NCBI GenBank assembly: GCA_964403795.1
Contig: CAYOHP010000008.1
Location: forward strand, 16,987-80,986
Origin: an uncultured bacterium
GTDB lineage: Bacteria > Muiribacteriota > UBA6191 > CAZXTJ01 > CAYOHP01
Length of the DNA: 64,000 bases
Direction of reading: 5' to 3'
In this document: positions 1 through 64,000 of the stretch, in pieces
Layout of the letters: each line of letters starts with the position of its first letter
Numbering within the stretch: the stretch's first letter is position 1
Program-made: the position numbers and the translations under genes
The notes under the pieces: model-generated
What the model was told of the DNA's origin: nothing
What the model saw: the letters and a program-made list of their open reading frames with translations, nothing else
The model's database searches: none

Positions 1-8
1 TAGCTACG

Positions 9-455
9 ATGAAGAAGCTGATCGTGCTGGCCCTGGTGGTGCTCGGACTGCTCGCCTACGCGGGCTCGGACCGCTACGGGGTCTCGGTGCTCGGGGTGGA
101 CCTGGCCTTCGATCCGATCGGGCGCATGCTCGACAGGAAGAGCAAGGGCTTCCTCTCCGACATCCAGTTCAAGGCCTTCGAGCGGGCCGCCCAGTACCAC
201 GCCCCCGAGGACCGCTCGAAGCGGGACATCCCCAAGCTGATCGAGGACAAGTTCGCGGTCAAGCCCGAGGCCCTCGACATCCGCCACTTCGAGGTGCTCC
301 GGGTCGACGTGTCGGAGGACGGTGCCCGGGCCAAGTCGCTCTGCCAGGCCAGCGTCAAGTTCCTGAACACCGACCAGCTGCGGGATTTCGAGCTGGTGCT
401 CTACTGGAAGAAGGTGGGCGAGGAGTGGTGGCTCGACCTCCAGTCGTCGCTCTGA
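9..455 (+). CDS. Hypothetical secreted protein. It has an N-terminal signal peptide and no recognisable domain.
   Basis: Complete ORF with ATG at 9. The hydrophobic N-terminus MKKLIVLALVVLGLLAYAG is typical of a Sec signal peptide. The rest is hydrophilic with plausible composition. Confidence 0.5.
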   Translation: MKKLIVLALVVLGLLAYAGSDRYGVSVLGVDLAFDPIGRMLDRKSKGFLSDIQFKAFERAAQYHAPEDRSKRDIPKLIEDKFAVKPEALDIRHFEVLRVDVSEDGARAKSLCQASVKFLNTDQLRDFELVLYWKKVGEEWWLDLQSSL

Positions 456-461
456 GGAACC

Positions 462-959
462 TCAGATCCCCAGCTTGCGCCGGAGGACGTGGCGCATGAC
501 GATCAGCCAGACGATCCACCCGAGCAGGTCCGTCGGGATCCTCATCGCGACGAGGAACGCGTAGGCGGTCGCGCCGAGCACCAGGATGGCCGCGGCCGGC
601 GCGCCCCAACGAGCGACCGGAGCCATGAGTTCGGTCCAGTGCCGGCGGTTGCCCGCCCGGGACGGGCGGACCGGCCGCCAGACATCGGGCGTGGCCCGGC
701 TCCGGGCCGGTCTCCGCCACGAAGTCCGGTCCCCGGCCAGGGCCCTCGCGACCTCCTGGAGCCGGGCGGGGTTCGGCGGCACCACCCGGTGCCACCGCTT
801 CCCGCACCCGTAGATGGCACAGCCGCCGGCATAGCTCCAGCAGTCCGTGTGGTGGGGGGTGGAGCAGGTCGGGCATGTGCGGGCCGAGGCCAGGGATCCC
901 TTGTCGCCGCAGACCTGGCAGTCGAAGCTGGGGGAATGGAGAGCGAGGGCACCGGGCAT
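462..959 (-). CDS. Cys-rich zinc-ribbon-like protein with a C-terminal transmembrane helix (hypothetical).
   Basis: The C-terminal 165 aa of the 406-aa ORF 462..1682 read MPGALALHSPSFDCQVCGDK...CPTCS...CAIYGCGKRW, with several CxxC-like pairs. They are followed by a TM segment (AAAILVLGATAYAFLVAM...WIVWLIVM). The ATG is at 957-959. The upstream part of the ORF is low-complexity GC-frame noise. Confidence 0.45.
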   Translation of the reverse strand: MPGALALHSPSFDCQVCGDKGSLASARTCPTCSTPHHTDCWSYAGGCAIYGCGKRWHRVVPPNPARLQEVARALAGDRTSWRRPARSRATPDVWRPVRPSRAGNRRHWTELMAPVARWGAPAAAILVLGATAYAFLVAMRIPTDLLGWIVWLIVMRHVLRRKLGI

Positions 960-1021
960 GGGTCCGGAGGCGGACGCAACCGGATTGCCGAAGGCTTCGG
1001 GAGCCGGTCCGGCGGGTCGTG

Positions 1022-1753
1022 TCAGGCGAGACCGGCTGCCAGCGTCTCGGCGACCAGCTCGCAGAGGTCCTTCCAGGCCTTCCCCCCGCGGCGGACGAAG
1101 CGCTGGTTGGACTCGATCTCGATCCCGAGGTACCGGGTGGCCGGGAAGCGCTTCCGAAGGTAGGTCGTGAACCCGTCCGAGATCCCCTTGAAGGGATAGT
1201 TGCGGCGGATCCGGAGGTCGGGGCGGGCACTTGCCATGGCCGCGGCCCAGGCATCGCAGAAGCGCTTCTCGCCCGGGCGCCGGGGGTCGTAGAGGAGCGA
1301 GACGTCGGCCTCCCGCACCACCCCCCGACGCACCGGGGTGAAGCTGTGGACCGCCAGGTGGACCACCGTGGCCCCGGCCTCGACCAGGCCTCGGATCTCG
1401 GCCTCGACCCGATCCCGGTGCGGCCGGTAGTGGCGCTCCACGATCCGTTGCCGCTCCGCCTCGGGCAGCTTCCAGGTCAGCTCCGAGAACACCGAAGGAT
1501 GATGGAGGCTCCGGTTCAGGTCGATGAGCAGCCGGCTCACGGTGGCCGGGAATAGCGGCGCCCCGAACCGGGCGGCCAGCTCCTCGGCCATCTCCAGGGC
1601 GCCCTGGTCGCGCCCCCGATGGCTCTCGAGCATGGCGCGCTTGCCGGCGAAGAGCGGCTTCCAAGGGTCGGGGATCCCGCACCCGCCGTGCTCGCAGGTG
1701 AGGACCAACGAGAACCGGCCGGTGGCCGGAGTCGAGGACCGTCGCCGGGTCAC
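1022..1753 (-). CDS. N-formylglutamate amidohydrolase family protein (FGase-like, PF05013-type).
   Basis: The translation FSLVLTCEHGGCGIPDPW...LIDLNRS...HSFTP...YLGIEI matches the FGase family pattern, including the TCEHGG motif. A GTG start at 1751-1753 overlaps the stop of the upstream LysM gene (GTGA). Confidence 0.6.
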   Translation of the reverse strand: MTRRRSSTPATGRFSLVLTCEHGGCGIPDPWKPLFAGKRAMLESHRGRDQGALEMAEELAARFGAPLFPATVSRLLIDLNRSLHHPSVFSELTWKLPEAERQRIVERHYRPHRDRVEAEIRGLVEAGATVVHLAVHSFTPVRRGVVREADVSLLYDPRRPGEKRFCDAWAAAMASARPDLRIRRNYPFKGISDGFTTYLRKRFPATRYLGIEIESNQRFVRRGGKAWKDLCELVAETLAAGLA

Positions 1754-2598
1754 GGGGAAGGTACCGCCAGGTCCATGCCGGGGCGCAGGCCGACCCCCGG
1801 CTTGGTGAGATCGGGATTGGCCTTCTGCAGGGCCTCCACGGTGACGCCGTACTGCTTGGCGAGACCGTACAGGCTCTCGCCCTGCTTCACCTTGTGGGTC
1901 CGTCCCGGAACCGGTGCCCCGGAAGCGCGGGCGATGGCCTCCCGGAGCTTCCGGTTCTCGGCGTCCACCGCCTCGAGCATGGCCTGGAGCCGGCCCTCGA
2001 AGGCGGTGCGATCCTTGTCCTGCTGCTGGCGGAGTCCCCCCAGCTCGGTGCGGATCGCGACCAGCGACTCGTTGAACCCGGTCGAGAGCGAGGTCATGTA
2101 GGCCCGGAGCTGGTTCAGATCGACGGCCAGCGCCTCCGCCTCCTGGCGATGGCGGGTGCGGTCCTGTTCCAGGGAGGCGGACAGGGCCTCGAGACGCTTC
2201 TCGACCCGGGACCGGAAGTCCTCGGCGGCCCGGTCGGACCCCTCCCGGTGGCGGGTCAGGCCGGTCTCGAGCTCGCTCCTCAGGAGCCCGATGCGTTCCT
2301 CCAGGTGGCGGGCATGCTCGACCCGCTCCTTCAGCGCCTCGGAGATCCGGTCCACCGCCTCGAGGGCGTCCTTGATCTTCTGGGCCGCCACCGCCTCCCG
2401 GCTCGCCAGCGCCAGTTCGAGGGCATCGAGGCGCTGCTTCTCCCGCGAATGGGCGAGGGCGGTCCCGGTGGCCGGTCCGGCGGCAGCCGCCAGGAGCAGG
2501 ACGAGGAGCCGGATTCCGGAGTGGCCTGGCGGGACGAACACCACCGGGACCGAGCCCCATGCCCCCCTCGAACCGGGTCGAGGCGGGGTCACCGGCAT
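1750..2598 (-). CDS. Secreted coiled-coil protein with a C-terminal LysM peptidoglycan-binding domain. It sits in the position of CpoB/YbgF downstream of pal.
   Basis: Signal-like N-terminus (IRLLVLLLAAAAGPATGTALA). The central part is a long heptad-like Ala/Glu/Arg/Leu region. The C-terminal LysM signature is HKVKQGESLYGLAKQYGVTVEALQKANPDL. The start overlaps the pal stop (TGATG). Confidence 0.7.
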   Translation of the reverse strand: MPVTPPRPGSRGAWGSVPVVFVPPGHSGIRLLVLLLAAAAGPATGTALAHSREKQRLDALELALASREAVAAQKIKDALEAVDRISEALKERVEHARHLEERIGLLRSELETGLTRHREGSDRAAEDFRSRVEKRLEALSASLEQDRTRHRQEAEALAVDLNQLRAYMTSLSTGFNESLVAIRTELGGLRQQQDKDRTAFEGRLQAMLEAVDAENRKLREAIARASGAPVPGRTHKVKQGESLYGLAKQYGVTVEALQKANPDLTKPGVGLRPGMDLAVPSP

Positions 2599-3254
2599 CA
2601 GGTGCCTCCCGGCGCGGTGCCGCTGGCGACCCGGAAGTGGGCCCTGCGATTCTGCTTCCAGACCTCTTCACCCCGGCCCGGGACCGCGGGTCGCTCCTCG
2701 CCGAAACTGACGGTGGCCAGCCGATCCGGAGCGATCCGCATGGCGGCCAGGAACTCGCGCACGGCCAGGGCCCGCTTCTCGCCCAGGACGAGGTTGTAGG
2801 CCGCGGTTCCCCGGGAATCGCAATGCCCCTCGATCACCAGCATGGCCCTGGGATTCGCCAGCATCCAGGCCCCGATCCCGGTGAGGACCTGGCGGGTCGC
2901 GGCCGAGAGCCCGTAGCTGTCGAACTCGAAGAACACGTCCCGGAGCACCGAGGCGTCACCGCCTCCCATGGGATCCAGGGACGGATCGTCGAGGGTAGGG
3001 TCCTCGCCGGAGGTCGACGCCGGCTCCCGGTAGCGCGAGTAATCGACCGGCGTCTCGCCGAGCGGGAGGTCGCCGCTCCGGATCCCGCCGCGTCCCTCGG
3101 AGCCCTCGGTGTCGAACACCGGAGCCGGGGTCGGGGAGGCCTCGGGAGGGCGCTGGCCCACCTGGGGGTCGGCGCGATCGCCGCGGCCTCCGCATCCGAG
3201 CGACACGATTCCGAGCAGGCACGCCAGGGCACGCGAGGTCGGGAACCTGTTCAT
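2598..3254 (-). CDS. pal: Peptidoglycan-associated lipoprotein Pal (OmpA-family C-terminal domain).
   Basis: Lipoprotein signal with lipobox (LGIVSLGCGG). The OmpA-like domain reads FEFDSYGLSAATRQVL...LVIEGHCDSRGTAAYNLVLGEKRALAVREFL...ERP. It lies immediately downstream of tolB. Confidence 0.9.
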   Translation of the reverse strand: MNRFPTSRALACLLGIVSLGCGGRGDRADPQVGQRPPEASPTPAPVFDTEGSEGRGGIRSGDLPLGETPVDYSRYREPASTSGEDPTLDDPSLDPMGGGDASVLRDVFFEFDSYGLSAATRQVLTGIGAWMLANPRAMLVIEGHCDSRGTAAYNLVLGEKRALAVREFLAAMRIAPDRLATVSFGEERPAVPGRGEEVWKQNRRAHFRVASGTAPGGT

Positions 3255-3283
3255 GGAGACCCTCTCCCGGCGGAAGCAGCCGA

Positions 3284-4573
3284 TCAATACGAGACCTTAC
3301 ACCAAGTCGGATCGCGCACGCCGGCGAGCGCCGGTAGGGGAATGGAGTAGCGATTGGAGGGTCGACGCGCATCCACGACCTCGAGCCGGGCCACGCCCTG
3401 TCGGGTCGAGGCGACGACCAGATGGCGATTGTCGGGAGCCCAGTCCAGCGCCTCTTCCCCCTCCGACCCGTCGGTCACCTCGAAGAAGGCGGAGTCCGCG
3501 AACCGGTGCACCCGGACCCCGAACCCGCGCGGCCCGCGGGCAGAGAAGGCGAGGAGGTCCCCGCGCGGCGACCAGGCCGGGTTGACGCACTCGTCGGAGG
3601 AGTCGAACCCGTGGGTCAGGCGCCGGGGAGGATCCCGGCCTTCGACCTCCAGCACGTACACCGCCGGAGAACCCGCCCTATCGCTCACGAACGCGATCCG
3701 CGACCCGTCGGGGGACCAGGTCGGGGAGAGATCGTTGGCCCGGTGCGAGGTCAGGCGCCGCCGCACCCTGCCGGTCAGGTCGAGGAGGTAGATCTCGGGA
3801 TTCCCCTCGTAGGAGAGCACCGCGGCCACCTGGGAGCCGTCGGGGGACATCGCCCCCAGGGTGTTCAGGCCGGCCCTGGCGCTCACGATCTGGTTCCGGC
3901 CGCTGACCGGGTCGAAGAGCATGAGCTGAGGGAAGTCCCGGGGATAGGCGGTGTAGAGGAGCCACCGGTGGTTCGGTGCGAACCGCGGGAAGAGGCACTC
4001 GAACGGCCCGGAGACGATGCGCTTCAGGTCGCTGCCGTCGGGGGCCGCGGTGTGGAGGGCGGGCTTGCCCTGGTGGTCGGCGACGAAGGCGAGCACCGTG
4101 CCCGCCAGCCCCGCTTCCCCGGTGAGTTCCCGCACCAGGTCGTCGGCGAAGCGATGGGCGGCCAGGGCCAGACGCCCACCCTCGAGCCGGTACTCGCGTC
4201 CGAACTGGCGGACACCATCGCTGGAATGCAGGTAGCCGCGCAGCAGGATGGCACCGGCATCGTCCCGGACCTCGGAACTCACCAGGAAGCTGGCGGCAGC
4301 CGGGACCTCGGAGGGAAGGACCCTGGCAGGATCGGCGGGAGGGGGACCCGCCAACGGGATCCGCTCGAACCAGTGCGACCGTTCGAGGTCGCCCGTGACC
4401 AGGGCGTCGAAGCGCACCGCCAGGGAGGGATCCCCGGCCGGGGGAGCGATCGCGAGCCGGATCGCCCGGTCGCCCGAGACCTCGATCACACCCCGCACCT
4501 CGGCCCCGCAGACGATCGGGAGGATCAGACCGAGGGCGATCGCCAGCCCCTGAACGCGGTCCTTACGCACCAT
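3284..4573 (-). CDS. tolB: Tol-Pal system periplasmic beta-propeller protein TolB.
   Basis: Signal peptide, TolB N-terminal domain, and repeated beta-propeller blades (SPDGSQVAAV, SPTWSPDGSRIAFVSDRAG, NPAWSPRGDLLAF). It is located between tolA and pal. Confidence 0.9.
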   Translation of the reverse strand: MVRKDRVQGLAIALGLILPIVCGAEVRGVIEVSGDRAIRLAIAPPAGDPSLAVRFDALVTGDLERSHWFERIPLAGPPPADPARVLPSEVPAAASFLVSSEVRDDAGAILLRGYLHSSDGVRQFGREYRLEGGRLALAAHRFADDLVRELTGEAGLAGTVLAFVADHQGKPALHTAAPDGSDLKRIVSGPFECLFPRFAPNHRWLLYTAYPRDFPQLMLFDPVSGRNQIVSARAGLNTLGAMSPDGSQVAAVLSYEGNPEIYLLDLTGRVRRRLTSHRANDLSPTWSPDGSRIAFVSDRAGSPAVYVLEVEGRDPPRRLTHGFDSSDECVNPAWSPRGDLLAFSARGPRGFGVRVHRFADSAFFEVTDGSEGEEALDWAPDNRHLVVASTRQGVARLEVVDARRPSNRYSIPLPALAGVRDPTWCKVSY

Positions 4574-4628
4574 GGTCCTCGCTTCCGGTCCAGGACGAGT
4601 CTCCCCGATGCCGGGCCCCGGTGCAAGG

Positions 4629-5738
4629 TCAGCGGACCACGAACACCAGGAAGAAGTCCTCGCCCGATTCGCCGCCGAGCTTCTCGGGGAGAGGACGGAA
4701 GGGAGCCGAGCGCTCCACTGCGGTGCGGGCCGAGCGGTCGAGACGATCGTCGCCCGAGGGCCGGGTCACCCGGAGATCCGAGAGCGAGCCGTCCCTCCCC
4801 AGCCGGAACCCCACCTCCACGGAGAGGTCGGCACCCAGAGCCGCTCGGGCCGGTCGTTGCCAGGCGGCGCCGAGCCGGGTGGTCAGCAGTTCCAGGTACC
4901 AGTGGACCGAAGGATCGAGCGCGCCCGCGACCCGCACCCCGAGTTCCTGGCCCGGGGCTTCCGGGCCGGGCCCGGTGGAGGTCGGTCTGGTGACGGCCGC
5001 AGGCGGGAGCGGGAGTGCCGCAGCGGTCGAAGTCTCGGCCGGAGGAGCGGCAGGGGTGGAGCTCCGGGTCGGAGCGGGCGGCGGGAGCGTCAGGGACCCG
5101 GGAGGCGGCGGCAGGGGGAGCAAGGGCTCGAGGGTGGGAGCCGGACGAGCCGGCGTCGAGGGCGTAGCGCCCGTCCAGCTCGGATCGCCCAGGAGTCGTT
5201 CCCGGAGCGAGGCACCGAAATCCGGGGGAGGCACCGGCTTGCGCACCGGGGCCGCTGCCGGGGTCGCCCGGGGCGCGGCCGCCGGCTTCGGTGTGGGCGC
5301 GGTCGGGCGGTTAGGGGCCTTGGAGGTCGGAACCGGGGCGGGCCGGGGGGCCTCCTTGGAAGCCGGGGGCGCAGGCGGGGCCGCCGGAGGGGCGGGAGGC
5401 GCGGCAGGCGGCACCGAAGCGGCCGGGGGCGGAGGTGCAGGCGGTGCGGGCGGAGCCGGAGGAGGTGCCGAAGGTGCGGCGGGAGGTGCCGGGGGAACCG
5501 GAGGGGCCACCGAAGGAACCGGCGGGGCGGGGCGGGAGACGGGAGGCGCGGGTCGGGCCGGGGTCACCGGCGGTCGAACGGTCGGAGCCGGCGGTGCGGG
5601 TCGCGGCAGCGCCCCGACGAAGCGGACCGGGATGGGCTTCGGCCTCTCGGTCACCGGGGGTGAGAGCCAGGTCGAGAGACCCATCGCCCCGAGGACCAGG
5701 GCATGGAGTCCCAGACTGAGGACCAGGCCTTCCCGCAA
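4629..5738 (-). CDS. tolA: TolA-like protein: N-terminal TM anchor, Pro/Ala-rich linker, and a TonB/TolA C-terminal domain.
   Basis: N-terminal TM (LVLSLGLHALVLGAMGL). The central linker is extremely Pro/Ala-rich. The C-terminal domain (VHWYLELLTTRLGAAWQRP...LSVEVGFRLGRDGSLSDLRVTRPSGDDRLDRSARTAVERSAPFRPLP) is TolA/TonB-like. It sits between tolR and tolB. Confidence 0.8.
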   Translation of the reverse strand: MREGLVLSLGLHALVLGAMGLSTWLSPPVTERPKPIPVRFVGALPRPAPPAPTVRPPVTPARPAPPVSRPAPPVPSVAPPVPPAPPAAPSAPPPAPPAPPAPPPPAASVPPAAPPAPPAAPPAPPASKEAPRPAPVPTSKAPNRPTAPTPKPAAAPRATPAAAPVRKPVPPPDFGASLRERLLGDPSWTGATPSTPARPAPTLEPLLPLPPPPGSLTLPPPAPTRSSTPAAPPAETSTAAALPLPPAAVTRPTSTGPGPEAPGQELGVRVAGALDPSVHWYLELLTTRLGAAWQRPARAALGADLSVEVGFRLGRDGSLSDLRVTRPSGDDRLDRSARTAVERSAPFRPLPEKLGGESGEDFFLVFVVR

Positions 5739-5740
5739 GG

Positions 5741-6154
5741 TCAGGGCTCCTTCGTGGCCAGCGCCAGGCGGGTCAGCCCGACCCGACGCAGCACGTCCAT
5801 CACCTCCACGACCCGGCCGTAGGCCAGGTCGCGGTCGGCGAGCAGGATCACGTCCGGTTCCGAGGCGCGACGGGCGATCAGTTCGCGGGCCCGCGCCTCG
5901 AGCTCGGAGAGGGTGGCGGGACGGCCCTCGAAGTGGACGTCCCCGGCCCGCGAGACCACCACGTTCACGGCGTCGTCGGTCCGGAGGTCCTTGGGGTCGG
6001 CGCCCGGGAGCTGGAGGGTGAAGCCCTGGTCGATCACGGGAGCGATCAGGATGAACACGATGAGCAACGTCATCATGACGTCGATCAGGTTGGTGAGGTT
6101 GATCTCGGCGATCGGGCGGCTGGGCCCGGACTCATCCCTGAGGAGCCTGCGCAT
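5741..6154 (-). CDS. tolR: Biopolymer transport protein TolR/ExbD.
   Basis: ExbD/TolR signature INLTNLIDVMMTLLIVFIL (single TM) with a periplasmic domain. It follows tolQ. Confidence 0.9.
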   Translation of the reverse strand: MRRLLRDESGPSRPIAEINLTNLIDVMMTLLIVFILIAPVIDQGFTLQLPGADPKDLRTDDAVNVVVSRAGDVHFEGRPATLSELEARARELIARRASEPDVILLADRDLAYGRVVEVMDVLRRVGLTRLALATKEP

Positions 6155-6172
6155 GGGGGACTCCCGCGCCGG

Positions 6173-6856
6173 TCAGGCGCGGCTCCCCTCGCCGGCCACG
6201 GCGGGTGCGCGGCTGGCCTCGACCGCACACAGGAAGTCCATGGCGAAGGACTTCATGCGGGTGACCGCCAGGCGGATCTGGCTCGAGACCAGGTTGTGGC
6301 CGACCAGGGCGGGAATGGCGACCGCCAGTCCCACGACCGTGGTCACCAACGCCACCGTGAGGCCGGGTGCCACCGCCTTCAGGCTGGTGGTCCCATGGAC
6401 GTTCATGTCGTGGAAGCAGAGCAGGATTCCCCAGACGGTCCCGAACAGCCCCAGCAGGGGGCTGACGGAAGCGATGGTCCCGAGCACCCAGAGACGCATC
6501 TCGAGTTCGAGGGCCTCGTGCTGGATCGCCATGGCCATGGAGTCCTCCACGTCCATCAGCTCCTTGGGACCGACCCGCCCCAAGGACTCGATCCGCCGGC
6601 AGCCTGCCGCATAGATCCGCCCCAGCGGACCCCGCGCCTCCTCGGAACCGGGCGGCCCCGGGTGCAGGGCCCGCGGCTCGGGAGTGGCGGCGAGCTGGGC
6701 CGAGAAGCGACGTCCGGCCACCGCGGCCCGGCGCAACCCGACGAGCTCGCCGAGCAGGATCGACCACGAGGCGATCGACATCGCCCCGAGGACCAGGAGC
6801 ACGACCTGCGAGAACGCGTCGCAGGCCAGGAAGGCCTTGGTGAGGATCGAGATCAT
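6173..6856 (-). CDS. tolQ: MotA/TolQ/ExbB proton-channel protein TolQ.
   Basis: Three-TM ExbB/TolQ architecture with the conserved C-terminal helices (VAPGLTVALVTTVVGLAVAIPALVGHN). It is the first gene of the tol-pal cluster. Confidence 0.9.
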   Translation of the reverse strand: MISILTKAFLACDAFSQVVLLVLGAMSIASWSILLGELVGLRRAAVAGRRFSAQLAATPEPRALHPGPPGSEEARGPLGRIYAAGCRRIESLGRVGPKELMDVEDSMAMAIQHEALELEMRLWVLGTIASVSPLLGLFGTVWGILLCFHDMNVHGTTSLKAVAPGLTVALVTTVVGLAVAIPALVGHNLVSSQIRLAVTRMKSFAMDFLCAVEASRAPAVAGEGSRA

Positions 6857-6875
6857 GGGTTCGGGGTGCCTCCCG

Positions 6876-8513
6876 TCAGAGCTGGAACATGGACGAGTAG
6901 TCGGCTCCGCCCCCGGCCATCGGGCCGCCGAGCGGGTCGTCGCCGAAGTCGAGGTCGCGGTCGCGGCCGCGGGTGGAAGCGGATCGCGCCGGGGCGCGGG
7001 TGGCGGCGGCCGGCGGGGATTCCGGGATCCCGGTGGACGCGACGGAGGGCGCGGGCGACGCGACCGGTGCCGTCCGGGCGGAGGGCGGAGGCATCGGCGG
7101 GAGCGGGCCGTCCGGCCCCGGTGCCGGGGTGCGGGCCGCGGCCGGCGGGGGTGGCGGCAGCGAGCCCGACGCCGGCCCCGGGGCGCCGGTGGCGGCGGCG
7201 ACCGAGGTGCCGAGGGCCGCGGCCCCCGAGGCCGCGGCGGATCCCGCTGCCCTGGTCGCGACCGCCGCCAGCTCGGCCGGGACGGTCAAGGGAGGCGCCG
7301 GCAGGGAGAGGCCGGGGACCGAGGCGGGAACCGGGTCCCACCGATCGTTCTTCCACCCGCCGCGCCGGGTCGGCCGGGAGGCGGCCGCCACCGGAGGGGA
7401 CGGAGGCGGCGGCGCGACCGGGACCCCCGAGGCGATCGGGGCGGCTTCGGGCCGACCCGAGGTCGGGGTCGTCGGGAGCGGCAGCGCCAGCGCGGGAGGA
7501 TCCTCGTCCCGGTGGTCGGGAGCCGAGGGGCTCTCCGGTCCGGGTGCGGGGCCGTACTGGCCCTTGGCGAGGTCGAGGAGGGTACCCACCGCCTCGCCCA
7601 CATCCTTGGTCTGGCTGGCGCCGCGCAGGCGCTTCCTCAGGTCGGCGGCCAGGCGCCGGGCGTCGGCGGGAGGCTGGGTGCGTCCCGGCTCGCGGCGGAG
7701 CCCGTCGGCACTGGTGGCAAGGGACTCGCCTTCCCGGAGCACACGCGTGTCCTGGCCGTACCGGGCGTCGACCCTGCCGGAGAACACCTCGATCTCCTCG
7801 GCGCCGCCGGGTACCGCCCGGATCCGCACCACCGCCGACCGCATCGCGAACTCCGCCCGGGGGGTCAGGATCTCGAAGCGCTGGCCTTCACGGCGCCAGT
7901 CGACGAGGACCTCGCCTGCCTCGAGGACCAGGGCGTCCCGCTGCAACTGGACCCGGGTCCCGGGCCCCACCGCGACCGCGGCCCGGGTGTCGAGCTCCAG
8001 CACGGTCCGGGCCGACTCCCCGGTCCTCAGCCAGTCATGGAACCAGAGGGCGTCGCTCCGACCCACCCGGGATGGCCCGCGAGCCCCGGAACGGACCACC
8101 TCGCCGGGGGCGTCGGACGAGAGCTTCGCCGCCACTCCCAGGTGGCGGGTGGCAGACGGAGCCCGGGTCCCGGCGTCGAGGGGTACCGCGAACTGGTACT
8201 CCCGGAAGGCGCCCGAGGCGACCCGCCGGGAAACCCCGGTCCGGGTGATCGCGTACTCGGAGCCCGGGAGCAGGCTGACCGCGCCCGAGTCGAACAGGGC
8301 CAGGTTCGCCCGGGTGCCTTCGGCCACCTGCAGGCGATCCCCGAGTTCGATCCGGGCGAAGTCGAGGACGTCCCGGGCGGTCCGACCCAGCGACGCCACC
8401 GACACCTTGCCCTCGAGGACCCGGAGGCTCCCGGCCATGGGAGCGGCCAGCAGACCGGCTCCCGGGAGCAGCGCCGGGAGGATCGCGAGCAGGGGGACGC
8501 GGCGGGGGTTCAT
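6876..8513 (-). CDS. Secreted FecR-domain protein with a long Pro/Ala-rich C-terminal region.
   Basis: Signal peptide (LLAILPALLPGAGLLAAP). The N-terminal ~250 aa have the FecR-like beta-rich pattern (GKVSV...GDRLQVAEGTRANLALFDSGAVSLLPGSEYAI). The ATG at 8511-8513 overlaps the stop of the upstream CHASE2 gene (ATGA). Confidence 0.6.
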   Translation of the reverse strand: MNPRRVPLLAILPALLPGAGLLAAPMAGSLRVLEGKVSVASLGRTARDVLDFARIELGDRLQVAEGTRANLALFDSGAVSLLPGSEYAITRTGVSRRVASGAFREYQFAVPLDAGTRAPSATRHLGVAAKLSSDAPGEVVRSGARGPSRVGRSDALWFHDWLRTGESARTVLELDTRAAVAVGPGTRVQLQRDALVLEAGEVLVDWRREGQRFEILTPRAEFAMRSAVVRIRAVPGGAEEIEVFSGRVDARYGQDTRVLREGESLATSADGLRREPGRTQPPADARRLAADLRKRLRGASQTKDVGEAVGTLLDLAKGQYGPAPGPESPSAPDHRDEDPPALALPLPTTPTSGRPEAAPIASGVPVAPPPPSPPVAAASRPTRRGGWKNDRWDPVPASVPGLSLPAPPLTVPAELAAVATRAAGSAAASGAAALGTSVAAATGAPGPASGSLPPPPPAAARTPAPGPDGPLPPMPPPSARTAPVASPAPSVASTGIPESPPAAATRAPARSASTRGRDRDLDFGDDPLGGPMAGGGADYSSMFQL

Positions 8514-9661
8514 GCAGCCAGCCTCTCGGTTCCACGGTCCATGGCGGCCCTCCCGGCGACGCCACCGAGCCGGGTGGGCGGGGAGAAGGACGCTCCCAGG
8601 CGCACCGGATCGGTCGCCGACGCCAGGACCGGCGAGGTCATCCCGGCCCGCCGCAGGGCGGCGACCAGGGGACCGAGGAAGGCGCCGAGCAGCAGGGCCA
8701 GGGTCGGACCCCAGGGATCGATCAGCAGATCGGCCCAGACCAGCAGGAGCAGGCTGGCCAGCGAAGGACTCGCGACCCCCGCCAGGAGGACCGGGAGGGC
8801 CGCCCCGCCGAGACCGGGAAGCAGGACTCCCAGCAGGGCGAAGCCGGCTTCGATCCCCAGGACCAGGCCGGGCAGGGGGGGAAGCTCCAGCACCCGTCGC
8901 CCGGCGAGGAGCTGGGCCGTGGCCTGGGCGTGGAGGGACCGGGAGCCGCCCGGCTCGACCAGCACGATCCGGCCCGCCAGGGAGGAATCGGGACGCTCCA
9001 GGCGACGGCCCAGGCGGGCCCTGGGATCCCCGGAGGCGAGTTCCTCGTCGGAGAGGCCGAAGGCCCGGGCCTCCGAGGGCGGGATCGCCTCGGGGTCGTC
9101 GAGCCGGGCCTCCAGGCGCTGGTACTGGAGAGCCTCGCCCAGGACCTCGACGAAGGGACGCACCTCGATCGCCCCGAGGGCATCGACCGAGAAATCGAGC
9201 GGGGACCGGGGCCAGCCGCGGACCGGTCCGCCCATGGCCTCCACGGCTCGACGAGCCGGCGAGGCGCGGTCGAAGGGATAGCGGACCAGGGCTTCGCCCT
9301 CCCCGGGAGCCAGGGTCTCCGAGGGCTCGGCCACCACCACCGAGGCCGCTCCGGCGGCCTCCAGGTAGTCGACCACCGAACCCATCAGTCCGGGAGGCCA
9401 GGCATCCCTGGGTCCCAGTTGATCCTCAGTGGTCAGATCGGACCCGATCTCCACGACCAGCAGCCGGTCGAGCCCGCCGGCGGGGCCATGCCACCAGGAG
9501 CGGGCATCGAAGGCTACCCGGCCCGCGCCCTGGGCGAGGAAGCCGGGTGCCGGGACCCGCTGGGCAGCGGCCACCGCGGCCGCCACGGCCACGCCCAGGG
9601 CCAGAGCCCCGGGGCGGCCCGGTTCGGACCGGATTCGATCACGGGAAGGGTTTCTCGTCAC
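8510..9661 (-). CDS. CHASE2 sensor-domain membrane protein with no cytoplasmic output domain.
   Basis: N-terminal TM is followed by CHASE2 hallmark stretches (DRLLVVEIGSDLTTEDQLGPRDAWPPGLMGSVVDYLEAAGAASVVV). The C-terminus carries three TM helices. Proposed GTG start at 9659-9661. The 5' part of the 488-aa ORF looks like GC-frame noise. Confidence 0.55.
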   Translation of the reverse strand: MTRNPSRDRIRSEPGRPGALALGVAVAAAVAAAQRVPAPGFLAQGAGRVAFDARSWWHGPAGGLDRLLVVEIGSDLTTEDQLGPRDAWPPGLMGSVVDYLEAAGAASVVVAEPSETLAPGEGEALVRYPFDRASPARRAVEAMGGPVRGWPRSPLDFSVDALGAIEVRPFVEVLGEALQYQRLEARLDDPEAIPPSEARAFGLSDEELASGDPRARLGRRLERPDSSLAGRIVLVEPGGSRSLHAQATAQLLAGRRVLELPPLPGLVLGIEAGFALLGVLLPGLGGAALPVLLAGVASPSLASLLLLVWADLLIDPWGPTLALLLGAFLGPLVAALRRAGMTSPVLASATDPVRLGASFSPPTRLGGVAGRAAMDRGTERLAA

Positions 9662-9780
9662 CTCCCTTGGAACATCGGCAGACAAGGACGGACGTCGAAG
9701 CGCACCGACCCGGCACCCCGGGGAGGGCTCGCGGTCGCGGCACCGGGAACCGCACCCGGGGGCGCGGCTCCCGGCCTTCC

Positions 9781-11028
9781 TCAGTCGGTCCCTCCCAGGG
9801 TCGACCGGGACCCCTGGCTCTCGAGGAAGCGCACCACGTCGTCGAAGTGGCGGGACTCGATCCCGCCGGTGCGCACCCGGTGCTGGTCCCGGAACCCTCC
9901 GCCGTCGAAGATCCACAGCTCCCGCTGGCGGAGGCCCCAGGACGAGACCACCTGGAGGTGGCGGTAGTCGCCCCACCAGACCAGGGGCACGTACTTCATC
10001 ATCGCCATGCGCAGCGCGGTGTGGGAGCGGTCCGAGAAGCGGCCGCCCGAAGGCGATTCGGTGGCCAGGATGGCGGCGTTCAGGTTGGCCTTGGCCCTCA
10101 GCATGGCGAGCGCGAACCGGACCGAGGTGGGCTTGACCAGGGTGTCGAAGATCGAGGTCGTGGTGTAGCGGTACAGGATCCAGCCTGTGAGGCTACGGCG
10201 CTCCTCGTCGGGGTTGGCGGGCTTGATGCGCTCGCGCTCCAGGATCTGCCGGGCCTCGGCGGCGTCGGCCAGGGCGGCGTCGAGACCCGCCAGGTAGCGG
10301 TCGGAGAGCGGCTCGGCGACCGAGACCGACAGGTGGGTGCCGCGTCGGACACCGGACGAGGTGGGAAGGCCGACAGGGCGCGCCTCCCATCTCGAGGTGA
10401 GGAGCGGGCGCGACTGCGAGTCCCTCCAATGGGGGCCGTTGTAGAACATGCTGCGGGCCCCGGCCCAGCCGTGGAGCTGGTCGTGGAGGGTGGCGAGCCG
10501 CACCGATTCGAGTCGGGCCTCGAGGGCCCAGGCGGGCTCGTCGCGGGCCTCCATGGTGGCGAGGGTGCGGTGGGCGGCCTGGAGCTTGCCGTTGGCCGCC
10601 AGGATCGCGGCCGAGAGGTCGTCCGCCAGCCGGACCGCCCGGTTGTAGCGGGCCAGGTCGGAGAAGCCGAGCTTGTTCCGGCCCGAGTCCGACTGGTACT
10701 CGGCGGCCCGGTAGATCTCGGCGTAGAGATCCATGGCGGAGACCAGCTGCCGGTCGGCTTCGGCGAGGTCGGCGACGACTCCGTCCCAGTGGGGGGACAC
10801 GGGATGGGCCCCGGCGTGCAGGGGGAAGCCGCCTCGCCCGTCGCCGGTCCCGGTTCCGGTGCCTGCGGCTCCTGCCGCGCCCGGGGGCAGGGCCACAGGA
10901 GTCCGGCCATCGCCGGTTCCGGAGGCCAGGTCTTCGAAGCCGAGCTGGGCGGGACACGGGGGGGGGAGGGAGAGCAGGAGTGCCAACAGGAGCGAGGAAG
11001 AAGGGATCGAGGGTCGCATCGTTTCCAT
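9781..11028 (-). CDS. Hypothetical secreted protein (signal peptide, no recognised domain). It is the first gene of the CHASE2/FecR/tol-pal gene string.
   Basis: METMRPSIPSSSLLLALLLSLPPPCPAQ is a signal peptide. It is followed by ~390 aa of non-repetitive sequence with good coding-like composition. Confidence 0.5.
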   Translation of the reverse strand: METMRPSIPSSSLLLALLLSLPPPCPAQLGFEDLASGTGDGRTPVALPPGAAGAAGTGTGTGDGRGGFPLHAGAHPVSPHWDGVVADLAEADRQLVSAMDLYAEIYRAAEYQSDSGRNKLGFSDLARYNRAVRLADDLSAAILAANGKLQAAHRTLATMEARDEPAWALEARLESVRLATLHDQLHGWAGARSMFYNGPHWRDSQSRPLLTSRWEARPVGLPTSSGVRRGTHLSVSVAEPLSDRYLAGLDAALADAAEARQILERERIKPANPDEERRSLTGWILYRYTTTSIFDTLVKPTSVRFALAMLRAKANLNAAILATESPSGGRFSDRSHTALRMAMMKYVPLVWWGDYRHLQVVSSWGLRQRELWIFDGGGFRDQHRVRTGGIESRHFDDVVRFLESQGSRSTLGGTD

Positions 11029-11349
11029 CCGGTTCCGAGAACCTTCGAGGCAGAAGCCGGGAGTCCGGCGTTGGGCTGCTCCTCGCACGACCCATGCCAG
11101 GACCGTCGATGCCGGACGGGGAACCTTCCGGGGATCGAGAGGTGGCTACTCAGGTTCGTGAACCGTGCCTGCCTCGGCCCATTCCGGATCGATTCAGGAT
11201 GTCAAGCCATGCGGCGAGCGTCGCCCATTTTCGCCCAATCCAAGGATCCCAGTGGCGATCCGGGCGATTCCGGGGCACACTGGAAGGGCAGGTGTCGCCT
11301 CGACTCCGCTCGCGGAGCTGGACGGCGACCGGCCCCACGGAGGTTCGAG

Positions 11350-12546
11350 ATGGCGGGTTCCGATCTTCCCGGCGGATCCGACGGCCTCGACCCCACCGCG
11401 TCCCGGACCGAAGCCACGGTGGAGGTGGAGGCGTCCCGGCAACCTTCCGGTGCGGGTTCCGGTGCCGGCCCCGGACCGGGGGGCAGCCTCTCGGGGGACA
11501 TGACCGGACCCCGGGCCAGCGAGCACTTCGTCGAGTCGACCAACGAGGACACCATCCCCTCGGAGGTCCTGGGTCGGCGGATCTGCGACTTCCTGCTCAC
11601 CATCGACGAGAGCCCGCTGGCCCCGGTGATCCGCCGCTTCCAGGAGGAGCTCCTGGGCCGGGGCATCGACAAGCTGAAGCCGGTCTTCTACCTGACCGAC
11701 GAGTGGGGAGTCCCGGACGGCACGGTGGCCATCGGGATCCCGTTCTACCTGGCCGATCCCGCCCTGCGGCGGGTGCATGAGGCCAGGGTCGGGCTGGTGG
11801 AAGGTACCGACGACGAGGACCTGCTCCGCTACCTGCGCCACGAGATGGGCCACGTCGTGAACTACGCCTACCGCCTCTACCAGACCGAGGACTGGACGGC
11901 GCTGTTCGGGCCGATGGCCCGGCCCTACGTCGAGGACTACGTCTCGATCCCCTTCAGTCCCGACTACGTGCGCCACCTCCCCGGGAACTACGCCCAGAAG
12001 CACCCCGACGAGGACTGGGCCGAGACCTTCGCGGTCTGGATGACCCCCGGCCTCGATTGGCGCGGCCTCTACGAGGATTCCCCCGGCGCCCTGGCCAAGC
12101 TCGAGTACTGCGACCGGGTACTGGCCGAGTCGGTGAAGCGGGAGCCCGAGGTGGTGGTGACCACCCTGCTGACCGACGTCACCGAGATCGACCAGACGGT
12201 CCAGGAGTTCTACGAGCACTTCCAGCTCGGCACCGTGCGGGTGCCCCGCAGCCTGGACGGCGACCTGCGCGGGATCTTCATCCCCAACGACCCGAACCTG
12301 CGCCAGGGCGTGGCCCACATGCTGCTCCGGCGGCAGCGGGACTCCTTGGCCGCCACCGTGTACCGCTGGACCGGGGTCGACCCGAGCTTCACCCAGGAAC
12401 TCCTCCACCACCTGATCGCCCGCGCCCGGGCGCTGGACCTGGCCTACCACCTGAACGAACGCGACACGGTGCTGGTCCAGGTCTCGAGCTTCCTCACCAC
12501 CCTGGCGATGAACTACGCGTACCGGGGGAAGCCGATACCTTCTTAG
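11350..12546 (+). CDS. Putative zinc-dependent metallopeptidase (HExxH motif; 'putative zinc-binding metallopeptidase' type).
   Basis: The only non-noise part of the 1857-aa ORF 6973..12546 is its C-terminal ~400 aa. These contain LRYLRHEMGHVVNYAY (HEMGH) and, downstream, DEDWAETFAVWMTP, which could be a third zinc ligand. The exact start is uncertain (ATG 11350, or later at MTGPRASE). Confidence 0.6.
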   Translation: MAGSDLPGGSDGLDPTASRTEATVEVEASRQPSGAGSGAGPGPGGSLSGDMTGPRASEHFVESTNEDTIPSEVLGRRICDFLLTIDESPLAPVIRRFQEELLGRGIDKLKPVFYLTDEWGVPDGTVAIGIPFYLADPALRRVHEARVGLVEGTDDEDLLRYLRHEMGHVVNYAYRLYQTEDWTALFGPMARPYVEDYVSIPFSPDYVRHLPGNYAQKHPDEDWAETFAVWMTPGLDWRGLYEDSPGALAKLEYCDRVLAESVKREPEVVVTTLLTDVTEIDQTVQEFYEHFQLGTVRVPRSLDGDLRGIFIPNDPNLRQGVAHMLLRRQRDSLAATVYRWTGVDPSFTQELLHHLIARARALDLAYHLNERDTVLVQVSSFLTTLAMNYAYRGKPIPS

Positions 12547-12563
12547 TTTGGCGGAGGGGGGTC

Positions 12564-12800
12564 GGTGCCCCCCTCCTGCACCTTCCCCCACTTTCCCGGG
12601 TCTGGCTGGTTGGACCTTGGCGCCTGCCGGCGGCTGGCCTGGATGGTCCATGGCAGCCAAGAGCCAGCGGGCCGAGGCTACGCCTCGTCACGCTGGCGTT
12701 GACGAGGGTCGTACGGCCCCGGTGCCCCCCTCCTGCACCTTCCCCCACTTTCCCGGATCTGGCTGGTTGGACCTCGGCGCCTGCCGGCGGCTGGCGTGGA
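12564..12800. repeat. Two ~80-bp imperfect direct repeats about 157 bp apart, with an 8-bp-stem hairpin between them, in the 3'-3' intergenic region.
   Basis: Copy 1 (12564-12643) and copy 2 (12721-12800) both read ggtgcccccctcctgcaccttcccccactttcccgg(g/a)tctggctggttggacct(t/c)ggcgcctgccggcggctggc(c/g)tgga, with 3 mismatches. Between them, cctcgtca-cgctggcgt-tgacgagg forms a perfect inverted repeat at about 12693-12717. Confidence 0.8.
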
Positions 12801-12808
12801 CCTTGCCC

Positions 12809-14490
12809 CTACAGGCCGTGCCAGGGAGGGGGGCGACCCAGGGGGGAGAACTCCGGCCGGCGGGCCAGGTAGGTGGGGCGGTGGGCCAGGAAGGCCTTGT
12901 GCTCGGCCTTCACCGCAGCCGAGACCTTGAAGCCCCGGGGGGCCTTGTCGAGGGCGGTCCAGAGCAGCGGCATGATCCGGTGGCGGTGCCACTCCATCGG
13001 ATCCCGGTCCTGGGACCCGGGACGGGGATCAGAGGTCGCGGCCTGGTGGACGTATTCGACGAAGCGGTCGATCACCTCGTGGGCGATCACCGCCCGCTCG
13101 CCCCGGGGCAGCACCCTCCAGGCTTCCCAGAAGAGGACCCCCGGCTCCAGGAAATCGGTCTTGATCCTTCCCCCGCTCGCCTCCAGGGTCGCTGCCCGCG
13201 CCTCCCGCCGCAGCCGTCCGAGCAGCGCCGCGCCTCCATACCGGCGGACCGTCTCCTCCCCGTCCATGAGCAGGAGGTCCTGGGCCAGGGTCGGCACCAC
13301 CGTCACATGCGGGTTCGCCATCAGCCAGCGGGCGTGGTTGGTGTAGAGGAGGAGCGACTCCACGAAATCCCGGGCGCTCGACTTGCACACCTGGCCTCGA
13401 TACTCCCAGGTCGCCTCCCGGTAGACCATGGCGAGGTCCAGCGGTGCGTCGTACTCGGGCACCCGCGCCTCGTCGAGGACCTTGTCGCTCTTCACGTGGC
13501 ACTCGCCGGCGATCTGCAGCCGGTTCAGGTTCCCCTCGCCGTACCGCCCGATCTGGTCCGGCCGGTACCCGGTCTGGCGCACATGGGCCGACTGCCAGTA
13601 CCCGCAATGGATGACCTGGGCGCGCTTGCGGACCGCCCGCCCGAAGGCGAAGTTGGTCTGGAACACCTCGCGAGGCGAGCCCACCGGCCCGGTGCGCGGG
13701 TCGACCAGACCCGGAGGCGGATTGGCAGCCGGTCCCCAGCCCCGGTCCCAGATGGCGTTCTCGGACGTCAGCGTCCCCACCGCGGAAGGATGGAAGCCGC
13801 CTTCCCAGTACGCCTCGATCAGCCGACGGAAGGCGTCGTAGCGCTTGCGGGTGGCCCGGAACGGCCGGTCGTCGGGATTGGGGAAGTCCATCACGAAGCA
13901 CGAGAGCTCGGGATGGTTCAGGCGGGTGGCGATGTCGTCGACCAGGAGGCTCCCCACCATGAAGGTCTTGGCCGAGATGCTGAACTGGCAACCGCCGTGG
14001 AGCAGGGTGCCGACGAGTCCCAGGCTGGCGGGCACGTCCCAGATGTAGGCCTGCAGGAAGTCCACGAACTCGTCCAGGTGGAACCACTCGAGCGGGACCG
14101 GCTTGATCGAGAACTCGATGGTCTCGGGGTCGGTCGTGACCCTGACCTTGAGATCCCGGTGACCCGGCTCCCGGAAGCGGAACCTGAGGCCCTGGCGCCG
14201 GAATCCCCAGGGGTCCTTCTCCTTGCGCAGGTGCACGCTGCCGAACAGGCTGGTCGGGGCTCCCGCGGCCAGGTCGGCCTGGTAGCGTTCGACGATCCTC
14301 CGGGCGATCCGCTCCTGGAGCTCGAGCATGTAGGGATGCTCGAAGTAGTCGACCTCGCCGCCCTCCCGCGCCGCCAGGTGCTCCCAGAGACGCACCGTGC
14401 GCTTGGACTGGAAGGTCGGCTCCATGCCGATCCAGGCCTGGTCGAACCCCGTGGTGGTGGGTTCGTGGAAGGTCGACAGCACCGCCACCA
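12809..14490 (-). CDS. Large conserved-looking hypothetical protein (~560 aa, cytoplasmic). Function unknown.
   Basis: Long ORF with non-repetitive, balanced amino-acid composition, unlike the GC-frame noise ORFs. No family motif that I can name. Start proposed at ATG 14488-14490 (MVAVLSTFHEP). The upstream 97 codons are Lys/Arg/Gly low-complexity. Confidence 0.5.
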
Positions 14491-14762
14491 TGCGGCTGTC
14501 GTCGGCCCTGGGCCCCGCGTCGCCGTCCCGGACCGGGTGGGTCGGGGCGGCTTCCTCGAGCCTGCGCTTCCTTTCCTTCTTCCGCTTGCCGGGTCGTCCC
14601 CGCTGCTTGCCCACTCGTTTCCCTCGGACCTGGCGTGCCGGCGCCGGCGACGCTCCCGCCCCCATCGTGACCCATGGACCGGCGATCCCCAACCCCGGTC
14701 CCACCTCGAACCTTGACGGAGGCCTCGGGGGGGTGTCGAATCCGGCCCGAACGGAGGCCCCG

Positions 14763-15500
14763 GTGCCGGTCCTCGCGGTCATCCCGGCCAGGATGGAGTC
14801 CCAGCGCTACCCGGGCAAGGTCCTGGCGGACCTGCTCGGAGCGCCGATGATCCTCCACGTCCTCCGGGCCGTGCAGCAGTCCCGGCTGGTCGACAAGGTC
14901 GTGGTGGCCACCGACAGCGTCCAGGTCCAGAGCGTGGTGATCGAGAACGGCGGGGTCGCCATCATGACCCGGAGCGACCACCAGAGCGGCTCCGACCGGA
15001 TCGCCGAGGTGGCCGAGGGCCAGCCGGACTTCGACCTGATCGTGAACGTCCAGGCCGACGAGCCGATGATCAGCCCCTCGGTGGTCGACGAGCTGGTCCA
15101 GGGGTTCGGGACCGGCGAGGGTTTCGTGATGGGCACCCTGGCCCGCAAGATCTCCGATGCCTCCCAGGTGAAGGACCCCAACTCGGTGAAGGTGGTCTTC
15201 GACCGCGCCGGATCGGCCCTCTACTTCAGCCGGGCCCCCATCCCCTTCCGTCGCGGCAAGGAAGGGCCCAGCTACTACAAGCACGTCGGCGTCTACCTCT
15301 TCCGACGCGACTTCCTCCTCAAGTTCCCCACCCTGCCTCCCTCGGCCCTCGAGGCCGCCGAGAAGCTCGAGCAGCTACGGGTGCTCGAGGCCGGGTACCG
15401 GATCCGGGTCGTCAAGACCAACTACGAGAGTCACAACGTCGAGACGGCCGAGGACCTGGCGAAGGTCCGGGAGCTGATGCGGGCCAAGCGGAACCGCTAG
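14763..15500 (+). CDS. kdsB: 3-deoxy-manno-octulosonate cytidylyltransferase (CMP-Kdo synthetase).
   Basis: VLAVIPARMESQRYPGKVLADLLGAPMILHV...IVNVQADEPMI are classic KdsB motifs. Proposed GTG start at 14763. Confidence 0.85.
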   Translation: MPVLAVIPARMESQRYPGKVLADLLGAPMILHVLRAVQQSRLVDKVVVATDSVQVQSVVIENGGVAIMTRSDHQSGSDRIAEVAEGQPDFDLIVNVQADEPMISPSVVDELVQGFGTGEGFVMGTLARKISDASQVKDPNSVKVVFDRAGSALYFSRAPIPFRRGKEGPSYYKHVGVYLFRRDFLLKFPTLPPSALEAAEKLEQLRVLEAGYRIRVVKTNYESHNVETAEDLAKVRELMRAKRNR

Positions 15501-15543
15501 TCCCGGATCCAGGATCCGGGGCCCGACCCCGGGAGAGGCGAGA

Positions 15544-16425
15544 ATGAAGATGCGAACCCGCAGCGTCCGGATCGAGGGCTTCGACATCGCCATCGGGAGC
15601 GATCATCCGTTGTGCGTGATCTCCGGGCCCGACGTGCTCGAGGACCTCGACTCGGCGCTGGTGATCGCCCGCAACGTGAAGTCGCTCTGCGACCGGCACG
15701 GGTTCGGCTACGTCTTCAAGGCCAGCTACGACAAGGGCAACCGGGCCAAGTCGGGGAGCTACCGCGGTCCGATGCTCGAGAAGGGTCTCGCCCTCCTCTC
15801 CCGGGTCCGGGACGAGGTGGGATGCCCGGTGCTCACCGACGTCCACTCGGTCGAAGAGGCGGCGGTGGCCGGCGAGGTCGTCGACATCGTGCAGGTTCCC
15901 GCGTTCCTCTGCATGCAGACGGAAGTCGTGCACGCGGCGGCCCGCACCGGCAGGGTCGTGAACCTGAAGAAGGGGCAGTTCCTCGACCCCTGGGCGGCCC
16001 AGTCGCTCGCCGCCAAGGCCATGGAGACCGGCAACGACAAGATCCTGCTGACCGAGCGGGGCACCACCTTCGGCTACCAGAACCTGGTCTCCGACATCCG
16101 GTGCCTGCCGATCATGCGCAGCACCGGCTGCCCGGTGGTCTACGACCCGACCCACATCATCCGGCGGCCCGGCCTCCCGGCCAGCGCTCCCGAGGGCGGC
16201 CAGCCCGAATTCGTCCCCCATCTGACCCGGGCCGCGGTGGCGGCCGGGGTCGACGCCTTGTTCCTGGAGACCCATCCCGAGCCGCGTCTCGCCGGCTGCG
16301 ACCAGTCGAGCATGCTGCGGCTCTCCTACATGCCCGAGATCCTGGACCAGGCGGCCCGGCTCCACGCCCTGGTGCGGGAGTGGGACCTGGGGATCCGCGG
16401 CCGGGACCAGTACGGCTTCGTCTGA
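15544..16425 (+). CDS. kdsA: 3-deoxy-8-phosphooctulonate (Kdo8P) synthase, paralog 1.
   Basis: GYVFKASYDKGNRAKSGSYRGP (KxNR motif), QVPAFLCMQTE and VVYDPTHI match KdsA along its full length. Confidence 0.85.
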   Translation: MKMRTRSVRIEGFDIAIGSDHPLCVISGPDVLEDLDSALVIARNVKSLCDRHGFGYVFKASYDKGNRAKSGSYRGPMLEKGLALLSRVRDEVGCPVLTDVHSVEEAAVAGEVVDIVQVPAFLCMQTEVVHAAARTGRVVNLKKGQFLDPWAAQSLAAKAMETGNDKILLTERGTTFGYQNLVSDIRCLPIMRSTGCPVVYDPTHIIRRPGLPASAPEGGQPEFVPHLTRAAVAAGVDALFLETHPEPRLAGCDQSSMLRLSYMPEILDQAARLHALVREWDLGIRGRDQYGFV

Positions 16426-16438
16426 TGGGGAACGAGCC

Positions 16439-17020
16439 ATGATCGCGGCGCCTCTCGAACCGGTCCACTCGGGTGCCGCCGGGCGCCGCCACCCCGAGTT
16501 CGAAGCCCGGGCCCGGAGGGTCCGGGTCCTGCTCTTCGACGTCGACGGCGTGTTCACCGACGGGGGAGTGATCCTCGGGTCCGGGGGCTTCGAGTCCAAG
16601 CGCTTCCACATCCAGGACGGCATGGGGATCACCCTGGCGCACCAGGCCGGACTCGAGACCGGGGTTCTGACCGGCAGGGTCTCCGAGGCGGTGGAACGCC
16701 GGGCCCGCGAGCTGAAGATGCGCCACGTGGTCCAGGGTGCCGGGGACAAGGCACCGGCGTTCGCCGCCTTGCTGGCACGGGAAGGACTGGCCGCCGAGGA
16801 AGTCGCGTTCATGGGCGACGATCTCCAGGACCTTCCCGTCATGATCCGGGTCGGTCTCGCCATGGCCCCGGCCAACGGCCGGGTCGAGGTGCGGGACCGG
16901 AGCCACATGGTCACCCACGCCATCGGTGGTTCCGGGGCGGTACGGGAGGCGATCGAAGCCATCCTGGTGGCCCGCGGGAGCTGGGATGGACTGGTCGCGT
17001 CCTACCTGGAGGCGGGATGA
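16439..17020 (+). CDS. kdsC: Kdo 8-phosphate phosphatase (HAD superfamily, KdsC).
   Basis: LLFDVDGVFTDGGV (HAD motif I), GMGITL, and FMGDDLQDLPVM (motif III). It sits between the two kdsA genes. Confidence 0.8.
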   Translation: MIAAPLEPVHSGAAGRRHPEFEARARRVRVLLFDVDGVFTDGGVILGSGGFESKRFHIQDGMGITLAHQAGLETGVLTGRVSEAVERRARELKMRHVVQGAGDKAPAFAALLAREGLAAEEVAFMGDDLQDLPVMIRVGLAMAPANGRVEVRDRSHMVTHAIGGSGAVREAIEAILVARGSWDGLVASYLEAG

Positions 17021-17868
17021 CCCCGGTACGAACGGTTCGGATCGGATCGGTGGCGATCGGACCCGATCAACCCCTCGGACTGATCCTCGGCCCCTGCGTG
17101 GTCGAGGATCCGGAGCGCACCCTGGCGATCGCCCGCCGGGCCCGGGACATCGCCCGGGAAGCCGGTCTGCCCTTCGTCTTCAAGGCCAGTTACGACAAGG
17201 CGAACCGCACCAGCCTGGCGTCGTACCGAGGGCCCGGGGTCGACGAGGCGCTCGCCACCCTGGCCTCGATCAAGCGGGAACTCGGCGTCCCGCTGCTCAC
17301 CGACGTCCACCGGGAGGACGAGATCGAGCGGGCGGCCGCGGTCGCCGACTGCCTCCAGATCCCGGCGTTCCTGTGTCGCCAGACCGACTTCGTGGTGGCG
17401 GTGGCCAGGGCGGGGCGGGCCGTCAACGTGAAGAAGGGGCAGTTCCTCTCCCCCTGGGACGTCGGCCCCATCGCCGAGAAGGTGCTCTCGACCGGCAACC
17501 CGAATCTGCTGCTCACCGAGCGGGGAGCCAGCTTCGGCTACCAGAACCTGGTGGTCGACATGCGCTCGCTGCCCGCCATGCGGGCGGTCGGCTTCCCGGT
17601 GGTCTTCGACGCCACCCACTCGGTGCAGCTCCCCGGTGCCCACGGCCACGAGACCGGCGGGATGCGTCCCTACATCCCCTACCTGGCCAGGGCCGCGGTC
17701 GCCGCCGGCTGCGACGCGGTGTTCATGGAGGTCCACGACGACCCCGAACAAGGGCTCTCGGACCGGGCCACCATGTTCCCGCTCGCCGACCTGGAGCGGC
17801 TGGTCGGCGACCTGGCGGCGCTCGACCGGATGTCCCGGGAGCGCGGCTTCCGCGGCGCCATCGGGTAG
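17017..17868 (+). CDS. kdsA: Kdo8P synthase, paralog 2. It carries the Cys-type (metal-dependent) residue at the N26/C11-equivalent position.
   Basis: LILGPCVVEDPE..., LPFVFKASYDKANRTSLASYRGPG, IPAFLCRQTD and VVFDATHSVQ. The ATG overlaps the kdsC stop (ATGA). Confidence 0.85.
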   Translation: MTPVRTVRIGSVAIGPDQPLGLILGPCVVEDPERTLAIARRARDIAREAGLPFVFKASYDKANRTSLASYRGPGVDEALATLASIKRELGVPLLTDVHREDEIERAAAVADCLQIPAFLCRQTDFVVAVARAGRAVNVKKGQFLSPWDVGPIAEKVLSTGNPNLLLTERGASFGYQNLVVDMRSLPAMRAVGFPVVFDATHSVQLPGAHGHETGGMRPYIPYLARAAVAAGCDAVFMEVHDDPEQGLSDRATMFPLADLERLVGDLAALDRMSRERGFRGAIG

Positions 17869-17881
17869 CAGGCTCGCCCCG

Positions 17882-18622
17882 TCAGGGAGCGGCCGAGGAA
17901 GGCGGACCCGGCTGCCCGCTCCGATCGATCCCGCCGAGCCAGAAACTCGCCCCCAGGTAGTAGACGACGTACCCGAGCGATCCCCAGACCAGGGCCGCGG
18001 GCGGGGTCGGGAGCGTCAGCAGGATGCCCGCCACCGAGGCAGCCCACAGGAGCGTCAGGGCGAGGGTGAGCCTCTGCCACGGGACCGTGCGGGAGGGGTA
18101 GACGAACTTCAGCGGCAGGAAGACCGCCACCGCCAGCAGGAGGACCACTGCCAGATTGGTGGTCGGTCGCAGGCCGAGCACATGCAGGTAGACCACCAGG
18201 ATGTTCCAGTAGGACGGGAAACCCCGGAAGAAGTGGTCGTCGGTCTTGGCACGGACATGGGCGAACTGGTAGCCGGACGCCAGGCAGATCGCCCCGGCGC
18301 CGACCAGGCACAGCTCGTCGGGGAGGAGCGCCGATCGCATGAGGAACCAGGCCGGCACGAAGCAATAGGTGACGAAATCGACCAGGTTGTCGAGCAGGGC
18401 CCCGTCGATCTCCGGGATCAGACGGTCGAGGCGCATCCGGCGCGCCAGGGTGCCGTCCACCGAATCGATCGCGACCGGGATGGTCATCCAGAGCAGGGCT
18501 TCGCTGAGCCGCCCCCCGGCGATCGCTTCCAGTGCCAGCAGGTCGAAGATCGCCGAACTGGCGGTGAGCAGGTGGACGCACCAGCCCTCGATGCGGTTGC
18601 CCCTGGGGGGCTCCCCGCTCAT
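17882..18622 (-). CDS. CDP-alcohol phosphatidyltransferase family membrane protein, probably a phosphatidylcholine synthase (Pcs-like).
   Basis: DSVDGTLARR...DxxxD motif (AIDSVDGTLARRMRLDRLIPEIDGALLDNLVD) in a polytopic membrane protein of about 246 aa. Only the 3' third of the 451-aa ORF is credible. ATG at 18620-18622. Confidence 0.6.
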   Translation of the reverse strand: MSGEPPRGNRIEGWCVHLLTASSAIFDLLALEAIAGGRLSEALLWMTIPVAIDSVDGTLARRMRLDRLIPEIDGALLDNLVDFVTYCFVPAWFLMRSALLPDELCLVGAGAICLASGYQFAHVRAKTDDHFFRGFPSYWNILVVYLHVLGLRPTTNLAVVLLLAVAVFLPLKFVYPSRTVPWQRLTLALTLLWAASVAGILLTLPTPPAALVWGSLGYVVYYLGASFWLGGIDRSGQPGPPSSAAP

Positions 18623-18720
18623 GGTCTCGAGGCGGGCGCCCCCGGGACGGGCCGGTTCGTCCGTACCCATGGCAGCCGTCGACCTCCTCGGTTCCCCATG
18701 ATGGTAGCCGGTCGCAGGCG

Positions 18721-20277
18721 CTACTTCCCGTCGAGGAAGCCGGCGGCGACCTCGGCCGGGGAGCGATGGGTCTCGTCGACGGCGTGGTTCAAGGTCTGCA
18801 TCGTCCGGTCGTCGATCCGGTTGGAGAGCGAAGCCAGGGCCGCTCGGACCCCGGGTCGCGCCAGGGCGTCCGCCCGCGCCACCGCGGCGGCGTGGTAGGG
18901 CGGGAAGTAGCGACGGTCGTCCTCCAGGGCGACGAGGTCGAAGACCAGGATCCGGCCGTCGGTCGAGTAGTTGCAGATCACGTCCACCTCGCCCGCCGAG
19001 AGCGCCTGGTACATGAGGTTGGTGTCGAGGTCCCGGGCCTCCCCGAAGCGCATGCCGTAGGCCTTGCACAGGCCTTCGAACCCGTCGGAGCGCTCCATGA
19101 ACTCGGCCACGAAACCGCCCTTCAGGCTCCCCGCCGAGGCCGCCAGGTCGGAGATCCGGGTCCAGCCCCGACGCTTCGCCTCCGCCCGGGGCAGGCTCAG
19201 CACGTAGGTGTTCTCGAACCCGTAGGGGTCGAGCCACTCGCAGCCGAGCCGGGCGTACTCGCGGCGCACGGTGGCGAGCACCGAGACCGGATCCCGGTCG
19301 ACCGGCAGGTCGAGGATCGCCATCAGGGCGGTCCCGGTGTACTCGGGATAGACGTCGATCTCCCCCCGGACCAGGGCCTCGTGGGCGATCATGGTGGCGC
19401 CCAGGTTGAAGCGCCGCTCGACCGGGTGCCCCGCCCGCTCCAGCACCTGCGCCATGAGCTCACCCAGCACCAGCTGCTCGGTGAAGTTCATGCTCCCGAC
19501 CACCACCGGGCGGACTCCGGTCCCGGGACGGGCCGCGGGGACCCGGAGGGCGATCGCCCCCGCCGTCAGCAGGACCACCAGCACCAGGCTGACCCGCCCG
19601 ATCCACCGCACCAGGGAGGATGTCCTCCGGGCCGGGGTCCGGCGCCGGTCCCCGGCGAGCAGGCGGGCCGCTTCGCCCAGGGCCGCGTCCACCACCAATG
19701 CCAGGACCGCGGCGGGGATGGCGCCCAGGAGCAGGAGCCGATCGTTGCGCAGGGCCAGCCCCTCGTTGATGAAGCGCCCTAGCCCCCCGGCCCCCACGAA
19801 CGCAGCCAGGGTGGCGATCCCCACCCCGACCACCGCGGCGGTGCGGACCCCGGCCGCGATCACCGGCAGGGCGAGGCGCAGCTCCACCATCCAGAGCCGC
19901 TGCCAGGAGGTCATCCCGATCCCGGTGGCGGCATCCACCACCGGGCGAGGGATCCCTTCGATCCCGGCCACGGTGTTGGCGACGATCGGGAGCAGGGCGT
20001 AGAGCGCCAGGGCCAGGAGCGCGGGGGTGGCCCCCAGGGCCCCGGTCACCGCCAGCAGGAAGGCCAGCAGGGCCACGGTGGGCAGGGTCTGGATGACCCC
20101 CACCGCGGCCAGCACCAGACCCCGCACCCGGCGGAACCGGCAGGCGGTCACCCCCAGGGGGACGCCGATCACGATCCCGGCCAGGGTCGAGACCACCGTC
20201 AGGAAGACGTGCTCGGCGATCTCGACGCGGAGCTCCGGTCCGCGGGCGATCACGAAGGCGAGGGTGTCCTGGTTCAA
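18721..20277 (-). CDS. Osmoprotectant/choline-type ABC transporter. It is a fused permease (N-terminal) and substrate-binding domain (C-terminal), OpuBC/OpuCC-like.
   Basis: The N-terminal half has ABC permease helices with an EAA-like loop. The C-terminal half (VVVGSMNFTEQLVLGELMAQVLE...YPEYTGT...) matches glycine-betaine/choline-binding proteins. The start is uncertain: TTG at 20277, or an internal GTG. Confidence 0.7.
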   Translation of the reverse strand: MNQDTLAFVIARGPELRVEIAEHVFLTVVSTLAGIVIGVPLGVTACRFRRVRGLVLAAVGVIQTLPTVALLAFLLAVTGALGATPALLALALYALLPIVANTVAGIEGIPRPVVDAATGIGMTSWQRLWMVELRLALPVIAAGVRTAAVVGVGIATLAAFVGAGGLGRFINEGLALRNDRLLLLGAIPAAVLALVVDAALGEAARLLAGDRRRTPARRTSSLVRWIGRVSLVLVVLLTAGAIALRVPAARPGTGVRPVVVGSMNFTEQLVLGELMAQVLERAGHPVERRFNLGATMIAHEALVRGEIDVYPEYTGTALMAILDLPVDRDPVSVLATVRREYARLGCEWLDPYGFENTYVLSLPRAEAKRRGWTRISDLAASAGSLKGGFVAEFMERSDGFEGLCKAYGMRFGEARDLDTNLMYQALSAGEVDVICNYSTDGRILVFDLVALEDDRRYFPPYHAAAVARADALARPGVRAALASLSNRIDDRTMQTLNHAVDETHRSPAEVAAGFLDGK

Positions 20278-20440
20278 GGGAGTCGGGGTCCGGGGTCCGG
20301 GGTCCGGGCATGGTACCCGACTTGCCGCCCCTGCCCTTCCCGGGCTAGCCTCCTCCGCTCGCTCCGCGGCGCCGACCGGCGACCTCGATCACAACACAAA
20401 GACGGAGCGACGAGCCGAGTATCGAGCAGAGGAGTCCGTC

Positions 20441-21736
20441 GTGTCGTCAGCCTTCCGTCGCGCCGCGATCCGCGGTTTCGGCCTTCCCCTCTTCACCGCC
20501 CTGCTGGGCCTCGCCGCGGTCCCGGCCGCCGCCGACGAGTACCTGGTCTTCCTCTCCGGGTATCCCGACATGGAGGAGGTCTCCGAAGGTTCGACCTCGG
20601 TGGTGGCCCTCCTCCAGGAACACCATGACCGGGCCTTCTCCCGGGTCGAAGCCGGCATCCGCGGGCTCGGTTTCGGCGAGACGACGACCACCCACCTCTG
20701 GATCGCCAACGCCTTCCACCTCGAGTGCGACCGGGTGACCGCCGGCCGGATCTCCCGGCTCGCCGGGGTCGAGCGGGTGCAGCCCGTCGAGCGGGTACCC
20801 CGGCCCCGGGTGACGGTCCCCGATCGCACCGCGCCCCAGGCGTCCAAGATCACCTGGTCGGTCGAGAAGGTGAAGGCCCCGGCGGCCTGGGCTGCCGGGA
20901 TCGACGGCCGGGGAGTGGTCGTCGGCCACATCGACACGGGAGTGGACCCGAACCACCCCGACCTGAAGGGCAAGATCCTCCGCTTCCGCGATTTCGTCGA
21001 CACCGCCAACACGAGCCCCAAGGACGGCGACGGCCACGGCACCCATACCGCCGGGACCATCGCGGGCGGCGCCGCCGGCGGTACCGCCATCGGCGTGGCG
21101 CCGGGCGCCCGGCTGATCGTGGCCCGGGTCCTGGACGAGAACGGGTCCAATACCTTCCGCCTGCTCCGGGCCATGCAGTGGATGATGGACCCCGACGACA
21201 ACAACGCCACCAACGACGCCCCCCAGGTTTGCTCCAACTCCTGGGGCTCGACGTTGGGCTTCGATCCCTCGTTCTGGCTCACCGTGTCCTCGTGGCGCAA
21301 GGCCGGGATCGTCCCGGTGTTCGCGGCCGGGAACGAAGGCCCCGATCCCAAGACCACCGGGATCCCGGGCGGGTATCCCCACAGCTACGCGGTGGGCGCC
21401 ACCGACGACCGGGACCGGATCGCCGACTTCTCCAGCCGGGGCCCGGTGCGCTGGGGTCTCTCGACCTACGTGAAGCCCGATGTCTCGGCCCCCGGGGACT
21501 TCGTCTACTCGGCCAACGACGGGGGCGGCTACACCTACCTGTCGGGGACCTCGATGGCGACCCCGGCCGTAGCCGGCGCCCTGGCCCTGCTCAAGCAGAA
21601 GCACCGGAACTGGACCGTCGACCAGCTCGAGGCGAGGTTGGCAGCCACCTCCGTCGACCTCGGGGCCGCCGGCAAGGACAACGACTTCGGCGCCGGCCGG
21701 ATCGACGTGGCGCGGGCGCTGGGCCTGGCGGAGTAG
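20441..21736 (+). CDS. Secreted subtilisin-like serine protease (peptidase S8).
   Basis: Signal peptide. The catalytic triad motifs are present: VGHIDTGVD (Asp), DGDGHGTHTAGTIAG (His), and YTYLSGTSMATPAVAGALAL (Ser). Proposed GTG start at 20441. Confidence 0.85.
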   Translation: MSSAFRRAAIRGFGLPLFTALLGLAAVPAAADEYLVFLSGYPDMEEVSEGSTSVVALLQEHHDRAFSRVEAGIRGLGFGETTTTHLWIANAFHLECDRVTAGRISRLAGVERVQPVERVPRPRVTVPDRTAPQASKITWSVEKVKAPAAWAAGIDGRGVVVGHIDTGVDPNHPDLKGKILRFRDFVDTANTSPKDGDGHGTHTAGTIAGGAAGGTAIGVAPGARLIVARVLDENGSNTFRLLRAMQWMMDPDDNNATNDAPQVCSNSWGSTLGFDPSFWLTVSSWRKAGIVPVFAAGNEGPDPKTTGIPGGYPHSYAVGATDDRDRIADFSSRGPVRWGLSTYVKPDVSAPGDFVYSANDGGGYTYLSGTSMATPAVAGALALLKQKHRNWTVDQLEARLAATSVDLGAAGKDNDFGAGRIDVARALGLAE

Positions 21737-21935
21737 CCGGCTCGGGCACCCGGAGTCAGCGCAGGAAGCTCAGCCACACCGCGTTGGCGAGCACCAGCAC
21801 GAGGATCGCGATCCCGACCGGGAATCCGGAGCCGGGCTCGGAATCGGGATCGCTCTCCTCGGCTCCACCATCGGACCCGGGATCGGGGTCGTCCTTCCCG
21901 GCTCCAGCTCCGGACTCCCGGTCGACCACTCGCGC

Positions 21936-24224
21936 TCAACCGCCGATCAGGTAGATCCGCGCCAACCGCCCCAGGGCGATGGCCGCGATCGCGAACACCA
22001 GCATCTGGAAATAGCCGATCGCCACCTGCGCCGGGGTGAGCGCCTGGGTGGTGCGGGTGGCCGCGGTCGTCTTCCCGGATCCCCCGGGCGGCGAGGTAGC
22101 GGGGGCCGAGCGGGGACCGGTGCCGGGCGAGGGCTCGAAGTAGGTGGAGCGCTCCACCGCCAGCTGCTGGTCCTCGCCTGAGACCTGGCGGGCTCCCTCC
22201 AGGGCCAGCGCCGCCTCCTCCTCGGAGAGCATGGCGCTGCCACCGAGCTTGGGTTGGGGCAGGGCGGTGGAGGCCCGGATCCGATCGCCGCCGTAGGCCT
22301 CCTTGTTCCGGTTTCGCCCGCTGGCCGCAAGGGGGGGCATGAGCCCCGCCGCCTCCTGCGCCTTGCCGGCGATCTCGGCCGAGGTCTCGGTCCGGCTCTC
22401 GGACCGGCCACCGCCCCCCACCGCGGCCTGCTTCGAGCTCGCCTCCCGGAACGCCTCGCCCAGTGCCTTGGCGAGCGGCTCGAGCAGGCTCGCCTCGGTG
22501 GCCATCACGGCGGTCTCGGCGACCACCCGGGCGACCTGGGCGGCAGCCAGGAAGGACTCCTCGTCCCGACCTCCCACCAGTACCCCGAGCTCGGTCAGGT
22601 CGGTGTCGCCCAGGATCCAGCGCCGCAGCGCCCCGTAGGCACGGACCCCGGCGTCCCGGCTCTTCCCCAGTCGCTCGGCTTCCGGCGACCGCAACAGGGC
22701 CGTCGCCAGCGCCCGGGCCGCGGCGCGGGCCGCCGGCCCTCCCAGCTCGACCGCTCCCTCCAGGGCCCCGGCCGCCGACGCAGCCTCGGGTCCGAGCTGG
22801 CCGAGGCTGTCGGCGAGCACCACCCGGGTCTCGACGTCCTGGGACTTCTGGAGCGCCTTGCCGAGCACCCCGGCGCACCCCCTCCGGGCACTGGGATGGA
22901 CCCCCGACAGGAACCAGGCAGCCGTCCGGCACGCCACCGGATCGTCCAGTTCGAGGAGCTTCGAGAGGTAGGCGGCCGCCTGGGGATCGTCGGTCGCCCG
23001 TCGTCCCAAGGCCCGGATGGCCTGGATCCGCATGGCGCCCGGGGACGCCTTGGAGACCACGGTGGCGAGGATGGCCGAGGACTGCGGGTAGTCCATGTAG
23101 GCCAGGCAGTGGATCCCCTGGAGCAGCTCCTGGGGATTGCCGGAGGCCAGCAGGTCCTTGACCCGACGCACCGCCCGGCGGGGGTCGAGCAGCGTGGTCG
23201 CCAGGGCCACGTTCATCGCCAGCTTGGGATGGCGGGTGTCGAGCAGGGCCAGGACCTTCTCGGAATACTGCTCCGGCGGGACCGGGAGCTTGACCAGGGT
23301 CTCGACCGCGGCGGCCTGCACCACCGGGTTCGAAGTGGCCAGCGCCTCCATCGCCATCTCGAAGCCCTGGCGTTCGCCGGCGGCGGCCACGGCCTGCAGG
23401 CAGGCCACCCGCGCCAGCGGATGGTCGAGCCCGCGGAACACCGAGCCGATCCGGCGGGTGAGCTCGGCGCCCCCGAGCCGCCCCATGGTCTCCACGCTCT
23501 GGATCACGGTCCAGGGATCCCGGGACTCGAGCAGGCGGGTCAGGACCTTCTGGTAGTCGTAATCCCCGAAGCCCTCCATGGCGTAGGCGATCCAGGGCCG
23601 GACCTTTTCCTCCCGGTCGACCAGGCCGGAGAGGTACTCGAAGGCCGGACGGCTGGGAACTCCGCGGAACGCCTGGACCAGACCCGAGAAGACCGGGGTG
23701 CCGGAGCGCTTGGTGGCCAGGTCCATGGCCCGGCCGGCCGCCTCGTCGCCCCCGAAGACCGCATAGGCCGCCATGCACAGCGGTGCCATGGCCCCGGGTC
23801 CCGAGACCTCCTGGATGGCCTCCAGGCTGGCCGGGATCCGGATCCTCCCCAGCACCCGGAGCGCCGCCACCGAACGGCGTCCCCCGGCCCGGGCCTGGTT
23901 CTGGAGGGGCGGTACCAGGGTCGCCAGGCTGGAGGCCGCGGCCTGCTCGACGTCGCCGCCATCGACCTTGACGCGGGTGGCGCCGGCGTCGGCATGCCCG
24001 AGGAAGCGGGTCCAGTTGCCGGCCTCCCGGGGCGGATCGCCCCCGGCCCGGAGCAGCCCGTCCTCCAGGCGGCGGCTCCAGAACACGTCCTCGGCCAGCC
24101 GGGCGGAGTCGGCGACCTCCCCGGACTCGGCGGCCTCCAGCAGGTCGAGGGCCACCGCACTGTCGACGGTGATGGGCTGGCGCTCCAGCCTCCGGAGCAG
24201 GAAGGCCTTCGCCATGGTCCCCTG
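21936..24224 (-). CDS. HEAT/PBS-lyase-type repeat protein with a C-terminal TM anchor.
   Basis: Many degenerate alpha-helical repeats of the form D/NPxVRxxAaxaLgxig. The C-terminal hydrophobic segment reads IGYFQMLVFAIAAIALG. ATG proposed at 24222-24224; the ORF track's TTG at 24263 is also possible. Confidence 0.55.
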   Translation of the reverse strand, partial: QGTMAKAFLLRRLERQPITVDSAVALDLLEAAESGEVADSARLAEDVFWSRRLEDGLLRAGGDPPREAGNWTRFLGHADAGATRVKVDGGDVEQAAASSLATLVPPLQNQARAGGRRSVAALRVLGRIRIPASLEAIQEVSGPGAMAPLCMAAYAVFGGDEAAGRAMDLATKRSGTPVFSGLVQAFRGVPSRPAFEYLSGLVDREEKVRPWIAYAMEGFGDYDYQKVLTRLLESRDPWTVIQSVETMGRLGGAELTRRIGSVFRGLDHPLARVACLQAVAAAGERQGFEMAMEALATSNPVVQAAAVETLVKLPVPPEQYSEKVLALLDTRHPKLAMNVALATTLLDPRRAVRRVKDLLASGNPQELLQGIHCLAYMDYPQSSAILATVVSKASPGAMRIQAIRALGRRATDDPQAAAYLSKLLELDDPVACRTAAWFLSGVHPSARRGCAGVLGKALQKSQDVETRVVLADSLGQLGPEAASAAGALEGAVELGGPAARAAARALATALLRSPEAERLGKSRDAGVRAYGALRRWILGDTDLTELGVLVGGRDEESFLAAAQVARVVAETAVMATEASLLEPLAKALGEAFREASSKQAAVGGGGRSESRTETSAEIAGKAQEAAGLMPPLAASGRNRNKEAYGGDRIRASTALPQPKLGGSAMLSEEEAALALEGARQVSGEDQQLAVERSTYFEPSPGTGPRSAPATSPPGGSGKTTAATRTTQALTPAQVAIGYFQMLVFAIAAIALGRLARIYLIGG

Positions 24225-24287
24225 GGAGCCGTAGGACCAGAGGATCTCGTCGAGCTGGCGCAACCCCTTGCCTCCCCTGGCGTTCGC

Positions 24288-24728
24288 CTACTTGAAGAGC
24301 GACTTGAGGAGCGACAGGCCCTTGCCGCCCGCCTTCTCCTTCGCCTGTTCCTTCTTGACCTTGTCCTCTGCCTTGTTACCGAGCCAGTTGCTCAGGAGGC
24401 CGCCCCCGATGGACTTGGCCTGGAGCCCGCCGAGCTCCTTGTCCCGGTGGTGGCGTCGGGTCGCCTCGAGCTTGTGGACTCCCGGTTCGGAACCCTTGGC
24501 GAGGCTGGCGAAGCCTCCGAAGGGTCTGCCCACGGCCAGGCTCCGGGAGAGCCGGACCCGCTCCCCGTCGCTCCACACCATGAGCTTCGATCCCTTCGAG
24601 ACCACCATGCCGGCCTCGGGCAACGGGACGAGCTCGTCGGCCGCCCGGACCGCGTGGCCGAGGAGACCGGCAGAGAGCGCCAGCACCAGGATCCTCCCGG
24701 TCCAGCCGGGGACTCCGATGACGACCAT
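24288..24728 (-). CDS. Small secreted hypothetical protein with a Lys-rich C-terminus.
   Basis: Signal peptide (RILVLALSAGLLGHAVRA). 146 aa. It lies between the FecR-domain gene and the HEAT-repeat gene on the same strand. Confidence 0.45.
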   Translation of the reverse strand: MVVIGVPGWTGRILVLALSAGLLGHAVRAADELVPLPEAGMVVSKGSKLMVWSDGERVRLSRSLAVGRPFGGFASLAKGSEPGVHKLEATRRHHRDKELGGLQAKSIGGGLLSNWLGNKAEDKVKKEQAKEKAGGKGLSLLKSLFK

Positions 24729-24740
24729 CAGGCCACCTCC

Positions 24741-25907
24741 TCAGGGATTGTCGATGGACAGGACCTTCACGTCACCCTCGAGCACGTCGACGGTGGGCAT
24801 GCGCCCGGCGCCGGCCATCTCGAGGGTGGCCATGGTGACCCCGCCCCTGCGGGTGAAGTCGACCACCTTCAGGTCGTCCCCGTTGGTCCGCGCCATGAAC
24901 ACCGCCACGTCGTGCCGGGGACCGTGTCGCAGCGGCTGGAAGGTGGGATCGGCCCGGTGGAAGGTCATCTTCCCCTTGCGCAGCCGGCCCATCAGGGCGT
25001 TGCCCATGCGATAGAAGCTGAACTCGGTCCCGGACTCGAAGCGCAGCCAGCCGGTGTGCCGGAGGTGGAGGATGGCGTAGCCGGTGCCCACGGTCAGCAC
25101 CAGCGGGTTCTGCCAGTCGCGCCCCGGGGCATCCCAGTCGATCTCCTTGTTCCACCAGGTGGCGTCGACCAGGGCCCCGTCCAGCAGGACCTGCCCCGCG
25201 GTCGCCTCGGCGACGTGGAACTCCCGGTTGTACTTGGCGTTGACGTGGTCCTGGTTCTCGTAGAGGAACTGCTGGGCGGCCCGGGCCATCATGGCGTAGC
25301 GGAAGACCCGGATGGCATCCACCGCCAGCTCTTGGTTGGAGGTCACCAGTCCGAGCAGGGCCCCGCCGTAGGCCAGGCCGTTCAGGATGCCCCGGGTCAC
25401 CCCCAGGAAGGTCCGCTTCTTGCGATGGTCGTACTCGACCGCGAACTCGGTGCCCCGCACCCCGGCCACGACGGTGGGAGCCCGGACGTTGAAGGGGCTC
25501 GCCTCGTGCTCCGCGGGGGGCCGCCGGGTGACCTGGCAGACGACCTTGCCCAGGCTCTCGGAGAACATCCCGACCCAGCTCGTCTGGTCCTGGTTCTCGG
25601 GGATGTCGGGGATCTCGAGCATGGTGTTCTCGGAGACCGCGACCGAATCCTGGCCGCCTTCCTTGTTGTAGAACACCACCTCGCAACTCGACCCGGGACC
25701 GGTCCGCACCCGGTCCCCCATCTGCACCGGCACCTCGCCGGCCAGCGGTCCCTTCCACCGGTTGAAGGCCGCGGCGTAGATCTCGACTTTGCCCCTGGGC
25801 TTGGTGATCCGCCCCCGCGCCGTGCCCTGGGCGATCGCCTGGGGAACCGCAGCCACCGTCAACCAGACCGCAGCGAGCGCCAACCCGACGATGCCAGAGG
25901 TCTTCAC
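24741..25907 (-). CDS. Secreted FecR-domain protein, the partner of the CHASE2 cyclase.
   Basis: Signal peptide (GIVGLALAAVWLTVAAVPQAIAQG), then a FecR-like region (GRITKPRGKVEIYAAAFNRWKGPLAGEVPVQMGDRVRTGPGSSCEVVF). The GTG start at 25905-25907 overlaps the cyclase gene stop (GTGA). The 5' 350 codons of ORF 24741..26957 are noise. Confidence 0.6.
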   Translation of the reverse strand: MKTSGIVGLALAAVWLTVAAVPQAIAQGTARGRITKPRGKVEIYAAAFNRWKGPLAGEVPVQMGDRVRTGPGSSCEVVFYNKEGGQDSVAVSENTMLEIPDIPENQDQTSWVGMFSESLGKVVCQVTRRPPAEHEASPFNVRAPTVVAGVRGTEFAVEYDHRKKRTFLGVTRGILNGLAYGGALLGLVTSNQELAVDAIRVFRYAMMARAAQQFLYENQDHVNAKYNREFHVAEATAGQVLLDGALVDATWWNKEIDWDAPGRDWQNPLVLTVGTGYAILHLRHTGWLRFESGTEFSFYRMGNALMGRLRKGKMTFHRADPTFQPLRHGPRHDVAVFMARTNGDDLKVVDFTRRGGVTMATLEMAGAGRMPTVDVLEGDVKVLSIDNP

Positions 25908-28846
25908 TTGTGCTCCATGGTCCACACGCCGTCCCAGTCCCCCCGGGGAGGATGTTCCCTGAGCAGCGTAATCCGCTCCAGGTAGCGCATGGAAGGCGCA
26001 TCGCCGGGCCGGACCTCGAGCACCCGCCCGAATCCCGCCTCGGCCTCGTCCCAGGCCTGGGCCCGGTAGGCGGAGAGGGCCGCCTCCCAGGGCGAGAGCA
26101 GGCCGTCGTGGTTCCCCTCGCCCTTCTCGGCCAGCACCTCGAAGACGCTCGCCGGGATCGTCTTGCCCTTGACCCGGACCCGGTCGAGCTCCCGCATCAC
26201 CAGCTCGGCACCGGCGACCCGGGCGGTGTTCTCCCCGATCATCAGGTAGGTCCCGTACTCCTTGTTCAGCGCCTCGAGGCGGGCCGCCAGGTTCACCGCG
26301 TCCCCCAGCACCGTGTAGTTCTTCTTCCGCTCGGTGCCGACGTTCCCGACCACCACCGAGCCGGTGTTGATGCCGATCCTGGTCTTGACCTCGGGAAGGT
26401 CGCGGGCCCTCCACACCTTGCGGAGCGCCTCCTCGCGGGCCTTGAGCTCCAGGGCCGCCAGGCAGCAGCGCACCGCGTGGTCCGGCTGGTGGCGGGGGGC
26501 GTTGAAGACGCAGACGATGGCGTCCCCGATGAACTTGTCGACCCAGCCGCCGTAGCGCATCAGCACATCCGACATGGCGGTCAGGTACTCGTTCATGAAC
26601 ACCACAAGCTCGGGCGGGGTCATCTTCTCGGAGAATCCGGAGAAGCCCTCGATGTCCGAGAAGTAGCAGGAGACGTCGCGCTGGGTCCCCCCCAGGGCCA
26701 CCGCCGCCGGGCTCGCCTCCAGCTCCGAGACGATGTCGGGATCGAGGTAGTGCTGGAACATGGCCCGGATCTCCCGGCGCTTCCGCTCCACGGTGGCGTA
26801 GTTCCAGGAGAGCAGCGCCAGGCAGGTCCCGGCGAGCGCGATCACGGGCAGACCGACGTGGACCCATCGCCCTGCCACCAGCAGCCGGTACCCGATCTCG
26901 TAGCCGGCGGCGACCAGGGCCAGGACCAGCCCGAGGTGGCGCACCCTCTGGAACCACAGGGCGGTGGCGACGCAGAGCACCACCAGCCAGGGGAGCAACG
27001 AGAGCTGCCCGGAAGCCCGCTCCCGGAAATCGGGCGCTCCCATCTCGAGGAGGCCGGTGGGCGCCTCCCGGAGGGAGCCGGAGATCAAGGTATGGACCGC
27101 GTGCCCATGCACCTCGACCCCCGGGGTCCGGTTCCGGCCGCGGCGGGCGGTGGCGGAGAAGAAGCCCGCCTGGTCGAAGGGGGTTCGATGGAAGTCCTGG
27201 GACAGCTCGGTGACGTCCCCTACCAGCACGATGGCGTCCTGGAAGATGGTGGCCGTCTCCACCTCGAGGTGGCCGCGGTGCCCGGTGCGGGGATCCTCGA
27301 CCAGCACGGTCCTGCGACCCGCGGCGGTGTCGGGCAGCGGCCCGGGCCGAGGCGCGTAGGGGGGTGCCGGGAGGGTACGGTCCACCGCCAGCAGCGCCAG
27401 GGGCCCTTCCCCTCCTTCCACCCGGATCGCGGGAGGCTCGCGACGGGACCCGGCCCGCCGCGGTGCCCGGGCCGCCACCACGATCTCGTCGGAAAGCACC
27501 GGGACGGGATCGCCCCCCGCCTCGACCAGGACGTCCTCGCTGGCCAGGGGCGGGGTCTGGAACCCGCCGTCCGGTCCGGTGGCCACCTCGACCCGCTCCC
27601 GGTAGACCAGGTCGGCCAGGTAGCGGTCGCCCTCGAAGACCACGGCGCGATCGGCCAGGGCGACGTCGAGCCGACCGCGGATCACGCGGCTGGGCGACGG
27701 GAGCTCCACCGACACCTCACCGGCCGTGGCGGCCACATTGCTGCGGGTCGCCACCCCGAAGGCCCTCGGCCCCAGGGTGCGTCCCACCCACAACGCGTAG
27801 GGACCTGGCGACAACCCGGAGAGGACGACCTTGCCGCGTCCCCGCGCCGAGGCCCACACGCCGTCCCCCTCGGGGAGCGCGAGCACGTCGAGGTCTTCGT
27901 CGGCCGGGGCCAGGACCACCGTCAGCGAGTGGGGACCGGGCGGAGCCAGCACCGCGCGGGTCGGGTGGATCCGGCCGGACTCGAGCAGGAGTTCCTGGCC
28001 GCCCGAGCCGGCCTCCTCGTTGAGCAGGTCGGCCACCGAGACCGTGGGGATGGTCCCGCCCGGTCCCAGGAACGAGATCGGGTAGCGGCCGAAGCGGTCG
28101 ACCTCGAGCTCCCGCCCCCAGGGCAAGGTCACCCGCCCGGTGGCGAAGGCTGCTTCCGCCGGCGACCCGGGAGGAGGTGCCGAGGGTCCCCGCAGGACCA
28201 GGTCGGCGAGCTGGAGATCGAGCGAGGCGAGGGTCTGCATCCCGGGCGTCATCAGCCAGGAGGAGCCGTAACGGAGGCAGCCGTCCCGATCCTGGAAGGT
28301 GTTGACGTGGCCCACCCGGGCGACCTCGGAGAGCTCGGGCAGCGGCAGCACCAGGTCGATCCTGGAACTGGTCCCGAACGACCCGCCCACCACGCCCCGC
28401 TCTCGCTCCGCCGCCAACACCGTGTCGCGCCGGAGCGAAAGGACCCGGATCAACTCGTCGGTCCCGGGCCGCGGCATGTCCATCACCACGTCGAACCCGA
28501 TCGCCTTGGCGCCACGCTCCCGGAGCCTCTCCACGATCCGGGCATAGACTTCGCGGCTCCACGAGCCGGGCGCGAAGCCCCATCGTTTCTGGACCAGGCG
28601 ATTGGCCTCGTCATCGATCCCGAGGACGACCACGCGGGGATCGCCGGGCCGGCGGGGGATCACCCCCCGACGTTGGATCCAGGAACGTTCGAGGGCCAAC
28701 TCGAGGTCGAGGAACGGCGCCGGGAAGACCACCGCTGCCAGCCAGGTCGCGAACGCGACCAGGGTCCCCGCGACCACGGCGATGGCGGCCCGCTCCTCGC
28801 GGGGGGCGGAAAGCGACGCGGCCTCTCCGCCGGACGAGACGCTCAT
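25904..28846 (-). CDS. CHASE2-sensor adenylate/guanylate cyclase (class III nucleotidyl cyclase), with a large insertion in the periplasmic part.
   Basis: N-terminal TM plus CHASE2 hallmark (PRVVVLGIDDEANRL...REVYARIVERLRERGAKAIGFDVVMD). About 450 aa of extra periplasmic sequence follows, then TM helices. The C-terminal CYCc domain reads SCYFSDIEGFSGFSEKM...FIGDAIVCVF...IGINTGSVVVGNVGTERKKNYTVLGDAVNLAARLEA. ATG at 28844-28846. Confidence 0.8.
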   Translation of the reverse strand: MSVSSGGEAASLSAPREERAAIAVVAGTLVAFATWLAAVVFPAPFLDLELALERSWIQRRGVIPRRPGDPRVVVLGIDDEANRLVQKRWGFAPGSWSREVYARIVERLRERGAKAIGFDVVMDMPRPGTDELIRVLSLRRDTVLAAERERGVVGGSFGTSSRIDLVLPLPELSEVARVGHVNTFQDRDGCLRYGSSWLMTPGMQTLASLDLQLADLVLRGPSAPPPGSPAEAAFATGRVTLPWGRELEVDRFGRYPISFLGPGGTIPTVSVADLLNEEAGSGGQELLLESGRIHPTRAVLAPPGPHSLTVVLAPADEDLDVLALPEGDGVWASARGRGKVVLSGLSPGPYALWVGRTLGPRAFGVATRSNVAATAGEVSVELPSPSRVIRGRLDVALADRAVVFEGDRYLADLVYRERVEVATGPDGGFQTPPLASEDVLVEAGGDPVPVLSDEIVVAARAPRRAGSRREPPAIRVEGGEGPLALLAVDRTLPAPPYAPRPGPLPDTAAGRRTVLVEDPRTGHRGHLEVETATIFQDAIVLVGDVTELSQDFHRTPFDQAGFFSATARRGRNRTPGVEVHGHAVHTLISGSLREAPTGLLEMGAPDFRERASGQLSLLPWLVVLCVATALWFQRVRHLGLVLALVAAGYEIGYRLLVAGRWVHVGLPVIALAGTCLALLSWNYATVERKRREIRAMFQHYLDPDIVSELEASPAAVALGGTQRDVSCYFSDIEGFSGFSEKMTPPELVVFMNEYLTAMSDVLMRYGGWVDKFIGDAIVCVFNAPRHQPDHAVRCCLAALELKAREEALRKVWRARDLPEVKTRIGINTGSVVVGNVGTERKKNYTVLGDAVNLAARLEALNKEYGTYLMIGENTARVAGAELVMRELDRVRVKGKTIPASVFEVLAEKGEGNHDGLLSPWEAALSAYRAQAWDEAEAGFGRVLEVRPGDAPSMRYLERITLLREHPPRGDWDGVWTMEHK

Positions 28847-28882
28847 TTCCGCCCGAGAGTACCATGCACTAGCATTGCCGCC

Positions 28883-29821
28883 ATGTCGGCTCGGGTCGCC
28901 CGTTTCCTCGCCCTCTCCGTGGCAGTCCCCCTGGCGCTCCTGCCGTTCCGGATCCAGGAGTTCCTGGCCCGCCTGGCCGCCGCCGTCCTGCGCCTCTCCC
29001 TGCCCCGACGGATCGCCATCGCCCGCCGCAACCTGGCGATCGCCTTCCCCGAGCTCGAGCCCTCCGAGCGGGAGCGACTCCTCGACCGCCACTTCCGGCA
29101 CCTGGGCCGTCTGGTGGTCGACACCCTTCAGCAGCCGGCCTTCCGGTTCCGGAGCCTGCTCTGGCAGAAGGTCCATCCGGTGGGCTGGGGCCATCTCGAG
29201 GACGCGCTCCGGAAGGGTCCGAGCGCCATCCTGCTCTGCGCCCACCTCGGCTCATGGGAGATCGGCGCGGCGGTGGCGACCCTGCCGGGGGTGCGCCTGC
29301 TCTCGGTCTACAAGCCGTCCCGGCGGGGCTTCGCCGACGCCTTCGTGGCGGCCCTGCGCGAGGGCCTCCCCCAGGTGCTGCTCCCCAAGCAGGACGCGCT
29401 GCGCCCCCTGGTCCAGGGGGCCCGCTCCGGCGCCCTGCTCGGCCTGATCGCCGACCAGGGCGGTCTCGAGGAGTACACCTTCTTCGGGCGGCCGGCCCGG
29501 TTCCCGGAGGGTCCCGGCCACTTCGCAGCCAGGTTCGGCAGCCTCCCGGTTCCGTGCTTCTCGATCCGACGCGACGACGGCAGCTACGACTGCCATTGCC
29601 TGCCGCCGCTCTCCCTCCCCGAAGGCCGCGGCCGGGAGGCCAAGCGCCGGGTCATGACCGAGTACGTGGCCTTGCTCGAGACCTGGATCCGCCGCCACCC
29701 CGAGCAGTACTACTGGGTCCACGACATCTGGCGGTCGTTCAAGGACGACGCCCCCCCTCCCGGATCCGGAGCCGAAGGCCCCGAAGGCAGCCCGGACCCG
29801 GGCACCGGTACCGCGGCATGA
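28883..29821 (+). CDS. Lipid A biosynthesis late acyltransferase (LpxL/LpxM/HtrB family).
   Basis: N-terminal TM, then the LpxL-family pattern (RRNLAIAFPELEPSERERLLDRHFRHLGRLVVDTL...ILLCAHLGSWEIG...GLIADQ). It sits next to waaA, as in many Gram-negatives. Confidence 0.7.
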   Translation: MSARVARFLALSVAVPLALLPFRIQEFLARLAAAVLRLSLPRRIAIARRNLAIAFPELEPSERERLLDRHFRHLGRLVVDTLQQPAFRFRSLLWQKVHPVGWGHLEDALRKGPSAILLCAHLGSWEIGAAVATLPGVRLLSVYKPSRRGFADAFVAALREGLPQVLLPKQDALRPLVQGARSGALLGLIADQGGLEEYTFFGRPARFPEGPGHFAARFGSLPVPCFSIRRDDGSYDCHCLPPLSLPEGRGREAKRRVMTEYVALLETWIRRHPEQYYWVHDIWRSFKDDAPPPGSGAEGPEGSPDPGTGTAA

Positions 29822-31875
29822 AACTCCCCGGCTTCGTCCCGGCCGGCCGCGCCGACACCCGCGCCCTGCTCCGGGCCGAGGAGGCCGAGCGGCTGGTGGC
29901 GAGCGGGATCCTGGTCCCGGAGCGCCTGGCCACCCGGGTCAGGGGCCGCTTCCAGGGTCGGGGCACGACCGCGCTGCTGGATCTCGGCGGGATCCCGGCG
30001 GTGCTGCGCCGGTACCGCCACGGTGGCCTGCTGCGTCTCTTCTCCCGCGACCTCTACCTGGATCGTCGCGGCGTCGCCGAGGCCGCCGCCCTGGAGGAGC
30101 TCCGCGCCCGGGGGGCGCCCTGCCCTGTGCCCCTGGCGGTGCTGGAGGAGGACGCCGGCTTCGGCGGCCTGATCCGCCAGTCGCTGGCGACCCTCGCCAT
30201 CCCCGGGGCCCGGGCGGCTCCCGAGGCCCTCGCCGGCCTCCCGGTCCGGGAACGCCGACGCCGCCTCGCCCGGCTGGCGGAAGCCGTCCGTGCCCTCCAT
30301 GACGCGGGCGGGGACCACGCCGACCTGAACGCCCGGAACCTGGTCCTCGACGGCTCTGGCCGGGGCTGGGTCGTCGACCTCGACCGGGCCGTGGTCCATC
30401 CCGGCCCGCTCCCGGCCCACCGACGCGCCGCCAACCTCCGACGCCTGGCCCGCAGCTGGCGCAAGCTCGATCCCGAGGGCCGCGTCGTCTCGCCGCGGGA
30501 CGCCCTCGCCTTCGCCCGGGCCTACGCGGGGGGAAGGCTGGGAGGACTGCCCCGGGGAGCTCCCGGGGCCCCGCCACGCCCGCGGTTCCCGGCCGGCCTC
30601 GGCTACGACCTGGCGTTGCTGCTGCTCTCGCCGCTGGTGCTCGCCACCCTGGCATGGCTGGTCCTGGTGAGGGGCCGCTTCGCCGGCTCCTGGCGCCAGC
30701 GCCTCGGACTCTGCGCCCCGCCCCGGCCCCCGGGTCCCCGCCCCATCCTGGTCCATGCCGCCAGCGTGGGGGAGGCCACCTCGGCCGTCGCCCTGGTCCG
30801 GGAGCTGCGCCGCGCCTTCCCCGGGGTGCCGGTGGTGATCTCCACGTTGTCCGACGCGGGGAACGAGGCGGCCCGTCGTCTGGCTCTCGGCGATGCCGTG
30901 ACCTTCCTGCCGGCCGACCTCCCCGGGATCCCCGGCAGGTTCCTCGACCGGCTCGCCCCCCGCCTGGTCGTGATGCTCGAGACCGAGATCTGGTGCGGGT
31001 TCTACCGGGCCCTGGAGGAGCGCGGCATCCCGCTCGCCACGGCCGGTGCCCGGATCGCCCCCAACCGGGTCGGGCGCTACCGGTCGCTCGGCTTCCTCTA
31101 CCGGCGCCTGATGCGGATCCCGGACTACTTCGGGATGCAATCCCGGGACGACGCGGAACGCGTCATGGCGATGGGCGCGCCCCGGGGGCGGGTCCATGTA
31201 CCCGGCGACCTGAAGTACGACTCGGTGCTCGGCAACCTCTCGGATCCCCGCCGGGACCGCTTCCTCGCCCTGCGCCGCGGCGAGCGACCGTTCCTGGTGG
31301 CCGGGAGCGTCCATCCCGGGGAAGCCGAGGCCGTGCTCGATGCCTTCGGCTCGCTCCGGGCGCGCCGGCCCGGGGTCCGCCTGGTGATCGCCCCCCGCCA
31401 TCTCGACAAGGTCCCGGCGGTGCTGGCCGCGGCCAGGAGCCGCGGGCTCGATGCCCGGCTGCGCTCCGAGGCCGGGGCCCTGGCTTCGGCAGCGGTGATC
31501 GTCCTCGACACCATGGGAGAGCTCGCCTTCGCCTACGAGGGCTGCCGGGTGGCCTTCGTGGGAGGGAGCCTGGTGCCGGTGGGCGGCCACAGCCCGTTGG
31601 AGCCGGCGGTCTTCCGGGTGCCCGTCCTGTTCGGACCGCAGGCCTACAACTTCGCCACCACCAACCGCGCCCTGGTGGAGGCCGGGGGAGCCCGCGAGGT
31701 CGGGGACGGCATGGCCCTGGCCGCCGCCTGGGAGGAACTGCTGGCCGAGCCGCGCCGGGCCGGTGCCATGGGCGAGGCCGCCCATGGAGTGCTCGCATCC
31801 TGGGGGGGCGCATGCCGTACCATCGCGGTGGATCTCGCCACGCGATGGCCCGGCCTGTCCGGGACCTCGTCCTAG
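29818..31875 (+). CDS. waaA: Fusion protein. The N-terminal part is a Kdo kinase (KdkA / LPS-kinase fold). The C-terminal part is a 3-deoxy-D-manno-octulosonic-acid (Kdo) transferase WaaA (KdtA).
   Basis: Residues ~1-240 have the kinase-like motifs (RYRHGGLLRLFSRDLY...HDAGGDHADLNARNLVLDGSGRGWVVDLDRA). A TM follows. Residues ~260-685 carry the WaaA signature (ILVHAASVGEATSAVALVRELRRAFPGVPVVISTLSDAG...ETEIWCGFY...). The ATG overlaps the lpxL-like stop (ATGA). Confidence 0.7.
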   Translation: MKLPGFVPAGRADTRALLRAEEAERLVASGILVPERLATRVRGRFQGRGTTALLDLGGIPAVLRRYRHGGLLRLFSRDLYLDRRGVAEAAALEELRARGAPCPVPLAVLEEDAGFGGLIRQSLATLAIPGARAAPEALAGLPVRERRRRLARLAEAVRALHDAGGDHADLNARNLVLDGSGRGWVVDLDRAVVHPGPLPAHRRAANLRRLARSWRKLDPEGRVVSPRDALAFARAYAGGRLGGLPRGAPGAPPRPRFPAGLGYDLALLLLSPLVLATLAWLVLVRGRFAGSWRQRLGLCAPPRPPGPRPILVHAASVGEATSAVALVRELRRAFPGVPVVISTLSDAGNEAARRLALGDAVTFLPADLPGIPGRFLDRLAPRLVVMLETEIWCGFYRALEERGIPLATAGARIAPNRVGRYRSLGFLYRRLMRIPDYFGMQSRDDAERVMAMGAPRGRVHVPGDLKYDSVLGNLSDPRRDRFLALRRGERPFLVAGSVHPGEAEAVLDAFGSLRARRPGVRLVIAPRHLDKVPAVLAAARSRGLDARLRSEAGALASAAVIVLDTMGELAFAYEGCRVAFVGGSLVPVGGHSPLEPAVFRVPVLFGPQAYNFATTNRALVEAGGAREVGDGMALAAAWEELLAEPRRAGAMGEAAHGVLASWGGACRTIAVDLATRWPGLSGTSS

Positions 31876-31889
31876 CGGGAGGAGGCTGC

Positions 31890-33050
31890 ATGGGTTCCAG
31901 GGAAGGCCGGAAGTACCTGGTGCAGGTGTGCATGGGTCAGGCCTGGTCCGGTCCGCACATGTACCTCCTGCGGATCGCGGCCGAGGCCAGGGCCAGGGGC
32001 TACGAGAGCGTGGTCGCCACCTCGGCCGGGAGCGAGCTGGAGCGACGCTCGCTCTGCGCCGGTTTCCGCACCATCGGATTGCACGAAGACGATCGCGGCA
32101 GCTTCTGGTCGCGCCTTTCCGAGGTGATCCGGACGGGGCGCTGCGACACCGTGCACCTGCACTCGATCCGCGGCCTGCCACGCGGCTTCATCAGCCTTCC
32201 CGGGCACATCCAGATGGTCCTGACCGAGCACTCCTTCCGCTCCCGCGAGGTGTTCCACCCGCTGTCCCGGATGGCCCTCTCCCGGGTCGACATGGTGCTC
32301 GCCACCAGCGACGCGGTGGCCGCGGTCAATGGTCCGGCCCTGGGGGTGAATCCGGAACGGATCCGCAACCTGCACCACGGCGTCGACCTCCAGCGATTCC
32401 ATCCGGAGGTCCGACGTTCCCACCGGTCGAGGGCCCGGCGACGCTTCCGGTTCGGCGAGGACGACCGGGTAGTGCTGGTCCCCACCGTGTTCCGCCGGGT
32501 CAAGAATCTCGGCGTCCTGGTCTCGGCCCTGGGCCGGATGAAGAAGGACTCGGCGATCCAGCTCCTCCTCACCGGGGACTTCGAGGCCGACGCCGACTCG
32601 CGCGAGTATCGCCAGGAACTGAACCGCCAGGTGGCCGCCAACGGGGTCCGGACCCGGGTCCACCTCACCGGGTTCCTCGACGACATCGAGGAGGCCTATG
32701 CAGCCGCCGATATCGTGGCGGTGCCGACCGAACTCGAGGCCTTCGGCCTCCCGGCCATCGAGGCGATGGCCTGTAGCCTGCCGGTGGTCGGCTCCAACAA
32801 GGGGGCGTTCCCCGAACTGGTGGTCGACGGGGAGTGCGGCATCTGCCTCGACGTCCACGACGTGGAGAGCTGGACCCGTACCCTCGAGCGCCTGGCCGGG
32901 GATGCCGATCTCCGGGACCGGTTCGGGATCGCGGGGAGGACCCGGGCGGAGCGGCTCTTCTCGATCGAGGGCCACTGGGACGACCTGTTCGCGATCTACG
33001 AGGCGGGCCGCCGGCCGAGCGGGCGCGGCGAAGCCGTCCAACGGGGCTGA
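31890..33050 (+). CDS. Glycosyltransferase family 4 (GT-B, RfaG/WaaG-like), presumably for LPS core.
   Basis: GT4 C-terminal motif block (ADIVAVPTELEAFGLPAIEAMACSLPVVGSNKGAFPELVVDGECGI, the E-x7-E type). A GGAGGAGG Shine-Dalgarno sits upstream of ATG 31890. Confidence 0.75.
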   Translation: MGSREGRKYLVQVCMGQAWSGPHMYLLRIAAEARARGYESVVATSAGSELERRSLCAGFRTIGLHEDDRGSFWSRLSEVIRTGRCDTVHLHSIRGLPRGFISLPGHIQMVLTEHSFRSREVFHPLSRMALSRVDMVLATSDAVAAVNGPALGVNPERIRNLHHGVDLQRFHPEVRRSHRSRARRRFRFGEDDRVVLVPTVFRRVKNLGVLVSALGRMKKDSAIQLLLTGDFEADADSREYRQELNRQVAANGVRTRVHLTGFLDDIEEAYAAADIVAVPTELEAFGLPAIEAMACSLPVVGSNKGAFPELVVDGECGICLDVHDVESWTRTLERLAGDADLRDRFGIAGRTRAERLFSIEGHWDDLFAIYEAGRRPSGRGEAVQRG

Positions 33051-33066
33051 GGGACCACCGGCGGAC

Positions 33067-35151
33067 CTACGTCCCCGGGACCTCGAGGTCGAGGCCCACC
33101 CAGTAGACCGCCACGGCGGTCCACCGGGGCAGCCCGGAGAGCGGGCGGGGCACCAGCTCGACCCGGTTCTCGCCGGGGCGGATCGCCTCTCGCGGGATCC
33201 CTACCATGGCGACGTAGTCGGGCTTCTCCGGGTGCCGCCAGTCCCAGTGCTCGCCGAAGGAGAGGTCGGAGTACCAGGCGAGCGGGTACCCGTTCCAGAG
33301 CACCATCAGGCGGTAGGGCACGACCAGGTTCGAGATGGGGAGCACCAGCCGCGCCGAGGCCAACCGCTCCAGGGTCTCGGGGGGGAACCGGATCGCGAAC
33401 TTCTGCTCGCGGTGGCGATCGAGCCGGTAGGTCCCGTTGGTCATGCCCTGGAGGGCCTTGAGACCGATCCCCTCGATGTCTGAGTACTGGTCCCCCGGTT
33501 CGAACAACCAGGGGTAGCGGCGGTCCAACTCGTCCGTCCACGAGAACACCAGGTACCGCCCTCCCGTGACCAGGCCCTTCTCCGGGAGCACCCGCCCCGG
33601 GATGCTCACCTCGTTCGCCTGCCGGGTCTCGCCGGGATGGACCGCCTCGATCACCCGGGCAGCCCGGTAGGGCGGATCCTGGTTCCAAGCCTCCCAGTAC
33701 GCGTCGATCTGGCGAAGGCCCCCGATCCTGGACAGGAGCAGGCTGCGGAGTTCCCAGGAGACCTCCCGGGTGGTCGCGGCCTGGGCCAGTTCGTCCCGGC
33801 TGTCCTCGAAAGCCTGGCGCTCGGGCAGGGATTCGAAGCGGGCCAGCAGGGCCTCGAGGTTGGCCGAACGCGGGATCTGGCCCGAGCGGGCATCGAGCAT
33901 GGCCTTGGGGTAGGGATTCAGGAAGTCGGGGACCCCCTGGAGCCCCGGCAGCACTTCGCGATGGAGCGGACCCAGGATGGCCCCGGGGTCCACCGCGCCC
34001 AGGCGATCCACCCAGGTCTCGACCAGCGAACGCCGGCGGGCGACCTCGGCGGCATCCAGGGCCGGGGGCCCGGCCTGGGCCGAAGACCCTGGATCCGAGG
34101 CGGGCGACCCGGGTCCGGGCCGGAGACCCAGGACCCCGGCCGCGGCCAGGCCGAGGGTGCAGACCAGGCCCAGGATGATCCCGTTCCGGTGGGACGGTCC
34201 CGTGGCCGGGACCGCCGACATCGAGGAGGTGGCGGCCAGCGGCGATCCCGAGGAGGAGGCGGAGGCAGAGGCGGAGCGCCCCGGGACACGACCCGAGGGC
34301 GGGGTGATGGGGCGACTGACCACCGTCAGCTTGCCGCGGTCGGCCTCGCCGGGTAGGTCCGGGCCGGCGGTACCCGAGAGCAGGGCGAGCAGTTCCGGGA
34401 TCCCGGCCCTGCGGGCCGGATCGGGTTCGAGGGCCCGCCGGATCGCCCGCTCCGCGGTCCCCAGGTTCACAACCTTCCCGTAGGCTCCCTTGCGCTTGGC
34501 ATCGAGCATCTCGGAGACGGTCCCCCCATGGGGCGCCCTCCCGGTGCGCAGTGCGAAGAGGAGACAACCCCACGAGTAGAGGTCCGACATGGGTGTGGCG
34601 ACCTCGCCGAGCATGACCTCGGGAGCCATGTACTCGGGGGTCCCGAGGATCACCCCGGTGGCGGTGTGGACCCCGCTGCCCTTGGTCTTGGCCAGACCGA
34701 AGTCCGAGATCAGGGCCGTGCCTTCGCGGGTCAGCAGGACATTGCCGGGCTTGAGATCGCGGTGGACGATCCCCGCCTCGTGGACCGCACCCAGTCCCTC
34801 CAGGGTCTGGCGGGCCAGGTCGAGGGCGACCTCCTCGCCGGGGATGCCCCGCAGGATGCGGTCCGCCAGGCTGCCCCCCTCGGCGACCTCGGTGACCAGG
34901 TACGGGCGCCCTTCGTAGACGCCGAAAGCCATGATCTGAAGCACGTTGGGGTGCTTGACCCGGGCCAGGACCCGGGCCTCCTCCCCGAAACGGGCCGGGT
35001 CGGCGAGCGGCCCCTTGGGCTCGAGGACCTTGACCGCCACGGGACGTCCGAGTTCCAGGTCGAAGCAGCGGAACACCATGGCCGCAGCACCCGTCCCGAG
35101 CTTGCGCTCGAGGCGATAGCGATCTGCGATCACGGTCCAGGCTCCGGACAT
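33067..35151 (-). CDS. Hanks-type Ser/Thr protein kinase with a TM segment and a large extracytoplasmic C-terminal domain.
   Basis: Kinase subdomains: GTGAAAMVF (Gly loop), AVKVL (Lys), HRDLKPGNVLL (catalytic loop), DFG, and GTPEYMAPE. There is a TM at about residue 320 (IILGLVCTLGLAAAGVLGL), then ~370 aa of unknown sensor domain. Confidence 0.85.
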   Translation of the reverse strand: MSGAWTVIADRYRLERKLGTGAAAMVFRCFDLELGRPVAVKVLEPKGPLADPARFGEEARVLARVKHPNVLQIMAFGVYEGRPYLVTEVAEGGSLADRILRGIPGEEVALDLARQTLEGLGAVHEAGIVHRDLKPGNVLLTREGTALISDFGLAKTKGSGVHTATGVILGTPEYMAPEVMLGEVATPMSDLYSWGCLLFALRTGRAPHGGTVSEMLDAKRKGAYGKVVNLGTAERAIRRALEPDPARRAGIPELLALLSGTAGPDLPGEADRGKLTVVSRPITPPSGRVPGRSASASASSSGSPLAATSSMSAVPATGPSHRNGIILGLVCTLGLAAAGVLGLRPGPGSPASDPGSSAQAGPPALDAAEVARRRSLVETWVDRLGAVDPGAILGPLHREVLPGLQGVPDFLNPYPKAMLDARSGQIPRSANLEALLARFESLPERQAFEDSRDELAQAATTREVSWELRSLLLSRIGGLRQIDAYWEAWNQDPPYRAARVIEAVHPGETRQANEVSIPGRVLPEKGLVTGGRYLVFSWTDELDRRYPWLFEPGDQYSDIEGIGLKALQGMTNGTYRLDRHREQKFAIRFPPETLERLASARLVLPISNLVVPYRLMVLWNGYPLAWYSDLSFGEHWDWRHPEKPDYVAMVGIPREAIRPGENRVELVPRPLSGLPRWTAVAVYWVGLDLEVPGT

Positions 35152-35234
35152 CGGGTCCGGCCAGTGTAGCCCCGGCCTACCGCTCTCCCCCTTCCCGGGC
35201 TACGCTCGGCCCCGATCGGAAGGGAGGGGAACCC

Positions 35235-36143
35235 ATGGACGCGCTCCGAGGCCGACGGCTCCTGCCTTCCCTCCTCGCACCGCTCGCGCTGGTCGCCGGC
35301 TGCGCCGCGCCGGGAGGGCCCCCCGGCTCCATGGAGCTCGAACTGGAACTGAGCGACCGGACCTTCTGTCCCTCGGGGCGCCTGATCGAGGGTCCCGCCC
35401 GGAGCGAGCAGATCCGGGCCACGGTACGGGCCCGGGCCCGCCAGGGGACGTTCCGCAGCCCGCCGGAGGCCATGCTGCGGATCGTCCTCTTCCCGGAGGG
35501 AGAACCCCTCCAGGTCCTCCAGCGCGAGGAGGTCCCGGTCCCCGGCGAGATCGGGGGCGACTGGATCCCGCTGGCGATCAAGGCCCCGCTGGTCCCGCCG
35601 CCGCGCCAAGGCAGCTTCGTGGTCCGGGCCTCGCTCGCCGACGGATCCATGGTCGAGGACCGCATCGGGGTCTGGTTCGACGAGCGGGCATGCCCGGAGC
35701 CCGGGAAGGCCGCGGACCCGACCTCGGCGACGACCTCCGACTCGAGCTCGGCGACTCCACCGGTCTCCCGCCCCGCCAGCGGCTTCGCAGACCAGGTACG
35801 GATCGGGATCGAACCGAGCTGGGAGTGCGACGCCGAGGGCGGGGTCCATGATCTGAGGATCCGCGCCCGGGTCGAGAACCACCGGACCCCGGGACGGGCG
35901 GTACTGCTGGGAGCCCTGGAAGCCGAGGGGATCCCGGAGCTCGACGCCTTCTCCCTGGTCGAGGGCCGCCTGGTCTCGGGCTACCTCCAGGTGGGGACCA
36001 CCGCCGTGTTCGAGGCCCACGGCTGGACCGAGGTCGGGGACAACCGCATCGAGGTCCGCCTGTCGCGCTACCCCGACGTGGTCGCGATCGGCGAGTTCGA
36101 GATCGACTGCGGCCCCCCTGGTTTCGCTCCCGACGAGGAGTGA
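35235..36143 (+). CDS. Hypothetical lipoprotein.
   Basis: Signal peptide with lipobox LALVAGCAAP. A GGGAGGGGA RBS precedes ATG 35235. No recognisable domain. Confidence 0.5.
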   Translation: MDALRGRRLLPSLLAPLALVAGCAAPGGPPGSMELELELSDRTFCPSGRLIEGPARSEQIRATVRARARQGTFRSPPEAMLRIVLFPEGEPLQVLQREEVPVPGEIGGDWIPLAIKAPLVPPPRQGSFVVRASLADGSMVEDRIGVWFDERACPEPGKAADPTSATTSDSSSATPPVSRPASGFADQVRIGIEPSWECDAEGGVHDLRIRARVENHRTPGRAVLLGALEAEGIPELDAFSLVEGRLVSGYLQVGTTAVFEAHGWTEVGDNRIEVRLSRYPDVVAIGEFEIDCGPPGFAPDEE

Positions 36144-36229
36144 TTCGCGACCACGGCGCGGCCCACGAATCGAGCGGCCCCCCGGGGAGGATCCCCGGAG
36201 GGCCGCTCGTTCCTCCCTGCCGCCTCGGG

Positions 36230-38098
36230 TCAGGCGGCGCGCCGCTCGGGCCGGGGCGAGACCGGCTCGGACACCTCCTCCCGTTCCGGCTCGGCGGGAC
36301 CGGCCAGGCTACCGACCACCACTTCCTGGGCCTTCACCTTGGCGGCGGCCAGGCCCATGGCGGCGGCCTCGAGGCCCTGCTCGACGATGTTGCCGAGCAG
36401 CGGGTTCCCGTCCTTGAGGCCGGACACGATCTGGCTGACCCCCAGTCCCTGGGCGAAGCGTTCGGTCATGGTGGCCAGGGTGTTGGGATCGCCGAAGATC
36501 TGGAACTGTCCCTGGGCCATGAACTTCCCGAACGCCTCGGCCATGGCGATCCCGACCTCCTTGCTGGCCGACACCTGCAGGCGAGCCAGCTCCAGGTGGA
36601 TGGCCGTCTGCTGGTGGGCATCCTTGGCCTCGAGTTCCTGGCGCAGGACCTCGACCCGCTTGGCCTCGACGCCGACCCGTTCGGTCTCGACCTCGACCGG
36701 GATCATCTCCACGGCCTTCAGGCCCTCGGCCTCCCTCCGTCGGGCCTGCAGGTCGGCCTCGGCGATCCGGACTCGTGCCAGCGCCCGGTTCTCGGCGGCG
36801 AGCTTCTCGGCCTCGGCCTCCCGCACCTTGGTGTAGGCCTCGGCGTCGGCGGCCTTGCGCACCTCGATCAACTGTCGTTCGCCCTCCTGCTCGGCCTGCA
36901 GCACCGCCTTGTCCCGCTCGCGCCGGGCCACCTCGAGGACCGCCGCGGTGATCGCCCGCTCCGCCGCCTCGCGCTCCTTGGCCTCGGCATCCCGCTGGGT
37001 AGCCTCGGCCTCGGCCCGCAGCGCCTCGGCCTGGGCGATCTCGATCTGCTGCTGTCGGAAGGCCAGCTCCAGGGCCTTCTTCTTCTCGATCTCGGCGGTC
37101 TCCCGGGCCTTCTCCTCGGCGACCAGCGCCGCCTCGCGCTGGATCTCGAGGGCACGGAGCGCCCGATCCTTGGCCACCCGTCGGCTCTCGACCTGCTCGG
37201 CCTGGGCGATCTCGAACTCCGAGACTTCCCTCAGCCGCTCGGCCTCCCGGAGCTTCACCTGCGCCTTCTGGTCGGTCTCGGCGAAGGCCCGGGCCCGTTC
37301 CTGCTCGAGCACCCGCTGGCGGGTGACCACGTTCTCCTGGGTCATGGCGATCTCGGCCTGGCGCTCGATCCGGTTCTTGATCACCAGCTGCTCGTTGGTG
37401 ATCTCGGCGGCCTTGCGCAGGCCCTGGGCGTCGAAGACGTTGTCCTTCTTCAGGAGCTTCACGTCGGTCTGGTCGAGCTGCGAGATGGTGACGGTCTCCA
37501 GGATGAACCCGTTGGGACGGATGTCCTTGGCGATGGCGTCCTGCACCCGGGCCGCGAACTCGTCGCGGTTCTGGTGCAGCTCGTTGAGCTCCATGGTGGC
37601 GGCCACGGTCCGGAGCGCCGAGACCAGCTTCTCGAGGAGCCGCTCCTTGATCTTGGCGGGATGGGCTGCGTCCCGGCCGAGGGTGGTGGCGGCGGCCTTC
37701 ACGCCCTCGTCGTTCTTGTTGACCCGGATGAAGAACTCCGCCGAGACGTCGACCCGGAGGAAGTCCTTGCAGATCAGGGCGTCGGGCCCCTGGCGGACCA
37801 CCTGCAGGTTCATGGTCTCCAGCAGCACCCGGGTCAGCTCGTGGAAGCCGGGGACGACCAGGGCGCCGCCGTCGATGATGACGGTGGGCTTGCCCCAGCC
37901 GGTCCGGAAGAACGACTCGTTGGCCGAGGTGCGGACGTAGAGGTTGGTGTAGACGAGCACCGCGGTGCCGAGCAGGGCCAGCACCAGGCCGGCGGTGCCG
38001 AGGACCGCGCCGCCCAGGGCGTCACGGGGGGCCAGCGACATGCCGCCCACCATCAGCGCCAGGGAGACGAGAAGCCAGAGAGGGACGAGGAGTCCCAT
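36230..38098 (-). CDS. Flotillin/SPFH (band-7) family protein, YqiK/FloT-like, with a long Ala/Glu/Arg/Lys coiled-coil region.
   Basis: N-terminal membrane hairpin. The SPFH core reads ICKDFLRVDVSAEFFIRVN...LNELHQNRDEFAARVQDAI. The EA-rich coiled coil and the C-terminal flotillin tail follow. ATG at 38096-38098. Confidence 0.8.
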   Translation of the reverse strand: MGLLVPLWLLVSLALMVGGMSLAPRDALGGAVLGTAGLVLALLGTAVLVYTNLYVRTSANESFFRTGWGKPTVIIDGGALVVPGFHELTRVLLETMNLQVVRQGPDALICKDFLRVDVSAEFFIRVNKNDEGVKAAATTLGRDAAHPAKIKERLLEKLVSALRTVAATMELNELHQNRDEFAARVQDAIAKDIRPNGFILETVTISQLDQTDVKLLKKDNVFDAQGLRKAAEITNEQLVIKNRIERQAEIAMTQENVVTRQRVLEQERARAFAETDQKAQVKLREAERLREVSEFEIAQAEQVESRRVAKDRALRALEIQREAALVAEEKARETAEIEKKKALELAFRQQQIEIAQAEALRAEAEATQRDAEAKEREAAERAITAAVLEVARRERDKAVLQAEQEGERQLIEVRKAADAEAYTKVREAEAEKLAAENRALARVRIAEADLQARRREAEGLKAVEMIPVEVETERVGVEAKRVEVLRQELEAKDAHQQTAIHLELARLQVSASKEVGIAMAEAFGKFMAQGQFQIFGDPNTLATMTERFAQGLGVSQIVSGLKDGNPLLGNIVEQGLEAAAMGLAAAKVKAQEVVVGSLAGPAEPEREEVSEPVSPRPERRAA

Positions 38099-38173
38099 GG
38101 GAGATCCGTCCTTTCGAGGTCGAGGAGTGGTCGAGAAGGGAGAGCCTGTGAACCTGTCCACGCCCTGCGGGCG

Positions 38174-38926
38174 TCACGGCCTCACGTCTTCAGGACACAC
38201 CTCCACTTCGAAGTTCCCGCGGCGGGGATCCCAGACCACCAGGATCACGGGGGTCCCTGCCGGCATCGGATCCGGACCGATGTTCAACGCCTGGTACTGG
38301 AGCTGGTTGCCATGCGGGTCGGCAACCCGCACCACGCCTTGCCGTCCCGGCTCGATGGGGTAGAGGGCCTCCCCGATCCGACCGAGCAGGTCCCGGTCCC
38401 GGACGCCGTGGGTCTCGGTCTTCGGCAGCCATCGCACCGCCATCGCAGCCACGGTCCGGCTGGCCAGCGCGCTCGCCAGGCCCGCCAGCGCAGCCGAGAT
38501 CGGGAAGAAGGCGACCGGGGAGACGAGCGCGGGAGCCAGGACCGCATTGGCGACCCAGCCGGTCATCCCCCAGACGAAGCAGAGGGTGGTGAGCAGCAGG
38601 GCGAGCGGAGCCTTGCCGATGCCCAACGCCGCCAGCGCCCCGGAGACGAGGACGGCAGGGAGGTGCGGGCCGGAACCGGCCGGAGCCACCTCGGCGGCCA
38701 CGATCTCGCCATCGAGGTCGGCGTCGAGTTCCCCGGCAGCCCCGTCGCCGGCGACCTCCAGGTCGCCCGCGTCCGCGCCCACCTCCACGTCCCCGGCCCC
38801 GGCGTCGACCTCGGTCTGCCCCTGGTCGTCGAACCCCACGGCCTGGAGGACCAGGAAGACGCCTCCCATGCCGAAGGGGACGAGGAAGACGAGGTTCCAC
38901 CAGGCGAGAGGATGGTTCGTGGGCAT
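38174..38926 (-). CDS. NfeD-like / YqiJ-type membrane protein, the partner of the flotillin.
   Basis: Polytopic N-terminal half with an acidic Asp/Gly-rich loop. The C-terminal OB-fold-like soluble domain reads GRIGEALYPIEPGRQGVVRVADPHGNQLQYQALNIGPDPMPAGTPVILVVWDPRRGNFEV, typical of NfeD. It is immediately upstream of the flotillin gene, as in yqiJ-yqiK. Confidence 0.65.
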   Translation of the reverse strand: MPTNHPLAWWNLVFLVPFGMGGVFLVLQAVGFDDQGQTEVDAGAGDVEVGADAGDLEVAGDGAAGELDADLDGEIVAAEVAPAGSGPHLPAVLVSGALAALGIGKAPLALLLTTLCFVWGMTGWVANAVLAPALVSPVAFFPISAALAGLASALASRTVAAMAVRWLPKTETHGVRDRDLLGRIGEALYPIEPGRQGVVRVADPHGNQLQYQALNIGPDPMPAGTPVILVVWDPRRGNFEVEVCPEDVRP

Positions 38927-39128
38927 GGCCGCCGTTTCCCCGGGCCTTTCGTCGGTCCGGTATCCAGGCGGCCTCAACGTCCTGTCCGCTCGCCGGCCAT
39001 GCCCCGCACTCCGCAACCGGGCCCGGACGGTGCCGCACATGTGTCGACCCGGCAGGCCGGGAAGCGTCCTCATCCCGCGAGCGCGACCTCGCGTGCTCCC
39101 ATGGGGAGGACGCACGAGGAGGCGCGGC

Positions 39129-39779
39129 ATGCTCCGGCGGTATCCCTGGACCCTGGCGATCGTGATCGGTGGTTGGCTGGCGGCGGGACCGCTCCGGGCC
39201 GGGATCGAGGACAACGTCGAGGGCCTCGCCGACCTGCGCGCCGAGATCATGACCAAGGTCCGGAGCAACGAGCTCAAGACCGCGGGCCCCTGGAACCTGA
39301 AGTACGTCGGTCCCCTGCCCCAGGGCGCGCTGGTGTTCCTGAAGGCGCTCCCGGAAGCCGCCTTCCAGACCAGGCCCACCGCCGCCGACGGCTACGAGGT
39401 CCGCCTCAAGGACTCGAAGGCCCTCTTCACCAAGGTGACCGGCGAGCTGCGTCCGATCGGCGTCTCGATCACCAAGACCCTCGAAGGGCCCGGCCTCGGG
39501 CGGGTGTACGTCACCTTCCAGACCAAGGGCGGGAAAACCCTGGACCTCGAGAAGCTCTTCAAGGCGGGCATGATCCGCGACATCGAGTGGTCGGACCGGG
39601 ACGCCGTCTCCTTCATCGGCTACGTCGGCAAGGAGGCCGGCTTCGAGCGCAAGCTGGGCCACGGCGACACCCCGGTGCGCATCAAGCTCACCCTCCAGGA
39701 GGAGGGCGACCTCTACACCTTCACCGAGTGGCTGCCCCGACTGGGCGTCGAGCCGGAGGCCGCCGAGTCGCTCTGGTAG
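39129..39779 (+). CDS. Hypothetical secreted protein.
   Basis: Signal peptide (YPWTLAIVIGGWLAAGPLRAG) and a GAGGAGG RBS before ATG 39129. The product is 216 aa. It is the C-terminal part of the 410-aa ORF 38547..39779. Confidence 0.5.
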   Translation: MLRRYPWTLAIVIGGWLAAGPLRAGIEDNVEGLADLRAEIMTKVRSNELKTAGPWNLKYVGPLPQGALVFLKALPEAAFQTRPTAADGYEVRLKDSKALFTKVTGELRPIGVSITKTLEGPGLGRVYVTFQTKGGKTLDLEKLFKAGMIRDIEWSDRDAVSFIGYVGKEAGFERKLGHGDTPVRIKLTLQEEGDLYTFTEWLPRLGVEPEAAESLW

Positions 39780-39845
39780 ACCCGGGTCGGGTCTCCGGGA
39801 GACCGTTCCGCAGGACGGCCCGCGACCGGGCTTCCCGGCGCCGGA

Positions 39846-41132
39846 TCACGCCTCGATGCGTTCGATCGAACCGCCCAGGCCGAGGATCTTCTTGTCGAGG
39901 TTCTCGTAGCCCCGGTCGATCTGCTGGATGTTGGAGATGACGGTCTCGCCGCGGGCGCACAGGCCGGCCAGCACCATGGCGATGCCGGCCCGGATGTCGG
40001 GGCTCTCGACCCGCTGGCCGTAGAGTCGGCTGGGACCGACCACCACGGCACGGTGGGGATCGCAGAGCACGATCCTCGCTCCCATGCTCTGGAGCCGGTC
40101 GGTGAAGTAGAGCCGGCTCTCGAACATCTTCTCGTGGACCAGGACCGTACCCCTCGCCTGGGTCGCCACCACCAGGGCGATCGGCATCAGGTCGCTGGGG
40201 AAGGCCGGCCAGATCCCGTCGTCGAGCTTGGGGACCGCGCCATGCATGTCGGTCTTCACCTCGAGCTCCTGGCCCCCCGGCACCAGCAGATCGCCGTCCC
40301 GGAACCGCATCCGCACCCCGAGACGCCCCAGGCCGATCTCGATCATGCGGAAGTCGTCGGGACGCACGTCCTTGATCAGCACCTCGCCGCCGGTGATCAC
40401 CGCCGCGGCCACCCAGGAGCCGGCCTCGATGTAGTCGCTCCCGAGCCGGAACCTGCCACCCGAGAGCGACTCCACGCCTTGGATCTCGAGGGTCCCGGTG
40501 CCGACTCCGCCGATCTTCGCCCCCAGTCCGTTCAGGAACCGGCACAGGTCCTGGACATGGGGCTCCTGGGCGGCATTGAGGAGCCGGGTCGTACCCCGGG
40601 CCAGGGCCGCAGCCATGACGGCGTTCTCGGTGGCCGTCACCGAGGCCTCGTCGAGGAAGATCTCGGCGCCCTGCAGACCCTGGGCCGCCTCCACGTCATA
40701 GCTCCCGTTGACCTCGACGGTGGCGCCCAGCCGCTCGAAGGCGAAGAAGTGGGTATCCACCCGGCGGCGCCCGATCACGTCTCCCCCGGGAGGAGGCAGC
40801 TTGGCCCGGCCGGTCCGGGCCAGCAGCGGTCCCGCCACCAGGATCGAAGCCCGGATTCGGGCGCCGAGCGCCTTGTCCACCTCGGAAGTCCTGAGGTCGG
40901 CGGCCTTCACCTTGACCGAACCGTCGAGCTGGCGGGTGACCTCGGCCCCCAGCTGCCGGAGCACGTCCATCATCACCTCGACGTCGCGGATCCGGGGGAC
41001 GTTCTCGAGGACGATCTCCTGGTCCGAGAGGATGCAGGCCGCCAGGATGGGCAGGGCTGCGTTCTTGTTCCCGCCCGGGGTGACCTCTCCGGAGAGGGTG
41101 CGCCCGCCGCGCACCAGGTATCGGGACGACAT
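39846..41132 (-). CDS. murA: UDP-N-acetylglucosamine 1-carboxyvinyltransferase.
   Basis: Full-length match to the MurA/EPSP fold: GGNKNAALPILAACIL, KLPPPGGDVIGRRRVDTH, and the catalytic-Cys-region equivalents. ATG at 41130-41132 (MSSRYLVRGG). Confidence 0.9.
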   Translation of the reverse strand: MSSRYLVRGGRTLSGEVTPGGNKNAALPILAACILSDQEIVLENVPRIRDVEVMMDVLRQLGAEVTRQLDGSVKVKAADLRTSEVDKALGARIRASILVAGPLLARTGRAKLPPPGGDVIGRRRVDTHFFAFERLGATVEVNGSYDVEAAQGLQGAEIFLDEASVTATENAVMAAALARGTTRLLNAAQEPHVQDLCRFLNGLGAKIGGVGTGTLEIQGVESLSGGRFRLGSDYIEAGSWVAAAVITGGEVLIKDVRPDDFRMIEIGLGRLGVRMRFRDGDLLVPGGQELEVKTDMHGAVPKLDDGIWPAFPSDLMPIALVVATQARGTVLVHEKMFESRLYFTDRLQSMGARIVLCDPHRAVVVGPSRLYGQRVESPDIRAGIAMVLAGLCARGETVISNIQQIDRGYENLDKKILGLGGSIERIEA

Positions 41133-41348
41133 CAGAGATCCTCCCCACGCATGGCGTGACCCGCTCATTCTAGCGCCGATCCCCGGGGCTTTTGTACTTC
41201 CTCGTGCCCCGAGGGCGCTCCTGAAGTCGATCCTAGAGGATGGAGCCTTCCCGAAGCGATCCCTCCTCCGGCGCCACGGCCACGGTTTGGATCCGCGCCC
41301 GGAGCGGGCTACCTTGGAGAAGTCCAGCCCCGAGCGGAAGGATCCCCG

Positions 41349-41681
41349 ATGCAGACCGTGCGGAAGACCACCGGCGCGAGGAAGCGGACCGCCAGGCTGG
41401 TCCTGGCGATCGCGATCGCCACCATGCCGCTGACCACCGGCTGCCAGATCATGTCCATGCTGGGTCCCCTGATGTCGGTCTTCAGCGGACTCTCGGGCCT
41501 CTTCAAGGGTGCCGGCGGCGGCGCGGCGGCGGCCGCGGCCCCCCAGACCAACGCCACCCCGCCGGCCGCCCAGAACGCCTCGCTGTTGAAGCTCACGGCG
41601 ACCGACCCGAGCGACCCCAGCAAGGTCGGCGGCAAAGGTACCGGGACCGAACCCGGCAAGGACACGCTGGCCGGCAAGTAG
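41349..41681 (+). CDS. Small hypothetical lipoprotein, Ala/Gly-rich.
   Basis: Lipobox LTTGCQ after a basic N-terminus. 110 aa. Low-complexity, so the coding call is tentative. Confidence 0.35.
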   Translation: MQTVRKTTGARKRTARLVLAIAIATMPLTTGCQIMSMLGPLMSVFSGLSGLFKGAGGGAAAAAAPQTNATPPAAQNASLLKLTATDPSDPSKVGGKGTGTEPGKDTLAGK

Positions 41682-41755
41682 GGGTCTCCCCCCGAGCCCA
41701 CCAGCCTCCCGCCCAGGGCGTCCCCCCGCACCGGAGTGGTAGCGTTCCCGACCTC

Positions 41756-42775
41756 ATGCGGGTTCTGGTAGTCCGCCCCGATCGGATCGGCGACCTGGTG
41801 CTTACGCTCCCGAGCGTCGAGGCCCTGCGTCGCGCCCTGCCGGAGGCCCGGATCGAGGCCCTGCTGGCTCCCCGGGTGAGCGGCCTGGCCGCCTGCATCC
41901 CGGCGTTCGACGGGGCGGTCGAGGACCCGGGTGGCCTGCTCTCGCTGGCGGGTAGGCTCCGGGACCAGGCCTACGACCTGGCGGCCTTCCCCTACGCGAG
42001 CTTCCGCCACGTCGCGGCCGCGGCCCTCGCCGGGATCCCCCGGAGGATCGGCAATGGGCTGAGAGCCTTCTCCCCCCTCTTCACCGATCGGGTCCGGGTG
42101 CACCGTTCCCGGCCCCCCCTGCACGAGGCCGTCTACTGCCTCAGGCTGCTGGAACCGCTCGGGATCGAGCCTCCCGCCGGCCTGCCGGCGCCCTCGCGCC
42201 TGGTGGCGCCACCCGAGGCCGAGCAGGCGGCCGACGCCCTGCTGCCGCGCCGGGAGACGGGGAGGACGCCGGTGGTCGTGGTCCATCCCGGAGGCGGTGG
42301 CAGCGCGGGGCGTCCCGCGCCCGCGGAGTTCGCCCGGTTCGCACGCAGCGCGGCCCTTTCGGCCTTCCCCCAGGGCCATGGGATCGTGGTGACCGCGGGT
42401 CCCGGCGAGGAGGCCCTGGCCGACCAGGTGGCGCACCTCGCCGGCGCCCGACGCCTGGCCCCGATCCCTGACCTGGCGGTGCTCACCGCCATGCTGGGCC
42501 GGGCCGATCTCTTCCTGGCGGGCTCCACCGGACCGCTCCACCTGGCGGCCGCCGCGGGCGCCCCGGTGCTCGGCTTCTACCCCTGGAAGGCGAGCCAGCA
42601 GGCCGATCGCTGGCGACCCCTGGGCTCCCGGGTGGCGGTGCTCTCGCCCGACCGGGACGGTTGCCGGGCCTGCCGGGACGCCACCTGCGAGGCCCCGGAG
42701 TGCTTCGTCCGGATCACCGACGAGGCCGTCCGCGCCGGCGCCCTGGCCGCCACCCGGGCCGAGGCACCGGCATGA
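41756..42775 (+). CDS. ADP-heptose:LPS heptosyltransferase (GT9 family), copy 1.
   Basis: N-terminal MRVLVVRPDRIGDLVLTLPSVEALRRALP and the C-terminal GSTGPLHLAAAAGAPVLGFY block are GT9 (RfaC/RfaF/RfaQ) hallmarks. Confidence 0.75.
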   Translation: MRVLVVRPDRIGDLVLTLPSVEALRRALPEARIEALLAPRVSGLAACIPAFDGAVEDPGGLLSLAGRLRDQAYDLAAFPYASFRHVAAAALAGIPRRIGNGLRAFSPLFTDRVRVHRSRPPLHEAVYCLRLLEPLGIEPPAGLPAPSRLVAPPEAEQAADALLPRRETGRTPVVVVHPGGGGSAGRPAPAEFARFARSAALSAFPQGHGIVVTAGPGEEALADQVAHLAGARRLAPIPDLAVLTAMLGRADLFLAGSTGPLHLAAAAGAPVLGFYPWKASQQADRWRPLGSRVAVLSPDRDGCRACRDATCEAPECFVRITDEAVRAGALAATRAEAPA

Positions 42776-43587
42776 CCCGTCCCCGGCTCACGGTCACGGT
42801 GATCACCCTCGACGAGGAGCGCAACCTGCCGCGCTGCCTGGCCTCGGTCGAGGGCCTCGCCGACGAGATCGTGGTGGTCGACTCCGGCTCCCGCGACCGC
42901 ACCCGCCAGGTCGCCGAGGCCTTCGGGGCCCGTTTCCTGGAGAACCCCTGGCCAGGCCACAAGGAACAGAAGCAGCTCGCCGTCGACCGTGCCGGCAACG
43001 ACTGGATCCTCTCGCTCGACGCCGACGAGTGGATCACCCCTGAGCTCCGCGCCGAGATCTCCACCCTGCTCGACTCCGATCCTGGGCCGGCCAGCTACGC
43101 CATCAACCGGGTGACCAAGTTCATGGGCCGATTCATGTGGCACTGCTGGCAGCCGGACTGGAACGCCCGCCTGTTCCACCGCTCGGTCGCCTACTGGGGC
43201 GGAGTGAATCCCCACGACCACGTCCACCGCTTCGACGGCGGCGAGCACGCCCGACTCTCGGAGCCCTTCTTCCACGACAGCTACCAGTCCATCGCCCAGT
43301 ACCTCGATCGCATGAACCGCTACACCTCGATCGCGGCCGACGCCCCCGAGGCCAAGCGCTTCCGCTGGTTCAAGCTGGTGGTCAGCCCGATCGCCGGCTT
43401 CCTCAAGATCTACGTGATGCGGCGGGGCTTCCTGGACGGGCTCCACGGGTTCGTGCTCTCGGTCTACGCCGCCACCTACGGGTTCTCGAAGTACGCCAAG
43501 CTCTGGGAGAAGCAGCTCGGCACGCCCGACCCGGATCCGGGCGGCCCCTTTCCCGATGCCGCCTCCGTACTCGAGAGACGCCGATGA
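42772..43587 (+). CDS. Glycosyltransferase family 2 (LPS-core type).
   Basis: LTVTVITLDEERNLPRCLASV...VVVDSGSRDRT...SLDADEW has the GT2 DxD/ED architecture. The ATG overlaps the upstream stop (ATGA). Confidence 0.75.
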   Translation: MTRPRLTVTVITLDEERNLPRCLASVEGLADEIVVVDSGSRDRTRQVAEAFGARFLENPWPGHKEQKQLAVDRAGNDWILSLDADEWITPELRAEISTLLDSDPGPASYAINRVTKFMGRFMWHCWQPDWNARLFHRSVAYWGGVNPHDHVHRFDGGEHARLSEPFFHDSYQSIAQYLDRMNRYTSIAADAPEAKRFRWFKLVVSPIAGFLKIYVMRRGFLDGLHGFVLSVYAATYGFSKYAKLWEKQLGTPDPDPGGPFPDAASVLERRR

Positions 43588-44771
43588 CGGGGGAAGGTCG
43601 GGAGCCGCGCCCCGGCATGGTCCCGCGGACCCCGGCCGGCCTCCCCCGCCGCCACGCCCCGGAACGCATCCTCCTGATCCGGCTCTCGGCCCTGGGGGAC
43701 GTGCTGGTCACCCTGCCGCTGCTGCGCCGTCTCCGGGAGGAGCTGCCCGGGACCCGGATCGACTTCGCCGTCCAGGACGAACTGGCGCCGCTCCTGCTAG
43801 GACATCCCGACCTCGACGGCGTGGTGTCGATCCCGGTCCGCGCCCTGGGCCGGCTGCTGGCGCGGCCTTGGCGCTGGCCCGAGGCCCTCTCGAGGCTGGG
43901 CGCACTCCGGCGGCGGCTGGCCGGGCCGGGGTACGACTGCGTGCTCGACGCCCACGGCAACCTGAAGTCGGCGCTGGTGGCGCGCCTCAGCGGTGCCCCG
44001 CGGATCCTCGGACCGGCACCGGGAGAAGGGCGCGAGGGCAACGCCCTCTGGACCACCGAGCGCCCCCGGCGTCCCGCCTCGACCCGTCGCCACCGGTCGG
44101 AGCGCGCCCTGGCCCTCCTCTCGCCGCTCGGGTTCGAGCCGCGCTGGGCCGCGCCGCGACTGCCGGCGTTCCCCTCGGATTGGGCAGACCGCGCCCTGGC
44201 GGCAGCTCATGGGGAGGGACCCCCGGTCCTGCTCCATCCCGGCACCAGCCCCCGGGCTCCCCACAAGCGCTGGCCGGCGGAACGTTTCGGCGCCCTGGCA
44301 GCGAGGCTGGCGGGGGCGGGGGCCAGGGTGCTGGTGGTCGGCGGGCCCGGCGAGGACGACCTGGTGGCCGAGGCGGTGGCCGCCTCCCGCGGGACCGCCG
44401 GTGCGCTCCCCCGGCCGCCCGGCCTGCCCGAACTCGGCGCCCTGGTGGCCCGCGCCCGCCTCTTCGTGGGCGCCGACTCGGGACCTGCCCACCTGGCCGA
44501 GGCCTGCGGGATCCCCACCCTGGCCCTCTTCGGTCCCAAGGATCCGACCCTCTACGGGCCCCGTCGTGGGCTCTCCGTGCGGGTCGACGTGCCCTGCGGA
44601 CCCTGCGGCCTGAGGCGCTGCCCCCTCCCCCGGCTGGCCTGCATGGAGGACCTCTCCCTGGAGGCGGTGGCCGCCGCCGCGGTCGGGATGCTAGAAGGGA
44701 GTCTGCCGAAGGCCGTCGGACGGCAGGGACCGGTCAGGATCCTGGTCGAACCGGCGAGGAGGCGCGAGTGA
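43584..44771 (+). CDS. ADP-heptose:LPS heptosyltransferase (GT9 family), copy 2.
   Basis: ILLIRLSALGDVLVTLPLLRRLREELPGTRIDF and VGADSGPAHLAEACGIPTLALFGP. The ATG overlaps the upstream stop (ATGA). Confidence 0.75.
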   Translation: MTGEGREPRPGMVPRTPAGLPRRHAPERILLIRLSALGDVLVTLPLLRRLREELPGTRIDFAVQDELAPLLLGHPDLDGVVSIPVRALGRLLARPWRWPEALSRLGALRRRLAGPGYDCVLDAHGNLKSALVARLSGAPRILGPAPGEGREGNALWTTERPRRPASTRRHRSERALALLSPLGFEPRWAAPRLPAFPSDWADRALAAAHGEGPPVLLHPGTSPRAPHKRWPAERFGALAARLAGAGARVLVVGGPGEDDLVAEAVAASRGTAGALPRPPGLPELGALVARARLFVGADSGPAHLAEACGIPTLALFGPKDPTLYGPRRGLSVRVDVPCGPCGLRRCPLPRLACMEDLSLEAVAAAAVGMLEGSLPKAVGRQGPVRILVEPARRRE

Positions 44772-45922
44772 GCGGAATTCCCGAGGGGGCCAAGGTCCTC
44801 CTGGTGGGACCCAACTGGCTCGGCGACATGGTGATGGCCGAGCCGGCGCTACGCGCCGCGGCCGCGGCCCGTCCCGACCTCTCGTTCTCCTGGCTGGCGC
44901 CGGCCTCGCTCGCACCCCTCCTGCGCGGCCACCCGGCCCTCTCCGAGGTCATCGCCTGGGATCGCCGGGGCGAGCATCGCGGCTTCTTCGGTCGGGGCCG
45001 GCTGCGGGCCAGCCTGCGGGAGCGGGGATTCGCCGCGGTGGTACTGCTCCGCAACTCCCTGGGAGCGGCCTGGGATGCCTGGCGGACGGGCATCCCGGTC
45101 CGGATCGGCTTCTCCTTCTTCCCGCGCAGCCTCCTGCTCACCGAGGCGCTCCCGCTGCCTCCCGGCTTCCGCTCGCGGCACCGTACCGGGAGCTACCTCG
45201 ACCTGGTGCGAACCCTGGGGGTCGCCCCGGACGCTACCGCCGGACCGCCCCGGCTGGCCGCCCCCGAAGCCGAGAAGGCCAAGGTCCCCGGACTCCTGGC
45301 GGCGGCCGTCGAGGGCGGCGGGGACGCCGACCTCACCCGCCCGCTGGTAGGGATCCACCCGGGAGCTTCCTACGGTCCTTCGAAGCTCTGGGGAGTCGAA
45401 CGCTTCGCCGGCTTCGCCGACCGGTGGATCGAGGACCACGGCGCGACCGTGGTGATCCTCGGAGGTCCCGACGAGGTCGAACTGGGTCGCTCCATCGTGG
45501 CCGGGATGCGCACCGCCTCGGATCATCCCGCCAAGGTGCGGAACCTGGTCGGCTCGACCCCCGACATCGCCACCTTGGCCGCCGTGATGTCCGACCTCGA
45601 CCTCTTCCTGGGGAACGACTCCGGGCCCTCCCACCTCGCCGCCGCCCTGGGCATCCCCACGGTGGCGGTGTACGGCTCGACCTCCACCGATTTCACCGGG
45701 GTGCGCGGCGCCAAGGTGGCCCCCCTTTGGGAGCACCTGGACTGCTCGCCTTGCTTCAAGCGGGAGTGCCCCCGGGAGGACTACATGGCCTGCATGGATG
45801 CGATCCCGGTGGCCCGGGCGTACACTTCCGCCTGCGAACTCCTCGGGATCCGGGAGCGCGCCTTCGAGGAGATCCGACCTGCCGTGGGGGACACCCCCAC
45901 CATGCCCGACCGGGGGGACTGA
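44768..45922 (+). CDS. ADP-heptose:LPS heptosyltransferase (GT9 family; WaaF/RfaF-like), copy 3.
   Basis: VLLVGPNWLGDMVMAEPALRAAAAA and LGNDSGPSHLAAALGIPTVAVYG. The GTG start overlaps the upstream stop (GTGA). Confidence 0.75.
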   Translation: MSGIPEGAKVLLVGPNWLGDMVMAEPALRAAAAARPDLSFSWLAPASLAPLLRGHPALSEVIAWDRRGEHRGFFGRGRLRASLRERGFAAVVLLRNSLGAAWDAWRTGIPVRIGFSFFPRSLLLTEALPLPPGFRSRHRTGSYLDLVRTLGVAPDATAGPPRLAAPEAEKAKVPGLLAAAVEGGGDADLTRPLVGIHPGASYGPSKLWGVERFAGFADRWIEDHGATVVILGGPDEVELGRSIVAGMRTASDHPAKVRNLVGSTPDIATLAAVMSDLDLFLGNDSGPSHLAAALGIPTVAVYGSTSTDFTGVRGAKVAPLWEHLDCSPCFKRECPREDYMACMDAIPVARAYTSACELLGIRERAFEEIRPAVGDTPTMPDRGD

Positions 45923-45927
45923 CCGAA

Positions 45928-46350
45928 ATGTCGCTTTCCATCCTGATCGTCGACGACGACCGCTTCACCCGCAAGAAGGTCTCGGCCATGCTCGAGGGCC
46001 AGGGCTTCCACGTGCATGCCACCGACGACTGGGCCGAGATCACCCGGATCGTGGCCACCCGCCACATCGACGTGATCCTCATGGACGTCGAGATGCCGGA
46101 CCTGACCGGGGACCGGCTGGCCAAGGTCATCCTGAAGACGGTCGCCGAACCCCCCAAGATCCTGCTCCACTCCTCGCTCGATGCCGCCGTCCTCGACCAG
46201 AAGGCCAGGGAGATCGGCGCCCAGGGCTACATCACCAAGGGCCTGCCAGCCGAGGAGTACGCCGAGCGCATCGAGGCCTCGATCACCGGGAAGGCCGCCA
46301 GCTTCGAAGGCGGCCATCTGGGATTCGGGACCGGCAAACCCCCGGCCTGA
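45928..46350 (+). CDS. Stand-alone response-regulator receiver domain (CheY-like).
   Basis: ILIVDDD...DVILMDVEMPDLTG...K: the conserved acid pocket, the phospho-Asp (DVILMD) and the Lys are in register. 140 aa with no output domain. Confidence 0.8.
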   Translation: MSLSILIVDDDRFTRKKVSAMLEGQGFHVHATDDWAEITRIVATRHIDVILMDVEMPDLTGDRLAKVILKTVAEPPKILLHSSLDAAVLDQKAREIGAQGYITKGLPAEEYAERIEASITGKAASFEGGHLGFGTGKPPA

Positions 46351-46434
46351 CAGGTTCGCCCCCCTCGGACCGCCTCCTGGACACCCCGGGCTCGTCCTGC
46401 TGCACCGGTCGCCCCACCCTGCTACCTTGAGGGC

Positions 46435-47880
46435 ATGATCGAGCTCCAGCCGAAGGGTCGTCAGAAGCCGCTGACCGAGCTCCGCAAGCCGCGCTTCTGG
46501 CCCATGCCGGGTCTGCTGCACGTGGTGATCGGACTGATCGTGGTGGTCCTGCTGGCGGCCGGCTTCCTGGGCTCGACGCACCTCCTGGACCTGATCCTCA
46601 AGCGGTCCGAGGCGGGCACCGCCTCCGGATTCGGGGCAGGGGTCCACCTGCTGTTCGCCGGCTGGCTGGGGATCGCGGTGGCCGCCGCCCTGCTCCTCAC
46701 GGTGGTCGAGTCCTTCGGCGGGCCGGAACGGCTGCGGGCGATCTTCGACCAGGAGGCCTGGTTCCGCTACGGGAAGGCGAGCGCCCACATCCGCGAGATT
46801 CTCCACAAGGACGAGGTCCCGGTCGGGTACGTCGAGGTCGACCATCCCGACATGAGCGCTCCCAAGCTCTTCGAGCGCCTCTTCCTCCTGCTCCTCATCC
46901 TCTCCCACGTGGGCGTCCTGGCGGCGGTCCACCGCCTGGCCTCCAACGACGGGTACCAGGCCTTCACGCTCTGGGTGAGCTTCGCTCCGGTGGCGACCCT
47001 GGTCGTCTGCGGTGCCTTCGCCTGCTGCCGTCCTTCCAGCGGCTTCCTGATCCTGGTGATGGCGATCTTCCCGATCTTCCACCGGGTCCACTGGAAGATC
47101 GACCCGGTGGCCACCGGCCCCGCCCTCGGCCTGCCACCGCTCAGCCTGCCGATCGGACTCGTCCTGCTTGTCTTGCTGACCGGGATCCATCTCCTGAGAG
47201 CCCAGCGGGACCACTCCCTGCTCGTGGTCACCAATCGGGGCGTCCGGCGCTTCCATGTCTCCGGCTCCGAGGCCACCCTGGTCGACAAGGCCGACCATCC
47301 CCTGGTCATGGTCGCCACTCCCACCGCCTCCGGCTGCCGGATGCAGATCGGCGGGAGCCAGGGTCGGGAGAAGCTCCGGCCGGTCCACCTGGTGGGACCC
47401 AACGAATCCGAGGCGGTCGCGGCCGCCGCCCGACCCCACTCCGAGAAGACCATCCTCGAGGGGAGCGGCGAGCCCAGCGGCATCGCGGGACGCCTCGGCG
47501 AGTTGCCCATGCTGGGGGTGGCTTTCGTGCTCCTGCTGGCGCTGGTCACCCACCAGATGCTGCTGCCTCCCGTGATCGGTCGCCTCGAGACCCAGCGACT
47601 CCTCGACCAGCACCAGGAGGAGTGGGTGGCCGGGAAGGGCATGCCGCTGGCCGACGACCTGGGCAAGCTGCTCGCCGCCAACCCGGCCCTGGGTCCTGCC
47701 CGCCTGATCCGGGCCCAGATCCTGGCCGACTCCGGCCATCCCGACCAGGCAGCAAGGGAAGTCGACGAGTTCCTGCGTCGCCGGGCGCCCTGGGCGAGTT
47801 CGGCCCTGGTCGTCCAGGCCGAGGCCCTGCGCGCCACGCTTTCCGCCCCTGCCCCGGGGGCGCCGGCGAACCCGCCGTGA
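46435..47880 (+). CDS. Polytopic integral membrane protein of unknown function.
   Basis: At least six strongly hydrophobic helices. The stop overlaps the GTG of the downstream Ser/Thr kinase gene (GTGA). Confidence 0.5.
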   Translation: MIELQPKGRQKPLTELRKPRFWPMPGLLHVVIGLIVVVLLAAGFLGSTHLLDLILKRSEAGTASGFGAGVHLLFAGWLGIAVAAALLLTVVESFGGPERLRAIFDQEAWFRYGKASAHIREILHKDEVPVGYVEVDHPDMSAPKLFERLFLLLLILSHVGVLAAVHRLASNDGYQAFTLWVSFAPVATLVVCGAFACCRPSSGFLILVMAIFPIFHRVHWKIDPVATGPALGLPPLSLPIGLVLLVLLTGIHLLRAQRDHSLLVVTNRGVRRFHVSGSEATLVDKADHPLVMVATPTASGCRMQIGGSQGREKLRPVHLVGPNESEAVAAAARPHSEKTILEGSGEPSGIAGRLGELPMLGVAFVLLLALVTHQMLLPPVIGRLETQRLLDQHQEEWVAGKGMPLADDLGKLLAANPALGPARLIRAQILADSGHPDQAAREVDEFLRRRAPWASSALVVQAEALRATLSAPAPGAPANPP

Positions 47881-50213
47881 CCTCGGGGGAGGCGGCACCG
47901 GTCCGCCTTCCAGAGGCCCTCTCGGAGCGCTTCCGGGTCCTCGGTACCATCGGTCGGGGAGCCATGGGAGCGGTCCTCGAAGCCGAGGACCGGATCCTGG
48001 GCCGGCGGGTCGCCCTGAAGCTCCTCTCGCTGCCCGGCAACGACCGGGAACTCCGGCGCTTCCAGCGCGAAGCCGTGGCCATGGCCCGTCTGCGCCATCC
48101 CAACGTCGTGCAGGTCTTCGATTCGGGCGTGGAGGAGGGTGTCCCCTACCTGGTCATGGAGGTCCTCGAGGGTCGTGACCTCGATTCGGCCCCACCCGAC
48201 GACCCCATGGCGGTGCTGCTGCCGATCGCGGACGCGATCGAGGCCTGCCATCGGGAGGGCATCCTCCACCGCGACATCAAGCCTGCGAACATGTTCCTGA
48301 CCCGAGAGGGCCGGCCGGTCCTCCTCGATTTCGGGCTCGCCCGGGACACCGCCAGGACCCAGCTCACGTCCACCGGGATGGTTCCCGGGACCCTGGCCTT
48401 CCTCAGCCCGGAACGCTTGCGAGGGGACGACTCGGGTTGGCCTTCGGACTGGTGGTCGTTCGGGGTCTCGCTGTTCCGGATCGTGGAGAGGCGCCTGCCC
48501 TTCGATTTCGACGCCTTGTCGGCAGGAGCCCGCGGCGACGCCATGGATCTCCCCCGCTTCCACCGGATCCATCCCGGGTCGGGGATCGCCAGGGTGATCG
48601 CCGCCTGCCTGGATCCTGATCCTGCCCGACGGCCCGCTTCCCGGGCCGACCTCGAGTCGATCCTCGAGTCGGAGCCGGAGCCGGAGCCGGGCCCCTGGGG
48701 AGGACCGGACGACGAGGCCGGACCCGGGTCCGACCCGGCCATGGACTCACGACTCGCGGGCCTGGACCGGGGAACCCGCACCTTCCTCGCGGTCTTGCTG
48801 GCGGTGGGTCTCGGGTCGCTGACGGCGGCCCGCTGGCTGGCACGGGGCAGCCCCCCTAGGAACCCGGAAGGATCCCGGCCGACGCCGGCGGACGGCACGA
48901 TCGGGAGCCGGAGCGAGGACGAGTCCGGGACGATTCCCGGGGAGCTGGGTCCGGGCTATCCCTCCGAGCTCCGGCGCGAGGCGGAGGCGAACCTGGGGAC
49001 CTGGCTCGATCCCCAGGGACGCCGATCGGAACCGCCGGGCGGGACCGCGCCTCCCGGCTGGCGCCCGTACCTGGACGATGATCCCTTCGAATGGGGCGCG
49101 GTGCTCCGCCGCCTGACCGGGCCGTCCCGCTTCGCCCGCTGGGCCGGCCAGGGGGGCCAGGTCTCCTCGCTGCCGATCCCCTTCCTCGACGAACTCTTCG
49201 CGGTCGACGGCTGGTTCCTGGCCCAGGATCTGCCGCGCCCGCTCTTCCCCTACCTGTACGTGGTGCCGGCGAGCGACGACGTCCCGGTCGCCGGCTCGCG
49301 ACTCTCTCCGGTCGGGACCGGGAGCCTCCCCGAGACCGTCTCGGGTTGGCTGGCGACGGCGCTGCGGGCGCGCCAGCGCGGCCTGGAACTGCAACGACGC
49401 TTCGAGGCCCAGGTGACGGCCGCCGCCAAGGGTGGCGACCCCGGAACCCTGCCGGTGGGCGAACTGCGCCCCTTCCTGCCGGCCATCGACTCGCTGCGCG
49501 CCCTGATCGAGGTGGGTTCCGCCAATCCCGCCCGCCGGCGCGCCATCCGGGCCTGGCTGCGGGAAGGCTCCGAGGAGGTCCACGCCCTCTGCTATGCGCT
49601 CTCGCGGTCGCTCTCCGAGCAGCCGCAGCTGGCGCTGGCGGCGGCTGGGATGGGCATCGAGGCCATGGAGGACCTGCGCTCCCTCTTCACCGGGCACCTC
49701 ACCGGACTCGACTGGGAACAGGCCACCGGAAGGCCTCCCGTCTCGCCGCCCGACCTCCTGGTCGCCGGATGGTTCCACCTGCAGACCGCGGTGGCATCCC
49801 GCCGGGGAGGTCGCGACGCCCAGGCGGAGCGGGAGCGCTGCCTGGCTGGGCTCGACCGGGCGATCGCCTCCGCCCCGGGGAGCGGCACGGCGGACGCCTG
49901 GATCCGGATGAGGGCCTTCGACGGCCACTTCGAGCTCATGCAGGCGTTCCCGGGCGCGGTTCCCTTCCGCAGCTTCTACGAAGCCCACACCGCCGAGCTC
50001 CAGGCCCTCCACTCCCGCTGGTTCCACGCGGGCCCATGGCGGCGCGTCATGGAGGACTACCTGGACGCCCGCGAGCTGGCCCCGGCTTCGCTGGACGCGG
50101 CCCGGAAGCTCTGGGCCTGGCTCGCCCTCCAGATCTCCCGACGTCCCACGCTGCTCGAGGATCCCGAGCGCGCCGATCTGTGGCGACGCTTCACCGCCCG
50201 GTTCGCACCGTGA
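47876..50213 (+). CDS. Hanks-type Ser/Thr protein kinase with a TM segment and a ~450-aa C-terminal domain.
   Basis: GRGAMGAVL, VALKLL, HRDIKPANMFL, DFGLA and LAFLSPE place all kinase subdomains. A TM (FLAVLLAVGLGSLTAA) sits at about residue 300. It is the 3' portion of ORF 47622..50213, with GTG at 47876. Confidence 0.8.
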
Positions 50214-50229
50214 CGGGTTCTCCGCCCGG

Positions 50230-51453
50230 CTACTCCCAGCGCAGCGCCTCGATCGGGTCGAGCTGGGCTGCCCGCCAGGCCGGATAGACGCCGAACACGA
50301 TCCCGGTGCTCCCGGAGACACCGAGTCCCGCCAGTACCGCCCACAGGGGGACCTCGGCATTGAAGTCCCCCAGCCACTGCAGGAGCAGGACGCCTCCACC
50401 CCCGATGGCCAGACCGAGCAGGCCACCCAGCATGGCCACCACCACGGCTTCGCCCAGGAACTGGACCAGGATGTCGCGACGGGTGGCCCCCAGCGCCTTG
50501 CGGACGCCGATCTCGCGGGTCCTCTCGGTCACCGAGACCATCATGATGTTCATGATCCCGATGCCCCCGACCAGCAGCGAGAGACCGGCGCTGGCCGCGA
50601 TCAGGAAGGCGAAGGCCCCGACCGCCGACTCGGCCCGGCCCAGGATCTCGGTGAAGTTGAAGACCGCCACCAGCGGTTCGTCCCCCGGGGGAGGAGGATG
50701 GAGCACCACCATCAGGTCCTCGATCTCCCGCATGGCGCGGTCGACCAGGGCGGGATCCCGGGCCTTGACGTTGATCATGCGCAGGACCCGCCGCTGGGAG
50801 ACCTTGCGGAACCATGTCTCGATCGGGATCACGACCTGCTCGTCCAGCGAGTTGAAGCCGGCCCGGCCCTTGGCCACGAGCACGCCGACCACCTGGTAGG
50901 GAGCGCCGCGGATCCGCACTTTCTCGCCCACCGAAGGCGCCCCGTGGAAGAGCTTCTCGGCGATCTCGGCTCCCAGCACGCAGACCCGCTGGGCGGTCGA
51001 CGCCTCGTTCTCGTCGAAGAACCGCCCTTCCGAGAGGTCGAGGTAGCGGATCCGCTCGTACTGGGGCGTGGTCCCCAGCACCTGGGCCATCACGTTCTCG
51101 TCGAAGTACTTCACCTGGAGCGGCTTCGAGGTCTCGGGAGCCACCCATCCGACGCTCGGGCAGTTCCGCAGGATGGCTTCGGCGTCCACCGGTTCCAGGA
51201 GGTTCGACATGTGCAGCGAGACCCCGCCGTGACCCTTCTTGCGGCCCGGGAAGACCAGCAGCAGGTCGGTCCCCATGGCCTGGAACTCCTGCAGGACGCG
51301 CTCGCGGGCCCCGTGCCCGACCGCCACCATGACGATGACGGCGCCCACTCCGATGATCACCCCGACGATGGTGAGGGCAGAGCGGAGCTTGTTCGCCATC
51401 AGGTTGTGGAAGGCGATCCGGGCCGCGATCGCGAGTACCCGCCAGGTCCTCAC
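50230..51453 (-). CDS. ABC transporter permease, MacB/FtsX family.
   Basis: N-terminal TM, a large periplasmic domain, and the C-terminal FtsX-like four-helix bundle (ILGRAESAVGAFAFLIAASAGLSLLVGGIGIMNIMMVSVTERTREIGVRKALGA). The GTG start overlaps the ATPase gene stop. Confidence 0.8.
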   Translation of the reverse strand: MRTWRVLAIAARIAFHNLMANKLRSALTIVGVIIGVGAVIVMVAVGHGARERVLQEFQAMGTDLLLVFPGRKKGHGGVSLHMSNLLEPVDAEAILRNCPSVGWVAPETSKPLQVKYFDENVMAQVLGTTPQYERIRYLDLSEGRFFDENEASTAQRVCVLGAEIAEKLFHGAPSVGEKVRIRGAPYQVVGVLVAKGRAGFNSLDEQVVIPIETWFRKVSQRRVLRMINVKARDPALVDRAMREIEDLMVVLHPPPPGDEPLVAVFNFTEILGRAESAVGAFAFLIAASAGLSLLVGGIGIMNIMMVSVTERTREIGVRKALGATRRDILVQFLGEAVVVAMLGGLLGLAIGGGGVLLLQWLGDFNAEVPLWAVLAGLGVSGSTGIVFGVYPAWRAAQLDPIEALRWE

Positions 51454-52133
51454 CGCGCCACCCGCTCGTCCCGCACCAGGACCCCGTCCTTCATGTGCAG
51501 GATCCGGTGCGCCTGCTCCGCCACCTCCCGGGAGTGGGTGACCACCACCAGGGTCGTACCCTCCCGGTTCAGTTCGGAGAAGAGGGCGAGGATCTCGTCG
51601 CCGGTCTTCGAGTCCAGGTTGCCGGTGGGCTCGTCGGCGAGGATCAGGCTCGGGGAGTTGACCAGGGCCCGGGCGACCGCGACGCGTTGGCACTGGCCGC
51701 CCGAGAGCTGGGACGGGATGTGGTCGCAGCGGTCGCCCAGACCGACCCGGGTGAGGACTTCCCGGGCCCTGCCCCGGGTGTCGGTGTGCCCGGCGTAGAG
51801 CAAGGGAAGCTCCACGTTCTCGAGAGCCGTGGACCGGGGGAGCAGGTTGAAGCTCTGGAACACGAACCCGATCCGGGTGTTCCGGATCCGTGCCAGGTCG
51901 TCCTCGGCGAGCCGGGACACGTCGACCTCGTCGAGGAAGTAGCTCCCCGAGGTCGGGGTGTCGAGGCAGCCGAGCTGGTTCATCAGGGTCGACTTCCCGG
52001 ACCCGGAGGGTCCCATCAAGGCGACGTACTCCCCGGCCAGGATCTCGAAGGACACGCCGTTCAGGGCCCGGACCTCGTTGGAGAGGCCGCGGTGGTAGAC
52101 CTTGGCGAGATCCTCGACCCGGACTACCCGTCT
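51450..52133 (-). CDS. ABC transporter ATP-binding protein (MacB/LolD-type).
   Basis: Walker A (GPSGSGKST), Q-loop, signature LSGGQCQRVAVARAL, and Walker B (ILADEPTGNLD). The exact start is unresolved: there is no ATG/GTG in frame near VVRVEDLAK, and the 5' end is approximate. Confidence 0.8.
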   Translation of the reverse strand, partial: RRVVRVEDLAKVYHRGLSNEVRALNGVSFEILAGEYVALMGPSGSGKSTLMNQLGCLDTPTSGSYFLDEVDVSRLAEDDLARIRNTRIGFVFQSFNLLPRSTALENVELPLLYAGHTDTRGRAREVLTRVGLGDRCDHIPSQLSGGQCQRVAVARALVNSPSLILADEPTGNLDSKTGDEILALFSELNREGTTLVVVTHSREVAEQAHRILHMKDGVLVRDERVAR

Positions 52134-53506
52134 CCGGTCTTGCCCTCGTCCGGCTTCTTCGCCTGGCCCGTGTTGCGCTTGCGCTTCAGGAACCAAATCG
52201 GGTCCTCGCCCCTCTCGCCCCCGGGGGTTTCCGTGTCCAATCGCCCCAGGACCACCGACAGCCCCTCGGCGAGACCGGTCCCGGTGATCTCGACCTGGGC
52301 CTGGTTCCGGAGTCCCGTCTCCACCGGCAGGCGATCGATCGCCTCGGGGCGGGCGGGGTCGCGGACCAGGTTCACCCAGGTCCCGCTCCTCCCGGTGCGC
52401 AGGGCCGCGGGCGGGACCCAGAGGGCCTCCGCCCGGCGATCGGTCACGAAGCGCACGGTGGCACTCATGCCCGGCTTCAGGAGCGTCACGCCCCGCCCGA
52501 CCACCTCGACCTGGACCTCGAAGGAGGTGACGTCGCTCTCGGTCCTCCCCATCGGGGACACCCACTTCACCCGCCCCTCGAACGCCTCCTCGGGAAAGGC
52601 GTCGCAGACCACCTCGGCAGGGAAGCCCTCCCCGAGCCGACCGGCGTCGGCCTCGTCGACCATGGCCTTGACCGAGAGCCGGGACACGTCGGCCAGGATC
52701 AGGAGCGGGGTCCCGCCCCCCACGTTGGAGATGCCCGAGGCGATGATCTGGCCCACCTCGACCTTCCGCTCCAGCACGATGCCGTCGATGCTGGCCCGGA
52801 TGGTGGTGTCGGCCAGCCGCTCCTTCGCCCGGTCGAGCGCCACCTGGGCCTGGATCCGACCGGCCTCGGCCAGCACCACCTCCTGGGCCATGAGCTCGAC
52901 CTGGCGCTCCTGGGTCTCGACCAGCCGGACCTCGGCCTCCAGGGCCGCCACCGAGGCCTCGGCCCCGTCCCTGGTCGTGGAGGCCGCCTCGTAGGTCTGG
53001 CGGGAGGCGAGACCCCGCTGGAGGAGATCGCGCTGGCGCTCGAACTCGTGCCGGGCCCGCTCCCGTTCCGCCAGGGTCCTCTCCAGGTTGGCCCTGACCC
53101 GGTCGCGCTCGATGGCCACCCGGTCCTTCTCGAGTCCGAGCCGGGTGGTCGCCTGGACGAGCCTGGCGCCCGCGGTCATCACATCGGCCTCGGCCAGTCG
53201 CACTGCCTGGAGTTCCTCCCGGGGGTCGATGAGCGCCAGGGTCGTGCCGGTCGTCACCGCGGCCCCGGCTTCGAAGGGAATCCCCAGGATCTGACCGGAA
53301 GCGCGGCTCTTCACCTCGACGGCCCGGGCCGGCTGCACCGGACCGGCCGCGGTCACCACCACCTCGACGGGTCCCCGTTCGACCCTGGCGGTCGGCAGGA
53401 CCTTGGTCGGCGCTGCCGGTCCGCATCCGGGGATCGCCCCGATCTCCATGATGGCGACCAGGAAGACCAAGGTCCGGGGCCACGGCCGAAGGTCGTCGGC
53501 TCTCAT
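52124..53506 (-). CDS. HlyD/MacA-type periplasmic adaptor (membrane fusion) protein, lipoprotein-anchored.
   Basis: Lipobox (AIMEIGAIPGCGP), then a beta-barrel/lipoyl/coiled-coil MFP pattern (IDPREELQAVRLAEADV...coiled coil...ASIDGIVLERKVEVGQ). ATG at 53504-53506. The 5' 330 codons of ORF 52124..54520 are noise. Confidence 0.8.
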   Translation of the reverse strand: MRADDLRPWPRTLVFLVAIMEIGAIPGCGPAAPTKVLPTARVERGPVEVVVTAAGPVQPARAVEVKSRASGQILGIPFEAGAAVTTGTTLALIDPREELQAVRLAEADVMTAGARLVQATTRLGLEKDRVAIERDRVRANLERTLAERERARHEFERQRDLLQRGLASRQTYEAASTTRDGAEASVAALEAEVRLVETQERQVELMAQEVVLAEAGRIQAQVALDRAKERLADTTIRASIDGIVLERKVEVGQIIASGISNVGGGTPLLILADVSRLSVKAMVDEADAGRLGEGFPAEVVCDAFPEEAFEGRVKWVSPMGRTESDVTSFEVQVEVVGRGVTLLKPGMSATVRFVTDRRAEALWVPPAALRTGRSGTWVNLVRDPARPEAIDRLPVETGLRNQAQVEITGTGLAEGLSVVLGRLDTETPGGERGEDPIWFLKRKRNTGQAKKPDEGKTGDG

Positions 53507-54408
53507 GGGGACCCGGTCGCCGCCAGCAACCCGGCGACCTCGGGGAAGCCCGCGGCCTTGGCCCTCTCGCCCGGGGTGCGTCCGGAGCCGTCGCGTCGGG
53601 TCCGGTCCGCGCCCCTCCGCAAGAGCTCCCGCACCACCTCGGCGTGTCCGGCCCCGGCCGCGGCGTGGAGAGCCGTTCCACCCTGCGGGTCGATCTCCTC
53701 CGGATCCTCGCCCCGGTCGAGCAGTTGGGCGACGAGGTCGCTCCACCCCAGGGAAGCGGCCTGGATCAACTTCGAGGTGGGCCGGACCTCGGGTACCGGG
53801 GGGGCCGGGACCGGAGGACGGGGGGCGGCACGGGGAAGGGCGCGGGTCGGCGCCCGGGCCACGGCAACGGGAGGCGCTCCTGGGGCAGGAGGAGTCCCGG
53901 AGGCGACAGTCTGGACCGCTGGCGCGGTGGTCGCAGGCGGGAAGGCCGGGATCAGGGGCTTGGCAGGCACCGGCGGGGAAGCCTGGGCGGGTTCCAGGGT
54001 CCGGGGCGGGACCGGTGCGGCATCCTGGACCGGGTCCGAAGTCCCGGCCGGGGCCTGTGCCGCATCCCGGACCGGATCCGAAGCTCCGACCGGGGCCGCC
54101 GCCGGCGTCGGAGCCGGAGAGGGAAGGCCTGCCTCCAGCGCATCGAGGCGGGCCATGAGTTCCTGGATCCGCGGATCCGCTCCGGCAGCCGGATCCCCGC
54201 CTTCCGCCCGGGCGCGCTGGCGGGCCGCCGCCAGGACCAGGGCATCGACCTCCTCGATCCGGGCCTCCAGGTCCCGGACCCGGACGGCGAGCTGCTCCGA
54301 GCGACGCAGCCGGGCTCCCTGGGACCAGCTCGCCCCGGCCGCGGCCACCGCCAGCGCCAGCCCGACACCGAGCACCAGCTCCGGAGCCCGCTCGATCGCG
54401 CCCGGCAT
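53503..54408 (-). CDS. Membrane-anchored ankyrin-repeat protein (TM, coiled coil, Pro-rich linker, ANK repeats).
   Basis: N-terminal TM (LVLGVGLALAVAAAGA). The C-terminal ANK consensus reads GGTALHAAAGAGHAEVVRELLRRGAD...GRTP. Its stop overlaps the MFP start (ATGA). Confidence 0.6.
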   Translation of the reverse strand: MPGAIERAPELVLGVGLALAVAAAGASWSQGARLRRSEQLAVRVRDLEARIEEVDALVLAAARQRARAEGGDPAAGADPRIQELMARLDALEAGLPSPAPTPAAAPVGASDPVRDAAQAPAGTSDPVQDAAPVPPRTLEPAQASPPVPAKPLIPAFPPATTAPAVQTVASGTPPAPGAPPVAVARAPTRALPRAAPRPPVPAPPVPEVRPTSKLIQAASLGWSDLVAQLLDRGEDPEEIDPQGGTALHAAAGAGHAEVVRELLRRGADRTRRDGSGRTPGERAKAAGFPEVAGLLAATGSP

Positions 54409-54494
54409 GGCCACCTCCGCACTCCGAGCCCAGGCCCAGAGGGTACACTTCCCGGGCCCGCGGAGGCGTCGCCCCACGCCGCCCGCAGGACTCG

Positions 54495-55482
54495 CATGCA
54501 GAGCCCCAGCACGTCGACACCGGAGAACGGCACCCCCCTGGTGGTGGGCGCCGGCGGGGTCGGCCTGCTGCTCGCCCACCTGCTGTCGAGCCAAGGACCT
54601 CCCTCCCCGGAGGTCCCGGCGGTCCGGGTCCTGGGTCGGGGCGAAACCCTGGAGCGCCTCCGGTCCGAAGGCTTCGTGGCCTTCGACGCGGGCGTCCACA
54701 CCCATCGGCCCGAAGCCCAGGATTGGGAGGACTGGCACCGGGACCCGCGCGTCGGTCCGGTGCTGGTAGCGGTCAAGGCGGGCGACCTCGAGGCGGTCCT
54801 CAGGAGCCTGGCCCTGCGTCCCGAGGGGATCTCCTGCCTCTACCTCCTCCAGAACGGCCTGGGCATCCTGGAACTCGCCCGCTCCCTCCTCCCGGACGTC
54901 CCCACGGTGAGGGTGAGCTGTTACACGGGAGTCGCCCGCGAGGGCCGCAACACCATCCGGGTCCTGGGCCGGGGTCCCTTCCGGATCGCCGCCGAAGGAG
55001 CCGGCCGCTCCCACCTGGGGTGGCTGCCGGCACGCCTCGAACCCACCGGGTTCACCGTCCAGGTGGTCGGATCCCCGCATCGCATGGAGTGGGAGAAGGC
55101 GATGTTGAACCTGGTGGTGAACGGCATCTGTTCCGTGCTGGCGGCACCCAACGGAGCGGTCCTCGAGTCCCCCGAGCTGGTGGAACTGGCGCGCGAGCTC
55201 GTGCGCGAGTGCGTGGCGGTAGCCGCCAGCCGCGGGGTGCGCGTCAAGAAGGACATCGAGGAAGCGGTCCTGGAGGCGATCGCCCGGGTCGCGGGCAACC
55301 TGAACTCGACCCTCCAGGACCTGCGGGCCGGTCAGCCCACCGAGCTCGACTTCCTCCACCACCGGGTCGTCGCCTGGGCCGAGGAAGGCGGCATCCCCTG
55401 CCCCGTGACCCGGACCCTGCTCCGGCTGGTGCGGTCCCACGAGACGAGCCGGCGACTGGCGGAGCCCCGGGTCACAGCATGA
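54495..55482 (+). CDS. panE: 2-dehydropantoate 2-reductase (ketopantoate reductase, ApbA/PanE family).
   Basis: N-terminal Rossmann motif VVGAGGVGLLLAHLL. ApbA central and C-terminal regions (LQNGLG...NxxxN-like NLVVNGICSVLAAPNGAV, and the ApbA_C helices). Confidence 0.7.
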
Positions 55483-56863
55483 GCAGCGGGCGCTGGTTGG
55501 CGAAGATCTCGACCGAGCCGTCGGAGCTGACCATCAGGGCGACCCCGACCCGGCTCGCCTCCCGGCAAGCCTGGTAGCGCGCTCCCCGATGGCTGGTACG
55601 CGCCTCCGAGGAGAGCTTCACGATCGCACCGTAGGCCAGGCAGCTTCCCTTGGCGTCGAGGATCACCGAACCGTCCAGCGAGGCCAGGTCGCAGAGGACC
55701 TCTCGGGGGACCTTGGTCACGTCGTGCTGCACGAACCCGATGTCCAGGCCCCGGTCCGAGATGTGGCGGTCGGGGTACTCGAGGCGCTGGTCGGGATCGA
55801 TGAGCGGCGTCGGCTCGGCACCCGAGGGCAGGATCACGAACAGGCCGCCCCGGCGCTGGAAGCTCATGTCCAGGGCCGCCGAGTAGATGTGGTGGGCGAT
55901 CTCGGCCACCCGCCGCTCGTCGTGGGGCATGCCCTGGATGGCGCGGCGCAGCACCGCTGCGTTCTCGATGTGGTTCCAGACCTGCCACTGGCCCTGGGAG
56001 AGGGACGCCACCATGGTCCCCTTGTGCAGGCAGACGATGTCGCCGTGCTCGCTCAACCCGATCGCCAGGCTGGCCCGGACCGAGGCGCGCCCCAGGGCCT
56101 CGAAGCTGCGCGGCCGGTAGACCCTGAGGTCCCGGTCCCGCTGGTACCGGTCCTCGGTGATCGACATCAGGCCCAGGACCTTGCCCTCGCGATCCAGGCG
56201 CAGCGCGGTGTTGCGCCCGTCGGTCACGGCCAGGTAGCGGCGGTTCTCCAGGACGTCGAGCGGGAAGGTCCCCCGTCCCCCGGTACGCCGGCTGACGATC
56301 ACCCCGTAGGAGATCTTGGAGTTCTCGTAGGTCTGCTGGGAGATGCTCCGCAGGTGGAGCAGCATCGGGGTGGGATCGAAGCGCAGCTTGGCGACGCTCC
56401 AGACGTAGCGGGCCACCGACAGCGATCCGATGTCGATGTGGAACGGCAGGATGTCGGTGCGCCGGCGCTGGCTCACCGCCAGGCGGGAGACCGTCGAGAG
56501 GCTTTCCACCAGGGTACCGACGAAGTCCGCGAAGGACCGGAGCGCCTCCCGGTCGAGGCGCGGGATCGGGACCCCGGCGAGCGTCCCCACCTTGCAGGCG
56601 ATCCCCTTGCCCTCGCCGAGCCGGACCCGCACCCGGAGGACGGCACGATCCCGCTTGTAGACGGTGATGTCGCCGAACTCGCCGCGTCGGGGGGGGTTGG
56701 ACTGGGTCCACATCCCGAAGCTCAGATGGGGGAACGGGCGTTGCAACGACGTCAGCAGTGAGACCATCTGCTGAAGATCGAAGATCTCCTTGATGGATTC
56801 CTTGGTGCGTTCACCGAGGACGACATCGCCCGACATGGCCCAGCTCCAGCCCGCGCCAAGCAT
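55472..56863 (-). CDS. Protein with a C-terminal diadenylate-cyclase (DAC/DisA_N) fold whose catalytic motifs are substituted. The N-terminal ~330 aa are an unknown domain.
   Basis: The C-terminal 130 aa align motif-by-motif with DisA/CdaA DAC domains. RRGGLFVIL matches the GGLIVVG/RKIGALIVI region. LDGSVIL stands where the DGA motif would be. GARYQACREASRVGVALMVSSDGSVEIF matches [24 protein letters not shown] in B. subtilis DisA. The canonical T-R-H-R appears here as A-R-Y-Q. Start is at ATG 56863 or 56836. Confidence 0.6.
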   Translation of the reverse strand: MLGAGWSWAMSGDVVLGERTKESIKEIFDLQQMVSLLTSLQRPFPHLSFGMWTQSNPPRRGEFGDITVYKRDRAVLRVRVRLGEGKGIACKVGTLAGVPIPRLDREALRSFADFVGTLVESLSTVSRLAVSQRRRTDILPFHIDIGSLSVARYVWSVAKLRFDPTPMLLHLRSISQQTYENSKISYGVIVSRRTGGRGTFPLDVLENRRYLAVTDGRNTALRLDREGKVLGLMSITEDRYQRDRDLRVYRPRSFEALGRASVRASLAIGLSEHGDIVCLHKGTMVASLSQGQWQVWNHIENAAVLRRAIQGMPHDERRVAEIAHHIYSAALDMSFQRRGGLFVILPSGAEPTPLIDPDQRLEYPDRHISDRGLDIGFVQHDVTKVPREVLCDLASLDGSVILDAKGSCLAYGAIVKLSSEARTSHRGARYQACREASRVGVALMVSSDGSVEIFANQRPLLML

Positions 56864-57001
56864 AGAGCCCGGGAGTCGACGGGAGTCGAGGGATCTGATC
56901 CGGCCCGATCCTGGTCCCTCGACCCGACAATTCGTGGCCGCCCGGAGCCGGGATCCGGGAGGTCCACCGGTGCCGACCGCGGTCGCCCGGCGACCACCCG
57001 G

Positions 57002-59056
57002 CTAGCGGGAACAGCAGCCTGCGGATTCCTCGCAGGCGGGCTCCTCGGGGACGGCCTCCGGCTCGCACCCATGCTCGTGGCTGCAGCCATGGTCATGGCG
57101 GACGCTGGGCACCGCCTCGGGGCACTCGTGACCGTGGTGCCCGTCGTGGGGATCGGTCGGGGTCGCCTCGGCCGCGCAGCAGCCCTCCGTCGAACCGCCG
57201 AAGGGCAGGTCGTCCAACCGGATCACCTGCTTGAGGAGGCCCCGAGGTCCCTGGCGGAGCAGGGCCGAGAGGAAGGCCAGGGTCAGCACGATCCCGGCCG
57301 CCAGCTGCCAAGGTCCCGGCTCGTGGTGGCCGGCCCCCGGTACCCCGGCCACCGCGGAAGCCCGGATCCCGGGTACGAGTTCGACCGCCAGGCCCGCCAC
57401 CAGGCAGGTCCCGATCACCGTGACCACGAAGAGGGCGGCGGTGCCGAACCCGTGCATGCGCCGCAGCACCGCGAAGGTCGTCAGGTTGGTGGCCGGACCG
57501 GTGAGGAGGAAGGCCAGCACCGCCCCCGGTGCCAGGCCCTTCTGCAGCAGGACGGCCGCGATCGGGGTCGCGCCCGAGGCACAGACGTAGACCGGCATCC
57601 CGACCAGGGTCATCACCAGGATCTGCTCCAGGACACCGAGGCCGGCCAGGGATTCGAGCGAGAGATGGGGTTGGATCAAGGCGGCGACCCCCAGCCCCAC
57701 CAGGATCCAGGGACCGGTATGGTCGACCAGCTCCACCATCCCGTACCGGAACGCGACTCCCAGCCTTCCCCCGGAACCCGGGTGGAGCGAAGGGGAGATC
57801 GGATCGCCCTCGTGGACCCCGCCCGCGGCGCGGTCGGGCACCTCGGGGGACCAGGCGGAGACCAGGAGTCCGGTCCCGAGGGCCACGCCCACCGCGGCCA
57901 CCAGCCTCACCAGGGTGAACTGCGTCCCGAGCAGGGGGACCGAGAGCAGCAGGGCATCGATGCCGAGCTCGGGAGTGGCGACCAGGAAAGCGATGGCGGC
58001 GGCCATCGGCGCTCCCCTCGACACCAGACCCTGGTACACGGGCACCACGCCGCAGGAACAGATCGGGAGGGGCAGCCCGAAGACCATCCCCTTCATCGCC
58101 TGGCGGAAGCGGCCGCCCGAGCGCAGCCAGGCGATCCCTGCCTCGGGGAGCATCGCATGCACCAGGCCCGCCGCCAGGAAGCCGAGGAGCAGCGCCGGGG
58201 CACTCTCGAGGAAGAGGTGGCGGAAGGCCTCGAGGGCACCGGGACCCTCGTGGTCGTGGCCCATCAGGAACAGGGCTCCCACCGCCAGCAGGGCCCCGGT
58301 ACCGGCCCAGTGGGGGCAGTTGTGGGTCCGCTCCGAGAAGCCCTCGGGACCGGTCTGGTGGAGGATCACGTGGAGCACGCCGCCGGCCACCAGGGCGGCC
58401 ATCATCCCGCCCGCGACGCCGTGGAGCGGCAGGGAGTCGCCCATCCCGGCATAGCCGACGGCGGTGCTGGCGGCGATCGCGGCCAGGGCCGCGCCCGCGT
58501 ACAGGACGCCGAAGGCCGGACGCAGGGCCCACCAGACGAGCAGCCCGACCGGCAGGCGATGGATCACGATGCCGGCCACCACCGCATTCGAGAGGTCGGG
58601 GCCCAGGCCGCCGGCACCTCCGGCGGCCGCGGCCAGGGCGGCACCGTCCAGGGCGCTGTGCAGAGCCAGACCCAGGGCCGCCAGCGCCAGCACCAGCCGG
58701 TGGCGGGTTCCCAGGGGGCCGGAGACCCGACGCTCGGCCCAGGTCGGCAGCAGCAGTCCGGCCGTGAAGGGAAGGACGGCGAGGACCCCGGCCTCGGCCA
58801 GGGCATCGGGGAGCAGGTGCCCGAAGCAGAGCCCCAGGATGGACACCAGCACGAACCCGTCGAGCAGCTGGAGGCCCATGGCGCTGCCCCGGAGGATCCA
58901 TCCCATGAGCGGCCCGCACGCCAGCACCACCGTCGAAAGGATGAGCCCGGTCAACAGAACGCCTCCGGGCTCCAGGTTACCCCGTGGATCGGCTGCCGGT
59001 CCGCTTCTCCGGTGGCGGGCACCTCGGGCCCCCCCGACGGTCCGTCGTGCTAGCAT
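57002..59056 (-). CDS. Metal-ion permease. It has a DUF318/ArsP-type core with a CSC motif and a His/Cys-rich cytoplasmic tail. The N-terminal half may be ZIP-like.
   Basis: About 14 TM helices. GLPLPICSCGVVPV is the hallmark CxC motif of the UPF0718/ArsP (SO_0444-type) permeases. The C-terminus HDGHHGHECPEAVPSVRHDHGCSHEHGCEPE...CCS is a metal-binding tail. The N-terminal helices carry HSALDGAAL and IVIHRLPVGLL, which resemble ZIP-family metal sites. ATG proposed at 59054-59056. Confidence 0.6.
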   Translation of the reverse strand: MLARRTVGGARGARHRRSGPAADPRGNLEPGGVLLTGLILSTVVLACGPLMGWILRGSAMGLQLLDGFVLVSILGLCFGHLLPDALAEAGVLAVLPFTAGLLLPTWAERRVSGPLGTRHRLVLALAALGLALHSALDGAALAAAAGGAGGLGPDLSNAVVAGIVIHRLPVGLLVWWALRPAFGVLYAGAALAAIAASTAVGYAGMGDSLPLHGVAGGMMAALVAGGVLHVILHQTGPEGFSERTHNCPHWAGTGALLAVGALFLMGHDHEGPGALEAFRHLFLESAPALLLGFLAAGLVHAMLPEAGIAWLRSGGRFRQAMKGMVFGLPLPICSCGVVPVYQGLVSRGAPMAAAIAFLVATPELGIDALLLSVPLLGTQFTLVRLVAAVGVALGTGLLVSAWSPEVPDRAAGGVHEGDPISPSLHPGSGGRLGVAFRYGMVELVDHTGPWILVGLGVAALIQPHLSLESLAGLGVLEQILVMTLVGMPVYVCASGATPIAAVLLQKGLAPGAVLAFLLTGPATNLTTFAVLRRMHGFGTAALFVVTVIGTCLVAGLAVELVPGIRASAVAGVPGAGHHEPGPWQLAAGIVLTLAFLSALLRQGPRGLLKQVIRLDDLPFGGSTEGCCAAEATPTDPHDGHHGHECPEAVPSVRHDHGCSHEHGCEPEAVPEEPACEESAGCCSR

Positions 59057-59110
59057 CCGGCCCAGGCGACGCGCCCGCCACCGATCGGCGCGTGCCCCGT
59101 CAGGACCCCG

Positions 59111-60559
59111 ATGGAGACCCCGATCGCAGGCCGCCGTCCCCAGCGGGCCGCGACCGCCACCAAGGCCTTCGGAACCGGCCGGCGCGAGAGCCACGACGCG
59201 TCCCCGTTCTACGCCCGCTTCGAAGCTCCCGAGATGCGCCGGTCCGACGACCTCGACCCGGAGCCCCGGAGGGTGTCCGAGCCATGCGTCCTGGGCGACT
59301 CCCGTCGGCTCCTCGACCATGTGCGCCCGGCTTCGGTGGCGCTGGTGGTGACCTCACCTCCCTACTTCGCCGGCAAGGAGTACGAGCTGGCGCTCGGCCA
59401 GGGGCACATCCCCGGTTCCTACCTCGAGTACCTCGGGATGCTCCGGGACGTGTTCGCGGCCTCGGTCGAGGCCTTGGAACCGGGAGGCCGGATCGCCGTC
59501 AACGTCGCCAACCTGGGCCGCCGCCCCTACCGCAGCCTCTCGGCGGACGTGATCCGCATCTTCGAGGACCTGGGCCTGCTGCTCCGGGGCGAGGTGATCT
59601 GGCAGAAGGCCCAGGGGGCCACCGGGAGCTGCGCCTGGGGCTCCTTCCGCAGCCCGGTGAACCCGGTGCTCCGGGATCTCTCGGAGCGGGTGGTGATCGC
59701 CAGCAAGTGGCGGTTCGACCGGGCCGTCGCACCCGCTCTGCGGCAGGCCCGCGGCCTGCCCTGGGAAGGCTCGCTCACCGCCGACGAGTTCATGGAGGCC
59801 ACCCTCGACGTCTGGAACCTCCCCCCCGAGAGCGCCCGCAAGGTGGGTCACCCGGCGCCGTTCCCGGTCGCCCTCCCCCAGCGCCTCATCGACCTCTACA
59901 CCTACAAGGGCGACATCGTCCTCGATCCCTTCATGGGTGCGGGGAGCACCCTGGTGGCGGCGAAGCGGTCCGGGAGGCTGGGCATCGGCTTCGACACCGA
60001 CCCGGCCTACGTGGAGCTGGCCCGGGACCGCCTGCGGGACGAGCCACGCGAGCCGGGCGGGGCTCTCCACGACCGCGCGGCCGCCTCGGGACAGCCGGTC
60101 CGGACCCTGGCCGAATCGCTCCTCCGGGAGGCCGGCTTCGAGATCCTGGCGACCCGGACGCCGGTGCCGAAGTCCGGGGTGGCCCCCGATTTCGTCCTCC
60201 GCAGCACCGACGGGGGAGAGTGGTTCGCGGACCTCACCGGTTCGGTCACGGCCCGTCCGCGCTCCGGCCTCTCGACCCTGGAGACCGCCGCGGCCGCGGT
60301 GGGGCGGGCCGCGGCCCTGGCGGCTCGGGCCCCTGGCAAGCCGGTGCTGCTGCTGTCCACCGACGTTCCCTCCAAGGGGCCCGCAGCCCAGCTGCTCACC
60401 TCGGTAGGTCCCGGGATCGTGTTCGACGTCCTCGACCTGGGGTCGTCGGCAGCCCTTCAGCGTCTGGCCCGCTATGCCGCCGAGGGCGCCGAGGCCGGGC
60501 CCATTCCCGGATTCTGGAGAGGGCGCGACTTCGGACCCGGGGTCAGGTTCCGATTGTGA
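59111..60559 (+). CDS. DNA methyltransferase of the β-class (N6-adenine or N4-cytosine) with a ~180-aa C-terminal extension of unknown function.
   Basis: Motif IV VVTSPPYF precedes motif I VLDPFMGAGSTLVAA, which is the β-class order. The N-terminus may instead begin at the internal ATG near 59234. No restriction endonuclease gene is evident nearby. Confidence 0.7.
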   Translation: METPIAGRRPQRAATATKAFGTGRRESHDASPFYARFEAPEMRRSDDLDPEPRRVSEPCVLGDSRRLLDHVRPASVALVVTSPPYFAGKEYELALGQGHIPGSYLEYLGMLRDVFAASVEALEPGGRIAVNVANLGRRPYRSLSADVIRIFEDLGLLLRGEVIWQKAQGATGSCAWGSFRSPVNPVLRDLSERVVIASKWRFDRAVAPALRQARGLPWEGSLTADEFMEATLDVWNLPPESARKVGHPAPFPVALPQRLIDLYTYKGDIVLDPFMGAGSTLVAAKRSGRLGIGFDTDPAYVELARDRLRDEPREPGGALHDRAAASGQPVRTLAESLLREAGFEILATRTPVPKSGVAPDFVLRSTDGGEWFADLTGSVTARPRSGLSTLETAAAAVGRAAALAARAPGKPVLLLSTDVPSKGPAAQLLTSVGPGIVFDVLDLGSSAALQRLARYAAEGAEAGPIPGFWRGRDFGPGVRFRL

Positions 60560-60972
60560 GTTCCTCCTCCCCATCCCCGGGCCCCGATCCGGACCGCGAC
60601 CTCGCCTCCGCCCGTCGCTGGATCGCGGCCGGAGCCCTGTTGGCAGCCGCCGGGGTGGCGCTCGGCGCCTTCGGCGCCCATGGCCTGCGGACCCGGGTGA
60701 CTCCCCGGGACCTGGAGATCTTCGAGACCGCGGTCCGCTACCAGCTCGTGCATGCCCTGGGCATCCTCGCCTGCGGCACCCTGCTCTCGCTGCCGCGCCC
60801 GGTGCCGGCCGGGACCGCGGCCGCCTGGCTGGTGCTCGGGATCGTTCTCTTCTCGGGGAGCCTCTACCTGCTGGTCGGGACCGGGATCCGCCAGCTGGGC
60901 ATGGTCACTCCCCTGGGTGGGACGGCTTTCCTGGTGGGATGGATCCTGCTCGCCCGGGCTGCCCTGCGCTGA
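60556..60972 (+). CDS. DUF423-family small membrane protein (YgdD/TMEM256-like).
   Basis: Four-helix membrane protein with the characteristic GAFGAHGL...FETAVRYQLVHAL motif. The GTG overlaps the methyltransferase stop (GTGA). Confidence 0.6.
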   Translation: MSSSSPSPGPDPDRDLASARRWIAAGALLAAAGVALGAFGAHGLRTRVTPRDLEIFETAVRYQLVHALGILACGTLLSLPRPVPAGTAAAWLVLGIVLFSGSLYLLVGTGIRQLGMVTPLGGTAFLVGWILLARAALR

Positions 60973-60993
60973 GCCCCTGAGGTCCGGCCGACC

Positions 60994-61431
60994 TCAGGTC
61001 CGGCCGGAACCGGATCCCTGGCGGCGGGGTTCGGAGCCGGCCCCGGAAGCGCGACCGAAGCGCTTCGCCATCCAACCCTCCAGGGCCCGCACGGCCGCCT
61101 CGGCCACCGGCGCCATGCGAGCCGCCTGGGACCGGGATTGGGCGAACTCCGAAGCGCGGGCCAGGGTCTCGATCCGGTCCGCCTCGGCGCGCAGGCGCCG
61201 GACCCCCAGGTTCCCGGCCGAGGACTTCAACCCGTGGGCGGCCCGGACCAGATCCTCCCCGCCGTCGCCCTCGGCGGCGCGGACGACGGCCGCCACCCGC
61301 ACCGGAAGGTCGCGCTCGAAGATGTCGACGAGCTCCCGGAGGATCCGGGGAGCATCCTCCCCGAAGGCTTCGGCCAACTCGTCCAGACGTTCCAGATCAA
61401 GCTCCGCGGACGCGTCCGCCGGATCTCCCAT
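60994..61431 (-). CDS. Stand-alone histidine phosphotransfer (Hpt) domain protein.
   Basis: Hpt consensus (AAHGLKSSAGNLG with the phosphorylatable His) in a 145-aa all-helical protein. Confidence 0.7.
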   Translation of the reverse strand: MGDPADASAELDLERLDELAEAFGEDAPRILRELVDIFERDLPVRVAAVVRAAEGDGGEDLVRAAHGLKSSAGNLGVRRLRAEADRIETLARASEFAQSRSQAARMAPVAEAAVRALEGWMAKRFGRASGAGSEPRRQGSGSGRT

Positions 61432-61556
61432 GCCCCCACGCCCCCTCCGGCCGACACCTTGGGAGCCCGTCGAACCTAGAACCCCTGGCCGGGCTCTGCT
61501 AGTGTAGCCGTGCTCATCGTACCCCAGATCAAGGCGCGAGACGAGAGGAGAGGGTC

Positions 61557-62543
61557 ATGTCCAAGACGGTACGGGTCGCCGTGACCGGTGCGGCCGGCCA
61601 GATCGGTTACCAGCTTCTGTTCCGGATCGCCTCCGGGGAGATCTTCGGCCGGAATACCCCCGTGGCCCTGAACCTGGTCGAGGTCGAAGGCGCCCTCAAG
61701 TCCCTCCAGGGCGTCGTCATGGAGCTCGACGACTGCGCCTTCCCGCTCCTGCAGGACGTGGTGGTCACCGCCGACCCCAAGGTGGGCTTCCAGGACGTGA
61801 ACTGGGCCCTGCTGGTCGGCGCCGCGCCCCGCAAGCAGGGCATGGAGCGCAAGGACCTGATCCGCATCAACGGTCCCATCTTCGTGGGTCAGGGTCGGGC
61901 CCTGGCCGAGAAGGCGGCGAGCGACGTCCGGGTCCTGGTGGTCGGCAATCCCTGCAATACCAACTGCCTGATCGCCCGCAACGCCGGCAGCTCGATCCCG
62001 GCGGACCGCTGGTTCGCCATGACCCGCCTCGACGAGAACCGGGCCCGCAGCCAGCTCGCCAAGAAGGCCGGGGTCCCGGTCTACGCGGTCAGCAACATGG
62101 CGATCTGGGGCAACCACTCGACCACCCAGTATCCCGACTTCTTCCACGCCCGCATCCACGGACAGCCGGTGCCCGAGGTGATCCAGGACCATGATTGGCT
62201 CCGGACCACCTTCGTCTCCACGGTCCAGAAGCGGGGCGCGGCGGTGATCGAGGCCCGGGGCGCCTCCTCGGCGGCCTCGGCGGCCAACGCCGCGCTCGAC
62301 ACCGTGAAGTCGCTGGAATCCCCCACCCGCAGCGGCGAGTGGCACAGCGTGGCGGTCGTCAGCGACGGCTCCTACGACGTGGAAGAGGGCCTGGTCTGCG
62401 GCTTCCCGGTCCGCACCACGAGCGGCGGCTGGGAGATCGTGCAGGGCCTGGCCCTGGGCGAGTTCGGGCGCCAGAAGCTGGACGCCTCGCTCGCCGAGCT
62501 CCGCGAGGAGCGCACCGCGGTCGCCGACCTGCTGCAGGGCTGA
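61557..62543 (+). CDS. mdh: Malate dehydrogenase (NAD-dependent, LDH-like 'type 2' MDH).
   Basis: [16 protein letters not shown] (Rossmann), the catalytic region [10 protein letters not shown]...MTRLDENRA, and [28 protein letters not shown] is upstream. Confidence 0.9.
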
Positions 62544-62610
62544 GGGTGTCGGGGGGCTGGGGCGATCCCCCAACCCCCCGGCTCGCTCCGCTCGCGGGTG
62601 AGTGGCTGCC

Positions 62611-63711
62611 CTAATTCCCCGCCAGGGACTCGGTCTCCTTGGCGATGTCGCCCTTCCACATGGCGCCGTCGCGGTTGGTCTGGCCGGCCTTCTCGCGCTT
62701 GGCCTTGCGCTGGCGCTCGACCAGGTCGGCGTGGGTGGAGAAGTAGGGCAGCGCCTTGCCGACCATCTCGGCGACGCTCCGGAACCCCATCTCCTTCATG
62801 TAGCCGGCCAGGCCTTCCTGGAGGCCGGCGATCATCTCGTAGCCCTGGAGCATGGCCCCGGTGCAGATCTGCACGGTGCTCGAACCCATGAACAGGAACT
62901 GGACGCAGTCCTCCCAGGTCTCGGCCCCGCCCATGCCGGAGATCGGGGTGTCGGGGAGCGCCTTGGCGATCTCCATGACCTGGCGCAGGGCGATCGGCCG
63001 GACCGCCTGGCCCGAGTACCCGCCCGGCACCGTGTAGCCCTCGACGGTCGGCATGGGCCGGAGGGTCTTCAGGTCGATCCCGATCACGCACAGGATCGTG
63101 TTGATGGCCGAGATGCCGTCTGCCCCGCCCTTCACGGCTGCGGCGGCCGGCTCGGCGATGTGCCCGACGTTGGGGGTCATCTTCGCCCAGACCGGGATCT
63201 TGGCGACTTCCTTCACCCAGCCGGTCACTTCCTCGACCAGCGAGCAGTCCTCGCCCATCGCCATGCCCATCTTGCGCTCGGGCAGGCCGTGGGGACACGA
63301 GAGGTTCAGCTCGAAGGCATCGACCCCGGTGGCCTGGGTCCGCTCCGCGATCTCCTGCCAGGCCCCCTTCGAGTACTCCTCCATGATCGAGGCGACCAGG
63401 ATGTGGTCGGGGTGCTTCTGCTTGCACTCCGCCAGGTCGTCAAGCCAGGCCTCGAAGGGGCGGTCGGAGATCAGCTCGATGTTCTCGAACCCGATCACCG
63501 CCTCGTCGGTCCGGCTCTTCAGCCGGGCGTAGCGGGGGACCGTGTTCACGACCTTGGAGTTGTCGAGGCTGATGGTCTTGCAGACGATCCCGCCCCACCC
63601 CAGGTCGAAGGAGCGGCTGATCACCTTGCCGTTGGTCCCCGGGGGGCCCGAACCGAGCACGAACGGGTTCGGGAACTTCATGCCGTTGACCACGATGCCG
63701 AGATCGGTCAT
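62611..63711 (-). CDS. Dihydroorotate-dehydrogenase-family flavoprotein (PyrD/PreA-like TIM-barrel).
   Basis: NPFVLGSGP, GGIVCKTISL, ELNLSCPH (catalytic Cys/Ser region), GISAINT and GMGGAETWED are DHOD/DHPD family motifs. There are no ferredoxin-type Cys clusters. ATG at 63709-63711. The 5' part of ORF 62611..63858 is noise. Confidence 0.7.
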   Translation of the reverse strand: MTDLGIVVNGMKFPNPFVLGSGPPGTNGKVISRSFDLGWGGIVCKTISLDNSKVVNTVPRYARLKSRTDEAVIGFENIELISDRPFEAWLDDLAECKQKHPDHILVASIMEEYSKGAWQEIAERTQATGVDAFELNLSCPHGLPERKMGMAMGEDCSLVEEVTGWVKEVAKIPVWAKMTPNVGHIAEPAAAAVKGGADGISAINTILCVIGIDLKTLRPMPTVEGYTVPGGYSGQAVRPIALRQVMEIAKALPDTPISGMGGAETWEDCVQFLFMGSSTVQICTGAMLQGYEMIAGLQEGLAGYMKEMGFRSVAEMVGKALPYFSTHADLVERQRKAKREKAGQTNRDGAMWKGDIAKETESLAGN

Positions 63712-63793
63712 GCCTCGCCCCTTTCCGGCCCCCCGAGGCGATCGCCTCGTCGAGGACTCATGCATTCCCCGGACGGTCCGGTCCCTCAGTCCG

Positions 63794-63988
63794 CTAGCTG
63801 CCCCAGATCTGGGCCCGGGCCGCGGCGATGTCCTCTTCCATGATGGTCTTGCGCCCATGGCCCCGGGCGATCACGGACGCCCGCAGGCCCAGCTTGCGCA
63901 GGAACTCGGCCGCCGCCTTGGTGGCCGCCGGGACCGAGTCCGCCGAGATCCGCATGCCCTCGGCGTCCTCCAGCACGAGCTTCTTCAC
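63794..63988 (-). CDS. Small bacterial histone-fold protein (archaeal-histone/HMf-like singlet).
   Basis: The 64-aa product ...ISADSVPAATKAAAEFLRKLGLRASVIARGHGRKTIMEEDIAAA... reproduces the histone-fold α2-L2-α3 signature of archaeal HMfB (…ITLAKILEEMGRDIASEAIKLARHAGRKTIKAEDIELA). The ATG at 63986-63988 lies inside the window, and the window ends 12 nt upstream. Confidence 0.55.
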   Translation of the reverse strand: MKKLVLEDAEGMRISADSVPAATKAAAEFLRKLGLRASVIARGHGRKTIMEEDIAAARAQIWGS

Positions 63989-64000
63989 GTGACTGGCTGC

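What the first reader, a model, noticed from the sequence alone, without database searches (positions are those of the whole stretch)
29818..31875. Single polypeptide fusing a Kdo-kinase-like domain to the Kdo transferase WaaA
The N-terminal 240 aa have the KdkA / LPS-kinase pattern (RYRHGGLLRLFSRDLY, HADLNARNLVLD, VVDLDRA). They run without a stop into a TM helix and a complete WaaA. In the organisms where Kdo phosphorylation is known (Haemophilus, Vibrio, Bordetella), kdkA is a separate gene. A kinase-transferase fusion would imply obligatory coupling of Kdo transfer and Kdo phosphorylation, and a mono-Kdo phosphorylated inner core.
Basis: partly seen in the sequence, partly recalled or inferred. 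Interest (0 to 1): 0.55.

Follow-up and report, generated by a model that had tools for sequence, protein, structure and literature searches.

The report
Fused Kdo kinase–Kdo transferase enzyme
One gene really does encode a Kdo kinase joined through a hydrophobic helix to the Kdo transferase WaaA, two consecutive steps of endotoxin inner-core synthesis; the same two enzymes are already fused in the opposite order in many cultured marine bacteria, so this is a rare domain-order variant, not a new kind of enzyme.

Summary
Window 29818-31875 (+) is one uninterrupted 685-aa ORF with four parts: a KdkA-like kinase (aa 1-245), a Pro/Gly linker, one hydrophobic helix (aa 258-284) and a complete WaaA. 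It is not a frameshift artefact. Independent assemblies encode the identical protein, and eight homologues at 47-61% identity plus the divergent P0027 keep the same architecture, with kinase and WaaA catalytic residues invariant in the nine closest proteins. An LpxL-like acyltransferase gene overlaps its start (ATGA) and a GT4 gene follows.

The claimed rarity does not hold. WaaA-KdkA fusions in the reverse order are common in Idiomarina, Pseudidiomarina, Rheinheimera and Hydrogenophaga. Rheinheimera pacifica, a species that carries one, has a published LOS with a single Kdo 4-phosphate. The kinase-first order is rare: 3 of the 150 best cluster representatives from a search of 1.84 billion. 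Unfused kdkA→waaA neighbours separated by one in-frame stop codon also exist, which suggests a simple origin.

Most likely function: transfer one Kdo to lipid IVA, phosphorylate it, then hand the product to LpxL. This is inferred, not tested.

The more interesting consequence concerns topology. A cytoplasmic domain upstream of WaaA's "TM" helix implies that the helix re-enters the membrane instead of spanning it.

Verdict: new variant of a known kind, moderate interest.

The parts
28883..29821 (+). LpxL-like lipid A secondary acyltransferase gene (312 aa). Its stop codon overlaps the fusion gene's start codon.
   Evidence: PF03279 in the gene calls. NCBIfam lauroyl acyltransferase models at E 1.7e-29, all below their cutoffs. 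ATGA overlap seen. The same gene sits upstream of the fusion in L040, L041, L042 and L044.
29818..31875 (+). Complete fusion ORF (685 aa plus stop): KdkA-like kinase, linker, hydrophobic helix, WaaA.
   Evidence: AlphaFold2 model with mean pLDDT 83.7 and pTM 0.71.
29818..30552 (+). Kdo-kinase-like domain (aa 1-245), with a protein-kinase-like fold. Motifs: GRG 46-48, R64, HGG 68-70, E88, HxDLNxxN 167-174, DLD 187-189, NLxRLxRSxxK 206-216.
   Evidence: PF06293 and NF002475. These residues are shared with KdkAs that pass the equivalog cutoff. The domain-only model has pLDDT 93.3 and matches PRPK/Bud32 and RIO2 kinases.
30553..30588 (+). Short Pro/Gly-rich linker (aa 246-257). It follows the junction motif Y236-x-G-G-x-L-x-G-x-P-x-G247 (invariant positions; YAGGRLGGLPRG in the window protein).
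   Evidence: Invariant columns Y236, G238, G239, L241, G243, P245 and G247 in A1 and A4. Lower pLDDT in this stretch.
30589..30669 (+). The only hydrophobic segment between the two domains (aa 258-284, ...YDLALLLLSPLVLATLAWLVLV). It is uniformly hydrophobic, has a central Ser-Pro, and corresponds to the N-terminal membrane helix of free-standing WaaA.
   Evidence: Kyte-Doolittle scan. Mean hydrophobicity 0.82 and hydrophobic moment 0.04. Predicted helix 258-283. It is the least conserved stretch in sequence but is hydrophobic with a central Pro in all ten kinase-first proteins, including P0027.
30670..31872 (+). WaaA (GT30, GT-B fold) catalytic region, aa 285-685. Conserved residues: SVGE (E319), ETE (388-390), GDLK (K466), APRH (R527), GGHSPLEP (S592, E595).
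   Evidence: PF04413 and NF004388. phmmer hit to Aquifex WaaA 2xci at E 1.5e-24 and Foldseek hit to 2xci at E 1.5e-21. Roles of the residues are taken from PMC6286764.
31890..33050 (+). GT4-family glycosyltransferase (386 aa) immediately downstream; candidate core glycosyltransferase.
   Evidence: Pfam GT4/GT1 families. A GT4 gene also lies directly downstream of the fusion in L040 and L042. NCBIfam gives only generic GT4 hits.
14397..15500 (+). kdsB (CMP-Kdo synthetase), which supplies the WaaA donor substrate. The HMM match begins at codon 125 of this ORF, so the real start is probably near 14769.
   Evidence: NF003952 at 298.7 bits (cutoff 193) and TIGR00466 at 206 bits (cutoff 155).
15544..16425 (+). 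kdsA (Kdo-8-phosphate synthase).
   Evidence: NF003543 at 335.5 bits (cutoff 242).

Best explanation
The gene encodes a real bifunctional inner-membrane enzyme of lipopolysaccharide inner-core synthesis. The C-terminal WaaA (GT30) domain transfers Kdo from CMP-Kdo to lipid IVA on the cytoplasmic face of the inner membrane. The N-terminal KdkA-like kinase, tethered about 15 residues upstream of WaaA's membrane helix, then phosphorylates that Kdo with ATP. By analogy with KdkA the target is O-4, the position where a bifunctional WaaA would add a second Kdo. The expected product is therefore Kdo(P)-lipid IVA with a single Kdo. The translationally coupled upstream LpxL-like acyltransferase probably uses this phosphorylated product, and downstream glycosyltransferases extend the core. 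The fusion most likely arose by loss of the stop codon between adjacent kdkA and waaA genes. Both catalytic domains need cytoplasmic substrates, so the single hydrophobic segment between them must leave and re-enter the cytoplasmic leaflet (a re-entrant, monotopic anchor) and cannot span the membrane. Shown here: the architecture, its conservation, intact catalytic motifs, the folds and the operon layout. Inferred: substrate, phosphorylation site, number of Kdo residues, channelling and topology.
For: The ORF is uninterrupted and both domains are significant.

Nine proteins at 47-100% identity, plus the divergent P0027, share the architecture. In the nine closest proteins these residues are invariant: kinase H167, D169, N171, N174, D187 and D189, and WaaA E319, E388/E390, K466, R527 and E595.

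The kinase residues match those of KdkAs that pass the NCBIfam equivalog cutoff (Haliea at 231 bits, Novilysobacter at 272 bits). KdkA is the only LPS-kinase model hit; no WaaP model was reported at E<=0.01.

The folds agree: the kinase model (pLDDT 93) matches PRPK/Bud32/RIO2, and the WaaA part matches Aquifex WaaA.

The operon lpxL-[kdkA-waaA]-GT4 is conserved, with an ATGA overlap. kdsB and kdsA lie in the same window.

The known pathway runs monofunctional WaaA, then KdkA, then LpxL, which requires Kdo-P, in V. cholerae, H. influenzae and B. pertussis (PMC3178793).

The independent reverse-order fusions pass the KdkA equivalog cutoff. Rheinheimera pacifica, a species that carries one (P0347), makes Glc-(1->5)-Kdo4P-(2->6)-lipid A with a single Kdo (PMC13608308).

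A plausible pre-fusion state exists. In L089, kdkA ends at 2433 and waaA starts at 2437, in the same frame.

On topology: there is one hydrophobic segment per protein, uniformly hydrophobic, with one to three central prolines and a positively charged C-terminal flank. The N-terminus has no signal-peptide-like hydrophobic stretch.
Against: No biochemistry exists for any member of either fusion type.

Both domains score below the NCBIfam equivalog cutoffs (kinase 106 against 142; WaaA 288 against 438), so exact specificity is not guaranteed.

PF06293 also includes heptose kinases (WaaP, WaaY). Three GT9 (heptosyltransferase-family) genes lie 10 kb downstream, so a heptose or other core sugar target is not excluded.

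The number of Kdo residues that WaaA adds cannot be read from sequence.

AlphaFold2 draws aa 258-283 as one continuous helix and not as a helix-break-helix.

The source organism could not be identified, so no LPS chemistry is available.
Confidence: 0.72

Rival explanations
1. The kinase domain is an LPS/sugar kinase of the PF06293 family with a different target from Kdo O-4. Candidates are a core heptose (WaaP/WaaY-like), another hydroxyl of Kdo, or the outer Kdo of a Kdo2 product. In that case the fusion co-localises two LPS enzymes that do not act on consecutive steps.
For: The kinase scores 106 bits, below the KdkA equivalog cutoff of 142, as do its closest free-standing relatives (Gemmatimonadota P0205 at 116 bits, P0203 at 105 bits). 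In the tree it lies outside the clade that holds the two Haliea/Novilysobacter KdkAs that pass the equivalog cutoff. GT9 heptosyltransferase-family genes lie at about 41.2-45.9 kb in the window.
Against: KdkA is the only LPS-kinase model hit; no WaaP or WaaY model was reported at E<=0.01. The family-specific residues R64, HGG and NLxRLxRSxxK are shared with KdkAs that pass the equivalog cutoff. kdkA-like genes lie within 4 kb of waaA in 21 of 74 unrelated metagenome loci. Two independent fusions of this kinase family to WaaA point to a direct functional link.
Confidence: 0.17
2. The fusion is an assembly, sequencing or gene-calling artefact, and two separate genes (kdkA and waaA) exist in the organism.
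For: At 72-75% GC, long stop-free frames are common. Unfused kdkA→waaA neighbours separated by a single stop codon do exist elsewhere (L089).
Against: Contigs from separate sequencing runs and an NCBI record encode the identical protein. Nine further proteins, eight at 47-61% identity plus the divergent P0027, from different samples keep one frame through the junction. The junction motif (Y236, G238, G239, L241, G243, P245, G247) is invariant. There is no Met between aa 1 and 386, and no alternative start with a ribosome-binding site before the helix.
Confidence: 0.02
3. One domain is catalytically dead and serves only as a scaffold or regulator, for example a pseudokinase that anchors or regulates WaaA.
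For: Nothing direct. The only hint is the sub-threshold equivalog scores.
Against: All catalytic-loop and metal-binding residues of the kinase, and the catalytic and CMP-binding residues of WaaA, are invariant across the nine closest homologues (47-100% identity to the window protein). The only deviation is Ser592 in place of Aquifex Asn273, a residue that contacts the phosphate through its backbone N (PMC6286764). Ser also occurs at this position in free-standing WaaAs such as P0034.
Confidence: 0.04

Closest known systems
Separate monofunctional WaaA and KdkA of Haemophilus influenzae, Vibrio cholerae and Bordetella pertussis
   Same: The same two enzyme families act consecutively: Kdo transfer to lipid IVA, then Kdo phosphorylation, followed by an LpxL that needs Kdo-P (PMC3178793; Brabetz et al. 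2000, as cited). The catalytic motifs are shared.
   Different: There they are two genes and two polypeptides; here they are one. The kinase and WaaA here are divergent and fall below the NCBIfam equivalog cutoffs.
WaaA-KdkA fusion proteins (transferase first) of Idiomarina, Pseudidiomarina, Rheinheimera, a Chromatiaceae bacterium and Hydrogenophaga. In RefSeq/UniProt they are annotated either as 'lipid IV(A) Kdo transferase' or as 'Kdo kinase'.
   Same: The same two domains sit in one polypeptide of about 660-710 aa. The expected product, a single Kdo 4-phosphate, is chemically documented in Rheinheimera pacifica LOS (PMC13608308).
   Different: The domain order is opposite, so WaaA's hydrophobic helix stays at the N-terminus and raises no topological problem. 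Their kinase domains group with proteobacterial free-standing KdkAs, apart from the clade formed by the window's kinase domain and its eight closest homologues, which points to an independent fusion event. They pass the KdkA equivalog cutoff; the window protein does not. I found no paper that discusses either fusion.
Unfused adjacent kdkA→waaA gene pairs (metagenome loci L089 and L053)
   Same: Same gene order and strand. In L089 the two genes are in the same reading frame, 3 nt apart.
   Different: A stop codon separates the two proteins. They are of proteobacterial type and are not close relatives.
Other WaaA fusions: WaaA-LpxK, DUF374-WaaA and tandem WaaA-WaaA
   Same: WaaA is fused to a neighbouring lipid A/LPS pathway enzyme. 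DUF374-WaaA and WaaA-WaaA likewise place a domain upstream of a WaaA hydrophobic helix.
   Different: The partner domains differ.
Re-entrant membrane helix of monotopic phosphoglycosyl transferases (PglC type)
   Same: A single hydrophobic helix with a central Ser-Pro or Pro break, with both ends on the cytoplasmic side. This comparison rests on my own knowledge plus the abstract of PMC6133551. The window protein has LLLLSPLVL.
   Different: There is no homology. The re-entrant geometry here is inferred from domain logic and has not been observed.

Membership tests
KdkA (Kdo kinase; Pfam PF06293, NCBIfam NF002475) | Match to PF06293 above the Pfam gathering score | tested here: met
   69.8 bits against a cutoff of 21.3, aa 40-236.
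KdkA (Kdo kinase; Pfam PF06293, NCBIfam NF002475) | Score above the NCBIfam KdkA equivalog cutoff (142 bits) | tested here: not met
   106.2 bits. Relatives score 93 (P0009) and 85 (P0027). Bona fide KdkAs score 231-275.
KdkA (Kdo kinase; Pfam PF06293, NCBIfam NF002475) | Catalytic loop HxDLxxxN, metal-binding DxD, and the family motifs R-x3-x-GG and NLxRLxRSxxK | tested here: met
   H167, D169, N174, D187, D189, R64, G69, G70, R209, L210, R212 and S213 are invariant across 38 sequences, including KdkAs that pass the equivalog cutoff.
KdkA (Kdo kinase; Pfam PF06293, NCBIfam NF002475) | Minimal protein-kinase-like fold | tested here: met
   Model with pLDDT 93.3. Foldseek top hits are PRPK/Bud32 (E 3.8e-09, TM 0.60-0.69) and RIO2.
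KdkA (Kdo kinase; Pfam PF06293, NCBIfam NF002475) | ATP-dependent phosphorylation of Kdo O-4 of Kdo-lipid IVA | not testable with these tools
   Needs an enzyme assay or LPS mass spectrometry.
WaaA / KdtA (CAZy GT30) | PF04413 N-domain above the gathering score, with full-length coverage by WaaA models | tested here: met
   160.4 bits against 23.9. NF004388 covers model positions 7-413 of 425.
WaaA / KdtA (CAZy GT30) | Score above an NCBIfam WaaA equivalog cutoff | tested here: not met
   The best score is 288 bits against a cutoff of 438, so this is a divergent lineage.
WaaA / KdtA (CAZy GT30) | GT-B fold most similar to solved WaaA, with the catalytic and CMP-binding residues E31, E98, K162, R212 and E276 (Aquifex numbering) | tested here: met
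   2xci is the top hit by both sequence and fold. The equivalents E319, E388/E390, K466, R527 and E595 are invariant. N273 is replaced by S592, but that residue makes a backbone contact.
WaaA / KdtA (CAZy GT30) | Number of Kdo residues transferred (mono- or bifunctional) | not testable with these tools
   I know of no sequence signature for this. It is inferred to be one Kdo from the association with KdkA.
WaaA-KdkA fusion proteins of the Idiomarina/Rheinheimera type | Both domains in one polypeptide | tested here: met
WaaA-KdkA fusion proteins of the Idiomarina/Rheinheimera type | WaaA N-terminal and kinase C-terminal; common descent of the fusion | tested here: not met
   The order is reversed. 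In the NJ tree the kinase domains of P0001-P0009 form a clade separate from the transferase-first kinase domains.

The most novel reading that the evidence does not exclude
Natural fusions that place a cytoplasmic domain directly upstream of WaaA's hydrophobic helix (KdkA-WaaA here, and also DUF374-WaaA and tandem WaaA-WaaA) suggest that this helix is a proline-kinked re-entrant monotopic anchor in WaaA generally. To my knowledge it is annotated as a single-pass transmembrane signal anchor. In the fused enzyme, the kinase tethered beside it would capture Kdo-lipid IVA before release. Phosphorylation at O-4 would then fix the Kdo count at one by kinetic channelling, and no intrinsic monofunctionality of the transferase would be needed.
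Probability: 0.4. Interest if true: 0.5.

Novelty: new variant of a known kind. Interest (0 to 1): 0.36.

Why it matters
A fusion of consecutive enzymes is strong genomic evidence that they act together. Here it predicts a single phosphorylated Kdo in the inner core of an uncultured, high-GC diderm lineage whose LPS is unknown.

Together with the much commoner reverse-order fusions, it offers a single-polypeptide system for studying how Kdo number is set and whether Kdo-lipid IVA is channelled from WaaA to KdkA and on to LpxL.

The kinase-first order also works as a natural topology reporter. It argues that WaaA's N-terminal hydrophobic helix has both ends on the cytoplasmic side. That bears on how this essential enzyme, a target of drug discovery, sits in the membrane.

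There is a practical point too. Public annotations name these fusion proteins as only one of the two enzymes, so kdkA or waaA will look absent in pathway reconstructions.

Tried and rejected
- The genome-contig scan with the full protein returned only free-standing WaaAs and one free-standing KdkA (Gemmatimonadota L036).
- Taxonomic assignment failed. Every window protein looked up is a nameless singleton cluster. Rfam found no rRNA or other RNA. The neighbours of the Gemmatimonadota KdkA are only 28-30% identical to the window's LpxL and GT4. I leave the taxon open.
- The first metagenome scan, with the single kinase sequence, found nothing. The second, alignment-based scan found 74 KdkA-like loci, none of them fused.
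- Model coordinates are not exposed, so I could not examine inter-domain contacts or helix geometry.
- The primary WaaA papers (PMC3341020, PMC2755949) are not held.
- Five literature searches for any description of a KdkA/WaaA fusion found none.
- I first considered a heptose-less core, because only a GT4 gene follows the fusion. I withdrew this after finding three GT9-family genes 10 kb downstream.
- I considered an amphipathic in-plane helix and rejected it, because the hydrophobic moment is near zero.
- I considered three independent fusion events, because P0027 sits apart in the NJ tree. I reduced this to at least two, because P0027 shares both the domain order and the overlapping upstream lpxL.
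Full report
OBSERVATION

The window is 69-76% G+C. Coordinates 29818-31875 (+) translate into 685 codons and a stop, with no interruption.

Pfam places PF06293 (LPS kinase, Kdo/WaaP family) at aa 40-236 (E 2.8e-19) and PF04413 (Kdo transferase N-domain) at aa 291-468 (E 4.3e-47). NCBIfam's best models are KdkA NF002475 for aa 39-222 (E 1.3e-30, 106 bits) and WaaA NF004388 for aa 263-669 (E 7.8e-86, 288 bits). Both are highly significant, but both fall below the strict equivalog cutoffs of 142 and 438 bits.

The start ATG overlaps the stop of the upstream gene (ATGA at 29818-29821).

IS THE FUSION REAL?

Yes, on four grounds:
- The identical protein is encoded on contigs assembled from different sequencing runs and in an NCBI record.
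- A word-indexed search of 5.8 billion proteins found eight further proteins of 680-690 aa at 47-61% identity. All carry PF06293+PF04413 and align end to end.
- Between residues 1 and 386 there is no Met codon, and no GTG/TTG with a ribosome-binding site upstream of the helix, so WaaA cannot be made separately.
- The junction itself is conserved (invariant Y236, G238, G239, L241, G243, P245 and G247; YAGGRLGGLPRG in the window protein).

ANATOMY

1. Kinase, aa 1-245. Residues G47-R48, R64, H68-G69-G70, E88, H161, H167-x-D169-L-N171-x-x-N174, D187-L-D189 and N206-L-x-R-L-x-R-S-x-x-K216 are invariant in the nine closest fusion proteins. Nearly all of them are also found in free-standing proteins that pass the KdkA equivalog cutoff (Haliea at 231 bits, Novilysobacter at 272 bits). 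A domain-only AlphaFold2 model is confident (pLDDT 93.3). Its best PDB matches are the minimal kinases PRPK/Bud32 and RIO2.
2. A 12-residue Pro/Gly linker.
3. One hydrophobic segment, aa 258-284. It is the only such segment between the domains in every kinase-first protein. It is uniformly hydrophobic (mean hydrophobicity 0.7-0.9 and hydrophobic moment at most about 0.2 in nine of the ten; P0008 is weaker at 0.51 and 0.41), carries one to three central prolines (LLLLSPLVL here), and has a positively charged C-terminal flank. It corresponds to the N-terminal helix of ordinary WaaA.
4. WaaA, aa 285-685. The best sequence and fold matches are to Aquifex aeolicus WaaA 2xci. The equivalents of E31, E98, K162, R212 and E276 are invariant (E319, E388/E390, K466, R527, E595). 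Asn273 is replaced by Ser592, but that residue contacts the CMP phosphate through its backbone amide (PMC6286764).

CONTEXT

An LpxL-like acyltransferase (PF03279) lies immediately upstream in the window and in L040, L041, L042 and the divergent L044. A GT4 glycosyltransferase lies directly downstream in the window, L040 and L042; in L041 a GT4 gene lies about 3 kb away on the opposite strand.

The window also holds kdsB and kdsA, which supply CMP-Kdo, and tolB. A cluster of three GT9 genes and one GT2 gene lies at about 41.2-45.9 kb. It contains only one WaaA and one Kdo-kinase-like sequence.

HOW COMMON IS THE FUSION?

An exhaustive HMMER search of 1.84 billion cluster representatives with the fusion profile put three kinase-first representatives among the best 150 (P0001, P0009, P0027). 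The same list held 16 proteins of 660-707 aa with WaaA at the N-terminus and a second match to the kinase part. Pfam and my own domain HMMs confirm the latter as WaaA-KdkA fusions in the opposite order.

A follow-up search with one of them returned 117 further clusters in its top list. All are transferase-first. They come from cultured Idiomarina (including I. loihiensis), Pseudidiomarina, Rheinheimera and a Chromatiaceae bacterium. A further cluster includes a Hydrogenophaga protein.

The two tested (P0031, P0032) pass the KdkA equivalog cutoff, and P0031 also passes a WaaA cutoff. In public databases these proteins are named either 'Kdo transferase' or 'Kdo kinase'.

A rough NJ tree of kinase domains separates the kinase-first clade from the transferase-first clade. 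The latter sits with proteobacterial free-standing KdkAs. There were therefore at least two independent fusion events.

None of the 74 KdkA-like loci recovered from JGI metagenomes is fused, but 21 have waaA within 4 kb. In L089, kdkA ends at 2433 and waaA begins at 2437 in the same frame. Loss of that one stop codon would create exactly the architecture seen here.

MECHANISM

In V. cholerae, H. influenzae and B. pertussis the established order is as follows. A monofunctional WaaA adds one Kdo, KdkA phosphorylates it, and LpxL then requires the phosphorylated Kdo (PMC3178793; Brabetz et al. 2000, as cited).

The operon here encodes those three steps in two overlapping genes. I therefore infer this sequence: transfer of one Kdo to lipid IVA, phosphorylation by the tethered kinase, secondary acylation, then core extension.

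Direct chemical support exists only for the reverse-order family. Rheinheimera pacifica, a species that carries such a fusion (P0347), has the LOS Gal-Gal-Glc-(1->5)-Kdo4P-(2->6)-GlcN4P-GlcN1P, with one Kdo 4-phosphate (PMC13608308). That paper does not discuss the genes.

TOPOLOGY

KdkA needs ATP, and WaaA needs CMP-Kdo and lipid IVA at the cytoplasmic face. The N-terminus has no signal-like hydrophobic stretch. With a single hydrophobic segment between two cytoplasmic domains, that segment cannot span the bilayer.

It is not amphipathic, so the most likely geometry is a proline-kinked re-entrant anchor. DUF374-WaaA and tandem WaaA-WaaA fusions impose the same constraint.

This is inference. 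AlphaFold2 draws one continuous helix, and I could not inspect the coordinates.

COMPARISON, NOVELTY AND VERDICT

The protein works like KdkA plus monofunctional WaaA. It meets the family, fold and catalytic-residue criteria for both but fails both NCBIfam equivalog cutoffs, so it is a divergent lineage.

It is not a member of the Idiomarina/Rheinheimera fusion family, because the order is opposite and the kinase clade is separate.

I found no paper that describes either fusion. Even so, the domain pair in one protein is plainly already in public databases, in cultured organisms.

The finding is therefore a rare, independently evolved domain-order variant of an existing but uncharacterised kind of bifunctional enzyme. 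The source is an unidentified, sparsely sampled high-GC diderm; all proteins looked up are singletons at 90% identity.

Interest is moderate. The biochemical implication is expected, not surprising. The topological implication for WaaA is the most useful new lead.

Noticed in passing
L040 7591-8004, L041 4194-4574, L042 7038-7466 (all +): In three relatives, a small ORF of 126-142 aa with no Pfam match sits between the lpxL-like gene and the fusion gene, overlapping both. The L040 and L042 copies look alike (e.g. AxGFxGGA, FDP). The window lacks it; there the LpxL-like protein is 312 aa instead of 289-291 and abuts the fusion directly.
   Followed up: partly
Proteins P0052, P0082, P0018, P0025 (WaaA-LpxK); P0130, P0157 (DUF374-WaaA); P0028 (WaaA-WaaA tandem): WaaA is fused to several other partners: the lipid A 4'-kinase LpxK at its C-terminus, a DUF374 (PF04028) domain at its N-terminus, or a second WaaA. 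The N-terminal fusions again leave a single hydrophobic segment between two domains.
   Followed up: partly
L089 1444-3747 (+); L053 3884-5868 (+): Unfused kdkA directly followed by waaA. In L089 the two genes are in the same reading frame with only a stop codon and 3 nt between them, which is a plausible precursor of the kinase-first fusion. L089 also has a GT9 heptosyltransferase-like gene divergently upstream (564-1778, -).
   Followed up: partly
window about 41240-45922 (+): A second LPS-core-like cluster: three GT9 (heptosyltransferase-family) genes (about 41.2-42.8, 43.1-44.8 and 44.9-45.9 kb) and a GT2 gene (42661-43587). A PF00275 (MurA/EPSP-synthase family) gene lies at 39846-41168 (-); a PF00275 gene also lies near the fusion in L041.
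   Followed up: partly
window 14397-16425 (+): A kdsB-kdsA pair. The kdsB ORF as listed has 124 extra N-terminal codons that overlap a high-GC3 ORF on the other strand (12809-14782), so its true start is probably near 14769.
   Followed up: no
window 21936-28846 (-): Divergent from the lpxL/fusion operon is a four-gene string: a CHASE2-adenylate/guanylate cyclase (980 aa), a FecR-domain protein (388 aa), a 146-aa protein with no family, and a HEAT-repeat protein (775 aa). A HEAT_2 protein (L041) and a faint-FecR protein (L042) also lie directly upstream of the lpxL-like gene in those relatives.
   Followed up: no
window aa 592 of the fusion (nt 31591-31593): The WaaA motif is GGHSPLEP, with Ser where Aquifex WaaA has Asn273 (HNLLEP). 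The Ser is invariant in the nine closest fusion proteins and also occurs in some free-standing WaaAs (P0034, and the L089 WaaA).
   Followed up: partly
Public annotations of P0297-P0305 (Idiomarina) against P0243-P0290 (Pseudidiomarina): Orthologous WaaA-KdkA fusion proteins are named 'Kdo kinase' in some genomes and 'lipid IV(A) Kdo transferase' in others, and never as bifunctional. Pathway reconstructions would therefore miss one of the two steps.
   Followed up: no
window 55472-56863 (-): The C-terminal 75 aa give a weak match (31 bits, far below the 630-bit cutoff) to an NCBIfam 'DS2_3 anti-phage protein' model. This is probably only a shared small domain.
   Followed up: no

Follow-up and report, generated by a model that had tools for sequence, protein, structure and literature searches.

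A protein with two DAC folds in tandem, a dead copy followed by a catalytic-type copy, from a large stand-alone family

The gene at 55472..56836 on the minus strand of a 64,000-nucleotide stretch of DNA, analysed as a whole and called the window here, encodes a soluble protein with two DAC folds in tandem. The first fold is a dead copy and the second is of the catalytic type. The protein represents one small clade of a tandem-DAC family that is large, stand-alone and unstudied. Judged from its sequence, we consider it moderately probable that the protein is a regulated, active dinucleotide cyclase built from three modules. An earlier note on this DNA had recognized a non-canonical DAC-fold protein, and that description stands. 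Its views that the domain is degenerate and possibly inactive and that it is preceded by a single domain are not supported, and the link to metal transport that it proposed is weak.

Gene model and domain organization

The open reading frame at 55472-56863 on the minus strand, from which the earlier note started, is real. It encodes 463 residues and is the longest form of the gene. The likely start is M10 of this frame, as indicated by the homologues and the public gene call. Its ATG lies at 56836, with a GGAG 8 nt upstream, and the resulting gene (55472..56836) consists of 454 codons plus the stop. An identical protein of 454 aa is present as a public record (P0001) on four public contigs. 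Translation confirmed all gene and motif coordinates. The highest Kyte-Doolittle mean over 19 residues of the protein is 1.14, and no transmembrane segment was found. Lacking a hydrophobic segment, the protein is therefore cytoplasmic.

The protein is sequentially composed of an N-terminal α/β domain, a pseudo-DAC and a C-terminal DAC domain. The N-terminal domain (56459..56836, minus strand; residues ~10-135) is built from a helix-helix unit, five strands and one long helix. Its features include a conserved LPH motif (P45 and H46) and W52. The domain is variable or replaced among distant family members and is presumed to be a sensor or regulatory module. Derivation of this domain from a DAC fold was considered and rejected (hhalign probability <1%).

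The pseudo-DAC (55928..56392, minus strand; residues 158-312) is a second DAC fold from which the catalytic residues are absent. Its identity is indicated by structure comparison and profile-profile comparison; the profile of this middle domain gave no sequence-level match in the PDB. The pseudo-DAC has invariant residues of its own, namely Y179, E180, D215-G216, T219, G274-D275, W293 and H298. What had been taken for one unknown N-terminal domain of 330 aa is hence two domains, the second itself a DAC fold.

The catalytic-type DAC domain (55475..55918, minus strand; residues 316-463) forms the C-terminal end of the protein. Mean pairwise identity within the clade is 0.60 for the N-terminal domain, 0.66 for the pseudo-DAC and 0.58 for the DAC domain; the three modules are under similar constraint within the clade.

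The C-terminal DAC domain and its catalytic residues

The homology of the C-terminal domain to DAC enzymes is confirmed. The family profile of the domain can be aligned with the solved cyclases 2fb5 (CdaS) and 8ofo, and the fold is backed by structure comparison. A single-sequence phmmer search with the window protein yielded no match in the PDB, and the family profile is needed for the alignment.

The HMMER alignment of this profile to 2fb5 and 8ofo also sets the register of the motifs. The DGA motif corresponds to D397-G398-S399 (55667..55675, minus strand), as seen in the alignment and the translation. The sequence G-T-R-H-R-A-A of the cyclases aligns with G427-A428-R429-Y430-Q431-A432-C433. 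Within the motif itself (G427-Q431; 55571..55585, minus strand), the Gly and the first Arg are kept, while the Thr, the His and the second Arg are lost. The sequence V-S-E-E-t-G aligns with V445-S446-S447-D448-G449, where D448 stands in place of the second Glu. The S-E-E-(T)-G equivalent, S446-S447-D448-G449 (55517..55528, minus strand), retains the Ser and one acidic residue. The replacements of DGA by DGS and of TRHR by ARYQ are real, mis-registration being ruled out by the alignment.

The residues retained are those that the family conserves. D397, G398, G427 and S446 are each found in 137 of 137 family members, R429 in 136 and D448 in 135. The same six residues are kept in the 11 closest relatives, which share 52-66% identity. 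The claim that the catalytic signatures are replaced, with probable loss of activity, is thus not borne out, and "degenerate" is an overstatement for a domain that contains the universal D, G and G-x-R together with S446 and D448. Position 399 is Ala in 130 of the 137 members and its Ser is a private change of the window sequence. Positions 430 and 431 are variable. The family consensus at the T-R-H-R positions is (G/S/A)-R-T-(A/K/R), compared with A-R-Y-Q in the window protein, from which the complete signature of characterized DisA, CdaA and CdaS is absent. A G-x-R lacking the His or the second Arg is, by contrast, typical of the entire family.

A 2026 survey of ~1200 DACs found that only the D and G of DGA and the G and R of G-x-R are fully conserved (PMC13640721). 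PanS, an active DAC, has a Phe at the third DGA position (HDGFH) (PMC13640721). The evidence that RHR is essential comes from an RHR-to-AAA triple mutant, which is dead (PMC4568413). This mutation also removes the universal Arg.

The C-terminal domain is probably active because the catalytic set universal in DACs is kept across the family. In the mechanism that we favor, the N-terminal α/β domain, the presumed input or sensor, is followed by the pseudo-DAC and by the C-terminal DAC with its D-G, G-x-R and S-x-D. The C-terminal domain would bind ATP and a divalent metal in the fashion of canonical DACs; the Ser and acidic positions of the SEE strand are, we assume from prior knowledge of CdaA, those that bind metal and phosphate. 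The domain would then pair head-to-head with another DAC domain, the product being c-di-AMP or a close cyclic-dinucleotide relative of it. Either this pairing or the active site would be gated by the two preceding modules. We infer the catalysis, its product and the regulatory function of those two modules. The immune DACs PanS and DS-2C are active even though only "select residues" of DGA and RHR remain in them. With its internal dead copy, the protein would lend itself to studies of how the pairing of DAC domains is controlled.

It is rather unlikely that the protein is instead a pseudo-enzyme or nucleotide sensor, that is, a receptor or scaffold whose DAC domain binds ATP or c-di-AMP without catalysis. 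The loss of the Thr, the His and the second Arg and the dead RHR-to-AAA mutants speak for such a role, and the clearly dead DAC fold in the same chain is a precedent for the loss of catalysis. Other departures also count against activity. In S. aureus DacA, the Thr before RHR makes contact with the phosphate backbone; in the window protein, this residue is Ala. The aliphatic I414 aligns with the adenine-stacking aromatic residue of DacA/CdaA. K444 of the family consensus is Met in the window clade, and R289 of the consensus is Ser in the window sequence and its two closest relatives. A search with the PF02457 profile does match the window protein (E 4.2e-5), but the score of 23.6 bits is under the gathering threshold of 27 bits. 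Relatives pass this threshold (31.2 and 33.8 bits), and 47 of 97 family members have a Pfam DAC match at E ≤ 0.01, the best at 3.6e-10. The reading as a sensor is weakened by the contrast within the chain: the universal residues and the Ser/acidic pair are strictly conserved in the clade and among the 137 members, whereas the pseudo-DAC has lost them. It is further weakened by the nature of the RHR triple mutant and by the activity of defense-associated DACs with incomplete motifs.

The tandem-DAC family and known DAC systems

The family numbers 1529 clusters at an E-value cutoff of 1e-3 and 913 at the stricter cutoff of 1e-10. The earlier remark that no family with such motifs has been described agrees with this analysis, as the family has neither a curated model nor a characterized member. 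No NCBIfam model captures it, and the window protein has only a weak local match there. Searched against Pfam at E ≤ 1, the window protein matches no family besides DAC. Among 97 family members, no Pfam family other than DAC occurs in more than one (E ≤ 0.01). At E ≤ 1e-10, a homologue search with the alignment A2 brought back only the window clade and P0095, and a search with the DAC domain alone as query returned no match. A pattern scan of genome contigs gave a sole locus, in Agarivorans, which was rejected as an HlyD-type membrane-fusion protein with a chance ISQQTYE (hhalign probability 21%).

The locus points to a large "pseudo-DAC plus DAC" family that lies beyond Pfam thresholds, NCBIfam and PADLOC. 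If its members are active, c-di-AMP-type signaling is probably under-counted by surveys that rely on the DGA/RHR signatures or on Pfam cutoffs. Among the lineages affected would be Alphaproteobacteria, for instance Agrobacterium and Paracoccus with their plasmid-borne members.

In architecture, the nearest known protein is CdaG/DS-2C, the DAC protein of CBASS-DAC (Liu-DS2; NCBIfam NF053872). CdaG/DS-2C is sequentially composed of DACNG, DACNH and DAC, and makes c-di-AMP in vitro. DACNH has been described as catalytically dead and as only very distantly related to DAC (PMC13640721). Like the window protein, CdaG/DS-2C is soluble and places ~320-330 non-catalytic N-terminal residues before a C-terminal-type DAC domain. 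By its description, DACNH would resemble the dead DAC fold at residues 158-312 of the window protein. NF053872 is also the best NCBIfam match of the window DAC domain, with an E value of 6e-8 and 31.5 bits against a cutoff of 630 bits. The match covers about 80 residues, aligning residues 384-458 with profile positions 412-491 of 576. The two proteins differ in size and surroundings. CdaG/DS-2C has about 550-575 aa, ends in a C-terminal helical bundle and is located beside a CD-NTase and an effector. The window protein has 454 aa, lacks the bundle and is surrounded by a permease, a panE-like gene and a methyltransferase.

The canonical enzymes DisA, CdaA/DacA, CdaS and CdaM (PF02457) contain D-G, G-x-R and the Ser plus acidic residue at the same positions, but have T-R-H-R and SEE where the window protein has A-R-Y-Q and SSD. 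Their domain arrangements are also different. DisA is composed of an N-terminal DAC, a helical linker and HhH, whereas the DAC domain of the window protein is C-terminal and no HhH match was found; the NCBIfam DisA model matches relatives weakly (E 0.016-0.06). CdaA and CdaM possess N-terminal transmembrane helices, which the window protein lacks. The YojJ helices of CdaS are absent as well. In place of all these elements, the window protein has the α/β domain and the pseudo-DAC. PanS, the minimal DAC of Panoptoo (PanDA), is likewise divergent, with only D, G, G and R strictly conserved, and is active, producing c-di-AMP or cUA. PanS is about 150 aa long, has no extra domains and always occurs with a 2TM-beta effector, while the window protein contains three modules and has no such neighbor.

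DAC enzymes were shown in 2026 to function in anti-phage immunity and to form products other than c-di-AMP. The tandem-DAC proteins could be conflict modules, a stand-alone or loosely attached immune cyclase family related to CdaG/DS-2C of which the window copy would be a chromosomally fixed descendant. We regard this as clearly unlikely. The best NCBIfam match, to the DAC region of an anti-phage protein, is in its favor, and so are the defense or mobile contexts of several distant members. A plasmid member of A. vitis is convergent with a type II CBASS operon, and a Bacillus plasmid member is flanked by integrases, a NucS-like nuclease and a pair of AAA ATPase and HNH genes. Of the other distant members, one is flanked by IS elements, one follows a 1642-aa DEAD/Helicase_C/MZB protein, and one, downstream of DarT, overlaps a 1373-aa MmeI-type methyltransferase by 4 nt. 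The contigs of one subfamily span 36-66% GC without conserved neighbors, suggesting horizontal transfer. On the far side of the permease, the window also encodes a type II DNA methyltransferase.

Broader sampling argues against an immune role. PADLOC gave no match for the window protein, ten relatives, a related Bacillus protein or the permease. The family was not found in pattern scans of IMG/VR, and a phage collection contained one fragmentary "Bacteriophage sp." record and nothing else. One subfamily was sampled at 67 unique metagenome loci. None of the neighbor families there is present in more than three loci, and the recurrences that were traced are redundant copies of the same contig (for example L038-L040). 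The 120 neighbors at these loci match 134 Pfam families, none more than twice, and are mostly housekeeping; the family shows no conserved gene partner. In addition, no effector gene is attached, and the synteny of the window clade gives it the look of vertical inheritance.

A more speculative reading, to which we give a low probability, is that the two DAC folds of one chain, dead and live, face each other as an asymmetric intramolecular pair that has just one catalytic center and a product other than symmetric c-di-AMP. The candidates would be a dinucleotide, either linear or mixed, and a nucleotidylated acceptor. The acceptor might be held by the conserved pseudo-DAC surface of Y179-E180, D215-G216, R289, W293 and H298. 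Such a pair, if real, would define a new stand-alone class of signaling enzymes with at least 900 clusters at 50% identity. In the window lineage, the enzyme could then serve as a housekeeping synthase of a messenger, with a tie to the metal exporter next to it.

The adjacent permease and local synteny

An ArsP_1-type permease (57002..58954, minus strand; 650 aa as called) lies upstream of the tandem-DAC gene in the same direction. As previously described, it contains a CSC motif (residue 299 in the 650-aa call) and a C-terminal tail rich in His and Cys, which make up 16 of the last 69 residues. The permease matches Pfam ArsP_1 with an E value of 5.5e-42 and 144 bits, meeting the cutoff. Its match to the SO_0444 Cu/Zn efflux model (NF033936) amounts to 223 bits in two stretches, against a cutoff of 300 bits. 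The permease is thus predicted to be an ArsP_1-superfamily member related to SO_0444, short of the equivalog. The permease gene stops at 57002, which leaves 138 nt before the first ATG of the DAC frame and 165 nt before the likely start at M10.

c-di-AMP regulates ion transporters. A functional pair, in which the two genes are co-transcribed and either metal export responds to the dinucleotide or the cyclase responds to metal status, would fit this role and the arrangement in close relatives. In the window and in loci L004, L006 and L007 (orthologues of 54-56% identity; gaps of 69-165 nt), the gene immediately upstream in the same direction is the permease, which is also nearby in L009.

Several observations make such a pair improbable. 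The permease-DAC loci share a wider synteny that includes the panE-like gene, the methyltransferase, DUF423, Hpt and Ldh, so the adjacency may be inherited. A 788-aa gene on the opposite strand intervenes in L009. In L004, L006 and L009, the permease overlaps its upstream gene by 4 nt; its operon partner is therefore on the other side. This upstream gene encodes an FGE-sulfatase domain in L004 and L009 and is cut by the contig end in L006. The intergenic spacer (56837..57001, minus strand) contains a GC-rich palindrome, GGTCGCCGGGCGACC, just past the permease stop. Alignment of the spacers of four loci revealed no conserved element, RNA folding of the spacer gave no significant structure (z -1.47), and a promoter and terminator scan of it gave nothing usable on co-transcription. 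No RCK_C, CBS, USP or other known c-di-AMP-binding domain was found in the permease with Pfam. ArsP_1 is also absent from the annotated neighbors of 9 distant relatives and from the most frequent Pfam families among the 120 neighbors at the 67 loci.

The proposed link to metal transport is weak, since the adjacency is confined to the close clade, broken in L009 and absent at ~75 independent distant loci. The permease is a neighbor, and a functional partnership is unlikely. Across the 64-kb window, no Rfam family, tRNA or second DAC-like ORF was found, and no receptor, phosphodiesterase or c-di-AMP riboswitch is visible. On the sequence evidence, the annotation that suits the protein best is that of a divergent member of the DAC family, probably active, neither degenerate nor part of a metal-transport operon. 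Its location after the metal permease is best explained by synteny specific to the lineage.

Domain organisation and catalytic residues

The DAC gene occupies 55472-56863 on the (-) strand of the window, where G+C content is about 72%. The ORF encodes 463 residues, which are used for numbering. All homologues begin at M10, as does P0001, the identical protein, in its public gene call on four contigs; this start (ATG at 56836, GGAG 8 nt upstream) gives a protein of 454 residues. An N-terminal α/β domain is followed by a pseudo-DAC (residues 158-312) and a C-terminal DAC domain (316-463). Most relatives match profile positions ~158-457 in an exhaustive profile search; the conserved core therefore comprises the DAC domain and a middle region of ~150 residues, and the first ~140 residues vary. 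Within the close clade, the three modules are conserved to a comparable degree, with mean pairwise identities of 0.60 (N-terminal), 0.66 (pseudo-DAC), and 0.58 (DAC).

The register of the DAC motifs was obtained by HMMER alignment of the family DAC-region profile to the solved cyclases 2fb5 (CdaS) and 8ofo. D397-G398-S399 is equivalent to DGA, G427-A428-R429-Y430-Q431-A432-C433 to G-T-R-H-R-A-A, and V445-S446-S447-D448-G449 to V-S-E-E-t-G; translation confirmed these coordinates. The replacement of DGA by DGS and of TRHR by ARYQ, described in the earlier note, is correct and is no artefact of alignment.

Conservation was counted over 137 aligned family members of at least 390 residues each. 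D397, G398, G427, and S446 are invariant, R429 is present in 136 members and D448 in 135. Position 399 is Ala in 130, and Ser is private to the window protein within its clade. Residues 430 and 431 are variable, with T/S/L/Y at the former and A/K/R/Q at the latter. Thus, a G-x-R lacking the His and second Arg, together with S-x-D-G, is a family signature and not decay in the window gene. The genuine losses in the window protein are the Thr preceding RHR, the His, and the second Arg. The pseudo-DAC retains the fold, but in the hhalign register it has neither the Asp of DGA nor the G-x-R nor the acidic residue. It has invariant residues of its own (Y179, E180, D215-G216, T219, G274-D275, W293, and H298); R289, found in 120 of the 137, is Ser in the window protein.

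Among ~1200 aligned DACs, complete conservation is confined to D68, G69, G103, and R105 in EcPanS numbering (PMC13640721, a 2026 preprint), and D75 and R108 of T. maritima DisA are tied to metal binding and ribose contacts (PMC13640721). [quoted passage not shown] The classical evidence that RHR is essential comes from a triple RHR-to-AAA mutant, which also removed the universal Arg (PMC4568413). The Thr before RHR contacts phosphate in S. aureus DacA (PMC6368335). Because the signature is family-wide, partial motifs support activity elsewhere, and RHR essentiality rests on that triple mutant, a degenerate or probably inactive domain is not the best reading. Judged from its residues, the domain is best read as divergent but probably equipped for catalysis.

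We consider a regulated dinucleotide cyclase the most likely function, with moderate confidence. The C-terminal DAC would bind ATP and metal through D397/G398, G427/R429, and S446/D448 and, paired with another DAC domain, would make c-di-AMP or a closely related product; this pairing would be under the control of the pseudo-DAC and N-terminal domain. A non-catalytic nucleotide sensor would be consistent with the loss of the Thr, His, and second Arg, but the universal D, G, G, and R are kept, and we regard it as unlikely.

Family size and relation to known DAC systems

A word-indexed search retrieved only 12 relatives, eleven 52-66% identical and one 26-29% identical. The exhaustive search covered 1.84 billion cluster representatives, of which 1529 matched at E<=1e-3; 913 did so at E<=1e-10 and 149 at E<=1e-30. 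A single 50%-identity cluster represents the window's clade. Pfam DAC is matched at E<=0.01 by 47 of 97 members, among which it is the only recurring Pfam family. The window protein belongs to a divergent DAC family that has a second, dead DAC fold within the chain. It is of moderate interest, mainly because this family has many members, none of them assayed, and escapes the current curated models searched.

By published description and predicted fold and motifs, the window protein would work most like CdaG/DS-2C, the CBASS-DAC anti-phage protein (NF053872). CdaG/DS-2C is ordered DACNG, DACNH, and DAC, DACNH being a very distant, catalytically dead DAC relative (PMC13640721), and makes c-di-AMP (PMC13640721; 10.64898/2026.08.10.743927). 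However, the window protein differs in length, lacks the C-terminal bundle and a CBASS context, and has only a local NCBIfam match, to the DS-2C protein, at 31.5 bits against a cutoff of 630. DisA is ruled out as its identity by the absence of HhH, and CdaA and CdaM by the absence of a TM segment; CdaS and PanS were also rejected.

Outside the window clade, the neighbours of the DAC gene differ at every locus inspected. In L008 (334-2896), an HD + HD_assoc (dGTPase-type) phosphohydrolase gene precedes the gene for P0012 by 83 nt on the same strand; at 26% identity in the multiple alignment, P0012 is the most divergent of the full-length relatives examined. Other neighbours are a 1642-aa DEAD/Helicase_C/MZB protein (L012), AAA_15/AAA_21 genes (L011), DUF7226 (L019), an AAA ATPase, HNH endonuclease, NucS-like nuclease, and integrases (Bacillus plasmid), IS elements (Paracoccus plasmid), and conjugation genes (Vescimonas plasmid). 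In L020:1353-7738, a DarT gene is followed by one for a 1373-aa Eco57I/MmeI-type methyltransferase, the end of which overlaps the gene for the relative P0047 by 4 nt; this overlap suggests translational coupling inside a defence island. On Agrobacterium vitis plasmid NZ_AP023285.1 (L015:6971-12771), a 426-aa tandem-DAC member is convergent with a complete type II CBASS operon (patatin, CD-NTase, ThiF-like, JAB) 118 nt away; the arrangement resembles the published CBASS-DAC, but the DAC architecture differs.

A systematic survey covered 80 metagenome loci of the largest subfamily (67 unique genes; contigs of 36-66% G+C). No neighbour cluster occurs in more than three loci, and those traced are redundant copies of one contig. 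The 120 nearest neighbours match 134 Pfam families, each at most twice, and most of these neighbours are housekeeping genes. Since neighbours differ and do not recur, the gene stands alone across the family, with no conserved partner. An anti-phage or conflict module related to CdaG/DS-2C, to which the L015 and L020 loci would lend themselves, is rather improbable given these mostly housekeeping neighbours and the absence of any match in a PADLOC search of 11 family members.

A 502-aa protein with a related DAC-like C-terminus is encoded on Bacillus cereus plasmid NZ_CP040341.1 (L018:4897-9231), with a type I CBASS pair (SMODS cyclase and S_4TM effector) just downstream of it; eight further B. 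cereus plasmids have the same match. Its universal Arg is replaced (F-G-T-G-T-K-A-A), and it matches neither NF053872 nor PADLOC. By sequence, it may be a CBASS-associated DAC-like protein in which the catalytic Arg is truly lost.

The permease and other neighbours in the close clade

An ArsP_1 permease gene lies directly upstream of the DAC gene, in the same direction, in the window (57002-58954, (-) strand) and in four of the five loci examined for the 52-66% identical relatives; 69-165 nt separate the two genes. A panE-like gene, a methyltransferase, DUF423, Hpt, and Ldh are common to these loci as well, so the adjacency is part of a more general synteny. At L009, the permease and DAC genes are separated by a 788-aa gene on the opposite strand. 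The permease overlaps its upstream gene by 4 nt in three relatives (L004, 4183-7931; L006, 1-2237; L009, 1436-5088), which puts its operon partner on the flank opposite to the DAC gene. That partner, possibly copper-related, has an FGE-sulfatase domain in L004 and L009 and is cut by the contig end in L006; the window has no counterpart. A Pfam-type domain search found no known c-di-AMP-binding domain in the permease. The spacer (56837-57001) contains neither a promoter nor a terminator consensus, does not fold significantly (z -1.47), and is not conserved among relatives.

The permease link is thus a feature of one clade, and a functional pair with the permease is the least probable reading: the adjacency that favours it is interrupted in L009, and the family elsewhere is partner-less. 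The earlier note's observation stands, and its interpretation survives in part, with neither degeneracy nor the link to metal transport upheld.

A GC-rich palindrome, GGTCGCCGGGCGACC (56975-57000, (-) strand), lies immediately 3' of the permease stop codon. It has no T-tract, and relatives do not share it; it could be a terminator hairpin of the high-GC type. An ApbA/PanE ketopantoate-reductase-like gene (54496-55482, (+) strand) converges on the DAC gene, and the 3' ends of the two overlap by 11 nt; the same neighbour occurs in L007 and L009 and, with one gene in between, in L004. A 482-aa type II N6/N4 DNA methyltransferase (59111-60559, (+) strand; PADLOC MTase_II, 1.3e-73) is encoded divergently from the permease. 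No restriction enzyme partner was identified, and its ~170 extra C-terminal residues have no family match. A DUF423 gene follows the methyltransferase gene, and L007 keeps this whole arrangement, divergent permease included.

Follow-up and report, generated by a model that had tools for sequence, protein, structure and literature searches.

At the very end of a 64,000-nt stretch of DNA (the window in what follows) lies, on the minus strand, a gene that structure prediction shows to encode a histone fold with full-length α2 and α3 helices. The 72-aa protein belongs to a full-length, uncharacterised bacterial family outside the α3-truncated types by which bacterial histones are defined in the literature. 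We consider it rather probable that this is a genuine chromosomal gene and that its product is a histone-fold homodimer, predicted to be a non-specific DNA-binding nucleoid protein.

A histone fold resembling that of archaeal histones had been proposed in a preliminary description of the DNA, and the fold was borne out in the profile searches. With Pfam thresholds taken as the curated gathering scores, the protein matches PF00808 (CBFD_NFYB_HMF) with 33.5 bits (cut-off 21.4, E = 5e-8), a signal far beyond chance, and PF00125 (Histone) with 31.1 bits (cut-off 26.4). PF09123 (DUF1931), which comprises two fused histone folds, gave no match even at E ≤ 10; the protein is a single fold of 72 amino acids. 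The AF2 prediction for the single chain, with 120 homologues aligned, has the topology α1-L1-α2-L2-α3 and pLDDT values of 91–98 across the fold; α2 comprises 28 and α3 12 residues (helix boundaries in Table 1). The likeness to archaeal histones is equally real, the prediction being that of a textbook histone fold with archaeal histones as the best matches among solved structures. When the model was compared with the PDB by Foldseek, the top matches were to HHoB from Asgard archaea (9qv6, 9qv5); HMfB and HMfA were found with TM-scores of 0.84–0.85 (normalised to target length) and an rmsd of 1.7–1.8 Å, and after these came NF-Y, H3 and H2B. Histones were found exclusively, each with a probability of 1.00 and with weak E-values of about 4e-3, which are usual for helical proteins of 70 residues.

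Relatives of the protein were found by some searches and not by others. When the 68-aa fragment inside the window served as query, an initial word-indexed search retrieved nothing besides the protein itself, and HMMER, run exhaustively against 1.84 billion representatives, gave just 14 matches at E ≤ 1e-3, the best of them a 72-aa protein of 72% identity. A word-indexed search seeded with an alignment yielded 811 proteins, and a profile scan of genome contigs with a 5-sequence alignment found 3 bacterial loci, among which the source genome was not represented. The close clade consists of about 25 clusters of 70–72 aa that are 52–71% identical to the window protein, share 17 invariant positions and carry the signature SKVKKL...R(I/V)S...FLrKlG.RA.SIAR..GRKTIM.ED...A..Q(L/I)W. 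A wider sister clade is 35–43% identical, has 70–73 aa and starts with MGELPNAVVKRLL; some of its members are annotated as 'histone-like protein [Myxococcota]' or, by PGAP, as 'NFYB/HAP3 family transcription factor subunit' [Deltaproteobacteria], and their gene contexts are bacterial, with LexA, GroES and PilZ. Compared by hhalign, the two clades match with a probability of 99.5% and E = 6e-23, and by their sequences they clearly form one family. The sister clade is catalogued and has never been studied: one of its proteins, from Deltaproteobacteria bacterium UBA6930, appears in Supplementary Table 1 of Hocher et al. The close-clade motif GRKTIMEED or GRKTIMPED has no match among the entries listed in that part of the bacterial tables of Hocher et al. 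which reaches proteins of at least 156 aa.

In HMfB from archaea, R52 and D59 form a clamp that holds the fold, R10, R19 and K53/T54 contact DNA, and L46, H49, D59 and L62 make the dimer-dimer contact (PMC6136690). In the alignment these DNA-contact and clamp residues correspond to K11 (R10), R21 (R19), R54 (R52), K55 (K53), T56 (T54) and D61 (D59) of the window protein. R21, R54, K55, T56 and D61 are present in 25/25 sequences of the close clade, and the basic pair in α1 is conserved as K or R at position 10 in all 25 and at position 11 in 24. The clamp is kept as R54-D61, and the distance from R21 to R54 is 33 residues, as from R19 to R52 in HMfB. With respect to the four-helix bundle, I48 and D61 are kept (L46 and D59 in HMfB) and two of the four residues are lost: the position of H49 is occupied by S, G or A in all 25 close-clade sequences and that of L62 mostly by A, otherwise by T, S, E or Q. 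A serine-lysine pair in α1 is found in the clade (S7 in 24 and K8 in 14 of 25 sequences; S7-H8 in the window protein) alongside the invariant R21, and α3 ends in a clade-specific C-terminal cap (Q68 in 23, L or I69 in 23 and W70 in 17 of 25). Helix α2 is atypical in being rich in alanine, with Ala at several core positions where HMfB has Leu. The 72-aa protein has a mass of 7.6 kDa, a pI of 9.4 and a net charge of +2.

Histone folds all pair head-to-tail into dimers, and the 72-aa protein would be expected to form such a handshake homodimer. On the dimer the two L1-L2 loop pairs, together with the lysines of α1, would create a basic ridge that could grip the DNA backbone and the minor groove independently of sequence, and in this way the dimer may bend DNA or coat it, in the role of a small nucleoid-associated protein. 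It is the retention of the DNA-contact residues, taken together with the presumed homodimer, that points to a nucleoid-associated role. Of the four archaeal interface residues two differ here (G or S for H49, A for L62), and for this reason we favour a dimer, or else an oligomer of a non-canonical kind, over an archaeal-style four-helix bundle; formation of a canonical hypernucleosome is not predicted from the sequence, which does not support nucleosome-like wrapping either. It should be noted that AF3 predictions of oligomers are reported to call for caution in the case of such histones (PMC13260811), and that some prokaryotic histone-fold proteins need not organise the genome or chromatin (PMC11390915). 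Further points against the nucleoid reading are the net charge of just +2, the change from Leu to Ala in the core of α2, and the loss of H49 and L62.

The protein could instead be a local, sequence-specific regulator of the NF-Y/NC2 type that acts on divergent futalosine (menaquinone) genes and is not a global nucleoid protein, which we regard as unlikely. In 5 of 8 close-clade contexts (L001, L010, L011, L012/13 and L016) the gene stands head-to-head with genes for PNP_UDP_1 and VitK2_biosynth, both families of the futalosine pathway, often with a gene for MDH, Hpt, DUF423 or DHO_dh nearby. The arrangement is kept in the five loci despite the proteins being 57–64% identical, and the intergenic region is short, about 70–130 bp. 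A regulator would also be consistent with the top Pfam model, which is that of the NF-Y/archaeal histone family, with the PGAP annotation of a sister-clade relative quoted above and with the view that many archaeal histones may be transcription factors (PMC13260811). However, L005, L015 and L017 have other neighbours, and in these as well as in L014 from the sister clade the futalosine genes are missing although the protein is equally conserved. The specificity of NF-Y resides in its third subunit NF-YA (CCAAT) and in the hetero-pairing of NF-YB with NF-YC. Nothing like NF-YA or a hetero-partner was seen here, and the 64-kb window and the next 10 kb past its end showed no histone-fold gene other than this one. 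Moreover, the conserved residues are those of non-specific contacts with backbone and minor groove. Conserved futalosine synteny was counted as the one support for a local regulator. The same synteny in 5 of 8 contexts speaks for the histone-fold clade having been passed on vertically in a bacterial lineage.

Quite unlikely, in our opinion, is a histone fold that does not bind DNA at all and serves as a protein-protein scaffold, as has been proposed for some DUF1931/TAF-like folds. Its attraction lies in the modest net charge (+2), in the atypical alanine-rich α2 and in the warning that prokaryotic 'histones' need not all organise genomes (PMC11390915). Yet the invariant R21, K55 and T56 and the K/R at positions 10 and 11 are hard to explain other than by DNA binding, the pI of the close clade (8.3–10.3, median 9.8) is close to that of HMfB (9.6), and the DUF1931 model, as mentioned, finds no match even at E ≤ 10.

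The extent of the gene had to be corrected. The motif ...ARGHGRKTIMEEDIAAA... on which the preliminary description relied is present in the ORF 63794..63988 (-), and the sequence quoted for this ORF is exactly that of the ORF listing, but its boundaries, those of a 64-aa protein initiated at GTG 63988, were misread. The GTG is in reality the codon of Val9, a residue invariant in 25 sequences, and no stop precedes it within the window: the minus frame is open to base 64000 and reads AASHVKKLV... in translation, so that GTG 63988 is no more than the earliest codon in the window that looks like a start. The codons of R21, R54-K55-T56, D61 and W70 were confirmed by eye in the window sequence. A search with the 68-aa fragment led to one identical database protein, P0001, which has 100 aa and is found on 7 contigs, the longest of 104,661 bp. 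In addition there are four Logan contigs, each from a different sequencing run, which show 0 mismatches to the window over 386–3669 nt, run past the window end and supply the missing upstream DNA. SRA runs listed for this MAG are SRR13214016, SRR12897917, SRR14787580 and SRR22452318. Beyond the window end, where the preliminary description had suggested that a promoter be sought, are an ATG 12 nt out, GGGAG in front of it and a promoter-like TGGTACGGT further upstream. From the sequence, this ATG (L001:10085, window-equivalent 64012..64010) is almost certainly the true start. The 72-aa product starts MAELAASHVKK (full protein MAELAASHVKKLVLEDAEGMRISADSVPAATKAAAEFLRKLGLRASVIARGHGRKTIMEEDIAAARAQIWGS), with residues 5–72 inside the window and codons 1–4 (MAEL) just outside its end. 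The concern that the frame might run on past the window end as part of a larger, unrelated protein was unfounded, since it leaves the window by just 4 codons and the small protein is unchanged.

Table 1. Window coordinates of the histone-fold gene and of its parts.
Feature	Position	Strand	Basis
72-aa histone-fold gene, codons 5-72 + stop	63794..64000	-	open frame, Logan contigs, PF00808/PF00125
Val9 codon GTG	63986..63988	-	V9 invariant in 25 sequences
α1, residues 6-14, with S7 and basic pair K10-K11	63971..63997	-	AF2 helix 34-42 of P0001
R21 codon, loop L1, equivalent to HMfB 'sprocket' R19 (minor groove)	63950..63952	-	25/25; alignment; PMC6136690, PMC10627809
α2, residues 24-51, 28 residues as in archaea	63860..63943	-	AF2 helix 52-79 of P0001; no L1-L2 gap vs HMfB
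R54-K55-T56 codons, loop L2 'RKT' DNA-contact motif	63845..63853	-	25/25; equivalent to HMfB R52-K53-T54
D61 codon, R-D clamp partner of R54 (HMfB D59)	63830..63832	-	invariant; role PMC6136690
α3, residues 59-70, ending in Q68-(L/I)69-W70	63803..63838	-	AF2 helix 87-98 of P0001
TAG stop codon	63794..63796	-	

An automated gene caller has chosen an in-frame ATG further upstream (L001:10001), from which the 100-aa product with a 28-residue N-terminal tail on the histone fold would be made; one homologue, P0023, has a K-rich N-terminal extension of 9 residues. That this longer product is the real protein is very unlikely. The start at the internal ATG is indicated by the SD sequence GGGAG, which stands 4–5 nt upstream of this ATG, by the length of the close homologues (n = 24), which have 70–72 aa with one of 81 aa and in most cases begin with MAEL, MPEL or MADL, and by an in-frame TAA directly 5' of the equivalent ATG in the homologue L005. 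The 28-residue extension is common to no homologue, is predicted by AF2 with a pLDDT below 50, and has a lower GC3 (0.82 in its 28 codons versus 0.93 in the 72 codons); starting there would bring the divergent start codons to within just 2 bp of each other and would let the reading frame swallow the conserved promoter-like TGGTACGGT. The latter is the local form of an extended -10-like element, TGnTA[CG]GGT, that occurs in five homologous loci, 22–52 nt ahead of the ATG, and of which the 64-kb window contains 0 copies when both strands (128 kb) are counted; its position also speaks for the 72-aa start. A scan with sigma-70 and terminator consensus sequences around the gene gave no match, the 82 nt that separate the gene from DHO_dh downstream of it are no better folded than shuffled sequence (z = 0.30), and the Rfam search of the window was without a match. 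Two overlapping ORFs on the plus strand (63828..63992 and 63533..64000) were discarded as antisense shadows, which are typical for a genome of 72% GC.

The gene resides in a bacterium, as the preliminary description had it: the window carries KdsA and KdsB, the malate dehydrogenase is Verrucomicrobiota-like and the GC3 of the gene matches that of the genome. The GC content of the window is 71.8%, and the gene with its GC3 of 0.93 is host-like. Besides KdsB and KdsA (KDO/LPS), the window encodes a LysM protein, Ser/Thr kinases, a CHASE2 cyclase, an OpuA-type transporter and an enzyme of the EPSP-synthase/MurA family, for which AroA and MurA were not distinguished. The nearest named relatives of the malate dehydrogenase are 67–71% identical and come almost all from Verrucomicrobiota MAGs. 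The GC content, the KDO genes and these relatives together indicate that the host is an uncultured high-GC diderm bacterium and probably belongs to the PVC group. A phage origin was considered and rejected, there being no relatives among the IMG/VR viral contigs. An archaeal gene that entered by contamination of the assembly or by very recent horizontal transfer, having no role in the bacterium, is extremely improbable: the geometry is archaeal, as are the closest solved structures, and a few histones of archaeal appearance in bacterial MAGs are named by Hocher et al. as possible contaminants, but the gene lies, with host-like GC3, in 64 kb of bacterial sequence on a contig that is 104,661 bp long, forms a clade of its own that scores below the cut-off of the archaeal histone model of NCBIfam, has the bacterial S-K motif in α1 and keeps its synteny across bacterial contigs. 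Near-identical sequences from one archaeal genus were absent among the 811 matches. As judged from the 25 clade members with 17 invariant positions, the SD sequence and upstream motif, the host-like GC3 and the 4 independent runs, the gene is genuine.

To our knowledge, studies of bacterial histones have dealt with HBb and HLp only, two truncated forms. Prokaryotic histones are described as two families, a nucleosomal one "found exclusively in archaea" and an α3-truncated one that archaea share with bacteria (PMC11390915; PMC12701072). Nucleosomal histones have an α2 of about 28 and an α3 of about 10 residues (PMC13260811, PMC11390915). In the bacterial dimer type α3 is down to 3–4 residues and α2 is shorter by 4–5 (PMC11390915), and bacterial α3-type histones have lost the sprocket arginine R19 and carry the S-K motif in α1 (PMC10627809). 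We aligned the window protein and both clades with HMfB, 3 archaeal-like MAG histones and 4 α3-type bacterial histones. The window protein and both clades are free of gaps relative to HMfB from L1 to the C-terminus, whereas the α3-type bacterial histones show a 4-residue deletion in α2 and have neither α3 nor the L1 arginine. A conserved bacterial clade with full-length α2 and α3 and with the sprocket arginine is outside the two-family scheme. The nucleosomal category of Schwab et al. is defined by the (hyper)nucleosomal tetramer (PMC11390915 supplement). In their scheme the protein would at best be placed in the 'undefined' bin.

Profile comparisons place the family between the two sets. The close-clade profile scores HHoB with 42.9, HMk with 40.9, HPhA with 31.7, HBb with 27.3 and HMfB with 26.9 bits, and the HMMs of the two reference sets rate the clade alike (medians of 26.9 and 26.8 bits). 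The hhalign score of the clade is 55.6 with the archaeal nucleosomal set (21 histones) and 48.3 with the bacterial α3 set (21 histones), the two references giving 37.6 with each other, a ranking that is indicative only because the reference sets are small. It is possible, although we find it doubtful, that the clade represents the first nucleosomal-type histone of bacteria, which would oligomerise via a modified four-helix bundle or the Q-L-W C-terminus and wrap DNA, and/or a surviving full-length intermediate ancestral to the truncated HBb and FtF types. The clade is nearer to both the archaeal nucleosomal and the α3 sets than these are to each other (hhalign), and it combines the bacterial S-K motif in α1 with archaeal α2, L1 and α3. 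If the protein is a plain dimeric DNA bender, the list of nucleoid proteins gains an entry from an uncultured lineage; the interest would be higher if DNA wrapping were true. In any case there is now a concrete protein with which to ask if DNA is wrapped around a histone core in any bacterium and with which to relate the truncated bacterial forms to the archaeal histones.

Among known histones, the best matches of the window protein in both sequence and structure are the HMf-type archaeal ones (HMfB, 1A7W and 5T5K; HHoB, 9QV5 and 9QV6). It shares with them the size (72 versus 68–71 aa), the helix lengths, the spacing between the L1 Arg and the L2 RKT and the R-D clamp, and a single 1-residue gap suffices for the alignment. 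[quoted passage not shown] The NCBIfam model for archaeal histones (NF043032, archaea_histone) scores the protein with 27.3 bits, under its cut-off of 50.

With HBb (Bd0055 from Bdellovibrio bacteriovorus, 8FVX and 8CMP) the protein has in common that it is a single bacterial fold with no extra domain, that it contains RKT-x-M-x-x-D and that α1 is near-identical, (T/A)SKVKKL(I/V), the close clade having ASKVKKLV and HBb TSKVKKLI. However, α2 of HBb is 4 residues shorter, its α3 consists of a few residues and an L1 arginine is lacking; HBb is not among the best 50 structural matches in Foldseek. The FtF histones HLp from Leptospira perolatii and HTkC from Thermococcus kodakarensis are likewise small prokaryotic folds with RxTxxxxD, and FtF histones also occur in PVC-group and Myxococcota bacteria. 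They are α3-truncated and form tetramers by means of two residues of the FtF profile, R48 and N52 (PMC11390915), whereas in the full-length protein described here these tetramer residues are missing: position 48 is I (I or V in 25/25) and position 52 is H, L, N, Y or K in the close clade, N in just 4/25. The eukaryotic NF-YB/NF-YC, NC2 and H3 belong to the same Pfam family and have the same fold (TM about 0.55–0.6, normalised to query length), but they function only as heterodimers and have additional helices or subunits, unlike the lone 72-aa fold found here.

The sister clade agrees in length, geometry, the 1-residue α1/L1 insertion, R21, RKT and D61 and differs in having neither the SIARS-GRKTIMEED nor the Q-L-W signature and in its genomic context. 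The resemblance to archaeal histones is real, as first described, although it is not one that is generic to bacterial histones: it is what separates the protein from the α3-truncated kinds. The family combines archaeal geometry with a bacterial α1 and in this respect sits between the two families described so far.

The element TGnTA[CG]GGT, which resembles an extended -10 sequence and is probably the promoter of the histone gene, is found 22–52 nt 5' of the histone ATG at five homologous loci, namely in L001, a public contig that matches the window and continues past its end, and in four contigs with close homologues of the gene (L010, L011, L012, and L005). Within the 64-kb window there are zero copies of it on either strand. 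The divergent PNP_UDP_1 gene is adjoined at its start by CGAGGGTAC, conserved at L001:10007-10017 and at the corresponding positions of L010 and L012; the opposite strand of this sequence reads GTACCCT and contains a -10-like hexamer of the form TAnnnT. Since this hexamer is only about 12 nt 5' of the PNP_UDP_1 ATG, the sequence hints at a near-leaderless mRNA.

On the other side, the histone stop codon is separated from the co-directional DHO_dh gene by a short spacer, which contains a 16-nt palindrome (CGAGGCGATCGCCTCG). Shuffled controls fold just as well as this region (z = 0.30), and nothing resembling a terminator turned up. Co-transcription of the histone and DHO_dh genes is possible.

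Positions of the features discussed (window coordinates unless prefixed L001)
Feature	Position	Strand	Remark
Open frame	6901-12546	+	1882 codons
Adjacent KdsB-like (CTP_transf_3) and KdsA-like (DAHP_synth_1) genes	14349-16425	+	
CHASE2 sensor fused to adenylate/guanylate cyclase domain	25904-29251	-	1115 aa
N6/N4 DNA methyltransferase domain gene	59111-60559	+	
Spacer, histone stop codon to DHO_dh	63712-63793	-	82 nt
TGnTA[CG]GGT	L001:10040-10051 (window ~64046-64057, past edge)		conserved

KdsB and KdsA belong to KDO/LPS biosynthesis, and the presence of genes for proteins like them identifies the host as a diderm bacterium. In the methyltransferase, the domain is followed by some 150 C-terminal residues without a Pfam match, and several genes for Ser/Thr kinases and HEAT-repeat proteins (33067-35199, 21936-24287) are located near the CHASE2-cyclase gene. 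The long open frame, with a weak contrast in codon-position GC (0.75/0.67/0.78), is overlapped by a minus-strand ORF (9781-11145; GC3 0.89) that looks the better of the two; the former is probably a high-GC shadow ORF.

Some more distant homologues of the histone-fold protein have additional parts. In P0003 the fold is preceded by a domain some 100 aa long that is assigned to no family. In P0005, P0006, P0007, and P0013 a conserved Cys-containing segment (WGGDAC in the first two, variant forms in the others) directly follows alpha3 and leads into tails that are K/R-rich or acidic. P0009 (155 aa) is a natural doublet of two histone folds.
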